A DNA stretch of 62,739 nucleotides, filler included, from Asterionella formosa (lineage: Eukaryota), in NCBI GenBank assembly GCA_002256025.1. It is 5 parts of 5 records of this genome, joined end to end, with 100 filler letters (N's around TTAATTAATTAA, not from the genome) between each part and the next. Parts side by side here need not be neighbours in the genome. Positions count along the whole stretch, not along the records: positions 25,160 to 37,623 come from NKIB01007498.1; positions 37,724 to 50,183 come from NKIB01007502.1; 3 more parts are not named here. The stretch is one strand, 5' to 3'. Each line of letters opens with the position of its first letter. Position 1 is the stretch's first letter. The position numbers were made by a program, and so were the translations under genes. The notes beneath the pieces were generated by a model. That model was not told where the DNA came from. It did not search any database and saw nothing but the letters and a program-made list of their open reading frames with translations. Below, piece after piece: positions 1 to 62,739 of the stretch.

Positions 1-839
1 TGAGGGAAACCACCGAATATCAAATACAAATAAACGTAGTTTAATAACCAATAAGACAGGATCAATATCGAACGAATCTATTTTAGTTATATGAGATAGT
101 ATCGTCATTTCCACAAAAGGCAACTCATCAACCATCAGTTGGATCGCTCACAAAACGGCAACAAGAGAAGACCGGGAACATTCGAATATACATGAATGAC
201 ACCTGGAACATCGCCCATACCACCTCTCAAATCGATACTGAGATCGCCACCAAACATTGTCAAGGAGGACCCAGCAGCTTTGATGGAAACGGCATCGGCA
301 TCTGAAGCAAGTTACAAATCGAATCCAACAACAACCGAAAACAAACCCGGAAACCCATCAGATACTTTCATACCGGGATCGTAAGACTATTCACCCGTAG
401 GAACTTCGAATATTCTCACATTTGCATCTGATTTATACTCCTGACTTTGTTGTGTGCATCCTTGTGATGCATCATTTGGGCCATTCAGGGACCCGCCCGA
501 TGCCATGGCCATTATTCTCATGAGTAAGTGTCTCCAAAACATCGATACATTGTTTGGGAATGTTGAATCATCAATTGCATTTTACAAAACTAGATGGAGT
601 TGCTGTATGAAAACCTTGGCTCGATAGATCCTTGAATAAATTGTGTTAAGATTTCCGATTGCTTTAGTCAGTGAACATTGGGCGCGCTCTGATAATAAAA
701 TTTTTTTATATATCATGTGTATTATAACACAAATCGTTGTACCCATAACCTCTTGCCCAAATAGGTATGCATATGCATATCGTTACATATCCATCAACCT
801 CCTCAATAAATTGATCGTCATCGCTTTTAGATTTCGGCC

Positions 840-2041
840 ATGTCTTCATCTTCTTCTGGTCAAAGGAGAGCAGCCAGGGAGGGCTTCCCTTCCTCTCCAA
901 GGCTGCTTGAACGTCGCTGTCACCAGCAACAAGAACAACAACAGACTCAACCAGAAGAAGAGGAGGAGGACGACGATGAGAATGAAGATGACACTGGTAC
1001 TGATGAGTTTGCCAGTGACAATGAGGACAGTAGGATAGGTGTCCCAGGTGTTTCTCAGATTGGTGTTTCTGGGGTTACTCAGTCCCCATCAAGGAACAAC
1101 AACGATTTTTCACGTGCTCCTACTAGTTCAGTTTCAAGAACGGCAACTGCCAGACCCAGGCGAGCACCAACATTTCCAAGAGCTCGCCGAAGCATGCAGA
1201 GTCGGGGTCAACAGTTCAGGATCAATGAGATTCTCTCATTGCTGGAAACCATTTCTATTCACCTGCCAATTGGTTCCCATGAATGGGAAGTTGTTGCTTC
1301 ACAGCACAACGAGAATTTCCCAGACAAAGAACGGACAGGACCTTAACTTCGCCGAAAATTTTCACAACTGCACAAAGTTAAGAAACCAACTGGGGACCCA
1401 ACATGCCCTGTTGAGGTGAGATATGCCAAACAAATTTTTCGAAGAATCGAGCAACAAGCAGATGCAAGTGCTGAGATTGAATCCACTGATCTTGGAATAG
1501 AGAGAGAGCCCAATGAGCCCAATATTGATGAGCCAAATGTTGATGATGATTTTATAGCGATTTCTGGGGAGAGTGAAGACAATGGTGGAGCAACATCTGC
1601 CGCTTATGCTAATTTTTCTGGTTCAAGATTTCCTCGACCTATGGTATCCCCTCGATTTAGAGATAAGGCAGTGTCAAACAATACTGGGCCTGTTGAGAAA
1701 GTGCTTTCTCTTCTTTCGACACAGTTGCTTCACAAGGCTACTCGAACTGATACTGATAACCTGCAGCAGCAGCAACAGAACATGATGATGATGTCAATCA
1801 TGGCATTATTGTTGAATCGTGGTGTATCTCAAACAACCACCTCCACTGACAGTGCTGATCACATTCAGGAATGATGAATTCAATAATTGCTTCAAACATG
1901 ATTTCAATGCAGCAAACAATGCAAAGCCAAGATCTACTAACCTCAACAGCAGGTGCCAATGCACAACAAACTTTGTCTGCCTCAACTCAATGTCAAACAC
2001 CAAAAAACAACAGTGGTAGCAGTAGTAGTGATGATGAATAA
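840..2041 (+). pseudogene. Harbinger accessory Myb/SANT-like protein (resembles DUF6818), with in-frame stops
   Basis: EILSLLETISIHLPIGSHEWEVVASQHN..ERT..*LRRKFSQLHKVKKPTGDPTCPVEVRYAKQI; stops at 1344 and 1872. Confidence 0.7.
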
Positions 2042-2115
2042 CCTTAAATTAATTCATTCTAATAAAATGTGAAAGAAGTGGTGCTAAATAATCATGAATG
2101 AATAATTTCTTTGAA

Positions 2116-3321
2116 TTACATGGCATATCTATTTGCATTCCTATGCAAATAGGGCATATACAATGAAACAATTTGGTTCTGACCAACTTTGCTAGCACGA
2201 AAGTTGTAGAGCAATACAATCATTTGGAGAATTAATTTTCTCTCACCTTTTTCTTCATAACGAAATTTGTCTTAGATTCTCGGAATTGATCCTTGAAGGC
2301 ATCGCATTCCCCATTCCGACAGCTGTCGGATGGAGGTGGCTTGGCGATTCATACCAAATCTTTGTCGAGGATTACCATTTGCATCAACATTGTTTTGATG
2401 CGATTTCAACATTGCATTTGTTTTTTTAGATGCAAATGCTGAATCCACAACTACTTTTTTGCCTGTATCCCTTTAAACTGTTTCAATCTGATCATAGATC
2501 GTTGACCAAGCAAAGTGCCATGGTGGAGTCAAGTAAAACACCAGGTGCATTGAAATATGAGCAGCGAATTTTGCCATTAGGCGAAAAAAGAAACAAGTTT
2601 GTCACATAGTGTTCATGAGTCCATCCATTGTAGAAGTTGTTCTGCTGTGTCGCATTTCCAGCCCGTTGCAGGGTCAGTTTCAGACCATCCATTGCGGCCC
2701 CCAACAATTTGTTATAAGTGGGTATTTCTGATTGATCATGGTTGCAAACAAGGTGGCTTCGTCTGCAGCAGGCAGTCTCACAACGGCATCTTCATGTGTC
2801 AGCAGTACTTTTACAATCATTCGCCTTGAAAACCTCAACCAAACACTCAAAGAACAATGAGTTAATCCGAAAATAATCTGAAGAATCATATAGGAACCAC
2901 GAGTTCTGGTCCATGCTAACCCAAGCGCTAGACAAGTGATGGAACAGAGGTATCTTTGCCGACCTTTCTTTATTGTTGAATTTCTAACAATGAAATCCAT
3001 ATTTTTCCTACAGGGAGTGAAGGAATAAAAACAAGGTTTGAACAGCTGGTGTAGGAGCTCGAAAGAAGCATGGTCAAACCCACACAAGGTAATCAGAGCA
3101 TCATCATGCTTGCTGTTGAACAAAGTCCAGAATGGACTCGATAATGGATGCTGTAGTGCGTGGCGACGGATTTTGCCACTTTTTCTTCTGACCTCATCAA
3201 CAGTCGAACTTTCCCTGAACTATGGCGTCCTATTTACTGGTGAATAGCACATTGCTAACAGTAGAAATGTGATCATAATGTCATCATTATCATCATCAGG
3301 AGATGAGATGAAAGTCGACAT
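2116..3321 (-). pseudogene. Harbinger DDE transposase (DDE_Tnp_4 type), frameshifted
   Basis: Motifs GAAMDGLKL..NNFYNGW.H.HYVTNLFLFSPNG..NAPG..DS, VVDSAF and RQLSEWG across shifted frames. Confidence 0.85.
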
Positions 3322-4825
3322 GGTCAGTGACCGACGATGATGAATATTTAGAGCTCATGCATAAAATGAACAAGAGGCGGCATAGCATACAAGAGGATGC
3401 ATCGATATGAAAATTTAACTGTTGAAAATTAAAGTTAAAAATATATAATGTCAGAGAAGTAATCTAACATATCTCTATTATCAGAGCGCAAGGACGATAT
3501 TATGTAGCAGATCACCAGAATAATTTGTGTTATAATACACACATGATATAATAATTTTTTATTATCAGAGCGCGCCCATTATCATCATATTTAAACAATT
3601 CTCAAATACTTTTGAGCATGACCACGAGTGAAATGATGAAGCAACAAACAACAAAGCTATTAAAAACTACTGTGTTTATGCATTCAGGTTATTCAAATCA
3701 CCAAACAGACTGATACATTGCACCTTTGGAAATCACCATAGTATTTTCATCACAATATTTCTCCTGTAGTAATGATTGATTGACTAAATAAATTCACCAA
3801 AGGATGCAAACAAGGCCTTCCTGTCTTCCTCACCCAACAGGGACTCCAATCCAAGTCCACCTAACAAGCCTGCTTCTCCAATAGCTCCAGCTCCCAACAA
3901 CAAAATGAGTCCACAAACGAAAACAAACCCAAAACTGGAACCAATATCAATGCCTACATTCTTTCACTCTTTGTACAAAAAATTGATTTGCATATTAGAG
4001 AATATTGGCAAAATGGGTTGTACCATGTTCTCATCAACCACACATTTTATGTTGTTACTCTGCCTATAATGAGCCAGACGATGTAAGCTATTTTGGAAGA
4101 CCAATAGTTTGAAAATGAATGATCATGGTTAAAAACCTATGATCAGTAAGTGTAAGATAGACATGGGTCTATCTATGATTGCTGTATGTTTCTAGAAATG
4201 CAAAAAGCATTTGGAGAATAGTTGTTTAATTGCTTGTTTGTTCAAACAGAACAACCTAAAACTAGATTAGTAAACTCACAATAAGAATATAGAAATGGAA
4301 AGAGAAACAAATGTCTCTATCTATAGTCTTCTTCTTTGTCTAACGATATAGATCTATCAAAAAGGTAATACTTTAACACGTTTATAAATGAACTTAAGTG
4401 TTAAACATGTCTACAGAAATGTCTAAAGAGAGCATGAGGCTCATCAAGTTTGATGGCAATAAGACAAACTGGTACCAGTGTAGCATTTAAACGCTTGCTC
4501 TTGCCAAGGCCCCAGAGGATTCCGAAAAATGTACTCGAAGAACCACAACCCATGCTCTGACGAAGAGTACGAACTTGAGACAGACAAGGGAGTCAGGGCA
4601 ATCTGCGAGGCCAACAACAATGCTTACCAGTCGCTCATCATGGCTGAGCTGCACTGGAATTGCCTTTGGACTCATGAAACAAGCAAAAACGAAAACATTG
4701 ATCGATGGCGTTACAAAAATGGCGTGGAAGAACCTCGAAGCGAGGTATGCCCCCCATTCTGTGATGGACCTGATCCAGCTGGCAAGCGATTTTAACAAAT
4801 GCAAGCTTAACGATAACTCCTCTGA

Positions 4826-5972
4826 CGTCTGCAAATAAAAAATATCGTACTTATAAGATCATTTTCTGTGCATGATACATGTGATAAATGCATACTATGA
4901 AAGTGAACAGGCTACTTACTCATAATAATCAAACCATCATATAATTATCAAAACATTATTCTATGTTGTATATTCTTTTATCATAGACCTATCCTGCCTT
5001 ATGTGATGGTAACACTAATCGAAATAGCTGTTAAAAATAGGTTGAAATGGATTGTAATTTTACTGTTATATCACGAAATCATTTTTATGTTTCTACATTT
5101 TATGTGGTTAAACAGCCAATGTTCCCCTTTTCTATTGTCTCAACGCTCTTGATGCATGCCTCCTGCCTCCCTTCAATGCTCGTGAGGATGCATGCCTCCC
5201 CCGACTCCCTTCAATGCTCTTGAGGATGCATTGCCTCCTGCCTTCAAATCTCTTGATGCATGCCTCCCGCCTCCCTTCCACTCAGAATCTAAAACTCATC
5301 TGACTACATGCTGCAAATCCCATTTCCTTTTGATCCGATTCTGTTTTATCTATTTTGATATCCTAATCATAACAACAATGAGAAGGAATTACTCGCTCGT
5401 TAGCAATGCTTTGATTATATCTCACCACTGCAATCCCATTTTAGCATGCTCCACTTACCAGAAATCGATGAACTTTTCGCATAATTCAGTAAAATGGGCA
5501 TGATTAAAATTCAAATCAATCGTGTACATACGTTTACATACAAAAATATCTTTGCAACATATTGGTACTACAAGGAGGGTACCAGGTAGTACAATAGTTG
5601 ATACAATAGACAGTAGTACCTGGTACCAGTACTCACACACAAGTAGACTCGAATATGCATATGCATATATACATTTCTATCATGTCTTCTAAACTATAGA
5701 TTGCTACAGCAGATATGTACATATACCCATGTACAACTGTCCTACTCATACAACACGAATGATTCAAATTCAGATTGAGCGGTTGTTGATGTTTGCAGCC
5801 AGTGATGGTATACATACAAAAATACATGTATCGATATATATTTATACATACAATGCATATTCTACATGACAATAAATATTATTCATATTAGATGATAAAT
5901 CGATTTTACATGATCATAAGATCGCCATTATAAGATGCATCACACGAATTAGATGTTTTCTATTTGCAGACA
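4826..5972. mobile_element. Non-autonomous 1.15-kb TIR element, termini CGTCTGCAAATA...TATTTGCAGACA, 2-bp TSD GA
   Basis: Inverted termini; removing the element plus one GA restores the copia gag frame (TCT GAT CCA GAC = S-D-P-D). Confidence 0.8.
5140..5281. repeat. Degenerate ~35-bp tandem repeat (about 4 copies) inside the TIR element
   Basis: Recurring ctcttga(g)gatgcatgcctcc..cctcccttcaatg. Confidence 0.8.
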
Positions 5973-6323
5973 GATCCAGACAAAGGGTTCATTGAGCTCG
6001 ATCTCATACAAAGCAAGATGAACGCGATCAACCCATCGTTTGAGAAGAAAGAAATGGAAGTTATTGCGAACTTTATCGACAAGCTTCCAGTGGAGAACAG
6101 CAAGGTTGTTACAGTTGTCAAGGGCATGACAACAATCAGCATCAATGAATTGAAAGACAAGATCCGAGCATTCTACAAACGAAAGCTAAAGGGCACGAAG
6201 AGCACAAAGGAGATCTCCCTATTCACGCAGAAAAACAAAGGTATCTGCAAGAACTGCGGCAAACAAGGGCACAAGGCCGATGTGTACCAATCGAAAATGA
6301 ACACAAGCGGAACAAATGCAAAC

Positions 6324-6599
6324 TGTTGGAGAAATTATTTTAGGAAAGAAAAATCCCGGTATAAATTACCTACTACATATTGACCAAATGAATCAAAAAA
6401 GAATATGGTACCAGAGAAAACTCAGAATTCGAAAACAATCTACATCGCCAGTAAAACTCATAATTCTACTAAAACTGTTAGGAACGATTACAATCAGTTA
6501 CTGCAACATCGTTGTTCATATCTACAGCCTATTAAGTCCCTGATGTGTCCTTACAGGATACAAGAAAGCAATAGAGGGTTTCGGGACGCAATTTCAACA
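6324..6599 (+). repeat. 5' LTR of copia element B
   Basis: TGTTG...CAACA; homologous inverted copy at 37341-37607. Confidence 0.85.
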
Positions 6600-6628
6600 G
6601 TTTTAGTCGAATTAGCCGGCCAGGAAGA
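6600..6628 (+). promoter_or_regulatory. Probable tRNA-Arg-type primer binding site
   Basis: GTTTTAGTCGAATTAGCCGGCCAGGAAG follows the LTR; imperfect match to the complement of the eukaryotic tRNA-Arg 3' end (CGAGCCAGCCAGGAG). Confidence 0.5.
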
Positions 6629-9180
6629 GCCGTAATATTACAATCAACAACAGGTGGACCGTTGAGAGTCCAGAGACAAGATCTGAGGGTACCAGACCAT
6701 CCAGAGTCTGAAGAAGTCGCACAAGGTGCATCATGAGTGGCAAAGGAAAGTTTACCAAGAAGGCTTTGGCAAAGGGCAAGTTTCAAGCCAAGGGAGGGAG
6801 CAATAATGATTCTCACACCATAAAGAAGTCAGTAATGACTATAACCACTACCTCAGATCGGTGAAGCAGGCATCTGATTATGAGACTACTACTGAGTACC
6901 TCATCAACTACATCAAAAAAAGTTTGACTATGGCAATGACATAGGAACCGCGCTCGAGTAATTAGAACCAATGAACACATTGGCATGGAAGCCAAGAATG
7001 CAAGTGAGCATTGCAACAACAGAAGAAGATTTCACTGCAGATAATCGACAATATGAGATTGAGTTCAAGGCTGATTATGACACCTACAGAAAAAGGGTAC
7101 AGGCCTATGAAAATAATAATACCAAGGCATATGCAACAAAGCCATGAAGAACAAAATCGAAGCAAGATCCAACTGCAATGCATAGGATCAAAAATAACCC
7201 AATAACATTGCTTATGGCAGCCAATTCAAGAACACGCACTAAATTTTCAAGAGAATCGATATTCAATGTCAATCATTTTAGATGCGATGAGAATGCTTCT
7301 ATTTACAAAGCAAAAGGAAGGGGAAAGTCTACAAGACTACACCAAATGATTTCGTGTGGCACAAGATGATGTGCTCAAGTCACACATGGGAGGACCCATT
7401 ATCCTTACCAAGTTCATTGAAGCCATGGATGGATACAACAAGACCAACATCAAGCTACAAGATAAATTTCGTGAACAAGCTTTCAGTCAATTTATGGCCT
7501 ATTTATACCTCGATAATGCGGATAAAGCCAAATATTGATCAATTATGACCGGGCTGAACACTCAATTGTCGCTTGGCAATGATCAATACCCAAAAAGTAT
7601 CACCAAATCAAATAATGTTCTCAGTGACCATAGGTTTGACGTAACAAATAAACCCAACAGTCACAAGATGCCAGGAGATTACAATAATGACAGAGAGCAA
7701 AAGGATGCAGGGAAGGAAGATGAAGATGTGAACTTATCCTTTGCACAGTAAGACGGAAAATGTTACTGCTGTGGAAGAGCTGGACATAAATCACTGTCAT
7801 GTCGCGATAAGAATAAACCCAAAGAGGAATGGGCAATCAACAAGGCCCAACAAAGCTATGCACAGGCACAGGCTTCTACATCAGACACAAAAACGGTTAC
7901 CTATGTTACTTCCAACATCTCACCGTCATCAAAAGCTTCACAACAAGTAAAATTTCAATCAATTTGGATGGGCGGGAGCTCATATCAAACTACAATTTTA
8001 CCAAGCATCTGAGATGCGTGACAGGATAATTTTGGATAATCAATCAAGTGTCACAGTCTTTTGCAATCCAAAAATAGTTGAAAACATTCGAATGTCAACC
8101 AATGGAAGCATGCACCCGGCTACAAATGGTGGATCCATGGTCACTTATATGAAGGCTGATCTTCCACAATGGGGAGAAGTATGGTTTAATGAGAAGGCAA
8201 TCACCATCTTCTTCAGTTATGCCTAGATGGCAGATAGGTACAGAATGATCTATGACTCTGAGAAAGAAGATGCATTTATTGTTCATTTGCCTGACAAACC
8301 AGTTCGATTTGAAAGAATTGGGATGAAACTTTATATTTTCAAGCCTCCTAAAACAATTAAGGCGGAGAATGAACAAATGTTAAATACACTTGAAGAAGAA
8401 AAAAACATTTTACACTGAACATCAATTTCAGAGAGCTAAGCAACCTCGTGATCTATATCATGCCTTGGGTACACCGTCATTTAATGATTTCAAGGCAATA
8501 ATTTGTATGAATACGATCAACAATAATCCAGTGACTACCGATGATATCAAAATTGCAGAGAAAATTTTTGGACCTGACATTGGGACACTAAAAGGCAAGG
8601 CAACTCGTTGCAAGCCGCTGCCAGTCATGAACGACTACATCAAGATTCCTAAAGAGTTTGTCAGAGCTCAACGCAAAGTGCCTCTTTGCATGGATGGAAT
8701 GAAAGTGAATGGACAATCATTTCTCACAACAATTTCTCAAAACATTATGTATAGGACAGCGCAATGGGTCAAGAAGAGTATTCCATGTTTATATTACCGG
8801 AGGATTTAAAATTACAACAATCCACTATGACAACGAGTTTCGACCTTTGATGGAACAACTTTCCAATGAATTTCAAGTCAGTATGAACTATGGAAACCCA
8901 CAAGAACGTGTTCCTGAAGCGGAACGAAATAATCGAGTGATTAAAGAACGCGTGCGCGCAGTTTATCATCAATCACCTTTCAAAAATTTGCCACAACTAA
9001 GATTCTAGTCACAGAATCTGCAAAGAAACTGAATTTCTATTCGGCAAAGAACGGAATATCCCTGTTTTACAGTCCTCGTATGATTTTACATCAACGAAAC
9101 CTGGACTATGCTCGACATTGCCAGTATACATTTGGTACCACTTATGTCCAAGCACATGAAGAACCGGTGTTTCATGAGAA

Positions 9181-9521
9181 AGAAGAACCAGTAAATGAAA
9201 CTGAAAATGAAGAGGCAATGGTAGAAGTCAATCCAAGCACTGAGGATGATACAGTACCAAATGCTAGAACTACAAGGTCTGGAAGAGTCTCAAGACCACC
9301 ATCAAAACAACTATGGTCCAACATCATTTGCATGTTGAAATGAATGCATACGAAATCCAAGATGAGGATGAAGAACCAGTAAATGAAACTGAAAATGAAG
9401 AGGCAATGTTAGAAGTCAATCCAAGCACTGAGGATGACACAGAACCAAATTTTAGAACTACAAGGTCTGAAAGAGTCTCAAGACCACCATCAAAACTAAC
9501 TATGGTCCAACATCATTTGCA
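9181..9521. repeat. Tandem duplication (~188-bp period) in the integrase-RT linker of element B
   Basis: gaagaaccagtaaatgaaactgaaaatgaagaggcaat...ccaacatcatttgcat occurs twice. Confidence 0.85.
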
Positions 9522-12194
9522 TACCAAAGCACACTGTCAAGAAGAATACACAACTGATAATGCGAAAGTGATCGCAATGACAATGTGTTATATGAATGAG
9601 ATGTCTATCGATAAAGAAGCATTTCACTTTGTTCAGTCATACAGCTTAAGAAAAGGCATCAAGAAATTTGGCCAGAAAGGAAGGGATGCTGCGTGTAAGG
9701 AAATGAAACAACTACATGATAGAGATGTATTTGAACCGATTAGATGTTATGACTGCAGATATGATATCCAATGCATTTGTGCAGGTGGATATCGATGAGA
9801 GAGAAAAAGGCAAACAAATCATCATGAAGATTAGAGATTTATTTGTCAATAAGTTGACAGAACTCAGCCTTGAGACTTATGAAAAATATGTTGTTTATGA
9901 AGGGAACAACAAGGCCCTATATGTTAGGATGGTCAAGGCATTATATGGCATGTTACAGTCGTCATTGTTATATTACAAGAAATCTCTGAAAAATATTGAG
10001 TCAATTGGATTCAAGGTCAACCCAAATGATCCATGCGTTGCAAATCGCACTTTTAATGGCAAACAGCACACAGTTACTTGGCACGTAGAAGATTTGAAAT
10101 CTAGTCATGTGGACAGCAAAGTGAACAATCAATTTTTGGAATGGCTCAAAAATAAACACGCTTCTGACAATATTGGTGAAGTCAAGGTCATGCGTAAGAA
10201 GCATGATTATATGGCGATGACACTAGATTACTCTCTTCCAGGAGTGTTGAGGGTGGACATGACCAAATATGTGAAATCAATGATTGATGATTTTCCAGAG
10301 AAACTTGAAGGTGTCGGAAAATTTCCATGGACAGATAAATTGTTCACTGTTGATACGAAATCAAAAAAGCTTGAATATGAAAAAGCAAAAATATTTCATA
10401 CTTTTGTTATAAAAGGAATGTTCCTATGTAAGCGAGGAAGAAAGGACATTCAACCAGGAATTGCATTTCTGGCAACCCGAACTACCAAACCAAATGAAGG
10501 CAATTGGGCAAAAATAGTCAAGATCATGAATTTCTTGAAAGCAACTCAGAATGAGGTTGTATCTATGAGTGCTGATGACACTCAGAGCATTAAATGGAAC
10601 GTTGATGCGGCGTTTGCAGTACACAAAGATTTTAAAAAGTCACACAGGAGCTACATTGTTACTTGGAAACAGAGTTATTTGTTTTATGTCCATGAAACAG
10701 AAAGTGAAAACTAGTAGAAGTTCGACTGAAGCAGAATTGTTTGGTGTTGATGACATTATATCAAAGGTGTTGTGGACGAAATGATTTATTGAAGCACAAG
10801 GACACAAGGTGACTACGAATGTCATTTACCGTGACAACATTAGCGCAATGAAGCTAGAAGCAAATGGAAAAGCAAGTTCAGGAAAATGCACGCAACATTT
10901 CAACATCAAATATTTTTACATTACTGATCTTATTGAAAGAAAGGAAGTACAAATTAAGTACTGTCCAACGGATGCAATGATCGCAGACTACATGACAAAA
11001 CCACTGGTTGGAACGAAATTTATTGACCAATACTGCGCATCAAGCCATGGAACAGAGCGCTGGCTCGCAGACACCGGGGCTACCACACGCATCACTATGA
11101 CTGACAAATACATGACCAACGTCGAAAATGTCAACGTCTCGGTCATTGTTGGTGATGGTAAAGAGGTGGTATGCACGAAACGAGGTGATATTCTGATTAC
11201 CAATAAAACGTGCTCCATGTTACTACGCAAGGTACTCTACACTCCACACTCCCACAAGAATATTGTCAGCATCGAGCAATTTGTTAAGAACAGAAGGTGC
11301 GAGGCATGCATGAAGGGGTCCAAGTTGAGTCTACATAAGGAAGGGTATGACAACAAACTTACCTTTTCTTGTGAGGATCAGGGCATCCTCTACTACTTCA
11401 AGGGAAAACATACCCTACAATCCGAAACGGTCTTGTCTATCCATGACTCGACAACAAGCCCTACACCCGATCCTACTCCAACAATTACCAAGACAGTGAT
11501 GCAACTTCCTAAGCCAAAAACTACCAAGAAACCAACGCAAATTGACATCAACAAGGCCCACGACAAATATGCTCACATCAGCGTGGCATCCCTTCTCGCA
11601 ACGCTAAAGTCCCTTGGTATTGAACCTATGGGCAAGATTCAGTCGTGTGAAGGCTGCGCACTAGCTAAGGCAAAGGCCAAAGCGATATCTAAAGTCACAA
11701 CCCTCAAGGCCTCTACTCCTGCTGAATGGATTGTACGTGGACATTTCAGGTCCCGTCATGTTTTCACTGGCGTTGTTGCAGCATAGGAAGCATATTACAT
11801 AGCCCACTGAATTGAGTGTAGTCAGTAGGGCATCTGCAATGTTCGCCAAAAGACTCTTCTTGTTATCAAAATAAGCAACTCCATGCCTTGCCTGTATACT
11901 GATCTACAAATAGAATCCAGTAATTGCTTCCAATTAGAGATTTCTTGTAAGTCTAAGTATTGTCTGCACCAAGCAGGGTATTCAGATTGAGTATAGCTGC
12001 TGCCCTCCATACTCGTTCCTCAACAGAACGGAGTCATGGAACGAAAATTTGTGACGATACAAGGTCGAACATGCACCTCCATGTCCAGCGCAAAACTGTC
12101 AGACGAATACCAGGGGCTACTGTTGGCCAAGGTGGGGTGGGTCACGATTCAGACGCCAAGGCAGAAATTATCCCCAAAGAGTATTATGCCCAAC

Positions 12195-12472
12195 ACGAAA
12201 AGTTCAGTGTTGCTGGTTTTAGTGTAACGGATGATAAAGATTTTAGAATGACCTGATACCAGGTACCGATCAATCTTCCTGTCGCTCCTATTATATATGC
12301 CCTTCGCGAAAAGTTCAGTGTTGTTGTATGTATCGAAATCCGAGGTAACGAACTGTACCGCTGATCGCTCCGATGAATCTTTCTGTCGCTCGTAATATAG
12401 ATGCCCTCCGCGAATCGTACACTGTTGCTGGTATTAGTCTACTGGGGTAACAGATGATAAAGATTTTAGAAC
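12195..12472. repeat. Degenerate ~110-bp tandem repeat
   Basis: cgaaaagttcagtgttg, tcttyctgtcgctc and gatgataaagattttagaa blocks recur. Confidence 0.65.
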
Positions 12473-12486
12473 AAGTGGCACTTGCT

Positions 12487-12586
12487 NNNNNNNNNNNNNN
12501 NNNNNNNNNNNNNNNNNNNNNNNNNNNNNNTTAATTAATTAANNNNNNNNNNNNNNNNNNNNNNNNNNNNNNNNNNNNNNNNNNNN
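12487..12586. other. Artificial contig spacer (same at 25060-25159, 37624-37723, 50184-50283)
   Basis: Exactly 44 N + TTAATTAATTAA + 44 N, four times. Confidence 0.95.
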
Positions 12587-15500
12587 CATGATTTCAAATG
12601 TTTCAGCCATGAATACATATATATATAAAGATTTGTAAGAAGTTTAAATGTATACATAGTTGAACATTTGCATAGTTTTAAACACGCTCATTATACGGCA
12701 CATCCTGTGTATACTAATATCAATTTAGATTATACATAATTCAAATATAGTATACAATGCATGATGAGTTCATAGTTTTCAACGACCTGTTGAGTTTTTT
12801 CAATTTGTTTTGTGTCAATTCTTGTACCTACAAGTCCTACAAGTCAGTGGCTGACTAAATTAAGCCCCTTAATAAACGGGAGTCATCACCAATTTTTCAA
12901 ATGGTCGAAATCATACATTTATGTACATAGACATATTGACCGAAATTGACCAAAATTCCTCATATGGCCTACCGGTAGTACTGTATAATTGCTGGGAATT
13001 ATTTCCATCATGTAAATGTCACAATAGTGCAGTGGATAACTGATTATGCTCATGTGTGTAGGATCATTTGATCATATTTTTAACATCAATTAATCATGAT
13101 TCTTGAAAATAAATGTTGATCGTTCATTTTCTCATCAACGACACCATTCATCATATGATCAATATGTTATGATCAAAGTTATAGGATAAACGAATCAAGA
13201 ATCATCAATTAAAGATCATAGTTTATACCGAAGTAGTCGTTGCTCATGCATGCAACCCCTTCCTCCCCTGTATACAGTCTGGAAGTGATAACTCCCAAGC
13301 TACCAAATTTTTTTGCCTTGTAAAAGTTATTGCAGCATGCATGCATGCATACATGACTCCTACTGGCTGGTATAAAAAATGCGGGAGTGATGTCCACCAG
13401 ACTACCAATCCTATAGGTCCTGTAGAATTATCGCAACATCGCTGCATATCTAATGAAAGGGCGAGAGGAGTCATCCATGCACCTGTATAGCATGAAGTAT
13501 GGAAATGATCAAATATAGTTAGTCTACACAAGGAGCAGTGCATCATATATGCCCTGCTTTTGTTATTGTAATTCCTATGAAATCTCTAGATCTGTTCTGT
13601 GCTTTTTCTCCACCACAATTGTTTTCAGTGGCTGTTTCACTGAACAGCAGCATTCAACTCTATTGTGCTTTGAACAAAGCAATGATCAAAGTCCACCCCA
13701 TTGCAGAATGGTGAGTCTCACAACTAAGTATCAGCCAGTCGATTAAAATTGGACTGTCTTTTGTGCAACCTTGTTTTGTTTTTACTTGACTTGGCAGCTG
13801 TCAGCCAAGAGCAGCCATGGCATGCCACCATTTATAATTGTCTATACAAGTTTCGAATGCGTTCAGCTATGATAACTTTTGCTCCCCCCTCCTAAACACT
13901 ATCTCACAACGCACACTTGTCATAGATTTTTCTTTATCCTTTGGCTTCACAGGCCCAGGTTAGAACTTAATGCCTTCATCTGCTAGGAGTTCATCCAATT
14001 AGGCCCACGTTGGCGTCAAGAAAACCTCAACCCCGATTTTCCTCACATGCTCCACTCATTGACTTCTTCATTGATGAAGAAGGAATCGAGGTAGCTTTAA
14101 TGACGACATCAGGTGGCGCAGGCTTGTGTATAGATTGATGATGCTGAAAGCAATGCTTCCTTTTCCCGTAGGTACCTATTTTTCAACATTGTTTGGGTCA
14201 ATCTATTCTTGTTCCCGCAAGACCAGAAGCAATTATCCCTTTACTTTGCTCTTCTCTCAAGAATCTTCATTTCTCTTTCACAATTGTCCTGATGTTTGCA
14301 GAGCATTTTTAGTTCCCTTGTTTTGATTTTTCCACTGGTTTCGATCCCTTTTGCATTCAAGTCAAGAAACAAGCAACTCATTGAGATTTCTGGAGGTTTT
14401 GGTCAGTGGCACCATACGCACAGCAAGCAACAATCAACAGATCATGGCGGCTGTTCTCCATTTTCTGTAGCAAGTGACATTCAAGGAGGGTCTGGGATCC
14501 TTGGGAAGAAAAATTAGTAGGATTCTCTGTGTTTGCCCCGCCCATTTGGCGGCCATTCTACCATTGCTTCCTCGCACCAATCAAAACTAGATAGTATAGC
14601 TAATGAAAGCCGTAATAGATGAAAAGCGACTTCCGGTTTCTAATATTTTACATTGTTGCAATACTGAAACTTGAATCCATAAATGGGCATTCAACTTGTG
14701 CTTGATTCTTGCATTTTTGCAGTACAAACTGGCTGGTGTTCGATAGGCCAAAGTGTCTCGCTTTTCATGAACATCTACAAAGAACAAGTGCTTTTGTCGA
14801 AATCCAACTGCTGCCATCCATTGAAACATTCCAGATACATCAAAGAATACGCTCCTGTCTTTCAAGGTAAGGAACTAGAACGATGACAAAGGAAATCTGA
14901 TGAGACATGAAAATTACGAAACCAGAATCACTCTGTTTCTATAATTAGACAGTCTCATGCTTCTTTGTGCATATCGCCTGTTATGCTGCGTTTCAATTCT
15001 ATATGTATTACGTTCTTGTTAAAGAGACGATGTTACGGAGAAGTAGATTGTGCTGCTCTATAATGGATGTTGTTTAGCTATGATTGAGGTGGTAACACTG
15101 ATTGATGCTCTGGTGACAGACCGGCCGGAAATATTCGTCTTGTGTGATGAGCCATTTCGTTTTCATTGGATTTCTTTTCAAGCTCTTTACGGATTGCATA
15201 GTATGAACATACTGTACAATGTAGATGATGATTCATCGAAGACATGTGATGACTTGAATGACAAATGAAGATTTTATCACAAACACTTGTTGCTCTCGAC
15301 ATGGCTGCTTTGTCCTCGTGGTTGCAAGAATCAGAGTAAGGACTGGCAAGGATGATGAGCCAAACCACATTACTTTAACTGGTACATTATCTTACCAAGA
15401 AATTTAAATAAAGGAACCTAAAAGAAACAATACATATAATAATTAGATTTCCATAGTCAAAAGAATAACTATTTAAATTACAAGGGCATTTATCAAAATT

Positions 15501-15597
15501 ATTAGATGATATAACGAAAAATTATGATCAGATGATCAAAATCCTATAACATAATCCTATGATGCATCATGGAAATATGATGGGTTTTTTGCAGACA
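12587..15597. mobile_element. Partial element of the GCAGACA-terminus family (right end only)
   Basis: TTTTTTGCAGACA ends at 15597 after an ATCAT/GATCA-rich subterminal zone like those at 5880-5972 and 46920-47286; left end not visible. Confidence 0.45.
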
Positions 15598-15643
15598 ATA
15601 GGGGAATCAGTAATGGCAGACCATCATTACCAAATGGTGTAGT

Positions 15644-16292
15644 TATAATCGTCGATCTGGGTTTGAATATTGCTTATGACGGAGGGCTTTAATACCTCTT
15701 GAGCCGGCAATTCCAAGTATATCATATATTGACCTGAAGGGCTGTGATAAAGACTACTATGTAATGGACGAACCGGCTTTGTTCCTTTTGTAAATATCCT
15801 ATGTACGAGAAACTCCACTGGCACCCTGAAGTGGGGTTATCTAATTTTGATCTACCAGGTGGTACGGTTGCGAGCAGTGATTGGTCGATGGCTCAGCTAA
15901 TAAAATCAGCCAGGAAAAGAGGGCTTTATATACATAGTAGTATAAGACCAAACACAGGTTCGAGATCAAATTTTTGGTTATTTATTCCTAGTACCACGTC
16001 GGCCCCAAAGGGCTTTAGTTGAGGGCAGTATAAAAAGTATGGATTATCTGACAATCACATGTAAGAAATTTCTCGAGCGTGTGGTTAAATCTCGATACAT
16101 CTCCTGAGAGAACCATGTTTTGACGCTAGCCATGGTACTAAAGGTAAGCATTCATGTATTTGTCTTTAATTGATTTTATAAAGCCTCGGATGGTGGAGCA
16201 CCTCGTAACACGGTTTCCCAAATACAGTATACCAATGACCTCCTTAATTATTCATTGAAGTTTAGGTACCATGGTATTCATAAAAAAGTGAT
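15644..16292. repeat. Unclassified ~650-bp interspersed repeat, copy 1
   Basis: Near-identical to 23751-24401. Confidence 0.92.
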
Positions 16293-16585
16293 GAAAAGGG
16301 TCGTATTGTGGTGGGGTGATTGTGAATCGGATTGGTGATAAATACGGGAACGAGATTGCTCGGGTTCTCCGGGGAATTGGTGACTTACCGCTTACCGCAC
16401 CAACTGATGAATCAGATATCCATAGTACTTGATGGGTACTGGTACAACGTGGTTGTACCATCTACGTAGATACATACTAACCTAGTAAAAAGTACTGCTG
16501 GAATGGCCTCAAGTCACAACTTGTTGGACCTACCATTACAGCAGGGCACTAACAGGCCAATTCGTCTTTAGATAGCATCTTATCA

Positions 16586-16597
16586 GATTATGAGACC
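16586..16597 (+). promoter_or_regulatory. Primer binding site complementary to the elongator tRNA-Met anticodon arm
   Basis: (TCA)GATTATGAGAC directly after the LTR end is the complement of GTCTCATAATC(TGA). Confidence 0.7.
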
Positions 16598-16641
16598 GAG
16601 TCTACTAGTTCATGAACCGACGAAGAGTGACTAGTAGAACC

Positions 16642-19600
16642 ATGGATCCGAAAGTGGTGGAATTGTCTGGAATGACTCAACATGAGTTGGAAACACTCGC
16701 AAACGCCGGTCTGACAAATACAGACAACCTTTCCGTCCTCGAAGAAGCGGACATCGTCCTGTTACTTCCCAACTCTTCTATCCTGCTTAGGCGCATGTTG
16801 GCAAGACTTGGGACATTTCTCGCAAGAGGACATGTCGTAAACGTCCAAACAACTATGCAGAATGTCATGGTGACACTAATTGTGCCCATGGCCACTACGG
16901 CACAAGCAGTTGTACCAGCAGTACCAGCCATGCCTGTCGACCCTACGCCTGGGACCCCGAAAAAATATGTTGATGCGCTCAAGGATTTTTCCGGGGATCT
17001 AATTGACTGGGAGGAATGGTACATTGGAACAGGTGCAACACTTGGGCAGATGGCATATGCAACACTTTTGACAGATACAGGCAAGCCAGTACCAGCTGAT
17101 ACAGTAGGTATGGCACGTGACCGTGAATTATACAACATGCTGAAGAAAGCACTGTATAAGGGGACTGCACATCATATAATTGATGCAAATGGGCTCCAGA
17201 GTGGACATGATGCCTGGACTGGATTAAAGATGTGGTATGGAAAAGCAGAAGTATCAAGGACCCTTATTGATCACTACAGGAATCAACTCAATGAGTTACG
17301 ACTGTCCTATAAGGTGAAAGCTAATGAGAACATAAACACGTTCATCCTCTGCAGTCGAAAGTTGGAAGATAAACATGAAGGCTACACTGAAGCAACAAAG
17401 CCGACTAAATTCCTTGATCAAATTGAGGATGAAGACTATGACGTTTGCGTTCAGAACCTTCGTGGTGACACCAACAAGACTTTTGATGAGTGTGTTCAAC
17501 GTATTCAGAGAAGAGAACAGGAATTGGAAAGATTCTCACGAGAGAGTTCCACCAAGGCAAGGCGCGCAACAACTTCTACAAGTATAGGCGGAGCCAACCC
17601 TAAATCATCTAAAGACAACCAAATTCCTTTCCTCCCCACACACTTACTCAATACAATTAAATCCAATTCTATCAAGAAAGATCTATTTAAGTGGAGAAGT
17701 GTCTGGAATAATGAAGGAAGGGCTATTCGTGTCGATGAGTTGACTGGCACCAATGGAGATGCCAAGAAAGATGACAACTCAGTCGAATCTGACAAGGGGT
17801 GCCACTCCAAGAACAAGCCAAAGACAAGAAAGCGCAAGAAGAAGGCTAGAAGGACTAAGACCTCAGCTTCTGGATTATGCGATACGGCTACACCTCATGT
17901 GAAAATCAAGGACTCTGATGACAAAGACAGTGAGGATTATGGAGATGATAGTGACCAGGAAATAAATCCTACAACAAGTACCCAAAAGAAGAAATCTAAG
18001 AAGGAGACTCCCAGGAAAAAGAAAAAGGGACGTCGCAACCCAGTACTCCGATGTGGACGCATTCCGGGGGAAGCAGCAAGGGTTGTGCTTGATGGAGGAA
18101 CTGAATTTGAGGTCATTGGCGGAGTCGGATGGAGAGTTCTGGAAAAAGTGAGCAAGAGCGCAAAACTGCATGGTTGGGGGGCCAATATGGATGGACCTAC
18201 TCTTTCAATTGTCAATGCAGTCACTGCTTATGAACATCCTGAAACAAAAGAAACCAATTTACTTGGGTTGGGGGGAGCAGCCTTTGATGAAAGACCAGAA
18301 CAAACAGAAGCGCTGATCAACACTCATGTGATGAGGCGTAATAATGTTATTGTTCATGACATTTCTGAACGGGATGCGGTTAGTAATGCATTGAGGTTGA
18401 CAACATTCAGATTAAACTATTGTTCACTGATGATGAAAAACTTCTTACATTCAATGTTCGCCTACCTACAATTGAAGAAGCAAACTCCCACACAATGACA
18501 CGACAAATTCCCAGCAACTCATCTGAGTTGTTGAAGCAGTCATCTAGGAGAGGACGCGGAAGCATTGTTGAAGAGGAGCCAACTCTATGGGAGAAACATC
18601 TTGGAAATTTAACTGAGATAGTAACCAAGAAGACACTCGAAGCAACAACACAGCTCTGCACCCAAACAGTTGAAATGGAGAATAGAGAAGCACCCAGACA
18701 GCATCGAAAGAAGCGTCTAATTCCTCTTCATCCTAATCGACTCGATGGCAGGACAGATTCGGATATGTTTTTCTCATCTATCAAGTCTATCCGGAACTAC
18801 TCATGTGTGCAACTCTTCATTCATATTCCATCGCAATTTCTGTTTGCACGTTGTATGTTTAGAGAGGCACATTCACATGGAGCATACCAGGATTTTGTAC
18901 GTGAGGTTGGAGCTCCCAACATTTTGTTGACTGATAACTCTCAAACTCAGTCTGGCACATTGTGGACCAAAACAAGCCGGGAAAACATCACAAAATAAAT
19001 CCATTCTGTCCCACACAACCAAAACCAGAACCAGGCAGAGCTCAAGATCCGGGACATTAAATCTCGAACTATTTTATCTCTACGCTTGGCAAAAGCTCCA
19101 CTGACGTTCTGGTGCTATTGCATGATGTCGGTTATTGATTGGCTAAATCATTCAGCACATGAGGGACTGGATTGGAGGACTCCCATTGAGAAACTTTACG
19201 GAAGAACTCCAGACATTTCTGTGTTTCGATTTTCCTTCTGGCAAGCAATCTATTACTGTGAGCCAACAGCCAAGTACCCGAACCCAAACTTTCTTCTAGG
19301 AAGGTTTGTTGGTATCGCATGGAACCTTGGAGATGCATTCACTTATCGCATTTGGACATGTCCTGGTAATTGGGAAAAAAAGGTGTTGAACTCATTCGTA
19401 ATTGGGAAAAAGGTGTTGAACTCATTCGTAATATTGTTCGACCACGTAAGGAAACTTCACCTGAGCCTTACAGTGATGAGGGATCTTATGGTGACCTTAC
19501 ACTCAAGTCCAGAATAACAAAAATGAAGGATCGTAAACACAAACAAAGGAACGCTCCCACCAGTCCTATTCCTGCACCTCTAGATGAACCAGAGGATCAC

Positions 19601-21723
19601 GATCCTATTCGTCTAGTTCATTTTGCTCCTACTCCTCAGATCATTGAAACATCAAAAGGTCTAGAGGAGCAGGGGGGGGGGAAAGAGGAGCAATGCACTA
19701 CAACAGAAGTAGACAACAACAAATCAAAAGTCCACCATCCAACACCAATGATGTTCAGTTCGACTTTGATCCACTTGACGCAACACATGATATTGAAATG
19801 TGTGATGGGATCAAAAATGAGCTAGCTGAAGAGCATACAGAGGCAACAAAGATGAGTGGTTCCAGGGTAACTGATATTCAAGCACATCGCTGGAAGGCCA
19901 GGCAACTTGGGTTGAAGGTGCACTGGGATACTGAAAATGTCTTCTGGGAATCATTTCTGGACTTGAAGCTTGACCATCCAAACATGACAGCACAATACAT
20001 TGTAGACAATAATGTCAGTTGTTCCTAACGCCTGGATAGAGTCATGCAATGGGCAAAGAAAACAGTTCGAGACATCAAACGAGCTGTCCGAAGAATTGCA
20101 AGGTTATTAGAGCATCATTTTGATGGATGTGATCAGGTGTACACAGTGAGGCGTGCCAACATAAGAAAGAAGAAGCATCCTAAGATTAGGAAGCAAATTC
20201 TCAAGTATTGCGTTGAGGTCCCACGAAATGTCACCCATGCAATGGAATTGGACAAGCAAAGTGTAAACACATTCTGGCAAGTGGCAATCAAACGTGAAAT
20301 CTCCTCACTTGTCGAAATGGAATGTTTTGATTTTAAGAAGCCAGATTTTAACCCTGGAGTCGGATATCAATGGACAACACTGACAGTGATCTTTGAAGTC
20401 AAACAAGATCTACGGCGCAAGGCAAGACTTGTTGCTGGCGGACATCTAGTTGACGCTCTTGACAACAATATTTACTCTTCAACTGTGAAAGGCATAAGTG
20501 TTAGAATGCTACATGTGATTGCACACAAACAGAACTTGAAGCTGCTTTGTGGAGATGTTGGAAATGCTTACGTCAATGCATACAATAATGAGCTAGTATA
20601 CTGCCGTGCTGGACCAGAATTTGGAGAGGAGTTGAGGGGATCAATCATTCTCATCCGAAAAGCACTATATGGTTTGAGATCAAGCTCAGAGCGTTGGTGG
20701 GCGCATTTTGCGGACATGATCCGGGGAATGGAGTTCCAGCCAACTAGGTACGACAAAGATGTGTGGTACAAGATGAGCAATTATACTTCACACTATGAAT
20801 ATATCTGTACCCACTCAGATGACTTCATGATAGTGTCGAAAACTCCTGAAGTAATTATGGAAGGACTCAAGCAGGTCTATACAATCAAGTCTGAAGGTCC
20901 TCCAGAATATTACCTTGGGAACGACTTCAAGAAGGACAAGAAGGGCAGGTGGTGTTTTGGATGCAAGAAATACATACAAGAGTCGATTGCAAGAAGTGAG
21001 GTGATGTTTGGTGTGCAACCCAAAAGTACAATTCCAATTAGTGCAAATGATCATCCAGAACTCGATGACACCACACTACTTAGTGATGACAAACATCGAA
21101 AGTTTCAGATGTGAATTGGCATGTTGAATTGGGTAGTAACAATTGGGAGATTTGATGTTGCACACACCACAAGGTCATTGTCAAGATTCTCTGCATGTCC
21201 AAGAAAAGGACACCTTGAGCGGGTATTGAAAGTGTTTGGCTACTTAAAGAGGAGGCCAAATAGGCGAATTGTTGTGGATTCTACTAGGTCGCCTGACTTC
21301 TCAGGATTTGAGGAAGATTTTTCTAAAGACTATGCAAGTATTCTTGGTGAAGACTACCCTGAAGCATCTGAGGAGGTTGACTGCAACCTACCAAAGCCAT
21401 TGGTCGATGAGTTGGACATAACTGTGTTTGTTGACTCAGATCATGCCCATGACAAGATCATACACAGGTCAGTGACCGGTTTGATTATATTTGTTGAAAG
21501 AAAACCAGTAGTCTTTATGAGTAGGTGACAAGGAGCAGTGGAGACATCAACATACAGAGCTGAGTTTTGTGCTATGCGCATTGCAGTTGAAGAAACCATA
21601 GCTATTCATTATATGCTACGCTCAATGGGAGTGCGGGTGGCTCATGCCTCATACCTGTTCGGTGACAACCTTGGAGTAGTTCAGAATGTTACTATCAAGG
21701 ATAGTTTGTTGAAGAAGAAACAT
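16642..21723 (+). pseudogene. Gag-Pol of element C
   Basis: Protease VLDGGTE; integrase TDSDMFFS / LLTDNS / PHNQNQNQAE; RT RRKARLVAGGH, DVGNAYVNA, KALYGL, THSDDF; RNase H VDSDHAHD..ETSTY.AEF; frameshift near 18380; stops at 18996, 20026, 21112, 21526. Confidence 0.9.
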
Positions 21724-21861
21724 CGTGGTTGTACCATCTACGTAGATACATACTAACCTAGTAAAAAGTACTGCTGGAACGGCCTCAAGTCACAACTTGT
21801 TGGACCTACCATTACAGCAGGGCACTAACAGGCCAATTCGTCTTTAGATAGCATCTTATCA
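21724..21861 (+). repeat. Truncated 3' LTR of element C
   Basis: Matches 16448-16585; joined directly to RNase H codons LLKKKH. Confidence 0.9.
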
Positions 21862-23750
21862 TTGTTGTTGCGCATGCCGTGTTGCTGGTAGCGACGTTGA
21901 TGGTCATCCAATTGATCTTCTTGGTTTCGTTTCGGCTAAAAGAACAATGCGGCAACACGGGGATGAAGTGGCGATATCATTGGATTGCCGAATGCAATTT
22001 GGCGTTGTTGTTGGGTGAAATCGGGTCATTGACAATGTCGTCGTCGTGAGTGGCCATGAGACATGATAGGATTTGGTCCTGAAGGAACTTAGGTTCCTTC
22101 TCCCAAGACCTAGATGAAGAGGGATTGTTCGAGGAGCGCGCTTCCATGAGCCGGTCTGTGTTCCTTGCGAGGTTGGATGCCATACTCACAAGTGCTGCAG
22201 CCACCTGCACCATACTGTCATCACGTGCTTGAGTCGAGTCAATTTTAGTGGTAATAGCTGTTCTGTCTGTCATTGGTGTGAGTGTGTGAGGGGACATGTG
22301 TGTGCAGTGCAGAGTTGCACTCCATTCCATAATCTCGTTAGTTGTTGCATATGAGATTGGTAAGGATAGCTTGTTTGGAATCAATGCTGCCATATACAAG
22401 AAATGGATGAAGTATTCCGAGTAGGCATACACTTGTGTGCGAATCGCATTTCTATCTTCGATCAAGCTGTTTTCGTCTATGTTTGCCTGTTCCTCAGCAA
22501 ATGTTTTTGTGACAAGGCGATTAAGGGAAAAAATGTTCGGCAGGGTTGGCGGAGAGGTCTGCTGTCATCGTGTTGAATAGAAAAGGCGGGATTTGAACCA
22601 AATGGGCGATATCCATGATGGTTGTGGCCGGGGCGCCAGTCAAGTGCAAGGTGCGTAATTGCTCAGGGTGGTTACATGATTGTGCAATGCGTTGTGATTT
22701 GGGATGGTGGTGGTGACAGTGGCTTGGACCTGTTTGGAATTGACGGCAATGGGCCGGGCAGTCGAGCCAAGACCAAGGAGGGCAATGTATGCTGTATCCG
22801 ATCGTGCCCAGGTGCTCTCGGTGAGATCGCTGAGCTGGTGACAGACGTGGAATTTGTGGTCGAGTGTGCCAATCATTGCATGGATACTGAAAGGAGTGTT
22901 TGTGAGTACGGCTTGACAGATTTCTGGCATGGTTGCTCTATTGATCATGTTTGCAAAGTGGTGAAACTCGGTCGTAAGGTGGATTCTGGTTGCAAGAATA
23001 ACTTTATGATAAATCTTCCAGGTGTTTGCTAGATTCATATTGTTAGTTTTGGTTTGATTTAGGCTATAAATTGCAAAAGGCTTGGCGATGCTTTTAGACT
23101 GCTTCTTTGAATTGAGAATAACAAGCGCTTTGCCCCTCTGACTATTTCACTGAAGATAATCTTGCATGGTTGCTGTTGTCTTTCCTTGTCTTAGCTGCCA
23201 ACTCTTGGTTGTTCGATTCAACTCTAAAAGCTAGAAATTAAACTCTAAAAGCTAGAAATTAATAGTCACGTTGTCTCCATATTAATGCCTCAGCTTTGAC
23301 TCCTTCGATTCGATTGCGAGTTTATTTGTATTACTAGGGGCTTGCTTTTTTGCACTGCCCTAACGCGTCCGTTCTTGTCTGTAATACACATCATGTAGGT
23401 GCTAATAGCAAAGAATGGAACCGCTTGTACCGCTAGATAGACTATATGCCGGGTAATGCCATAAATTATGTTTACATAACTTCCGCCGTATTGTGTAATT
23501 AATGCCGGTGCTGGTAGTTTCCCTACCCAGAACGTCAGTCAGTTATGAAAAATCCAATATATTTCGTATAATTGTGGAAACGTCAAAACAGGCAAATGGC
23601 TGAAAATGAAAAAGACAATGACCAGGGCAATGAAGGGGCGGACCCAAGCTAACCAAGTCGTGCTTACTTAGCATTGCTTTGTTTAAGTCCTGCGGCACGT
23701 CACCTGGTACCAATTTGAGCAAATGACCGCAACTTGGAGAAGACGAGGGC

Positions 23751-24401
23751 TATAATCGTCGATCTGGGTTTGAATATTGCTTATGACGGAGGGCTTTAAT
23801 ACCTCTTGAGCCGGCAATTCCAAGTATATCATATATTGACCTGAAGGGCTGTGATAAAGACTACTATGTAATGGACGAACCGGCTTTGTTCCTTTTGTAA
23901 ATATCCTATGTACGAGAAACTCCACTGGCACCCTGAAGTGGGGTTATCTAATTTTGATCTACCAGGTGGTACGGTTGCGAGCAGTGATTGGTCGATGGCT
24001 CAGCTAATAAAATCAGCCAGGAAAAGAGGGCTTTATATACATAGTAGTATAAGACCAAACACAGGTTCGAGATCAAATTTTTGGTTATTTATTCCTAGTA
24101 CCACGTCGGCCCCAAAGGGCTTTAGTTGAGGGCAGTATAAAAAGTATGAATTATCTGACAATCACATGTAAGAAATTTCTCCTGCGTGTGGTTTAATCTC
24201 GATACATCTCCTGAGAGAACCATGTTTTGACGCTAGCCATGGTACTAAAGGTAAGCATTCATGTATTTGTCTTTAATTGATTTTATAAAGCCTCGGATGG
24301 TGGAGCACCTCCTAACACGGTTTCCCAAATACAGTATACCAATGACCTCCTTAATTATTCGTTGAAGTTTAGGTACCATGGTATTCCAAAAAAAAGTGAT
24401 G
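23751..24401. repeat. Unclassified ~650-bp interspersed repeat, copy 2
   Basis: Near-identical to 15644-16292. Confidence 0.92.
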
Positions 24402-24609
24402 GGCTCGATCTTGGATTTCCAACCATTCTCTTCGCAGGTTTCAACAAACCCTGGTACCAGGTACTGTACCGGTACAAGGGTCAACAATGAAAAGATCTGG
24501 CGAGTTTCGCTTTCATGTACAAGATCGTCGTCTCTTGTTCCGATCACACAACAAAGAGTGAACAAAATTTCGAAAGGTCGACAATTTTGTGATCCGCCTC
24601 AACGACAAG

Positions 24610-25059
24610 ATGAAGATTTCTATCGTCATCGGGATCTGCCTCTTTACTAGCGGTGCTCTCGCTAATGATCCGATGTGCCCTGTCAACCGCATCAAGAAGA
24701 CCCAGACAATCACCTGTGCGGTACCAGGTCTCGAATGCCACTACCAGGTGACCAGAAACGGCGTATCTGCTATCAAGACATGCGTCTGCAACCCTTCAAT
24801 TGGAATCTTTGAATGCAATGCTCCATTTAAAGTAGCAGCGGCTGCGGTCCCGGTCCCAGCTGTGCCTCCTCCAACTCCTTGGCCGGTTCCAACTCCTTGG
24901 CCAACAGCTGTTCCAACGCCTGCACCAACTCCATGGCCGGTCCCAACTCCTTGGCCAACAGCTGCTCCAACGCCTGCTCCAACTCCTTGGCCGGTCCCAA
25001 CTCCTTGGCCAACCGCTGTTCCTACGCCTGCTCCCACTCCTTGGCCAACAGCTACTCCA
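24610..25059 (+). CDS. Secreted protein: signal peptide, 6-Cys module, PTPWP(T/V) repeats; 3' end cut by contig end
   Basis: MKISIVIGICLFTSGALA; CP..C..LECHY..CVC..FEC; 60-nt repeat unit with synonymous variation. Confidence 0.8.
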
Positions 25060-25879
25060 NNNNNNNNNNNNNNNNNNNNNNNNNNNNNNNNNNNNNNNNN
25101 NNNTTAATTAATTAANNNNNNNNNNNNNNNNNNNNNNNNNNNNNNNNNNNNNNNNNNNNTTGTCAAAGTAAGCAAGATCATTTTGACGAGATCAAGGAAA
25201 GTGTGAGAAGTCTTGTTCGGGATTACATGAGTAATCAGGCAAGAACAAGACCTAGATAGACTATTAACAGAAAGCTCACAATATTACAAAGTGTAAAGTG
25301 AAAATACGTTTTCAGCTTTAGAGATCTTAAAAGTAAGATCTGTGATATTTCAACTAGACAATTTAACAGAACCAAACACCCAATATTTTTCTTGTCATAG
25401 ACGAAGTAACGTGCTATAATTTTTTTTGTCCTGGTAGGCACTTATATATAATTATTTAGCTACGATTTTGCGATTCTTTTGTACATCCAAAACACAAGAG
25501 AAGGCAAGTTGTGGCTGTGAGCAGCTGGAGAATCCTTCATCATGTTGTCGCAACCTTGACCATGACAAAAATACGAATTATCTCCACGAAAATAGAGAAC
25601 GACGCTTTGCTACTTGGTACCTGTATTAAGAACGACATGGAAAATACAATTGTAAAAAGAAGTTAAGCACTGTTATAACACTAATAATGACAACAACGAA
25701 AATTGAGATCGCCAATAACAACATGAAGTCGCATTTTTCTTGCAAGGTGAAGAACTCTCTCATTTTTCACATCATGGAAATAATAGTCAAACTGATACAT
25801 CTTAGCAAAATGTGCACTATCAGCATACTCCAATGCATATAATGCTAGCAAGGAACACATTTGCTGCAGAGTCAACTTT

Positions 25880-26390
25880 TGCGCAACGGTCTAAGAAGCT
25901 GCTGACTATGAACTGCTCCTCATATGGGATGAGGTATGATAGGTTAATGATGGGGTTTTACAAAAGGGTAGGGGAACTTTTGGCGCAGGATATGGCAATC
26001 TCAAATGAAATATTGCCTACAGTGCCAATTTGACTAGAAACAGATTTGAAGAAGGTGGAAACCTGGGAAGAAAAAAGGCAAAACAATTGCTGAATCAGGA
26101 TTTGTTTTTATTGTGGGGTTCTGTACTGGGTTGCGGGGTGAAGAGATGATATTGATTGACTTGAAAGGATGTCTAAAACAGACGACAGAATCCTTGATTG
26201 AGGGATAGAGTTCTCTATATAGTAATTGCTATGTGGGGCTCAGGCTCATTCAAAGGAGGAGTCAAGAATGGAGAAGTTTACCACCACCTGATGCCAGTGG
26301 CAGCAATCACTGTCACCAGGCTGTGGCCTGGGGACTGGTATGGTAGGTTGATGAGTTTTTTGAAGCATGCTAGGTTGCGCAACAGTTATC
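25880..26390 (+). pseudogene. Tyrosine-recombinase-like fragment
   Basis: GFVFIVGFCTGLRGEEMILIDLKG at ~26098-26170, then IAMWG..FKG...GEVYHHLMPVA in another frame. Confidence 0.5.
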
Positions 26391-27049
26391 AGTATCAGTA
26401 TAGTTCTGTTGCTCCCCTTCATCCATGATCAATGGTCATGTTGGCAAATAAAGAGTATATGCTCTGTGCATACAGGATCTGAAGTATCAATGAATGACAG
26501 GACTGTCAAAGGATAAACCAGCTGATATACATTCAGCACAAACGCAATCAACTTGTTTGTCAATCCAATATTGTTGAATCTGGTGTAGAAGGTGTAATTT
26601 CAAATGGTCTGTATCATCTTGAACATATTGATCAATAATAAGCGCATTTACTGGTGTTAGACAGCAAATATTGATGGTACCCATACTTTTCAGTGTGCTT
26701 GATAAACTGAGCCCTCATTCCTTTGTATTTTCCTTTAGTGATCACTATCGTTGAGACATTGTCACCTTTTGTACGTTTGCTGCAGTCTTCAATTGTATTG
26801 GACGTGATAAGTTTAATGGCGTAGATCGATTTTCGGTTGAGTTCAGTTGAGTTCATAAATATGTGCGACTGAATATATTCTTTGTACATATCTTCCTGTC
26901 AACACTTTGCGCATGCAAATGCAAAATATCGCGCATGCTCATCGTAGGGCTTGTACGTACTCGTAGAAGGACAGACCAGAGGAGGCGGATCAGAGGGCTT
27001 TAGGTACATCCATACGTCTTGGTTTTTGCTTGGAACAGCAATGTTCTGA

Positions 27050-27330
27050 TAATAGCCCCAAATTTAACTCATCCAAGAGGTTTTGTCAATACATCTGCCA
27101 AGTTGGTGTCAGAGCATACGTGTTGAAATCTTACTATATTCCCTGCAATAGCTTCTCTGACCTGGTGATAAGTAAGCTATTGCATTATGCTTCTCTTCAA
27201 CATACTGGATTGCATTCTAGTAATTAGCACCACACTCTGATTATCACCCAACATAAGTGAAGGTCCAGTAAGGGGTACAACAAGCATTCTAAGGTTATAA
27301 CGCATCTCGATGACCATTTCACTGGCTATA
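27050..27330 (-). mobile_element. Ty1/copia RNase H fragment
   Basis: YNLRMLVVPLTGPSLMLGDNQSVV..YHQVREAIAGNIVRFQHVCSDTNLADVLTKPLG. Confidence 0.8.
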
Positions 27331-27529
27331 TGTTCTGCAACCAGTTCAGAGAGAGTGACAAATCAAATTTTAAAGTACGTTAAAACTAAAATAACAATCG
27401 CACTTGTGCCTGGATAGAAAGGGGGGAATATGATAAATTCTAAGGGGCTGATGATGCGCCCAAGGATGATGTTCTTCCAACCAGCCATTCCCATCATGGA
27501 GTGAGTCCCTTCAATGATGGATTGTATCA

Positions 27530-27808
27530 GTGACTCCGATCGTTGTCGTTGTTGATGCTATTGACCACTGCCTTGGGTTGCCTTGAGTTATTCATTATGT
27601 TGTCAGTTGATTCATGTGGTGCTGTTGATTCATTGTAGATGCTGTTTTTCTGATCATCATTGTTGTTGATGTCAATGTGTGCTGCCTCGTCGTTTTTTGT
27701 ATTCCATTCATTGTGGATGCTGTTGGTATGATTATCATTGTTGTTGATGTTAATGTCCGCTGCCACATCGGTTTCTGCATTCCATTCATATATATATATA
27801 TATATATA
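27530..27808. repeat. Degenerate minisatellite followed by (TA)n
   Basis: atcattgttgttgatgtyaatgt..gctgcc and ttcattgtrgatgctgtt recur; (TA)10 at ~27789-27808. Confidence 0.7.
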
Positions 27809-28299
27809 ATTTCATTTATTAAGCGCCTTATTGCTACCCTATGTTTGACAGGGTAGCCAGCAGATATAGCGCTTCCTGGCATACCAAGCCTGGGTTTTTG
27901 TGGGTAAGACTAACCCGCCATGGATCATCCATATGCAGGGAGATGATGGTGGAAAGACTCTCTTGAATGAGAGTAAGGGAATTTCATTTTGTTTTATGTA
28001 GTTTTCTTATATGCCATTCTTTAACCTCGTTTTTCAACAGGTAAAGAAAGTTGTGAGCTTTGTTAGAGATCGAGATGGAGTTGACTGCCCCACAGGAGGG
28101 CGTGCACAATGGTCCCTTGATTCTTGTGGAATAGTGCTGTAAAAATGGTTCAGATACCATTGACCACCACTTTTTGCAATCCTAGCGGAATCCTCAAAGA
28201 GAGAGGCTGCTTTTTCCAAAAACCTTCATTTGGTGCCCCAACAGGCCCTAAGTAAATCTTGGAGAGGTTTCATATCTACTATTTTTCAAACAGAAAGTT

Positions 28300-29720
28300 A
28301 TGCATGTCTGCATTGATTATACAGCCCTGATCACAAGGATTCAACAATGGAAATTCTGCAGGCCTTCGGGTACACTTCAGACAGATCAAGACCTCTTGCA
28401 GGTTTCCACGAAACTTGCTACAGATCTTAACTTAGAGTTGATAACTCATCATGTGCGTGAAGTCCCACCAGGATGATGAGAGTGAGCATGCTCAACTGTC
28501 CTGGCAGGCAAAACTGAATTGTGATTGTGATCAGCAGGCAGGGTTAGTCCGTGAATGTCTTACCTGTGCTCCTCAGAGTAAGGTACCCTACAAACTTCCC
28601 CCAGGACATGCAGCGACATAACAAACTGGAAATACTTTCATTACCAAACACCTGCCACTAGCAGTAAGAAATGCAATGTAAAAAGGGGATATGGAAAGAC
28701 ACATAATCAAGTCAGTAGGGTGGGAAAATTACACTGTCTTTGACAAGGTAGATTGGGGGGCACGCTCATCTGCTGTAAAAACATGGGTGGTTCAAAGATA
28801 ATGACAATTGTTAGAATGGAATTTGACCTTTTGGCAACTTTCCAGAGCAGAAGTAAATATGAGAAATCGGTGGATAATCGGTGTTTCCGGTGCCGAAGAC
28901 TAAACGAGAATTTCAATCATATGCTTCAATGCCCAAAGGCAGCTGCACACAGGGGGAAAATTTGGGAGAATGTTAGGGTATCGGTCTTAATGGGCTCTGG
29001 ATTGTGCTTGTATGCTTGTGATTTCAAGAAGGAATGCTAAAGTGACTGGCAAATTGTGAGCAACTTCGGTGGGATGGCCCAATTCCATCACCTCAGGATG
29101 TTGTTGGAATCTTGACTTTTGAGGCTTATTTAGACCAAATGGACATAGGTTGGGATCAGGTTTTTCGTGGTAGAGTCAGCAAAAAGTGAAATAGTGCAAC
29201 AATGGCTTATGCCAAAGAGAAGTACATTGGTGACCTGCCTCACAATGGCAGCACAATGGATAGTAAAGGTCATACAAGCTTTATGGCAAATGGGGGTAGA
29301 TAGTTGGATTCACAGAAATGAAGAATTTTATGGAAAAACAGAGGAAGAACAACTGACTAAGATGATGATAGAAGTGGATGATAAAATTAGAATACGATAT
29401 GAATTCGACCAATGGCATGTGCAGGAGGGGGACAAATCCTTATTTCTTCTTCCTGTTGAAGTACAAATCAAGCGTCACAACATACATAAAAAAACATCGG
29501 TGGGTGGAATCAGTGGACTTAGCCTACAATGCCTGGCACCGCGCCACCCAAGGTTGCAGGTAACAATGATGAAGCTCGGCTTCGCCTCTCTTGATTATGG
29601 ACAAACATGAAGGCAAGCGTCCAAGGGTAAGGAAAGAACAAACATGAATGTGGTTGGAGTGTCTTGCAAGAGGGCACAAGTGCAATTTTTAGTTAGTTTA
29701 ATTAGTTTAAATGTACTTTA
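28300..29720 (+). mobile_element. 3' part of a non-LTR retrotransposon (Ambal/L1-like: RNase H plus zinc finger), decayed
   Basis: VKSHQDD..LSWQAKLNCDCDQQAG; CFRC..ENFNHMLQC; QMDIGWDQVFRGR; LWQ..W.HRN. Confidence 0.7.
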
Positions 29721-31417
29721 AATTTAATTTGTGAAATACAACAACTAACAACGGAAGTGGAACAATTTGAAGTCACTGGTATTCGACTCCGACAATATCT
29801 CCATCAGGGCTCTATTGTGTTGTCTTTGGAGTTCCTGTGACCAGGTGTTAGAAATTTCTACCCGTACATCATTTTGTGCCATGAATTGCCTTTAGTTTGT
29901 AATCCAGATTGGCGTGAGATATAGTATCTTTTTGCCAGGATGCATCATCATATCTTCAGTTCTACCAGATTCAAGTTTAGAGGCTCTTATCGATAATATT
30001 CTAGCTAATAATATTAGAGATTATGTATTGCGGGGAGCGGCAAAGAAGTGGAGAGTAACCCAGAGCGAGCTTGCCGATTTCATATGGAATGGTTCTGATG
30101 CACTCTTTCCGATGAATCAGACCATTGAACGCACCAACAAGGCACCTTTAGATTACATCAAATCAACATTTGGTGGCATGTGCATTAAAAAGTTGAGAGA
30201 ATGTCAGAATGTATTGAATAATCAATTAGAAGGAATGTTAGGTAAGTTCTTGCAGGGAGATGCTCCCAAAGCATGATGTTTTGATTATCAAATATGTTTC
30301 AATTTTAAAATGCCAACATAATTCATGGCACACCAGCTGGTCTAACAGAATAAAACTTCCAGACTATGGAAAGATATTGATTACTTTATTCTGTGGGTGT
30401 TCACGCTTTATCGTTTTGCGCAGTCAAAGGATACCAAGTTTGCAATGATGTTCTTGCTCCAGTGTACTTTAAAGGCAGGACAAGCCGTGGAGAACCATTT
30501 CTAACAGGAGACAAATCTGGTGTGACCAAATTTCACTTTAGTTTTCGGGCACGTGCGAATTGCAATCACGTTTGGTTGGTTCCCTGCTCAATGCTAGTAT
30601 AGAAGCATTTTGCTTCTTGGTGCGGCTGAAAGGAAGATTCTGATTGCACAAAAAATATTTGGGTTCCAATCCAGATACCCATGAATTTTCAGAGAACGAT
30701 ATTTGTCATTCTACCGATTTTGTCGACATTGGTGGGAAACCGCTTATCAAAAAAAGTGTGAGGGAAGAAAGTTCAGTTTCAAATAGTATCACTGATCAAT
30801 GGGCTGATGATTTATTTGTATATAATAAGGAAATGTACTGGACTTTCACAAAAGAATCGATCTGAATATGAAAGGAATCCTAGTGGAACTGCTACTTCCA
30901 CCACAAATATCAGCCATCTACCCACACTCATACTTCTCATTTCCCAACGTAAGTGAAGAGGATATGAATCAATATGTTGAAACACTTGAACCAAATGTTC
31001 ATGAGAAGAATATTGATTATAATGACCGCATTAATCAACGGGACATTGATGACGATGTTGATTTTGAATGGATCTAATAGAATCCAATGCATATTTAGTT
31101 ACATAATAAATATAGTTAGTGAGACTTCTACAGTGCAAACCATATCATAAATGTTAAGAAAACATTGACGTTGCTCTATACTAGTAGTGCCGTCTGTACT
31201 AGTATATGTAGCGGTATTCCTCCATTTTTACTACAATGGTGGAGTGATAATTTCATGGCTCTGTATTATCCAGCACAGCACCATGTTCGGATTGATGCCA
31301 AATTTATGATTATTTATTCATTATCATTCTATCCTGTTCATCTCCTGACTTGGCCATCATTTGAAATTCATTTTCATTCTATCCTGCTCATGTCATGACT
31401 TGGTAATCATTTGAAAT

Positions 31418-32390
31418 TTGAAATGTCTTTGCGGACATTGCAATGTTGTTATCTGTGTAACTAACAATTTCGGAAGAACAAATCCCCATCCGAGTCTCAC
31501 AATCGAAAATGTGGCTGGTCACTATCAACATTGCATGCAAGAACATCGTGTTTCTGGAATGAAACTATGTATTGCGGTAGTGCATCGAATCATTCAAGGA
31601 AAGAAGTTAATTGCAGTGTAACTGCTGCAGCATTTAGGGAGAGTAGACAACAAAAAGAGATTATGTGTCTTATCCTTGAATCAAGTGGCCAAAATCATCC
31701 ATTTCATGACGACAGCGACGATTCAGTTTATAAAAATACTCAGATACAACAAGACGAGCAATTGAGACAAAAACCTCTCCAAGGGTTGAATTCAGAAACC
31801 ATGCAATATTCAGATTTTCAAGATCGCACCGGCTTTCTCCCTGAAAATGCAATGGAAATGCCCCTTCCTCCTCAATTTCAACTTCCAAGTAAACATTCCC
31901 TAAACATGCATCCAATCGAATTAGAACTCATGTTATTCCTCAACGAGAATGAGCTACCTTCCACCAGTTTACTTTGATCATCTAATGAATTGGCTGTTCA
32001 AGGCAAAAGCAATGAAATATTTTGATGGAAGGCAGGTATCAAGCTCCATCATACCAGACTTTGAAAAACGCATGGATATTTCATTTTCACTAACATTTGC
32101 TGGTGGTCAACTGTTGACCAAACAAATACAGATTGATAACAGTTCAAACATGATCATCCCACACACACTCCATTACTTCGAACCAGTACAGCTCATGGCA
32201 GGATTGTTACGTGATTCCGATATCATGCAACATTTTGTATGTCACCGACAAGTGAAACTTACAACTTGTGGAGAACGCATGCATTTATGACAAAGTAACT
32301 TCTGCGACTTGGTTTGAAAATGCATTCAACGATTCTCCTGCATCAGAAAATGGAGTGTTGAAGAAGGGTGTTTATTTGCTGCCTGAAATG
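31418..32390 (+). pseudogene. N-terminal part of a Plavaka-like transposase
   Basis: ELMLFLNENELP..FDHLMNW..HYFEPVQLMAGLLRD..SATWFE; its end overlaps the start of the catalytic region seen at 44092 (- strand). Confidence 0.55.
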
Positions 32391-33323
32391 AAAATTCATA
32401 AACGCATGTTTTTCGTTCCTTAAAAAATTCAAATGAAATGGAAATTCATGAACTTATGTTTTTTGCAGGAGGAGACACCATATGCAATGATACAACTGAA
32501 TTGAGCGTTGTTGAATTTCATAACATACGTTTGGCAGCATTTGTTGTACCTGCTTTGAAACCACAGAAATCAAGGGAATCTCTGAAAGCACAAGAAGTTT
32601 TGGAATTTTTATGTGACCATACCTCCACATCGCTCATTTATGAAAATCAATTGGGTGTGACAAAAAACTAACAAGCGAACGTTGATAAAGATTCAAGAAT
32701 AATAAAAATGATAGTGATAATGTAGTTTCACATACTAGTTCAGTTATTAGAAGGTTTTCAAAAACTAAAATGTCCTGAGAAATGATGAGATTGGATGATC
32801 CAAATGGTCCATTATTTGTTCTTTTTCACTCCCAAAGAAGTAACCTAAGATGGTCCTTCTCGTTTTGTCCGAAATTTTTCTTCTCCACTTTTCAACTGCA
32901 GTTCGTTATGAGTATGTAAATTATTTTCAATTTGATTCCAGAAGGGCTATCATCAGTTACAAATAGTTTTTCAACTTTTTGTCAATTTTGATGCATCCAT
33001 AAAATTGGCCAAGAGGTAGACGGTTATACCATCTGAAGGGAGCAACTTTTTCATTCATTTATTGGATCATGGATTTCACCTTGACAACATCATCCTTTTT
33101 TGGAAGATGAATTGCAAGGAAGACATCCAAATACTTCGTTCAACATTTTTAAATCTAAATAGGAGCTCAAAATTTTGTCGATACAAAATTGAAGAACAGC
33201 TATTTCCAACTGAAACATATACTCATGAATGTTTGTCGTTGTCACTTGAGGCTAAACTGTTCCAAGATGGAAGTATTTTGACTTGGTTGGTGGGTCAGAT
33301 GTGACAGAAAAAAATCGTCTCTT

Positions 33324-34728
33324 CTATCTGTTGCTACCACCTGACGTTTTAAATTTTTTCAGGACTCCGTCTCCAAACGGAATTGTGCCCGGCCGGTTGC
33401 CAAGAAACTTGGTTTTCCCATTCTTTTCTAGTTGCAATAGAGCTTCGAATACTTTCACAATTGTAAATGGTCCACATGACCATCCACTATAATCTTCTGG
33501 TGGAAATAACATGGAATCATGTTCTGTTGCCATCATGATCTGCAAGGGTGCTTTGGTGCCAGTATAGAAAGATTCCGATAAACCAATTTCTTCAGGTGTA
33601 TGGTATTCCTTGTGGAAGATATCCGCCCTGTATCGGTGCAAAACAACTCCAATTGTTTGGTTCATCCAGGGATGATGCAGTACTTATGGGCAAGGTGAAA
33701 TACTTGATCATAATGTTCATCCAAACTTGCATCTTTTCCTGGATCACGGACTTGACATAATCCATCATTTATAGCAAATCGATAATGCACAAATGGTTGT
33801 TTTCCTCCTCATATGATATTTTGCAAATAAACAATTAGCACATAGACTAGTTACTGTCATGATGAAGTGGCTGAATGACAATCACCTTGGTATATAGACG
33901 GTTTGTTCTGCGTTCTCATCCAAATCAAATATAACCTTTACATCACTTGGATGAAGTTCATGTATATATAGAAACGAGGTAATTGTTTCAAGGTCCCAAT
34001 ATGCAAGTTCTTTAGAATCTGAAGATGATTTTTTAATATACCTTTGAGTCCATAAAATACAGAGGCGTAATTGCATATTTCTTGTGGGGTACATGTGTAC
34101 AAATCTTTCCACAATTTTAGTTGTCCATGCGTTTTTGGTAAATTCAAGGAAAATGCAGTTTGCTTTGGCATAATAACTCTACACATTTCACATGCCGACT
34201 CTTCACAAAAGTAGCTGCCTTCGGGATTGCTCTTGATGATTTTACAGAGAAATTCTTTTTCTTCCATGTATGATTTGGAAAAAGATTCAATTTTATGCTT
34301 CAAACTTTGTTCCTGACTCAGTGCATCAGCTGCCTTAGCCAGCATCACATCTCAGTCTGCATTGATCTTCTTTAATTCGAGGTCTTGATCTAGCGCACAC
34401 CGACTTTTTCTTGAATATCTTTTCTTTTAGAAATTCAATAGTTTCTCTGCTTTCATGATGTTCATCTTGATGTTCTGGACAAATAGTGAGACATATTTCT
34501 TGGTTTTGCAACTTTTCAACCATTTCTACTTCACAAGTGATGCATGTCTCCCACATTTCCGCCGATATTTTCATTTATCGCATGAGCTTGTTCATCGAAT
34601 GAATGAGAATCACTGAGTTCTTCTTCATTATCAGCGATGTCAGGAGAACGAGCAAAATATGACACAGGATGGAACTGTGACTCTGTAGGAATAGAGTCTT
34701 CATCTGCCAAGAACAACTGTTCTGCCAC
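33324..34728 (-). pseudogene. Possible Ulp1/C48 cysteine peptidase remnant
   Basis: TVYIPR*LSFSHFIMTV ... CIIDLL ... PPEDYSGWSCGPF gives His-Asp-Cys order across frames. Confidence 0.45.
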
Positions 34729-35694
34729 TCTTACATCGGCATACTTAATTATTTTTATGGATTATTATGAATCTGTTCAAATTCATCTGATCTTTGAGTG
34801 TATTCAAAGGAATCTTCGACTGATTTCATAAGTTTCTTCATCTTCTTTTCCGAAAACATAAAGTCGGGTAGTGTCAAACAACGGAAGTAAGTCACGTTTC
34901 TTGTTTGACTGATCCTTTCCATGAAATCCATGAAATGCCATTTGGAAAGGTTTCAAAGGGCCAGAAGACCATGATGTAGACGAACAGCGGAAGAGAAATG
35001 CGGAGCTTGTGGAGTTGCAGCTGGTGTGATGGTAACCGAGTGTAGCAATTGTTGAACAGAGCACAGTGTAATATGCATGTTGATCCAGCATAGTGTTTAA
35101 ACAATATATATAAATAAATAACAAGGAAAAACGACACGATGATGAACGTGATGGCTAATTGTGGAGGATACCGGTATGTGATATGCATCAATCTATATCA
35201 CAAGTCATATAATGGTGATGTACATATCATCGCATCCATATACTTAGATCCTATTTACTATATAATACTATCATATTGAATACTCGCTTTTACTGTGGTA
35301 TACATTAAACGACAAACACATATATAAATTAACATACTTTATGATTGCTTGATTTATTTTCTATGATGTATTGATAACACTTGTGTACATATTATATCGT
35401 ATTTTATTATCATTTTTTTTTAACATGATCATATTTTGATTAAAAATATATCATAAACATTTTAAGAAATCATCATAGTTCTATGATCAATGTATCATAG
35501 CTATGTGAGAAACATCATTCAATATTACGTATCATAGTATATTGGTGCTGTATGTATTGAAGTAACCCTATCGTAATATCACATTGTCATCTTATCAATC
35601 ATTCAATGTTAATTGGGAACTGTATTCTGCATTGTACTATGGAGTGTGATATTATAACACGCATTTTGGTAGCTAAGTCACTGCTGTAATGTAC

Positions 35695-36210
35695 ACAAGT
35701 CGACAGTTTACATACACACACATGCTAAGCAGGTTTGAGGCAACGGACAGTGGTTCCAACGAGCAAATGACGATATGGGTACCAATTTTTCCAGCAACTA
35801 ACCACAATGATGAAGGACACTTGTCACTTTATTGATGATGACATGGACACCGGCTTTTCCAGGAGCAAACAACAATGAAGAGACCCATTTGTCGTTCTAT
35901 TGATGGTAACAAAGATGCGGACAAGTTCAACAGTGAATACAAGAACAACATACCAATGAAAACAAGTTGACAGTGTGTATACGCGCACACTAAGAAGGTT
36001 TGAGGCAACAGACAGTTCTAACAAGCAAATGACGATATGAAGATTAAATTTTTCCTGTGGCAAACCACAATGATAATGATGAAGGACATTCGTCCCTCTA
36101 TTGGGCGAGTTTTCCATGACCAAACAACAATGAAGAGAGCCACTTGCTTTCGCTCTCTTGATGGTAACAAAAATGCGGACAAAATCAACAGTGAATACAA
36201 GTACAGCATC
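35695..36210. repeat. Diverged ~270-bp direct duplication
   Basis: ggtttgaggcaacrgacagt, accacaatgat and ttgatggtaacaaa.atgcggacaa each occur twice. Confidence 0.75.
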
Positions 36211-37340
36211 CCAAATGCGGAAACGAGCAATATGAAAAAGAAATTGTAATTTCTATAACTATAACTATGTGGACAGCAGTCTGTTACATTTTCGTATCTC
36301 CTTCTATGCTAAATTTCAATAGTGGATGTAGTATCATGTGAGAATTGAAAATGTCAACAAAAACAAGTAGAATGTTTTTGATTTACGAGTTGATTGGCGA
36401 GATTGTATTGCTGGCGGTCAACGAAACGGATTTACCATGTGCACTTTGTGTGGAACCATTCCGAGTTCAAATGATTTCTTCTCTGTAAACTCTTAATTGA
36501 ATGATTATGACCATAGGTTCACTGCACATGATGATAATTCAAAGATTTAAATATTCCTTAACCAACAAGAATTGAAGATGTTATCGCAAACAATCATTCC
36601 ACTTGTCATTGCTAGTATTTCGTTGTTGTTGCAAAAATCGGAGTGATGATGGATGGAGATGACAAGCCAAATTACATTAATAGGTAGTGTGCCTGGATTG
36701 TTTAGCTTCCTATTCAGGACCTTTGGAATTTCCAAGGCATTGACTGGTGCCTTTAGTCAAGATGCATGAGACAAAGACTTTTGAGATATGGTAGAAATTT
36801 CTGCTTCAACGCCGTGGTGGAGTTTCCTGTTAACTCAGTTCCAAAGACTGCGGAAGTTGATGATCTTGTATTGGAGGCAATCGAGAGGAACTGAATGACC
36901 CTGTGTAATCAATGCTTGGACCAATGTATTCACTGTACTGTTTGTGCGCGTCACTTGAGATACCATCTTGTTGACAGTTTCTGTGGTCTCTTGCGCCTGA
37001 AGAGACGCCATTTTCTGCAGAGAGAGTAGCTGGTTAAGAGTAACATCAAGTCTCGTCTGCAATGCTGTGTTTGATTGGTTTTGATGGTTTTAAATTACCT
37101 AACACAGTCCTCCATCCTTTTGTACATAGCTCAGTATTTTGAGTTGAATCTGTCGTCAGAGCAGTACCCTGGGATGAGGAGCCAATGGTCACAGACTAAG
37201 CCCATGATTTCATTGGCTGTATTTGTGGAAACGTCCGATGTAACTGAATTTCCAGTGATGCTCCTTGTCGGAACCATTGGAAGCTTTTTAAACCTGGTTC
37301 GACACGCTGCAACTATCTTTTAGCATAGTAGATCCCCCAA

Positions 37341-37607
37341 TGTTGAAATTGCGTCCCGAAGCACTCTATGCTTTCTTGTATCCTGTAAGGACACGTCAGG
37401 GACCAAATAGGCTGTAGATATGAACAACGATGTCTCCGCATTCGATTGTAATCGTTCCTAAGAGTTTTAATAGAATTATGGGTTTTTACTGTTGGCGTAG
37501 ATTGTTTTCGAATTCTCTGGTACCATATTCTTTCTTGATTCATTCGATTCAATATGTAGTAGGTAATTTATACCGGGATTTTCTTTCCTAAAATATTTTC
37601 TCCAACA
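37341..37607 (-). repeat. 3' LTR of a second B-family copia element (internal part lost at contig end)
   Basis: Reverse complement of the 6324-6599 LTR; preceded on the - strand by PPT-like CAGCAGGAGTG; no TSD. Confidence 0.82.
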
Positions 37608-37723
37608 CACTCCTGCTGGACACNNNNNNNNNNNNNNNNNNNNNNNNNNNNNNNNNNNNNNNNNNNNTTAATTAATTAANNNNNNNNNNNNNNNNNNNNN
37701 NNNNNNNNNNNNNNNNNNNNNNN

Positions 37724-38740
37724 TGGTTTCCAAATAATGGAACTGATTCTGAATATGGCTTTTGTGATTGGGATTACATTACTTGCAAGAATGGGATCAA
37801 TATCACTCATTTGAAACCTTCCGAGTCTCAACTTAATGGATCTCTTCTTCCTGAGATCGGACTCTTAACAAGTCTCATGTATTTAGATTTGTCAATGAAT
37901 GCTTTCAATGGCACAATTCCCACAGAGATTGGACTCTTGACAAGTCTCAATTATCTAGATTTGAGTGTCAATACCTTCACTGGTACATTTCCCACAGAGA
38001 TTGGACTCTTGACAAGTCTCACACATCTATCTTTGAGTCGCAATAATTTCACTGGCACACTTGCAACAGAATTTGGACTCTTGACAAGTCTCACACATCT
38101 ATCTTTGAGTCGCAATAATTTCACTGGCACACTTGCAACAGAATTTGGACTCTTGAAAAGTCTCAATTATCTAGATTTGCCTGTCAATACCTTCACTGGT
38201 ACAGTTCCCACAGAGATTGGACTCTTGACAAGTCTCACAACTCTATCTTTGAGTAGCAATAATTTCACTGGCACACTTGCAACAGAATTTGGACTCTTGA
38301 CAAGTCTCACAGCTCTAGATTTGCTCTTCAATATTTTCACTGGCACAATTCCCACAGAGATTGCACTTCTCACAAATCTCACATTTCTAGATTTGTCCTC
38401 CAATACGTTCACTGGCACAATTCCCACAGAGATTGGACTCTTGACAAGTCTAACAACTCTATCTTTGTACTTAAACATTTTCACTGGAACTCTTGCAACA
38501 GAATTTGGGATGTTGAGAAGGCTCAGTATTCTAGAATTGTACTCCAATAATTTCACTGGTACACTTTCCTCGGAGATCGGACGCTTGTCACTTCTTGTGG
38601 TTCTAGATTTATCTTTCAATACCTTCACTGGGACGGTTCCCACAGAGATTGGAAACTTTTCAACTCTCCTTTTTTTAGCTTTAAGGAACAATTCATTCAC
38701 TGGTACAATCCCTGCAGATTTCGATAAATTTACTCCATGA
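37724..38740 (+). CDS. C-terminal part of an LRR receptor-like protein (about 12 LRRs of 24 aa)
   Basis: Open frame of GTIPTEIGLLTSLxxLxLxxNxFT units; first 231 bp identical to 49953-50183. Confidence 0.9.
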   Translation, partial: WFPNNGTDSEYGFCDWDYITCKNGINITHLKPSESQLNGSLLPEIGLLTSLMYLDLSMNAFNGTIPTEIGLLTSLNYLDLSVNTFTGTFPTEIGLLTSLTHLSLSRNNFTGTLATEFGLLTSLTHLSLSRNNFTGTLATEFGLLKSLNYLDLPVNTFTGTVPTEIGLLTSLTTLSLSSNNFTGTLATEFGLLTSLTALDLLFNIFTGTIPTEIALLTNLTFLDLSSNTFTGTIPTEIGLLTSLTTLSLYLNIFTGTLATEFGMLRRLSILELYSNNFTGTLSSEIGRLSLLVVLDLSFNTFTGTVPTEIGNFSTLLFLALRNNSFTGTIPADFDKFTP

Positions 38741-41700
38741 GTGTGGCTAATATGTGTGATGCTCAGAATTTCAACCCCATATAATGCAGCAATATAAGTT
38801 AGGACTCATATTTGGTCTCATTTTGCTAATATAACAGTTAATAAATAATGTACATTAAACATCTATTATTATTTATTTATTAATCAAAATCAAGTATTGA
38901 AAGAATATTGCAGTGCAGTGTGGGCGCGTGGGTGAACGTACCGTGTCATACGGTACAGTGTACTAACTACCCGTTAGAGTGCTTTAGCGATAGTACAGCG
39001 TACCAGCTTGGACAGCGAATGCGCTAGAATGGCATAGGTATATACATCTTTAAGATTATGTTTTCAACCTTTATCTTTCTTTCCTTTTGCATGTTTTCAA
39101 TCTTTATCTTTCTTTCCTTTTGCACCATGTAAGTTGTTCTGCCGACCACGCTAGCGTATTTATTCGGTATGTAGCACTTGTTGTTTTGGATAAGATTCGG
39201 ATGCCAGGGCAATAGCATCGCACAAGTTTTTGTAAAGAACTATATATGGTTCAATAAATACTTTCTCTCCTCTTATGTGCAATATTTTTTCTCAAGTAAT
39301 TTGTTTTTCATAAAATATTTTTTAAGCCTATATGCAGGCCAACTATCAACTAAAATTCATTGGGATCAATTATATTGGGTGCGCTTGGAAAATTAAAAAA
39401 TGATATATCATTTGTATGGTAACACAGTTATTGTACTCATAGCCCCACAATTTTTGTTTGTGTCGACAAAATTTAGAACCTTTGGTTTACACCTTGGATG
39501 TGTAAACCGGAGTTACTAAATTTTGTCAACACGAACACAAAATTTTTAAATGTTAGAAATAACAGCGCAAAATATAGAAATATGTTAGTCCATGTTTGAT
39601 TTGTGAACAAAATTCTTTAATCAAATTAGTATTATGTTTCATGCCATGGAACTTTGCCATTCTTAATCCAATTTGAGATACAATCTCTCTTTGAGGACCA
39701 TCCATTCTTGTCTTTGTAACAGACATGAACCTGTTAATTCTTTCTTTCAAAGTTATCATAAAAGTTTATAAGAATAGCCCACTGCTTTTCATTGAAAAAA
39801 AATGGTTCAAACATTTTGAGCTCGCCGTAGAAAATGACGTCTCTTTTTGTTGCATTGGGGAAACTATGGAATTAACATTTGAATTTTTTTCCTGCAGAAT
39901 TGTAAACCTTTTTGACATTATAAGATCTCGAAGGAAGCAGACATGTGCTCTCAACCTATTCAATGGGTTGCTTCAATTTCTTCCTCGATGTAACTATGTC
40001 TTCTAGTGTAAACCCAAATAGACTATATTCTTGTCTGTCATTGTGAATGTTCTTGTTGTGTTCCATATCAACGAAACGAATTTCCGCCATTGTTCCTTGA
40101 TGAAAGATGAAAGACACCAATCAGAGGGGGTCTGTAAATAAAAAACCGTTAGGCCTAACAGTTTTGCTGTAAGACCCACTGCCCCAAAAATTCTCAGTAT
40201 GACATACCATTTTTTGATTGATCATACAAAAAAACCGATTGATCATACAGAAATACTGATTGATCATGCAAAGAAACTGATTGATTGATTAATATTGTAT
40301 CATTGATCTTACGTATGCTTAGAATAGATCATATGCATATCATGTAATATCTAATCGATTGATTAGACTGCATTTGTAACATTAACAACGAAGCACGACA
40401 TTTAGTATACACTCATCATATATATATCAATGCATTTCAAATCGATAGATCATAAGATATGCTTATGATCAATACAGCACTCTTACCCTAATTATCAACT
40501 AACGTTTTGGTGTTCGATCTAAAGATAGTATTCGTGAGATCAAATCAGTTATTCATTCGGTATAACCTTTGGAATGCTAATATCGAATAGAATTTTTAGC
40601 TTTTGATCTAATGTTCATTACTCCTGATCTAACTAATTTCTCTCATTGATCAAACCTATTATCATGTTCGATCAATGATGAACACAAATCGAATTAAATT
40701 GATTGCTATTTAATACTCAAATATTCTACTTCTGGTCCCATAATATACTTTCCACTGTGCATCCTCTATCATAATGAGCACACAGTGGTCTTCAATACCT
40801 TATTTTCACTTCCGGTATGGTAGCTATGTTGAGATCATTGCCCTTTTTCAAAATGAAATGAGAGAGTAAACGAAATTGATAATGTTTTATTCGAACCTCT
40901 ACCATTGCGAATGGCAGCAAGTCACATTCTCCAATGTTCTTGTACGACTCTCCTGTAAGAGAAAATAACAACAATGTTAGCAAAAATGGTGCATCAAGTA
41001 AGCAGGGCATCTAAACGTAGATATGCGCAACAAAACAATCACATGGACAATCCATCACTCCAAGTTCCGTATGAGCACCAGGCAATGTGCATATTACCTA
41101 CCTGTGCTCTCATGGTTGATTGTTGCTTCCATTAAGAATGGTAGCAAGCCACATTCTCCAAGGTTCCTGTATAATTTTGAGGAAATAATATCAATGTCAG
41201 CAAAATTGTTGCAACAATTAAAGCATCTCCAGCCAAAAGGAAACCGGAATTGGGCCCTGATATGTAATGACATAAACAATCTATATAGCTTCACGTTCCA
41301 ATCGACATAACAAGCAAACATGAAATGAGAGTATGGCAACTTACCTATGCTCTCACTGTTGATTGATGATTGATGGGTGACAGGTAGCGTTGTTAACCCT
41401 CACATCTGCATATATGGAAGGGAAAGATGTTATTAATGTCAAAATCCTAATTAATTGACACAGACACTACAAACCCTCTGCAGCATGCATTGTGCACAAA
41501 GATATTTAGTGCGGTTTCTTACCTCGTAATTAGGTTGATTTTTATCGTTCGTCCTGAGGAAGTATAGAAACTTTGAGTGGCAGGCAGCAGTGCACACGAA
41601 CAGCGATACAATTTTTTAGTTGGCTTCCGGTCTCACATGGTACTACCGACCATAAGCCCCTTGGTAGCCACAGTTGAGAAGCAAAACAATCATATAACTA

Positions 41701-42636
41701 ACCTCTTCCCACCGGTTGGATTGATACCGGTAGAAGGCTCTCGATCACCATTCCCTCATCAGTTTGTTATGTGGAATAGAAGGCATTAAAAGATTCAGAT
41801 TCTGACAATGATGATATTTTGTCAGAACTGTCCTCTCCTGGTAACAACAAGAAGGTGGCGCCTATTTATCCACCCATTCAAAGAAGGAGTGACGATTCAC
41901 TAGTCACTGATAAACCAAAGACAAATATTGTGGAGTTTCATCTCGATAATGGGGACAATCTCAAACATATATCACAGTTCCGCCTTAGTCGTGAAAGAGT
42001 GATTGATCAGAAGCATCATTATCCGTTGTTGTTTTATGTTCAACAACGTCATAATAAGATTGCTCAATTGGAACGCAAAATTTCCCTGAATAACTCTTCT
42101 ATCAGTGGATACAAAGATTCCAGCCTTGCCACTACTGTTTATACAAGACAAAGGGATATAGTTTCATCGATAACTTCCTCTCATGCAACCGAAGTAGTTG
42201 GTGAAATATTTCATACTAGAAAATTTTGTCATACCCAGGTTAGTTCATGTATATATTTAAATCTCCTCAAATCACCTTTTTTTGATATCGTTACCAACCA
42301 TTTTTACTTTCATTGTCCTTACAGTCTTACCAACATCCTGCTGAAACATATTTGCCAAGTAGTATTGTAATATCAAGTCCAACTAGTCCATGGTATGCAA
42401 GATTGAGCATTTCGTTCTTGTTGAAACGTCATCCCGAAATCGCTCTTGCCGTTAAGGATGATTCTAAATTGGCGGATTGCATCTGGAATGGTGTTGAAGA
42501 ATTTTCTCATAGAGGAACCGATTTCCTATCTGTAAAAAGTGCTAAGGAAAGAAAAGAGTACTTTGACCATACATTTGGAGGAATGTGCATTAAACCTATT
42601 TATTACTTCCAATTGACATTGAACCATTTCATTCAT

Positions 42637-44092
42637 TCAGTTTTGAGTAAGTTTATTTTGATTCCTCCTTATTGTGTGTTTCTCCCAGTTCACTTCGACC
42701 CAGTCAAGCCATTCACGACCAGAGATTTCTTTATTTGAATCATCATTCCATTTCGGAAGGCATCTGAAAATAGTAGTTTGGCCGGGAACTTTCTTTTCAA
42801 TTTCAACATGATAATAAAATTCAATCCTTACAATGGAAACAGGCCCAACCCCATCTTCAAGAATTTTTATTCTTGCTATTTCTATTGCTGAATTCGCAAT
42901 GCTCTTTACATAATAGTTAATAGGCATAATCCAGAGATTTCTTGGCCTGACATTTTTGACAAAGCTTTTATCCCAGATCTGTATGACAATTTTGAATTAT
43001 CATGATCGCTTTACCTTTCCAAATGACTACTGATATATCTAGCACTTTGTTCGAAGTATAGTTTCGAAAATACATTTCTGGTGCTGGTACAAGTGTTGGG
43101 TCTTGATTTTTGCCAGTATAGATATTTTTGATAACTGGTGCATGTGTCCTTTTTGGTCTTTGCCCGTTTCTTCGGTTGCTCTTGATCAAGAAAAGCAGAG
43201 TCTGTTGTTTCAGTGTTACGTATATGATTTGAGATGTTTTCTGGAATATCTGGAGATTTTCTTTCTTTAAAAAAACATGTCCATTCTTCAGGGATAGTCC
43301 GAGAATTGTACAAAGATTCCAAAATGTACTTAATTATTCCAAGTAGTAAATGATGAAGAACCTCAAATCGAGTTGCACCAAATAATCCTTCTAAGTCACT
43401 TCCAAAAATATAGTAATGATTTATTAGTTCTGGCTTAATAGGATTATGCGATATAACACGGCACCACTTGTGTGCTGTTGAGTATTTGCCATTAAATTGG
43501 GAGACACAATACTCAGGTCGGATACATGGCAATTTTACATTGGGATATGCAATTTTTTCAAGAAACTTGTTTAAAAACATTTTAAACATCTGACACTGTA
43601 CAACGTTCACGTCCAATATCAACATTATTAGCATCTTCAGTTGAAACCAGGAAATCACGACAAACATATTGTCGATATAATCCATTACCAATGATCATTC
43701 CAATATGGAAAAAAACTTTTGTAATACCAAGACCATGAATCCAAATATTGTATGACTTGTTTGGATCGCTCTTTGAAATGCGACAATAGAAATCCTGTAA
43801 CAGAATGGTATAATTTGAGGCTACATAAGGAGGACAAGTCATCACCAGATAACTTATTATTCATTTGTTTCTCCAGATCACTGACTTCCATGTCTGGCAA
43901 CAGAGAAAACAATTGCCATCCATCAACTTTTTTCCTTCCTTTCAACATTAAGTTTAACATTGCTAGCAAAAACGGATGCTTGGAATGTTTCATTTCTTTA
44001 TCAAAAGGTGAACCATCAATGAAAACTGCCAGGGCAACTAATAAACACCCTGTCTCCAACACTCCATTTTTTGATGCAGGAGAATTGTTGAT
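42637..44092 (-). pseudogene. Plavaka/EnSpm-related transposase catalytic region
   Basis: ALAVFIDGS...HPFLLAMLNL..RKK..WQLFSLLPD; LYHSV..LL; GMIIG; FGATRFEVLHHLLLGIIKY; frameshifted. Confidence 0.7.
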
Positions 44093-45294
44093 TGGGAAAC
44101 GAGAAGTATGAGTGTGGGTAAATGATATTTGTGGTGGGAGTAGCAATTCCGCTAGGATTTCTTCCATATTCAGATCGATTCTTTTGTGAAAGTCCAGTGT
44201 AGATTTCCTTATAATAAACGAGTAAATCAATATCATCAGTCCATTGATCAGTGAGACCATTTGAAACTGAACTTTCTTCCCTCACACTTTTTTAATAAGT
44301 GGTTTCCCACCTATGTCGACAAATCGGTAGAATGACGAATTTCGTTCTCTGAAATTTCATGTGTATCTGGATTGAAGCCCAAATATTTTTGTTGCAATCG
44401 AAATTTTCCTTTCAGCACCAGCCAAGAAGCAAAAGGCTTTTGTACTGGCATTGATCAGCGAACCAACAAAACGTGTTTGCAATTCACACTGTGCCCGAAG
44501 ACTGAGTTTGAAGTTTGGCTTGGTCACACCAGATTTGTCTCCTGTTATAAATGGTTCTCCACGGCTTGTCCTGCCTATAAAATACACCGAAGCAATAACC
44601 TCACGCCAGACTTGCTTTGTATCCATGGCTTCCCCGAGAAAGGCAAATATTGGGCAAACCAATCCTGTTTGTGATTGGAAATGCCTCTAATACTACTTGG
44701 ACCAGATAGGGCGGGAAGTTTGATTCTCTATTGGGAACAGAAACAAGCACATTAGATTGATATCTTTTTACAGTACCTGCAATTCATGATCAAACTTACA
44801 TGTTCACAGCAAACCTTCTTGGTCTTGAAAATAAAACTCACAACCTTTATGACAATCGATGGTTTGGTTCAATTTTTGCTAAGCAGGAACGACGTTCTGA
44901 TAAGGCTGCTGAAATTGAAGAGTCTTGATAACCTCGTTTGGATGAGTGGGTTGCTTTGCATAATCGCCTATTCGCTTTTTCTTTGTTAACTCATTTTGGA
45001 ACTTGCTTCTTTGTTCCATACCGGCAGTATTTGCCACATGTCGCTTGTTTCTATGAACCTTTTTATGGATTCTTGAAGACATTGTACTAGTAATAGATAA
45101 CTGTTATTGTTGTCTTACTTAAAGTTCAATGATCTTACATTCAGGTGTTGCTGGTTACAATGAAATGAATCATCAGCCACTACAAATAATATTTTACGCT
45201 GTCTAGATATGATGATACCAAAAGACCAACAGTGCTATTTGCATTATCATATACAAAATCAGGACTAATTTTGAGTAAAAGCTTATCTTGTTTT

Positions 45295-45640
45295 TAATCA
45301 TACGATTATACAATCCTAAAACTATGATGATTCACTGTCCCATGGTAGTAGCTACAATCCCGAACATATGGTCGTGTTTTGTCACTTGCTTACTACTCCG
45401 ACTACCCCTTTTCAGTTTTACAATCATACGATCCTGAAACTTTGATAATTTACTGTCCCGCTGCAGTAGCAGCAGTCATGAACATATGGTGCTCTGTTGC
45501 TTGCTTACTACTCCGACTATCCTTTTTCAATTTTATGATCATACGATTCTGAAACTATAATGATTTAGTGTCCCACTGCAGTAGCAACAGTCATGAACAT
45601 ATGGTGTTTTGTTTCTTGCTTACTACTCCGACTACCCCCC
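45295..45640. repeat. ~117-bp tandem repeat, 3 copies
   Basis: atcatacga..ctgaaact..tgtccc..gtagc..gaacatatggt..ttgcttactactccgacta repeated. Confidence 0.85.
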
Positions 45641-47286
45641 GTATATCACTTCCTATCTGCTACTGGTAGCTACTCTGTGTATATATATGATAAAAATTTA
45701 TTGTCATATGATGTACCGGTACACATGGAGAACTCCCTCCCGAAAAAGGGGCTTAAACAATTTGATACCAAAACCCTGGCGGTTATGACTTACACCAATT
45801 GACCAAATAATTAGTTTCAACGGACGTAGAAAATATCGATGCAAACAAATTTCAGAAACAATACTGGTATACGTAATTGTGGAAAACAATGGACATATAG
45901 GGCATTGAATATTTTCGAAATATGTATATGCGAAGATGATCATCTCAACAATATCAGATGTTCCATATCGAGAGCGCCTTTGAATTCTATAAATGTATAA
46001 CACTTGATATATATATATAATTATATATTTACAAATTTTATTACTATATCCATGGCATATATATTTTTGAAATCGTTCTGTCATGTTAACAAACAATGCC
46101 TGCTCCATGAATAGATACATCGTAGTAAAGCACATGACAAGAAAAGAAAGTTTACGCAATACATAATAAAAAAAATATTGCGGAATCCACACACTGCGCA
46201 TTCGAAAGATGGAGAATGTTTAAGGTAATGGAGCCATCAATGTGGTAGCTACTTGGATGACAATCGTTGGGAGGCAGGACAACAACAAATTGTTAACTAA
46301 ACGCAGCCATATTTCCTTTTTTCTCAGTTGATTCAGCAGCTCGTTTCGCTTGTTGGGGAGCACCAATGTAAAACAAAACAAAATTGCGTAAATGCTCTTG
46401 TCGCTCGTTGGACCTATTCACTTCTGTTGGAACAAAACTGACAAAACGTTTACCTTCTCTCAAAGTTAAGCTGACAAAAATGAACCGGTAAGTTTTTTTC
46501 GATAACAAATACAGACTTATGCATCCGTTTACTGACAAGTTACTATAACAGACTTATGCATCCGTTGCATTGATTTGTGGTAAGTGAAGCAAGAGGATAT
46601 GATGGAGTTGTGTTTTGTTATGTCAATGTGACATGACTAGCTAACAAATCATTCCTTCTCATTGTTACTGTAACTGCATGCATAGAACAATAAACTAATC
46701 AAACAACGGAATAGTTGTCGAGTTCAGAGTGACACTAACAGCAGGAAAAGAGATGCAACATTAGTTGTCACTACCTCACACCTTAATCAGAATAATATAC
46801 ATTGAGCCAAATAGAGAGAGACAATTCGGGTTGCTGGCCTGTAAAATCATAGATGCCAAGGCTAATTTTGATAGTTAAAGTACAATCCATTTCAATCTAT
46901 TTTGAACAATGCTTGTGATGACCTAAATGATCATGTTTAAGATATATATACGATAAAAAAACTCACATGATAGCATAGAGTTTAGCTGATTTTAGGATAC
47001 ATTGTAGTTATAATTTACATCAGTTGATCACGAGAAGTGAAAATAATATGAGAAGGTTTATGATATTGATGGGAAAAGTTGTTTATTAATTTATATACAT
47101 TGTGTGATGATAATGTTCTTATTATCAACATACTTCAAAGTCGGTAAAATATTACTAAATCATCATAGTAACAAGATACCTTGATCATAGTTTTGATCCA
47201 AAAATTATTATATATACGAAAATCCTGTACCACTTAGCATACGATACCCTTGATCCTATATGCATGATACTTTTTATTTGCAGACA

Positions 47287-47660
47287 ATCCCGATGCACCT
47301 CACCGATTCAAGCCAATTAGGAACCGGAGCTGGACACATTGGCGGAGCTAAGATTAGAAGGCGTCTGCTATTATCAAGAGATTGTTGGATTCTTATGGTG
47401 GGTAATAGAACTTAGTGGAATTGATATTGCAAAAGAAGTGTCAATGCTGTCTTCTCACCTTGCGTTACCTCGAGAGGGACTTCTTCAAAAGATTTATCAT
47501 ATCTTCGGATTCTTGAAAGCAAGACCTAAGCAAATGTTGGTATTTGACCCCTAGCACCCTGATATTAATGAATCAAGATTTGTGAAGTGTGATTGGCATG
47601 ATTTTTATCGAGGGGCAAAAGAGCCAATTCCAGGGGACATGCCAACACTGCTGACCATGC
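47287..47660 (+). mobile_element. Ty1/copia (CoDiI-like) RT/RNase H junction fragment
   Basis: YYQEIVGFL.W.IEL..IDIAKEVSMLSSHLALPREG..HIFGFLK..VFDP..CDWHDFYRGAKEPIPGDMP. Confidence 0.8.
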
Positions 47661-48704
47661 AGATAGCTGTGTACCCTTTAACCTCATGAGTTAACTTCTG
47701 CAGAGAAATGGCAGTTATCTCCCGTAGATTTTTTATTAGGTTTGTAGCCCAATTTTTGGGATCATTACGATTCCTAAGCAGGGGATAACTGCCATTTCTC
47801 TCCAGAAATGAGGTTCTTATCATATCTGTAGTATATAGATCATACTACCCCTGAGTCAAACAATAACTGTATCTAAGCATATGCAAAGTGGTCGTTTTGG
47901 AGAAACCTATTTTTTCCTTTTACTATTTGATTCAATCATACATATTGTCTTGATTGAGGTAGTACTAGGGGCTGTTAACCGGAGAATTACTGGAGCTTGC
48001 ACTTCATGATTGGCCAAGCTGCTAAGTTTTGGTCAACTTAACATGAACAGAGGGAGTATCATTTTTTACTGCACATTTCAAGTATAGCACATGGAGCACT
48101 TCTTGTTATGGATGAGATTCAGATGCCAGGGCAGTAGCATTGCACAAGTTGTTGTAAAGAACTATATATGGCTAAATAAATACTGTGATGATGTCATCAT
48201 CTTCTTCTGGAAAAAAGACCAGCAAGAGAGGGTGTTGTCTCTTCCTCCTCAACGCTGCGAAAATGTAGCTGTCTCAAGAAAAAATAAGAATTGCAATCCC
48301 AAGATAAGCAGGAGAAAAAAGATGATGCTGACGAAGATGCCAATGATAATGACAGCAGGACTGAAGCCTCTGTGACTCTCTCATTGGTGTCTCTCAGCTT
48401 TCATTAAGGAACAATGGAATAAATTTGTACAAGAGGTGGCATTACATACCAGAAGATGTGTTGATATGAAAATGTACTGATAAAAATTTATATTTACTCT
48501 CAGAAAAGTAATTCAAAATAATTCAAGTATCAGAGCGCAACGGCAATATTATGGATTCTATCTGCAAAAATTAGTTGTGATGTATTCATTCTGTCAAAAA
48601 AAATATTTTTGAATTACGAAGGGTACCCATTTATAGCAGCATGAAATGCTCTGCAGACATTTGAAAAACGAATATCATCGAGGACCCTAACCCCAAATCC
48701 TGAG

Positions 48705-48870
48705 AATAGTACGTAAGTCATGACGAATCAAGTTATGAGATAGATTCGTATGTAGTTAGTCATGAAGAATCAAGTCAAGATGAGAAGAGTACGTAGTAAG
48801 TCATGAAGAATCAAGTCAAGATGAGAAGAGTACATAGGAAGTCATGAAGAATCAAGTCATGAGAATACAG
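48705..48870. repeat. ~39-bp tandem repeat (about 4 copies) upstream of the LRR gene
   Basis: agtacgtagtaagtcatgaagaatcaagtcaagatgaga. Confidence 0.85.
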
Positions 48871-49088
48871 AAGTACCGGTAGGATCTTTACGCTCTCCTT
48901 TCTAAGTTTCGGTATTATGGTATATGTATAAAGAAAAACTCTTTTTATCTTCTTTGTTTCTAAGCACGATTTTAGGAGGCCATATGTATTCCGGCAACAG
49001 TAAATCCGCAGAACATTGTTAATTCTGTTTTCTGTTATCTTATCTCTGTTATCTCATCGTCCTTGAAATCGTTCACAATAAGAACAGC

Positions 49089-50183
49089 ATGTCGTCAACT
49101 AACATTCATAACAAGAAGAATGATGATGCTCTCCTCTATGCTCATCAGTTTTTAGAAGAGGCGAAAGAAGAAGAGATGGAAGCCACTGCATTGGAGGATT
49201 CGTCAGCAATGCCTCCTCAAAATGCTGAGTATGTTGGATCCGGCAAAGAAGTCCCGTTTGTAGACGAGGCGAAAGTGAAATACCGAGACCAAAAGAAGAA
49301 AGCCGCATTCGTGTCTCCTGAAGATGACATGGATTTGTCTGATGCCTTTGTTCCACCACTCTCATCCACAGCAGCTTCACCTCGAGGTGCTATGGCAGCA
49401 CCATCACATACACCAGGTACTCCTGGCGCATTTCTAGTAAGAGGACAAGATTTCATTCCCCAGCAAGACTCCCTCATTCTGGAAGATCATGGCCAGCTGG
49501 AACATGAAACACTATTCAAAGCTGTTCTTGTCGATGATACAAAAATTGACAGTGCCTTTGTTGTTGACCTTCAAGCAGAAAGAAAAGCCCAGAATCGACG
49601 TCAAGGGAGAAATACCTTGATGTTCATTTTGGCGATTGGCATCTTAGCTGCTGTCATTGCTATTCCCATTCAGCTCACAAGACCAAAACCATCAACAAGC
49701 CCAACATTGGCTCCATCAGATAATCCATCAGCAAGTCCTTCTCAAAGTGCGATCGGGTTCTTGGCTGGACAATCATTGGATAATGAAGCAGCACTTTCAA
49801 CTCCTGGCTCCTCACAAGAAAGGGCACTGACATGGTTGAAGCAATCAACACTAAATAATAGTCCCAGAGACTATACTTTTTTGCAATTCTATGCCTTGGC
49901 AGTGTTTAATTATGCAACTGGTGATCTTTTAAGACACACAAGTAGTAAATCTTGGTTTCCAAATAATGGAACTGATTCTGAATATGGCTTTTGTGATTGG
50001 GATTACATTACTTGCAAGAATGGGATCAATATCACTCATTTGAAACCTTCCGAGTCTCAACTTAATGGATCTCTTCTTCCTGAGATCGGACTCTTAACAA
50101 GTCTCATGTATTTAGATTTGTCAATGAATGCTTTCAATGGCACAATTCCCACAGAGATTGGACTCTTGACAAGTCTCAATTAT
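49089..50183 (+). CDS. N-terminal part of a type II membrane LRR receptor-like protein
   Basis: Acidic N-terminus with TPGAF; TM segment LMFILAIGILAAVIAIPI; P/S/T stalk; QERALTWL..YALAVFNY..CDWDYITC cap; LRRs cut by the contig end. Confidence 0.9.
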
Positions 50184-50803
50184 NNNNNNNNNNNNNNNNN
50201 NNNNNNNNNNNNNNNNNNNNNNNNNNNTTAATTAATTAANNNNNNNNNNNNNNNNNNNNNNNNNNNNNNNNNNNNNNNNNNNNACCAACCAGAAACGCTT
50301 TTTTCATGAGGAGAGGCAGTGACCTAATAAAGTTTGGTTGTAGACGAACAGAGGGAGTTACCAGATACCGGTAAGTAAATAATGTGATGTATATGAAATA
50401 TGCTCAGATATGGATATAAGATGAATCTCACAAAGTTTTCATGAGATGCACCTTTCGTCGCAACGACAGTAAAAATTAATAGTATAATAATATACAAAGA
50501 AATATCTTTTGTGCTTTGTAATTGCCGCTCACATTTCGTGAAGGAGATTCACAAACGATTTTGAATGCTAGAATCTGTTCTATGAATTTGATTCTACGCC
50601 GCAAGTAATACGAGAGGAAGTCTTGTAAGCAAGTCGATTGAAATTGAATTGGCTGAGACTGAATACGTGGCAAAATGCTGTGAAAGTATTGCGAAGGTTT
50701 TTTGAGTGCATCGCTCATTTAGCCATTAAATTCTACAAACGAAGCACTCGGCCGATAGCGCTACTTCCTTTCACTACATCCATCGCAAAAGCAAATCTAT
50801 GAG

Positions 50804-52327
50804 ATGCGGTCATCACACATCTGGATACTAAAGGGTTTGTTGCTTGTTGTTGTACTGGCTTTGTGTCGGAGCGACGATACCGGTAGCTGGCGGGAGATTG
50901 TGCAATGCAAACAAATACATCTGGCACTCGGACCGGATGCATCCTCAAGCATGACAATATCATTCACGTCCAGTTCTGCCTGCTATGAAAATGATATTGC
51001 CGATTGCAGTGATTGCTCTCATGCTGCGACAGTTTTAATTGGGAGAAGTCCAGACAAACTCAATCGTGCTGTCATCGAAACCACTCCACCAAAGCAATAC
51101 TCCGCCCAGTACCAGGATGAATCTTGGTACCACTCTCCCTGTATTCACCACATCACAGTAAATGGGCTGATACCTTCGACAAAATACTTCTACCGATGTA
51201 TTGCGGAAAATTCAGGAGAGGATATGAAAGATAAGAAACCCGTTCGATTCCTTCGGCAACAAACAAGTCAGCAACAATACATTGATGACCAGTCGGGTTT
51301 CTTTGTTACATCTCCCAGTCCTGGTGACTTTAGGGAGAACAAGAGGCCAGTAACTCTCGCATTCCTAGCTGATATTGGAAGGACTTCGGCCGCAGATTCA
51401 AACTTTGAGCACCTTGACGCTCACATGTCCGACATTGATGTTGTCATGTTTGCTGGTGACCTCGCGTACTCTCACTTGAAGCACGGCAAATGGGATTACT
51501 TCTTTCATGTGCTTGAGACATATGGCATGACTAGGCATCGGCCAATCATGGTAGCAGCCGGGAATCACGACGTGGATCGCCACCCTGGAAGTGGTGCGAT
51601 CTTTGTTGCCTACGAGAATAGATTTCAAATGCCCCAGATTCGACAAGCCATTTCATCACTGGATACCAAAATGGTTGAGGAATTTTATGATTTTGATATT
51701 CCTTATCCACTGGATTATGACTATGGAAATGGATACTACGCATTCACGGTTGGACCATCGCGGAATATTGTTATCTGCTCCTATAGTAGCGTTGATCCTG
51801 GCTCCCGACAACGAAGTTGGTTGGAGAAGGAGCTTGAGTCAGTGAATCGCACCCTGACGCCCTGGGTCACAGTCACAATGCATAATCCAATGTACAATTC
51901 GTTTAGTAGTCACCACTCCGATCCACAGAACATTCCAACCAAAAAGTACCTTGAACCTTTGTTCTTGAAGTACCGGGTCAATCTTGTCTTTTCTGGTCAT
52001 GTTCATGGGTATCAACGAACTCATCCAACTGCAAATGGCAAGGTGGATCCCAGGGGCCCAGTTTACATTATTGGAGGTAATGGTGGATGTGACTTGACAC
52101 CGACCTTTTCCTCCAAAAAACCAGAGGGATGGGTGGCATCGCGTGATGGAACTCACTATGGATATGCCACACTATCATTTGTTAATACCAGTCACGCGTA
52201 CTGGAAGCGGGTCAGTGTTTTGCGTGACGACGAGTTGAACAACACTGTGGACGATGGCATGATTGTCCTCCCATCCAAATCGAGAGATTCTGTTTATATT
52301 GAAAATCAATATTACATGGTGGTGTGA
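50804..52327 (+). CDS. Purple acid phosphatase family metallophosphoesterase, secreted
   Basis: All five PAP metal motifs (ADIG, GDLAY, GNHD, VTMH, GHVH); N-terminal FN3-like PAP domain; signal peptide. Confidence 0.93.
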   Translation: MRSSHIWILKGLLLVVVLALCRSDDTGSWREIVQCKQIHLALGPDASSSMTISFTSSSACYENDIADCSDCSHAATVLIGRSPDKLNRAVIETTPPKQYSAQYQDESWYHSPCIHHITVNGLIPSTKYFYRCIAENSGEDMKDKKPVRFLRQQTSQQQYIDDQSGFFVTSPSPGDFRENKRPVTLAFLADIGRTSAADSNFEHLDAHMSDIDVVMFAGDLAYSHLKHGKWDYFFHVLETYGMTRHRPIMVAAGNHDVDRHPGSGAIFVAYENRFQMPQIRQAISSLDTKMVEEFYDFDIPYPLDYDYGNGYYAFTVGPSRNIVICSYSSVDPGSRQRSWLEKELESVNRTLTPWVTVTMHNPMYNSFSSHHSDPQNIPTKKYLEPLFLKYRVNLVFSGHVHGYQRTHPTANGKVDPRGPVYIIGGNGGCDLTPTFSSKKPEGWVASRDGTHYGYATLSFVNTSHAYWKRVSVLRDDELNNTVDDGMIVLPSKSRDSVYIENQYYMVV

Positions 52328-52837
52328 AAAAAGGAGCAATAAAAATAGTGTATGAATATATGTATTTATGTATAGTAAGTGACTGTTTTGCATGGTCTGA
52401 TCTCTGATCCTCATGATTGTGCGCGCTGCCTTTTCCTCCCCCCTCATAACATTGCATGCGCACAGCGGTCCTAGTTAGACTACCGTACTCGTAGCTTGGT
52501 ACCTGGTACCAGTATATAAAAAGGTGCGAGGAACAAATTTTCAAAATTCAAATTTCTTATTGCTTACCGTACTCCCAGCACCCATCAGCAAGCATACCGG
52601 TAGATAATATGGGCTGTACCGATACCGGTACTCCGCAATGCCATTCTTACAGTCCATCCTAACTTCTATCGGCCAGTGTCTACTACGCACATCATCATGC
52701 TCCTCCATCCTTCATGTCTAGTCATGTATGTATAGAGCTAATAAAGAGGATTAAAGGTCAGCAAAAGACACAAAATAGTGATTGACAATCCTTCGTCTTG
52801 TGGAGGAAACAATCATCATCATCATCATTCCACTCAA

Positions 52838-54155
52838 ATGAAACGTTGCTTCGTCGTTGGAATCGCGTTATGCGTCACCCAAGCCATGATGGGGTACTAT
52901 TTACTCCAACATGTGAACAGTAGTCAGAATACCAAGCCATTCGAACCGTTTAGTACGAATAGATCATCACATGTAGCAACTGCACAAGTGCTACTGTTAC
53001 GTGGACTACAGACAAAGAAAAATGCAACTTCTGTTCGGGTCGGCAAGGAACGAATATTTAAACTCCTTGCAGGTGCTGGTATTAACAATATCGATGATGA
53101 CACTGCACGGCAACTCCCAACATGGCGTCAAGTGGTGGAATTGTATGGTTCCAAACCCATCATTCATGGGTTGCAGGATAGTACAACATGTCAGTCGTTT
53201 CAAACACATTCACCGAAACAAAATCACTTTGTTTCAACTGCTGGCATGTTTAATTCAGGAACGAATTTAATGGCACAATTACTCATGGCCAATTGTCAAA
53301 TGGTAGATCGGATGGCAGTCTATGGGAAACAAAATAGGGGCGTTCGTTGGCAAGTTCCTTGGGGAAAGCATAATCCACCAAATAGAAGTGCAAATGGGCA
53401 ACATCAGGTCAGANNNNNNNNNNNNNNNNNNNNNNNNNNNNNNNNNNNNNNNNNNNNNNNNNNNNNNNNNNNNNNNNNNNNNNNNNNNNNNNNNNNNNNN
53501 NNNNNNNNNNNNNNNNNNNNNNNNNNNNNNNNNNNNNNNNNNNNNNNNNNNNNNNNNNNNNNNNNNNNNNNNNNNNNNNNNNNNNNNNNNNNNNNNNNNN
53601 NNNNNNNNNNNNNNNNNNNNNNNNNNNNNNNNNNNNNNNNNNNNNNNNNNNNNNNNNNNNNNNNNNNNNNNNNNNNNNNNNNNNNNNNNNNNNNNNNNNN
53701 NNNNNNNNNNNNNNNNNNNNNNNNNNNNNNNNNNNNNNNNNNNNNNNNNNNNNNNNNNNNNNNNNNNNNNNNNNNNNNNNNNNNNNNNNNNNNNNNNNNN
53801 NNNNNNNNNNGAATGGTATAAAGAATATATGGATGTACCAAACAACATTTATCGAATTATAGTTCGTCATGAAGATTTGATATTTTACCCAAAGGAAGTG
53901 ACTCATGCTGTGTGTACATGTGCTGGTGGAAAAATCAAAGCACACCCATTCAAGTTTATTGTCGATACAGCAAAGCATGCGGAAACGGCACATGGGAGCA
54001 ATAGGACTGGATGGATGGATGCCATGATTCGATATGGAACTGCAAAAAAGAGGGCATTACCATTTACTACTGTTGATTTGGACTATGCAGCAACACATCT
54101 TGACCCAAACCTCATGCAGATATTTGGATATCATTATCCACCAAAGAGAAAATAA
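52838..54155 (+). CDS. Sulfotransferase-like type II membrane protein (spans N gap 53414-53810)
   Basis: TM helix, AGMFNSGTNL, RWQVPWGKH, VRHEDL; paralog of 58895-60139. Confidence 0.75.
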
Positions 54156-56118
54156 CATACAACAGATGTAACAGTATACCCATGCTGTGCATGTAAAATG
54201 ACTTTCCAAGTGAGTTCTCTACTGTATGTCTGGAATAAACAGAAGGAGCACAATTTCTGGATGTGATGCTATAGCATGGCTAATGCTTTCTGTATTCACA
54301 TCTAACATCATCAGGTGTACTAAATGATTTGACATTTATTAATATACTGCTAGTCCAATATGCGACATTTAAACTCAGGTAACAAATTATGGTCTATAGT
54401 TTCTATTATCGGTACATAATTGGTGTACGATGTGCCAACCAATCCGAACTTATGAGGCTGACGGCTCTTGAATACAGTTCTTAATCGATGGTCAAACTAC
54501 AAGCACTAACTATTTTAATTTCCCCGTTTCGCTTGAAAAAGTGCTTGCACCCTCCATATCGTCGTCTCTTCCACCTGCAGGACTCATGTTGCATGATTCT
54601 TGGGATGAGGTCACAGACCACATGCCTCTCTTATGTAATGAGCATTGAGAATCCATTCGATACTGTTGAAGACAAGGTGGAATGTTGACGACTTTTGCTG
54701 CTCCAGCAACAACGAGGAGTTGCTTGTAGAGCGAACCAAGAAGATAATTCTTACTCTGTCTTAATTGGCAAAGTCTTTTCCTTTCCCATGATGGTACCTG
54801 TGTAGTAGAGTATAATGCATCCCGTTGCACTGTACATAGAGATCAGGTGCAGCAACATAAAGATTTCAAATCTCGTCAATTCAAGAGCAGAATGCCATTT
54901 CATAATGGCAAACAAAAAAAGAATAAAGGAAAGGAAGAATAAGTAAATTGCCATGACCACTACAGACCCATGGATGATCTCATAATTGTATCGACATTCT
55001 CATCAGAAATGGAAGAGATGATGCTCCCAGCTCTAAAATTTGCGTAAAGAGCCGAGAGGGCAAAGACAATTTCCGTGCACAGACACATCCTTGCTACCCA
55101 GTATTGGACTGTCAAAAATTCTTCGTTCTCCAACAATGTGAGTCTTGCATCTGTTGAAGCTGGAGCATTGCTAAAATGCATGGCGATTTCGGTCGAATTA
55201 AACAGTTTCAAGAAGACAGTATTGGTGGCGAATCATTTGTGTAATCAACATCCTCGTTTGTTTTTACCAGATTTGGTCCATATCAAGTGTTTTCGCCAGA
55301 CTGTTGTTTGCTCGACAGCAAATATGTGCTCCAAGGGCTTTGGAAGCAGCCCCCACCAGAAAAAGGAATTCACTTTAGCAGGTGAGTTAACCTGCTCAGA
55401 CTACGTTGGCTCCTAATTGTCCACCGCCAATCCAAGCAAAATTGCCAACGATAACACTTCATCGAATCAAAATTGTAGATTTGGAAGAGAATTGGTCGGT
55501 CCCATGCTGTGTTGGCTGGCTGATATCCAACAATCAGACTAATTCCCATTTTTGATAGGAACAAACTCTCTTCCAAGTAGTGTAGTAGATATATCTTCTA
55601 TAAGAAAGATAAAGTTGCTGCTGTGGTTGACTAGCGCCGCATTAGCTTTCTCTTGCTGACTAGCAAAAACGACATCTTCATTTCTAGCTACAATCCTGGA
55701 TGAGCATGACCTAATTGTACTATTCCCAGGCGACCACCCCTCTTAAGATTTGATGTTTGTCCTCCTCTTTCTGAAAGAGTATGAAGTATATGATTTGACA
55801 AGAATGGATTGGAACAAATCTAAAATGATCCCATCGAAAATATGAGACATTTTCTTCAATTGATAAAAGGAATCTATCTGATGTATTAGATATGAAACAA
55901 GAAAGATTGGGACAAGCAGGCAAATACAGCCATAAAGTATTTTTACTTGCAAATGTACAATGATAGCTCACTATCTGTTACCTAAAATTCTAGTAAAAAC
56001 GGTTAGTTCCCAATTAAAAAATTACTGCCTATCAATTGTGGTAGCAGTAAAGCGTTGTCTGGCCCAAGCAGAACAAGCTTTCCCCAATTGTGGACGATCT
56101 CGTGCCCATCTTGGCTCC

Positions 56119-56848
56119 CTATGTTGGATCCTCCATCTCGTCCAATTCATTTTCTGGTTCCTCTTCATCTTCCCCCTCTTCGGTTTCTTCGGTCTCTTGT
56201 GTCCCATTTGGTTCTTCTTCTTCTTGTGGTGGTGGTTCTTCTTCTGTCACAGCATCTCCCCATGGAATTGGAAATTTCGTAACTCTTGGTTTGTCCGCCA
56301 ATATTTGTCTGTGTACTCTGTTTATATCCAATGGTACGGGAGGTGGACGATCCTCGTCATTATTACTAGTTGCACCAGTAGTACCATCATTGTCATCATG
56401 ACAATATTCATTATTGACATAATATCCAACACGTATAAATTCTCGATCTCGATAGGAACATGTCACCAACACCACCGTGACACCCAAGATTTCTTTGACC
56501 ATGGTATAATCAGGAGCATCACAGGAGAGTATAAATTTATTCGTCCCCACGGGGACAGGACCAACCAATATTTCATCCAATAATAAATCTTGCGAAGATT
56601 CTACATTTCCGACATAGAAAATTCTCCATTCTAAATCATCGTCCAATTCTTGTAAACATTCAAAAGTAATTTCAAAAGCAAATGGGGATGTAAACTGTGT
56701 AGGATTGTTCAATACCAACTTGGAGGGAATGAAAAGGGAAGTGTGTCAATCAAAAACAGTAACAAGACTTTTTTGTGTATACCCGAAAACCCGTCGACAC
56801 GACACTCGAAATATAACGTACCATATTGATTACGTTGACCAAGGCCAT
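56119..56848 (-). CDS. ASF1: Histone chaperone ASF1; exons 56848-56822 and 56718-56119
   Basis: [58 protein letters not shown] plus acidic tail; GT-AG intron. Confidence 0.96.
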
Positions 56849-57839
56849 GATGTTCTCCTTTTCTTTGTTTCTCTCTGACGGCGTAGTATTATATCTTTGT
56901 ATTCGTTATATTTCAATGCAACCAGNNNNNNNNNNNNNNNNNNNNNNNNNNNNNNNNNNNNNNNNNNNNNNNNNNNNNNNNNNNNNNNNNNNNNNNNNNN
57001 NNNNNNNNNNNNNNNNNNNNNNNNNNNNNNNNNNNNNNNNNNNNNNNNNNNNNNNNNNNNNNNNNNNNNNNNNNNNNNNNNNNNNNNNNNNNNNNNNNNN
57101 NNNNNNNNNNNNNNNNNNNNNNNNNNNNNNNNNNNNNNNNNNNNNNNNNNNNNNNNNNNNNNNNNNNNNNNNNNNNNNNNNNNNNNNNNNNNNNNNNNNN
57201 NNNNNNNNNNNNNNNNNNNNNNNNNNNNNNNNNNNNNNNNNNNNNNNNNNNNNNNNNNNNNNNNNNNNNNNNNNNNNNNNNNNNNNNNNNNNNNNNNNNN
57301 NNNNNNNNNNNNNNNNNNNNNNNNNNNNNNNNNNNNNNNNNNNNNNNNNNNNNNNNNNNNNNNNNNNNNNNNNNNNNNNNNNNNNNNNNNNNNNNNNNNN
57401 NNNNNNNNNNNNNNNNNNNNNNNNNNNNNNNNNNNNNNNNNNNNNNNNNNNNNNNNNNNNNNNNNNNNNNNNNNNNNNNNNNNNNNNNNNNNNNNNNNNN
57501 NNNNNNNNNNNNNNNNNNNNNNNNNNNNNNNNNNNNNNNNNNNNNNNNNNNNNNNNNNNNNNNNNNNNNNNNNNNNNNNNNNNNNNNNNNNNNNNNNNNN
57601 NNNNNNNNNNNNNNNNNNNNNNNNNNNNNNNNNNNNNNNNNNNNNNNNNNNNNNNNNNNNNNNNNNNNNNNNNNNNNNNNNNNNNNNNNNNNNNNNNNNN
57701 NNNNNNNNNNNNNNNNNNNNNNNNNNNNNNNNNNNNNNNNNNNNNNNNNNNNNNNNNNNNNNNNNNNNNNNNNNNNNNNNNNNNNNNNNNNNNNNNNNTC
57801 AATCAATCAATCAATCATTCCAACAAACAAACCATTACA

Positions 57840-58566
57840 ATGACTGACATTGACGACGTTCCCCAGGTATGTATGAGCGTGTGCATGGACTAAGCACAAC
57901 GTAAACAGTGAAGCAGCGAAGCAACGAAACGAACTGACAGCCATGACAATCAAGACGCGGAATGTACGGTTGTGTCTTGATTAGGTCATGAGCACTTACT
58001 TTTTCCTCGTCGTCTCTCAGATTGAAGAAGTCGACGATGACGATGATGACGACGACGACGACATTCCCGACTTGGAACCTCAGGCCGAGGGTGGTGCCGT
58101 GGACACCAAACAGAACCGCTCTGAGAAGAAGTCTCGCAAGGCCATGCAAAAGTTGGGAATGCGTCCTGTCCCTGGAATTTTGCGTGTCACTGTGAAAAAG
58201 TCCAAGAATGTGCTGTTTGTCATTAACAAACCTGATGTATTTAAAAGTCCAACATCGGATACGTACGTTGTCTTTGGTGAAGCTAAATCGGAAGATCCGT
58301 CGGGTGCACAGCAAGCAGCTGCTGCCAAGCAATTTCAACAACAGGCGGCGGATTCGACAGCGGCGTCGTTGGTTCCTGCGGAGCCTGCTGCAGCTCCCGC
58401 TGCTGCTGTGGCAGCAGACGAGGAAGAATTGGATGAAACAGGTGTGGATCCCAAGGATGTGGAATTGGTCATTTCTCAAGCTGGATGTTCGAGAGCCAAG
58501 GCGGTCAAGGCTTTGAAAGAAAATGATGGTGATTTGGTCAATAGTATCATGAGCCTTACTACCTAA
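57840..58566 (+). CDS. NACA: Nascent polypeptide-associated complex alpha; exons 57840-57866 and 58021-58566
   Basis: [50 protein letters not shown]-terminal UBA-like domain; GTATGT...CAG intron. Confidence 0.96.
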
Positions 58567-58894
58567 AGATTGTTTAAGTTTGTCGTTGTGGAGAGAGGGT
58601 GTCTGCTTGTGTCATTAGAATTTCTTGCCGTAACCATTACACAATATGTAGGAGCAATGGTGGTCCTTTGTCTTCTGATGCAAGGATGGAAACCTTGTAC
58701 TCGATTTTAGTTGCATGGACGGGAGTAGTACAGAGCAAATTTTTTCAACAATACCGGAATTTAAATTACAGTACCCAAAAACCATTCCAAATGCCAACAG
58801 AAATTTTGTTATCATGGTTGTCTCCAAACATGATTTTCAACCAACGAATGTAGGGGTCCGATCCCTGCGTCCTCCTCGGAGACGCCAGCAAGAC

Positions 58895-60139
58895 ATGAGA
58901 ACAACAACAACAACAATGAATGATACAAATAATAACGATCAAGGTTCCATTATATGGACTATTCTACTTATTGGAGTCATTTTTTGTCTTGCCGATGTGG
59001 CTTACATTTTAAGTTATATTGATTCATCATCATCATCGTCGTCGTTGGCGTTGGCGTCATTGTTGTCACAAGAACAACAAGTAAAAGAACAAGAACAACA
59101 ACAATACAATACGAAAAAGACAAAGAAGAACCAACATTTACATGTAGATACGACACTACTCAAAAAAGGCAAAGAACGCATTCTAGCAATCATCCAAGAT
59201 GCGGGCATATCCTTCATTGATAGCGAAACGTTACAAGAACTCCCCACATGGCAAGAAATTGTTGATTTGTATGGACCTGAACCACTCATTTATGGACTAG
59301 ACCAATGTAAAGACTTTCAAACACACTCGCCCTCGTACGATCACTTTTGCTCCACAGCTGGGACATTTAATTCAGGTACGAACCTCATGGCAGAATTACT
59401 TATTGCCAATTGTCAGATGAAGGATCGAATGATCAAATATGGGTACAAGAATAAGGGCATTCGGTGGCAAGTCCCATGGGGCAAACACACTCCGCCGGGA
59501 GATGAACACTTTAGAAACACACACAAGACAGTCAAGGACAGGAATGTTTCTGTAGCTGATATATTACCAGCAGTGACCATTCGAGATCCATATTCATGGA
59601 TGGAAAGTATGTGTCGAATCAATTATGGAGCACACTGGTATATGGACCGAGAGCGACATTGTCCGAATTTATTACCAGATGAACAAGATTTGATGAAATT
59701 TCATGGAAAATTAAAAGAAAACAAGCCAGTGGATGTGCATGTCAAGTATTCTGATTTTTGGAGACATCACAAGTCATTGGCGCACTTTTGGAATGACTAT
59801 TATCGGGAATATATGAATGTCAGCTTTAGTCGATTGATTGTACGATACGAGGATTTGCTCTTTCACACCAAGGAAGTTACTCAACAAGTATGTACTTGTG
59901 CAGGAGGGGAAATGAGTCCATTTTCATTCAAATATATTGTAGGCACTGCCAAGCGAGGAGTGACAGCACATGGGAGTGATCGGACGGGCTTTGTAGAAGC
60001 ATTGATCAAATATGGAAAGGCAGATAAGAGGGCTGCAAAGTTTACAGATAGAGATTTGGAGTTTGCTAGAGAGAACCTGGACCCAGAGATGATGCAACTT
60101 TTCGGATATAAACACCCACCCAAGAGGGATGATTACTAA
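58895..60139 (+). CDS. Sulfotransferase-like type II membrane protein (start codon uncertain)
   Basis: TM helix; AGTFNSGTNL (5'-PSB-like); VTIRDPYSWMES (3'-PB-like); VRYEDLL. Confidence 0.8.
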   Translation: MRTTTTTMNDTNNNDQGSIIWTILLIGVIFCLADVAYILSYIDSSSSSSSLALASLLSQEQQVKEQEQQQYNTKKTKKNQHLHVDTTLLKKGKERILAIIQDAGISFIDSETLQELPTWQEIVDLYGPEPLIYGLDQCKDFQTHSPSYDHFCSTAGTFNSGTNLMAELLIANCQMKDRMIKYGYKNKGIRWQVPWGKHTPPGDEHFRNTHKTVKDRNVSVADILPAVTIRDPYSWMESMCRINYGAHWYMDRERHCPNLLPDEQDLMKFHGKLKENKPVDVHVKYSDFWRHHKSLAHFWNDYYREYMNVSFSRLIVRYEDLLFHTKEVTQQVCTCAGGEMSPFSFKYIVGTAKRGVTAHGSDRTGFVEALIKYGKADKRAAKFTDRDLEFARENLDPEMMQLFGYKHPPKRDDY

Positions 60140-60611
60140 TTCTCCGTTTGTTGCGGTTGTTTATTTTCATTATACTATGAATATACGTACAAACAAATCA
60201 GGCAATTCACTCTCAGCTTGGTCGATGAAGTACGTCAAGTACATGTGATTAGCCAACTCAAAAAGAGCAGTTGATTGGGCTACTCCGTTGGCGATGAGTA
60301 TTCTACATTTTTCTACAAGGGGAGGTGCGGGAAACCTTACACATTATATTTCTAGCTCATCTGCAATACTGCGCAAATATTCGCAATTTTTCCGGACCTC
60401 TACCGACGCTTTTTAAAGCTCTTAATACGCTAGAGAGAGACGGAACGGATTTAGCAAAAGGTGAAAATTTTCATATGCATGAGGGAGTAGACCAATCGGC
60501 GTTGCTTTCCACGTTTATAAACCGTGGCCTAGTTTCTGGCATGTGGTATCCCTGCTGTCCCATGAATACTGATTGTGTTCACAATTTGAAAATCGACGAC
60601 AAAACAATACA

Positions 60612-62420
60612 ATGCAGCTTGTCCGATTATCCCTTTTCCTCGTCTTGATTCATATTTGGGTCTCTGTTGGAGACCAATTTCCATCCTTTACCACGATGTA
60701 CGATCATCCAGAAATTGAAAATGTGAAAATGTCATATTCGTACATGCCATCCCCGGCAACCTCTCCAAGCGAAACGCTGACAGTGCTCCCAACGAGATCG
60801 AGCGAATCCCCTTACCCCACGTTTCCCGTTGCCACTCCAAGCAAAACGTCAAAGACATTGATGCCGACTAGCAGCCCATTCCCTTCATTTTCCGTGTCTC
60901 CCAGCCCGAGTACTAGAACGCCCCAAATGCCTACAAGCAGCCCAACTAACTCTCCCACCGATTTAGTTTTGTCCATAGAATTGTCTCCAAGCCAATCACC
61001 TACCACATGTGTTCCTCCAGATGTGACTTCAAGTCCATTCACAGACAATTCATTTACCTTTGAGATGGAAACAGTCACAGTTGTGAGCAGCGAATTTTTT
61101 GATGGAATGAGAAACGCCTTGATAAATGCCGTGGTGCAGGAATACCCCTTCTTGTGTATCAATTTGGATCCACGACGACGACGAAGAGTTCAGGAAAAGG
61201 CACATGACGGAATTGTCGGTGTCACAGTTAGATCCATTGTCATTGCCAAAACTTGTGTTTCCCAAGTAGTTGGAGCCACATGTCACGTTGTCACTGTTAC
61301 CCTCCGAGTGTATGGTGTAACCCAGGATGACAGTCGTGAAGGGAGTGTTGCTCTTATAGACCTGTTACTGAGTCGAATTAAAAATGATGAGTTGTTTCTC
61401 CATTTCGATGGGGAAGTTATTGATTATCGAGAATTCGACAATCACGAAATGTCTTATTCGTACCACAAACCATCCCCAGTACCAGTATCTGTTCCCAGCC
61501 AAACGCTTACATTGGTACCAACACGGTTGAGCTCATCTCCTTTCGCCGTGTTTCCATCTGCCACTCCAAGCAAAACGTCAAGGACATTATTGCCTTCTAC
61601 TAGCAGTCCATTGCTTCCTTTGACCAAGTCTCCTGTCCCGGGTACACATACACCCCAAATGCATGTCCCTACAACAATGACAACGACGCCAACTAGCTCT
61701 CCTATAACTTTTCCTTCGCCGTTTTTGGCCCCAACCCAATCACCTACCAGATGCGTTCCTCCAGATGTGACCACAAGTCCATTCACAGATAAATCCTTTT
61801 CCTTTGAGGTGGAAACAATAACATTGAGTGGTGACTTTTTCGAAGGAATCAGAAACGCCTTGTTGACTGCCGTGGTCGATGAATACCCTTTCTTGTGCTC
61901 ACCATTGGGTTCACAGCGACGACGAGTGGAGGCCTTACCACTAGGCGGACTTGTTGGTGTCGCTGTCATCTTCATTGTAGCTGCCGAAACTTGTGCTTCT
62001 CAAGTAGACGGAGGCACCTGTCACAATGTCACCGTTACCCTCCGAGTATATGGTAAAACCTTGGCCAACAGCCGTACATGGAGTGTTGCTATTGCAGAAC
62101 TACTGCAGTCTCGAATTGAGAAGGATGAGTTATTTCTCTATTTCAATGGTGACATTATTGCTGTTCGAAAGAACCAAGTAGACGAGGCTATTCTGAAACC
62201 TGAACCTATCGGTGCTTCAAAATCTGGCATGAGCAAAGGTGCCAGAACAATCACTTTTTCAGTACTTTCTGGTGTTGTTGCCTCCATTGCACTGTTGGCT
62301 TTCCATTTTAGATTGTCCAAGAGACGAGGAATCTCTAGAGCGAATCGTGCTTTCTACTCCCCGGCAAGCTGTGACGAATCGATAATCACTGGTTTGTACA
62401 CTTCCGATCCAACCATTTAG
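60612..62420 (+). CDS. Type I membrane mucin-like protein with two internal repeats
   Basis: Signal peptide MQLVRLSLFLVLIHIWVSVG; two copies of [MSYSY, P/S/T stalk, CVPPDVT..RRR.. 4-Cys domain]; C-terminal TM and short tail. Confidence 0.85.
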   Translation: MQLVRLSLFLVLIHIWVSVGDQFPSFTTMYDHPEIENVKMSYSYMPSPATSPSETLTVLPTRSSESPYPTFPVATPSKTSKTLMPTSSPFPSFSVSPSPSTRTPQMPTSSPTNSPTDLVLSIELSPSQSPTTCVPPDVTSSPFTDNSFTFEMETVTVVSSEFFDGMRNALINAVVQEYPFLCINLDPRRRRRVQEKAHDGIVGVTVRSIVIAKTCVSQVVGATCHVVTVTLRVYGVTQDDSREGSVALIDLLLSRIKNDELFLHFDGEVIDYREFDNHEMSYSYHKPSPVPVSVPSQTLTLVPTRLSSSPFAVFPSATPSKTSRTLLPSTSSPLLPLTKSPVPGTHTPQMHVPTTMTTTPTSSPITFPSPFLAPTQSPTRCVPPDVTTSPFTDKSFSFEVETITLSGDFFEGIRNALLTAVVDEYPFLCSPLGSQRRRVEALPLGGLVGVAVIFIVAAETCASQVDGGTCHNVTVTLRVYGKTLANSRTWSVAIAELLQSRIEKDELFLYFNGDIIAVRKNQVDEAILKPEPIGASKSGMSKGARTITFSVLSGVVASIALLAFHFRLSKRRGISRANRAFYSPASCDESIITGLYTSDPTI

Positions 62421-62739
62421 AGAAGTAGTTGAGACAATATCGTGCCATTGAAACAGCACAATGATAGAATTCACATACTTTGGTAATGTAGAATCAAGTC
62501 AATTTATTCCATACACTGCAATAGAATCATGCAATTGCATGAAGTCGTTTGATGATGTTCCCCAAGCACAAGGGGTGAATCATGAGTGTCTAGTCAGTCT
62601 GTCTACATTTTATAGCTGAATGGGTACGATATGTCTGCCAGAGTAAGACAAGTTTCTGACCAAAATCTCATGTCCACACCAAGTGCACACTTCGTCGACA
62701 TGAGTATACAATGTTGGCAGTTTACGTGTGAGAGTGCTC

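Follow-up and report, generated by a model that had tools for sequence, protein, structure and literature searches.

Remnants in contig 3 and reference copies

The window analysed here (62,739 nucleotides from the Asterionella formosa assembly GCA_002256025.1) consists of five separate contigs with N spacers between them. One repeat family has left dead remnants in contig 3 (29.9-35.5 kb; copy A) and in contig 4 (39.6-47.3 kb). The two copies therefore lie on different contigs, as the first-pass annotation had stated.

Two marine-metagenome contigs, L002 and L004, served as better-preserved reference copies. The element that they contain measures at least 10.5 kb and comprises three genes, here called gene 1, transposase and gene 3. 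Each of these contigs is colinear with the two window copies, at 85-93% nucleotide identity (89-93% between L004 and copy B1 of contig 4), so that the parts lost from each window copy are known. The order gene 1, transposase, gene 3 recurs in copy A, L002 and L004, which bears out the proposed large multi-gene element. No complete element with both ends was found among the copies examined; L002 is cut 5' at position 1179 and its contig stops before the 3' terminus. The proposed check for TIRs, TSD and all ORFs linked in one intact copy yielded neither a both-ended copy nor a TSD.

Copy A starts inside the element, having neither the 5' end nor exon 1 of gene 1. It begins with a remnant of gene 1 exons 2-3 (30016..31074, plus strand; residues 233-558 of the L002 protein, tblastn with spliced L002 gene 1), which is 87% identical in nucleotides to L002 3276-5625 and contains stops and frameshifts. 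Two sequence blocks distinguished by the first-pass annotation are located here, block 1 at 30064-30252 (plus strand) and block 2 at about 30471-30529, and three-frame reading reveals a GTAAGT donor at 30243. The transposase N-terminus reported for this copy is indeed present: the N-terminal third, including the zinc-finger start, occupies 31399..32383 (plus strand; residues 1-333, 77-81% amino acid identity in tblastn with the L004 transposase). A 2.2-kb deletion with its junction at 32383|32412 has removed the catalytic core, L002 5625-7871 being without counterpart, and the last ~64 transposase codons follow at 32414..32605 (plus strand; residues 1084-1147, 81% amino acid identity in tblastn). 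The gene 3 remnant (32843..34968, minus strand; residues 1-721, tblastn) is 86% identical in nucleotides to L002 7871-10792 and carries six in-frame stops as well as frameshifts. The 3' non-coding part (34969..35500, plus strand) is matched by L002 only as far as 35274, the point at which that contig runs out. Motifs of the TGATCA type occur at 35426 and 35484; no recognisable 3' TIR was found in the 3' part of copy A up to 35500.

Transposase

The transposase comprises about 1,177 codons, with a CxxC...HxxxC zinc finger at its start followed by the Plavaka DDE core. In L004 the frame spans 1,177 codons and is interrupted by a single stop. Its core (351 aa) scored 59.1 bits (E 5.7e-16, profile positions 43-318 of 325) on Pfam PF18759 (Plavaka), the gathering cut-off of which is 26.3 bits; the Plavaka-like character assigned to the transposase is thereby corroborated. 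The whole 896-aa L004 ORF gave no Pfam Plavaka match, which we take to be a filter artefact. The cut-off was also passed by six of ten full-length database relatives. P0098 (46% identity over 96% of query) scored 59.3 bits and P0099 (44% over 96% of query) 50.6 bits; P0101 and P0103, which are less complete or less close relatives, reached 71.6 and 66.1 bits. Alignment of L004 with its relatives reveals conserved D1, D2, CRDC and E, in keeping with the Plavaka/CMCT clade; an H(3-4)H motif was not located in it.

The HMM comparison suggested by the first-pass annotation was thus positive for the L004 core and most of these relatives, but not for the window itself, in which none of 133 ORFs of at least 50 aa (28000-49000) matched the Pfam Plavaka or Peptidase_C48 profile. 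Likewise, none of five trimmed window pieces matched any transposase profile. What places the window remnants in the family is therefore their nucleotide identity to L002 and L004. In our view, both stretches very probably derive from a single family of large (at least 10.5 kb) DNA transposons of the Plavaka lineage, a group related to EnSpm/CACTA, and are now dead. The first-pass observation was confirmed in part and is largely real; the interpretation attached to it was supported in part and is about half right.

Gene 1

Gene 1 consists of three exons and codes for 558 aa with a basic N-terminus. Blocks 1 and 2, which had been interpreted as two accessory genes, are its exons 2 and 3, joined into one frame by a GT..AG intron. 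RNA libraries were examined as assembled contigs, so that splicing is visible in them, not RNA level or strand. The GT..AG joints of L002 gene 1 (3075->3159 and 3472->3584) are present in RNA-library contigs of three out of four runs. Removal of both introns produces a single open frame of 569 codons, and the second intron is absent from database proteins P0057, P0076 and P0069. Gene 1 of two subfamilies is colinear through all three exons at 33-39% amino acid identity, and a search with block 1 alone recovered 49 database relatives at E <= 0.01 from 201 candidates. Gene 1 gave no match to any profile or PDB entry and no usable language-model match; its family is undetectable.

Could gene 1 represent the 5' exons of one unit, from which alternative splicing would give both the gene 1 protein and the transposase? 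TnpA and TnpD of maize En/Spm provide a precedent, and gene 1 is located directly upstream of the transposase on the same strand, with a spacer of ~310 bp between the gene 1 stop and the transposase start. Such an arrangement is nevertheless highly unlikely: RNA contigs continue unspliced past the gene 1 stop (L002 4338-4340) to 4451, and no joint between gene 1 and transposase occurs among the 15 of 45 joints listed. Moreover, the transposase has its own Met adjoining the zinc finger, the very place where database proteins P0099 and P0103 start, without blocks 1 or 2. Gene 1 is most probably a separate gene from the transposase; a rarer splice between the two is conceivable.

As for its function, our guess is a nuclear accessory factor of transposition. 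Maize En/Spm codes for TnpA and TnpD, of which TnpA binds the element ends. The family described here resembles it in having a second same-strand protein and, as potential binding sites for it, subterminal repeats; it differs in the position of gene 1, a separate upstream ORF ending in a stop of its own, and in having termini that are not of the CACTA type. By this analogy gene 1 might bind the element ends, which we regard as possible rather than probable. By analogy with VANC/KIU of VANDAL elements, gene 1 might together with gene 3 counter host silencing, a role that seems to us rather unlikely.

Contig 4 and the termini of the element

The interval 40.1-47.3 kb, previously taken for one copy, comprises at least two unrelated fragments in opposite orientations. 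The larger, B1, runs along the minus strand. Its 5' non-coding region (45083..47270) is 86-92% identical in nucleotides to L002 1182-2608 and L005 2064-3930 and includes ~115-bp tandem repeats at 45291-45640. The gene 1 remnant (44091..45082, minus strand; residues 1-45, 155-228 and 347-516, tblastn) has lost block 1 by deletion and retains block 2 at about 44517-44575; block 2 with adjoining sequence is 85% identical over 529 bp between 30435-30947 (plus strand) and 44614-44092 (minus strand). The catalytic region announced for contig 4 is found next to it, as a transposase remnant at 44089-42680 on the minus strand (residues 316-718 and 974-1051, tblastn and nucleotide alignment). It retains the first Asp and the Glu, but a 14-codon deletion has taken out the second Asp; CxxC is changed to CxxF, one frameshift is present at about 43770, and the remnant is truncated at 42680.

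The other fragment, B2 (41790..42681, plus strand), is a 0.9-kb internal piece of the second subfamily's gene 1, covering part of exon 1 and exon 2. It shares 92-95% of nucleotides with L008-L010 and 33-36% of amino acids with L002 gene 1. Since L008-L010 agree with each other beyond both its breakpoints, B2 is cut on both sides. Contig 4 does contain both blocks, as had been noticed, but block 1 (42463-42657, plus strand) is part of B2, reads in the opposite direction from block 2 and the transposase, and is only 37% identical to block 1 of copy A (30064-30252) over 65 aa (E 3e-8). An opposite-strand fragment from another subfamily, with 37% amino acid identity in block 1 as against 85% nucleotide identity in block 2, identifies contig 4 as a mosaic.

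The 15-nt motif GTCTGYAAATAAAAA occurs in the window at 40130 (+), 47285 (-), 4827 (+) and 5971 (-), i.e. four matches versus 0.76 expected, a number reached in 2 of 100 shuffles. At 47271..47285 (minus strand), GTCTGCAAATAAAAA constitutes the 5' TIR of B1 and a true family terminus. L005 and contig 4 cease to be homologous at 47288, the homology of the family breaks off at 47285, and a nested insertion in L005 begins with GTCTGYAAATAAAAA; the terminus at 47285 is real. The nested insertion has two unexplained bases, and its far end lies beyond the contig. The 5' inverted repeat of the intact element is GTCTGYAAATARAAA, and the 5' non-coding region of ~2.2 kb contains tandem and TGATCA-type subterminal repeats. 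Because all five termini read GTCTGY..., with TGY at positions 4-6, a shifted element boundary is conceivable, though unsupported. Neither CACTA (CAC..GTG) termini nor a 3-bp duplication are present, the termini being GTCTG..CAGAC. The 2-bp TSD that had been proposed was not found either: two complete TIR pairs have flanks GG/AA (contig 4) and AC/AG (contig 1). In the copies examined, no 3' terminus or 3' TIR was found.

The stretch 40130..41789 (no strand assigned) starts with the 15-nt terminal motif, next to which stand about four copies of the subterminal repeat TGATTGATCAT. Possibly this is the end of an element; no link to B1 or B2 and no match in other family members was found. Outside the interval marked by the first-pass annotation, an older Plavaka transposase fragment is located at 39598..39855 (minus strand; residues ~763-812, 76% nucleotide identity to L002 6916-7039, 69% amino acid identity).

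A single element delimited by the GTCTG repeats at 40130 and 47285, with a 2-bp TSD, two accessory genes, a transposase and an Ulp1 gene, would explain why the two 15-nt motifs are in inverted orientation and why they enclose both blocks and the catalytic region. We attribute very little probability to it. The flanks of the two motifs (GG and AA) display no duplication, 40130-41789 matches no other family member, and relatives of the block 1 fragment (L008-L010) continue past both its ends. Furthermore, block 1 in contig 4 has the opposite orientation and shares 37% amino acid, not 85% nucleotide, identity with copy A, and the two blocks belong to one frame through a GT..AG intron seen in RNA contigs from three runs.

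In contig 1, a pair of GTCTGYAAATAAAAA TIRs bounds a non-autonomous derivative of 1,145 bp (4827..5971, plus strand), whose interior has short colinear matches to the family's 5' region. Another type of derivative lacks the transposase and is recognised by the joint 4451->8265, with non-canonical CT..AT borders, in X24 (depth 118.8) and X23 (depth 17).

Gene 3

Gene 3 (~720 aa) is encoded on the opposite strand and is convergent on the transposase. Its frame is open over 729 codons in L002 and up to the contig end in L004, and RNA-library contigs cover it over 8265-10058 without joints. Reading by eye of L002 gene 3 gives the order His...Asp...Gln...Cys-Gly-x-Phe, which we take to be the pattern of clan-CE (Ulp1-type) proteases; the His-to-Gln spacing, ~97 residues, is longer than in Ulp1. 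Pfam gave no match at E <= 10 with putative domain pieces of 256 and 165 aa and none at E <= 0.1 with the whole ORF, PF02902 (Peptidase_C48) being unmatched. No match was found in NCBIfam, nor in a PDB sequence search at E <= 10. The language-model atlas returned C48 and C57 clusters at 0.81-0.83 only, the lead threshold being 0.9. Structure prediction, recommended earlier for the accessory ORFs, was of no help (pLDDT 36 for gene 1 and 34 for gene 3, the latter in AlphaFold). Of the "opposite-strand Ulp1-like ORF" in contig 3, the long ORF remnant (34968-32843) thus stands, while its name finds no backing in Pfam, NCBIfam or PDB. Gene 3 is possibly a clan-CE protease, a putative assignment based on residue order and weak language-model leads.

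Between copies, dN/dS amounts to 0.2-0.9; as the counts are small, this speaks only weakly for constraint. We give next to no credence to genes 1 and 3 being host genes, chance neighbours or carried once, and not working parts: neither has a recognisable transposon-related domain and dN/dS is not far below 1, but their order and orientation are the same in copy A, L002 and L004, the transposase-less form keeps the order too, as do in part B1, L001, L003, L005 and L006, block 1 has its 49 relatives among the 201 candidates, and the second subfamily retains gene 1.

Proposed mobility

As working parts of the element, genes 1 and 3 would accompany a transposase that binds the terminal and subterminal repeats, the element moving by cut-and-paste. 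Copies would then decay through internal deletion. Transposase-less derivatives and the 1.1-kb miniature copy could presumably be mobilised only with transposase supplied in trans. Since copy A has no catalytic core and B1 is truncated and devoid of the second Asp, neither window copy should be capable of moving itself.

Comparison with known systems

The earlier view of Plavaka as mainly fungal is out of date. Giant Plavaka elements with accessory genes PAG1-3 are reported from red algae (bioRxiv 10.1101/2025.02.11.637652) and EnSpm-Plavaka elements from a green alga (PMC12633428). Fungal PlavakaA and PlavakaB end in TGT..ACA (type A) or CATCA..TGATG (type B), with TSDs of 2-3 bp (PMC12730594). 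The present family shares with them the PF18759 DDE transposase with CxxC between second Asp and Glu, short TIRs, presumably cut-and-paste movement and, with some fungal families, an extra gene. By contrast, GTCTG..CAGAC matches neither published type, no 2-3 bp duplication is seen at two TIR pairs, the accessory genes are not TET/JBP, and instead of a fungus the host is a eukaryote of alga-like character.

The red-algal elements are similarly large, with several accessory genes, tandem repeats and mostly degenerate copies, and PAG1, like gene 1, is without known domain (bioRxiv 10.1101/2025.02.11.637652). They differ in size (17-19 kb versus ~10.5 kb or more here) and in their PAG2 methylase/SET and PAG3 ParB/oxygenase-like genes, which were not found here.

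ULP1-like protease domains are also carried by plant CACTA/MULE elements, namely Cactavine (PMC2528002) and KIU/VANDAL (PMC13317346). These EnSpm-related or Mutator elements are comparable by virtue of the putative clan-CE protease gene described here, and in some of their families the ULP1 gene likewise opposes the transposase. The difference is that gene 3 lacks a PF02902 match. If gene 3 is a real protease, it would represent an independent acquisition in a distant host.

In the literature searched, no Plavaka with cargo genes is described from diatoms or other stramenopiles. Such elements are so far recorded from fungi (TET/JBP) and red algae (PAG1-3), and the family presented here would add another algal host. 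Its terminus differs, and so does its cargo, a spliced gene without known relatives that occurs in RNA libraries and a possible clan-CE protease.

It is conceivable, if quite unlikely, that genes 1 and 3 form a self-standing module, a new transposon-borne system for anti-silencing or host-protein modification. Gene 1 is without detectable relatives outside the transposon lineage, gene 3 is a possible SUMO/ubiquitin-type protease, both are retained by transposase-less derivatives, and gene 1 is present, spliced, in RNA libraries. Such a module, built from unrelated parts, would be an algal counterpart to the anti-silencing genes VANC/KIU that plant VANDAL elements carry. Because the cargo pair survives in transposase-less copies, it is a practical candidate for studying the roles of accessory genes in DNA transposons. 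In genome annotation, genes 1 and 3 should be masked as transposon genes and not listed as host "orphan" genes.

Window copies and their relatives

The window consists of five separate contigs of one assembly, 12,486 to 12,456 bp long, with N runs of a fixed spacer between them. The two transposon remnants named in the first-pass annotation are indeed located on different contigs, copy A on contig 3 (25160-37623) and copy B on contig 4 (37724-50183). Nucleotide comparison of contigs 3 and 4 revealed two matching stretches only: 30435-30947 (+) with 44614-44092 (-), 85% over 529 bp, and 32323-32383 with 44094-44033, 89%. Contig 4 was said to carry both conserved accessory blocks. Both are present, but block 1 is reversed and diverged: its similarity is confined to protein (30064-30252 (+) versus 42463-42657 (+), 37% over 65 aa), and since it matches contig 4 on the plus strand and block 2 on the minus strand, the two blocks are opposed there. 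Contig 4 block 1 is also opposite in strand to the transposase and far more diverged than block 2.

Using window ORF 43688-44281(-) as query, HMMER search of the full library retrieved 48 proteins at E <= 0.001, 47 of which are fragments of at most 201 aa; the single long protein, P0045 (841 aa), matches Pfam Plavaka with 173 bits. This 198-aa query is a chimeric frame, its first ~63 residues being the out-of-frame end of accessory gene 1, and transposase evidence was limited to matches over residues 64-198. A search for longer proteins with window 43014-43694(-) gave no match. Block 1 relatives comprised 49 database proteins at E <= 0.01 among 201 candidates, falling into two main groups. Metagenome contigs searched with the block 1 alignment gave 116 pattern matches, which were reduced to 10 loci. 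Two of these, L002 (10,792 bp) and L004 (7,912 bp), share 7.7 kb at 99.2% identity and run colinear to copies A and B (85-93% of nucleotides). The DNA set matching the family best carries the label "algae metagenome"; freshwater, riverine and lake runs display small word shares only and provide no evidence of habitat.

Transposase

Among 133 ORFs of at least 50 aa at 28000-49000, none matches Pfam Plavaka or Peptidase_C48, the sole Pfam match being an LRR gene. The Plavaka profile search proposed in the first-pass annotation succeeded with L004, whose transposase frame of 1,177 codons is interrupted by a single stop: a 351-aa core matches PF18759 with 59.1 bits (E 5.7e-16, covering positions 43-318 of the 325 in the profile), above the cut-off of 26.3. 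Since this core scores so well, we take the lack of any Pfam match for the whole 896-aa L004 ORF (2475-5165), even at E <= 10, to be a filter artefact; an absence of matches may likewise mislead for other long ORFs of biased composition. Plavaka is listed for eight of ten database relatives (432-1,376 aa), and six of the ten score above the cut-off. The relative P0099 aligns from residue 4 onward with L002 4654-8154, and a CxxC...HxxxC motif opens P0099, P0103 and the transposases of L002 and L004. The alignment contains the first Asp, the second Asp (IIGDTE), CxxC and Glu. As judged by profile and motifs, the predicted transposase is of the Plavaka type.

Gene 1

Contigs of four RNA libraries were aligned to L002; one of them, X24, is a polyA library from the same sample as the best-matching DNA set. 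Two joints with GT..AG ends, 3075->3159 (83 nt) and 3472->3584 (111 nt), are shared by X24, X23 and X22 out of the four runs; the host, a eukaryote, has short introns of the GT-AG kind. Once both introns are taken out, one open frame is left (569 codons; 558 aa when counted from its first Met), in which exon 2 corresponds to block 1 and the start of exon 3 to block 2. The blocks, previously taken for separate accessory genes, are thus parts of one gene 1. That they might be N-terminal exons of the transposase was rejected on account of the RNA joints, the L002 frames and the relatives that start at the zinc finger. Since RNA contigs pass the gene 1 stop unspliced to 4451, gene 1 is most simply a gene separate from the transposase. 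X24 depth is 0 in transposase bins 5401-6840, which, these being assembled contigs, is uninformative on expression.

The second intron is absent from database proteins P0057, P0076 and P0069. A second subfamily (L008-L010, P0076) is colinear with gene 1 through all three exons at 33-39% of amino acids, which argues for a constrained protein; dN/dS between copies (0.2-0.9, few changes) is weak as evidence of constraint. No match to gene 1 was found in Pfam, NCBIfam or, for exon 3, the protein atlas, and fold prediction of exon 3 from a 6-row alignment was unusable (pLDDT 36). Two further assignments were discarded: an intron acceptor at 30423 in copy A, as the true acceptor corresponds to ~30348, and a mistaken match of block 2 to IGGSAKG in P0076.

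Gene 3

The opposite-strand gene 3 is a 729-codon open frame in L002, with Met at codon 10; in L004 the frame is open to the contig end. RNA-library contigs span 8265-10058 of this region without joints. By eye, the protein displays His...Asp...Gln...Cys-Gly-x-Phe, the residue order of clan-CE proteases. Gene 3 was annotated as Ulp1-like, a label that Pfam, NCBIfam and PDB sequence searches, all negative, did not bear out. An AlphaFold model of its domain from a single sequence was unusable (pLDDT 34), the protein atlas returned Peptidase_C48 and C57 clusters at 0.81-0.83 only, leads at best, and viral contigs scanned with gene 3 contained no relative. Since formal tests were negative or unusable throughout, a Ulp1-like protease is still a hypothesis. 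Plant CACTA and MULE elements are known to carry ULP1-like domains as cargo (PMC2528002, PMC13317346).

Organization of the element

In L002, a 5' non-coding region with tandem repeats (1179-2412) is followed by gene 1 (2470-4340), the transposase (4651-8157) and, on the other strand, gene 3 (10438-8276). L002 is cut at 1179; contig 4 and L005, a locus with a nested insertion, extend 627 bp further to a terminal motif, and loose ends of RNA-library contigs match this longer version of the 5' part. Summing L002 and the extra stretch, the element would measure at least 10.5 kb. Two runs contain a joint 4451->8265 whose ends are non-canonical; it points to a genomic derivative that lacks exactly the transposase and keeps genes 1 and 3.

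Summed RNA-library contig depth is very high at L002 690-1800, up to ~3,300 in X24. Joints 1045->1117 and 1312->1392 have CT..AC ends, equal to GT..AG on the minus strand, with sides of only 22-23 letters, and span the point where L002 departs from the canonical element; after removal of the skipped stretches, no ORF above 89 codons is left.

Multi-gene Plavaka elements are already known in red algae, as stated in a preprint (bioRxiv 10.1101/2025.02.11.637652), and the architecture described here is therefore a variant only. Literature search for Plavaka in diatoms or stramenopiles found no paper, Repbase and the supplements of that preprint being outside its scope. The termini are unlike both published fungal Plavaka types (PMC12730594).

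Termini and derivatives

The motif GTCTGYAAATAAAAA occurs in the window at 40130 (+), 47285 (-), 4827 (+) and 5971 (-), the latter two in contig 1; these four matches compare with 0.76 expected, and at least four were seen in 2 of 100 shuffles. The pair of repeats proposed for contig 4 does exist, in inverted orientation at 40130 and 47285. The 2-bp target duplication proposed with them was not found, the flanks showing neither a 2-bp nor a 3-bp duplication. Homology between L005 and contig 4 stops at 47288. In L005, the terminal motif opens another copy that has inserted itself into a first one, separating gene 1 of the latter from its transposase; the unbroken target of this insertion is seen in four uninterrupted copies. 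The contig 1 unit 4827-5971 is a miniature derivative of 1,145 bp with terminal repeats at both ends, its interior containing short colinear matches to the 5' region of the family.

TGATCA-type motifs lie near all ends. The 3' terminus of the family was not found, and three stretches had no detectable similarity to one another: copy A past 35274, 40130-41789 and, in the contig 1 derivative, the right half. A complete element with both ends, as envisaged in the first-pass annotation, was not seen.

State of the window copies

Copy A begins within gene 1, lacking the 5' end and exon 1. Its transposase comprises residues 1-333, a 2.2-kb core deletion and the last ~64 codons, and its gene 3 carries 6 stops. 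Contig 4 contains several remnants. Copy B1 runs on the minus strand from 47285 through the 5' region into gene 1, from which block 1 is deleted; a 1.35-kb deletion fuses this gene 1 to transposase residue 316. In the transposase, a 14-codon deletion has removed the second Asp; there are also one frameshift and a 0.77-kb deletion, and the copy is truncated at 42680. Adjoining it, B2 (41790-42681, +) comes from the interior of the other subfamily and is cut at either end. The stretch 40130-41789 opens with the terminal motif and has no other match in the family comparison, and a third and older fragment of the transposase lies at 39598-39855.

Other features of the sequence

Contig 4 begins and ends with the same 231 bp (37724-37954 and 49953-50183, 100% identity), with LRR-repeat gene sequence at either end (ORFs 37724-38737 and 49023-50183). 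An assembly loop through a repeat, or a tandem gene pair, seems likelier than a real circle. Two repeats flank the transposon-rich middle of contig 4, one direct (39169-39262 / 48091-48184, 89% over 94 bp), the other inverted (40076-40126 / 48378-48428, 84% over 51 bp).

Directly upstream of copy A, ORFs at 28744-29607 resemble by eye a non-LTR retrotransposon zinc-knuckle tail, with no match in Pfam; directly downstream, 35688-36214 consists of two ~265 bp tandem units, 75% alike. An inverted repeat shared by contig 3 (37341-37607) and contig 1 (6324-6599), 87% over 278 bp, is unrelated to the Plavaka family. Copia-type retrotransposon remnants are located at 9707-11783 and 20029-21111 (RVT_2 22 bits, under its cut-off, and 55 bits; Pol_BBD 47 bits), and a DUF6818 match at 1347-1871. 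Contig 5 contains ordinary eukaryotic host genes, namely purple acid phosphatase (50759-52324), ASF1 histone chaperone (56122-56745 (-), 178 bits) and NAC with UBA domain (57985-58563).
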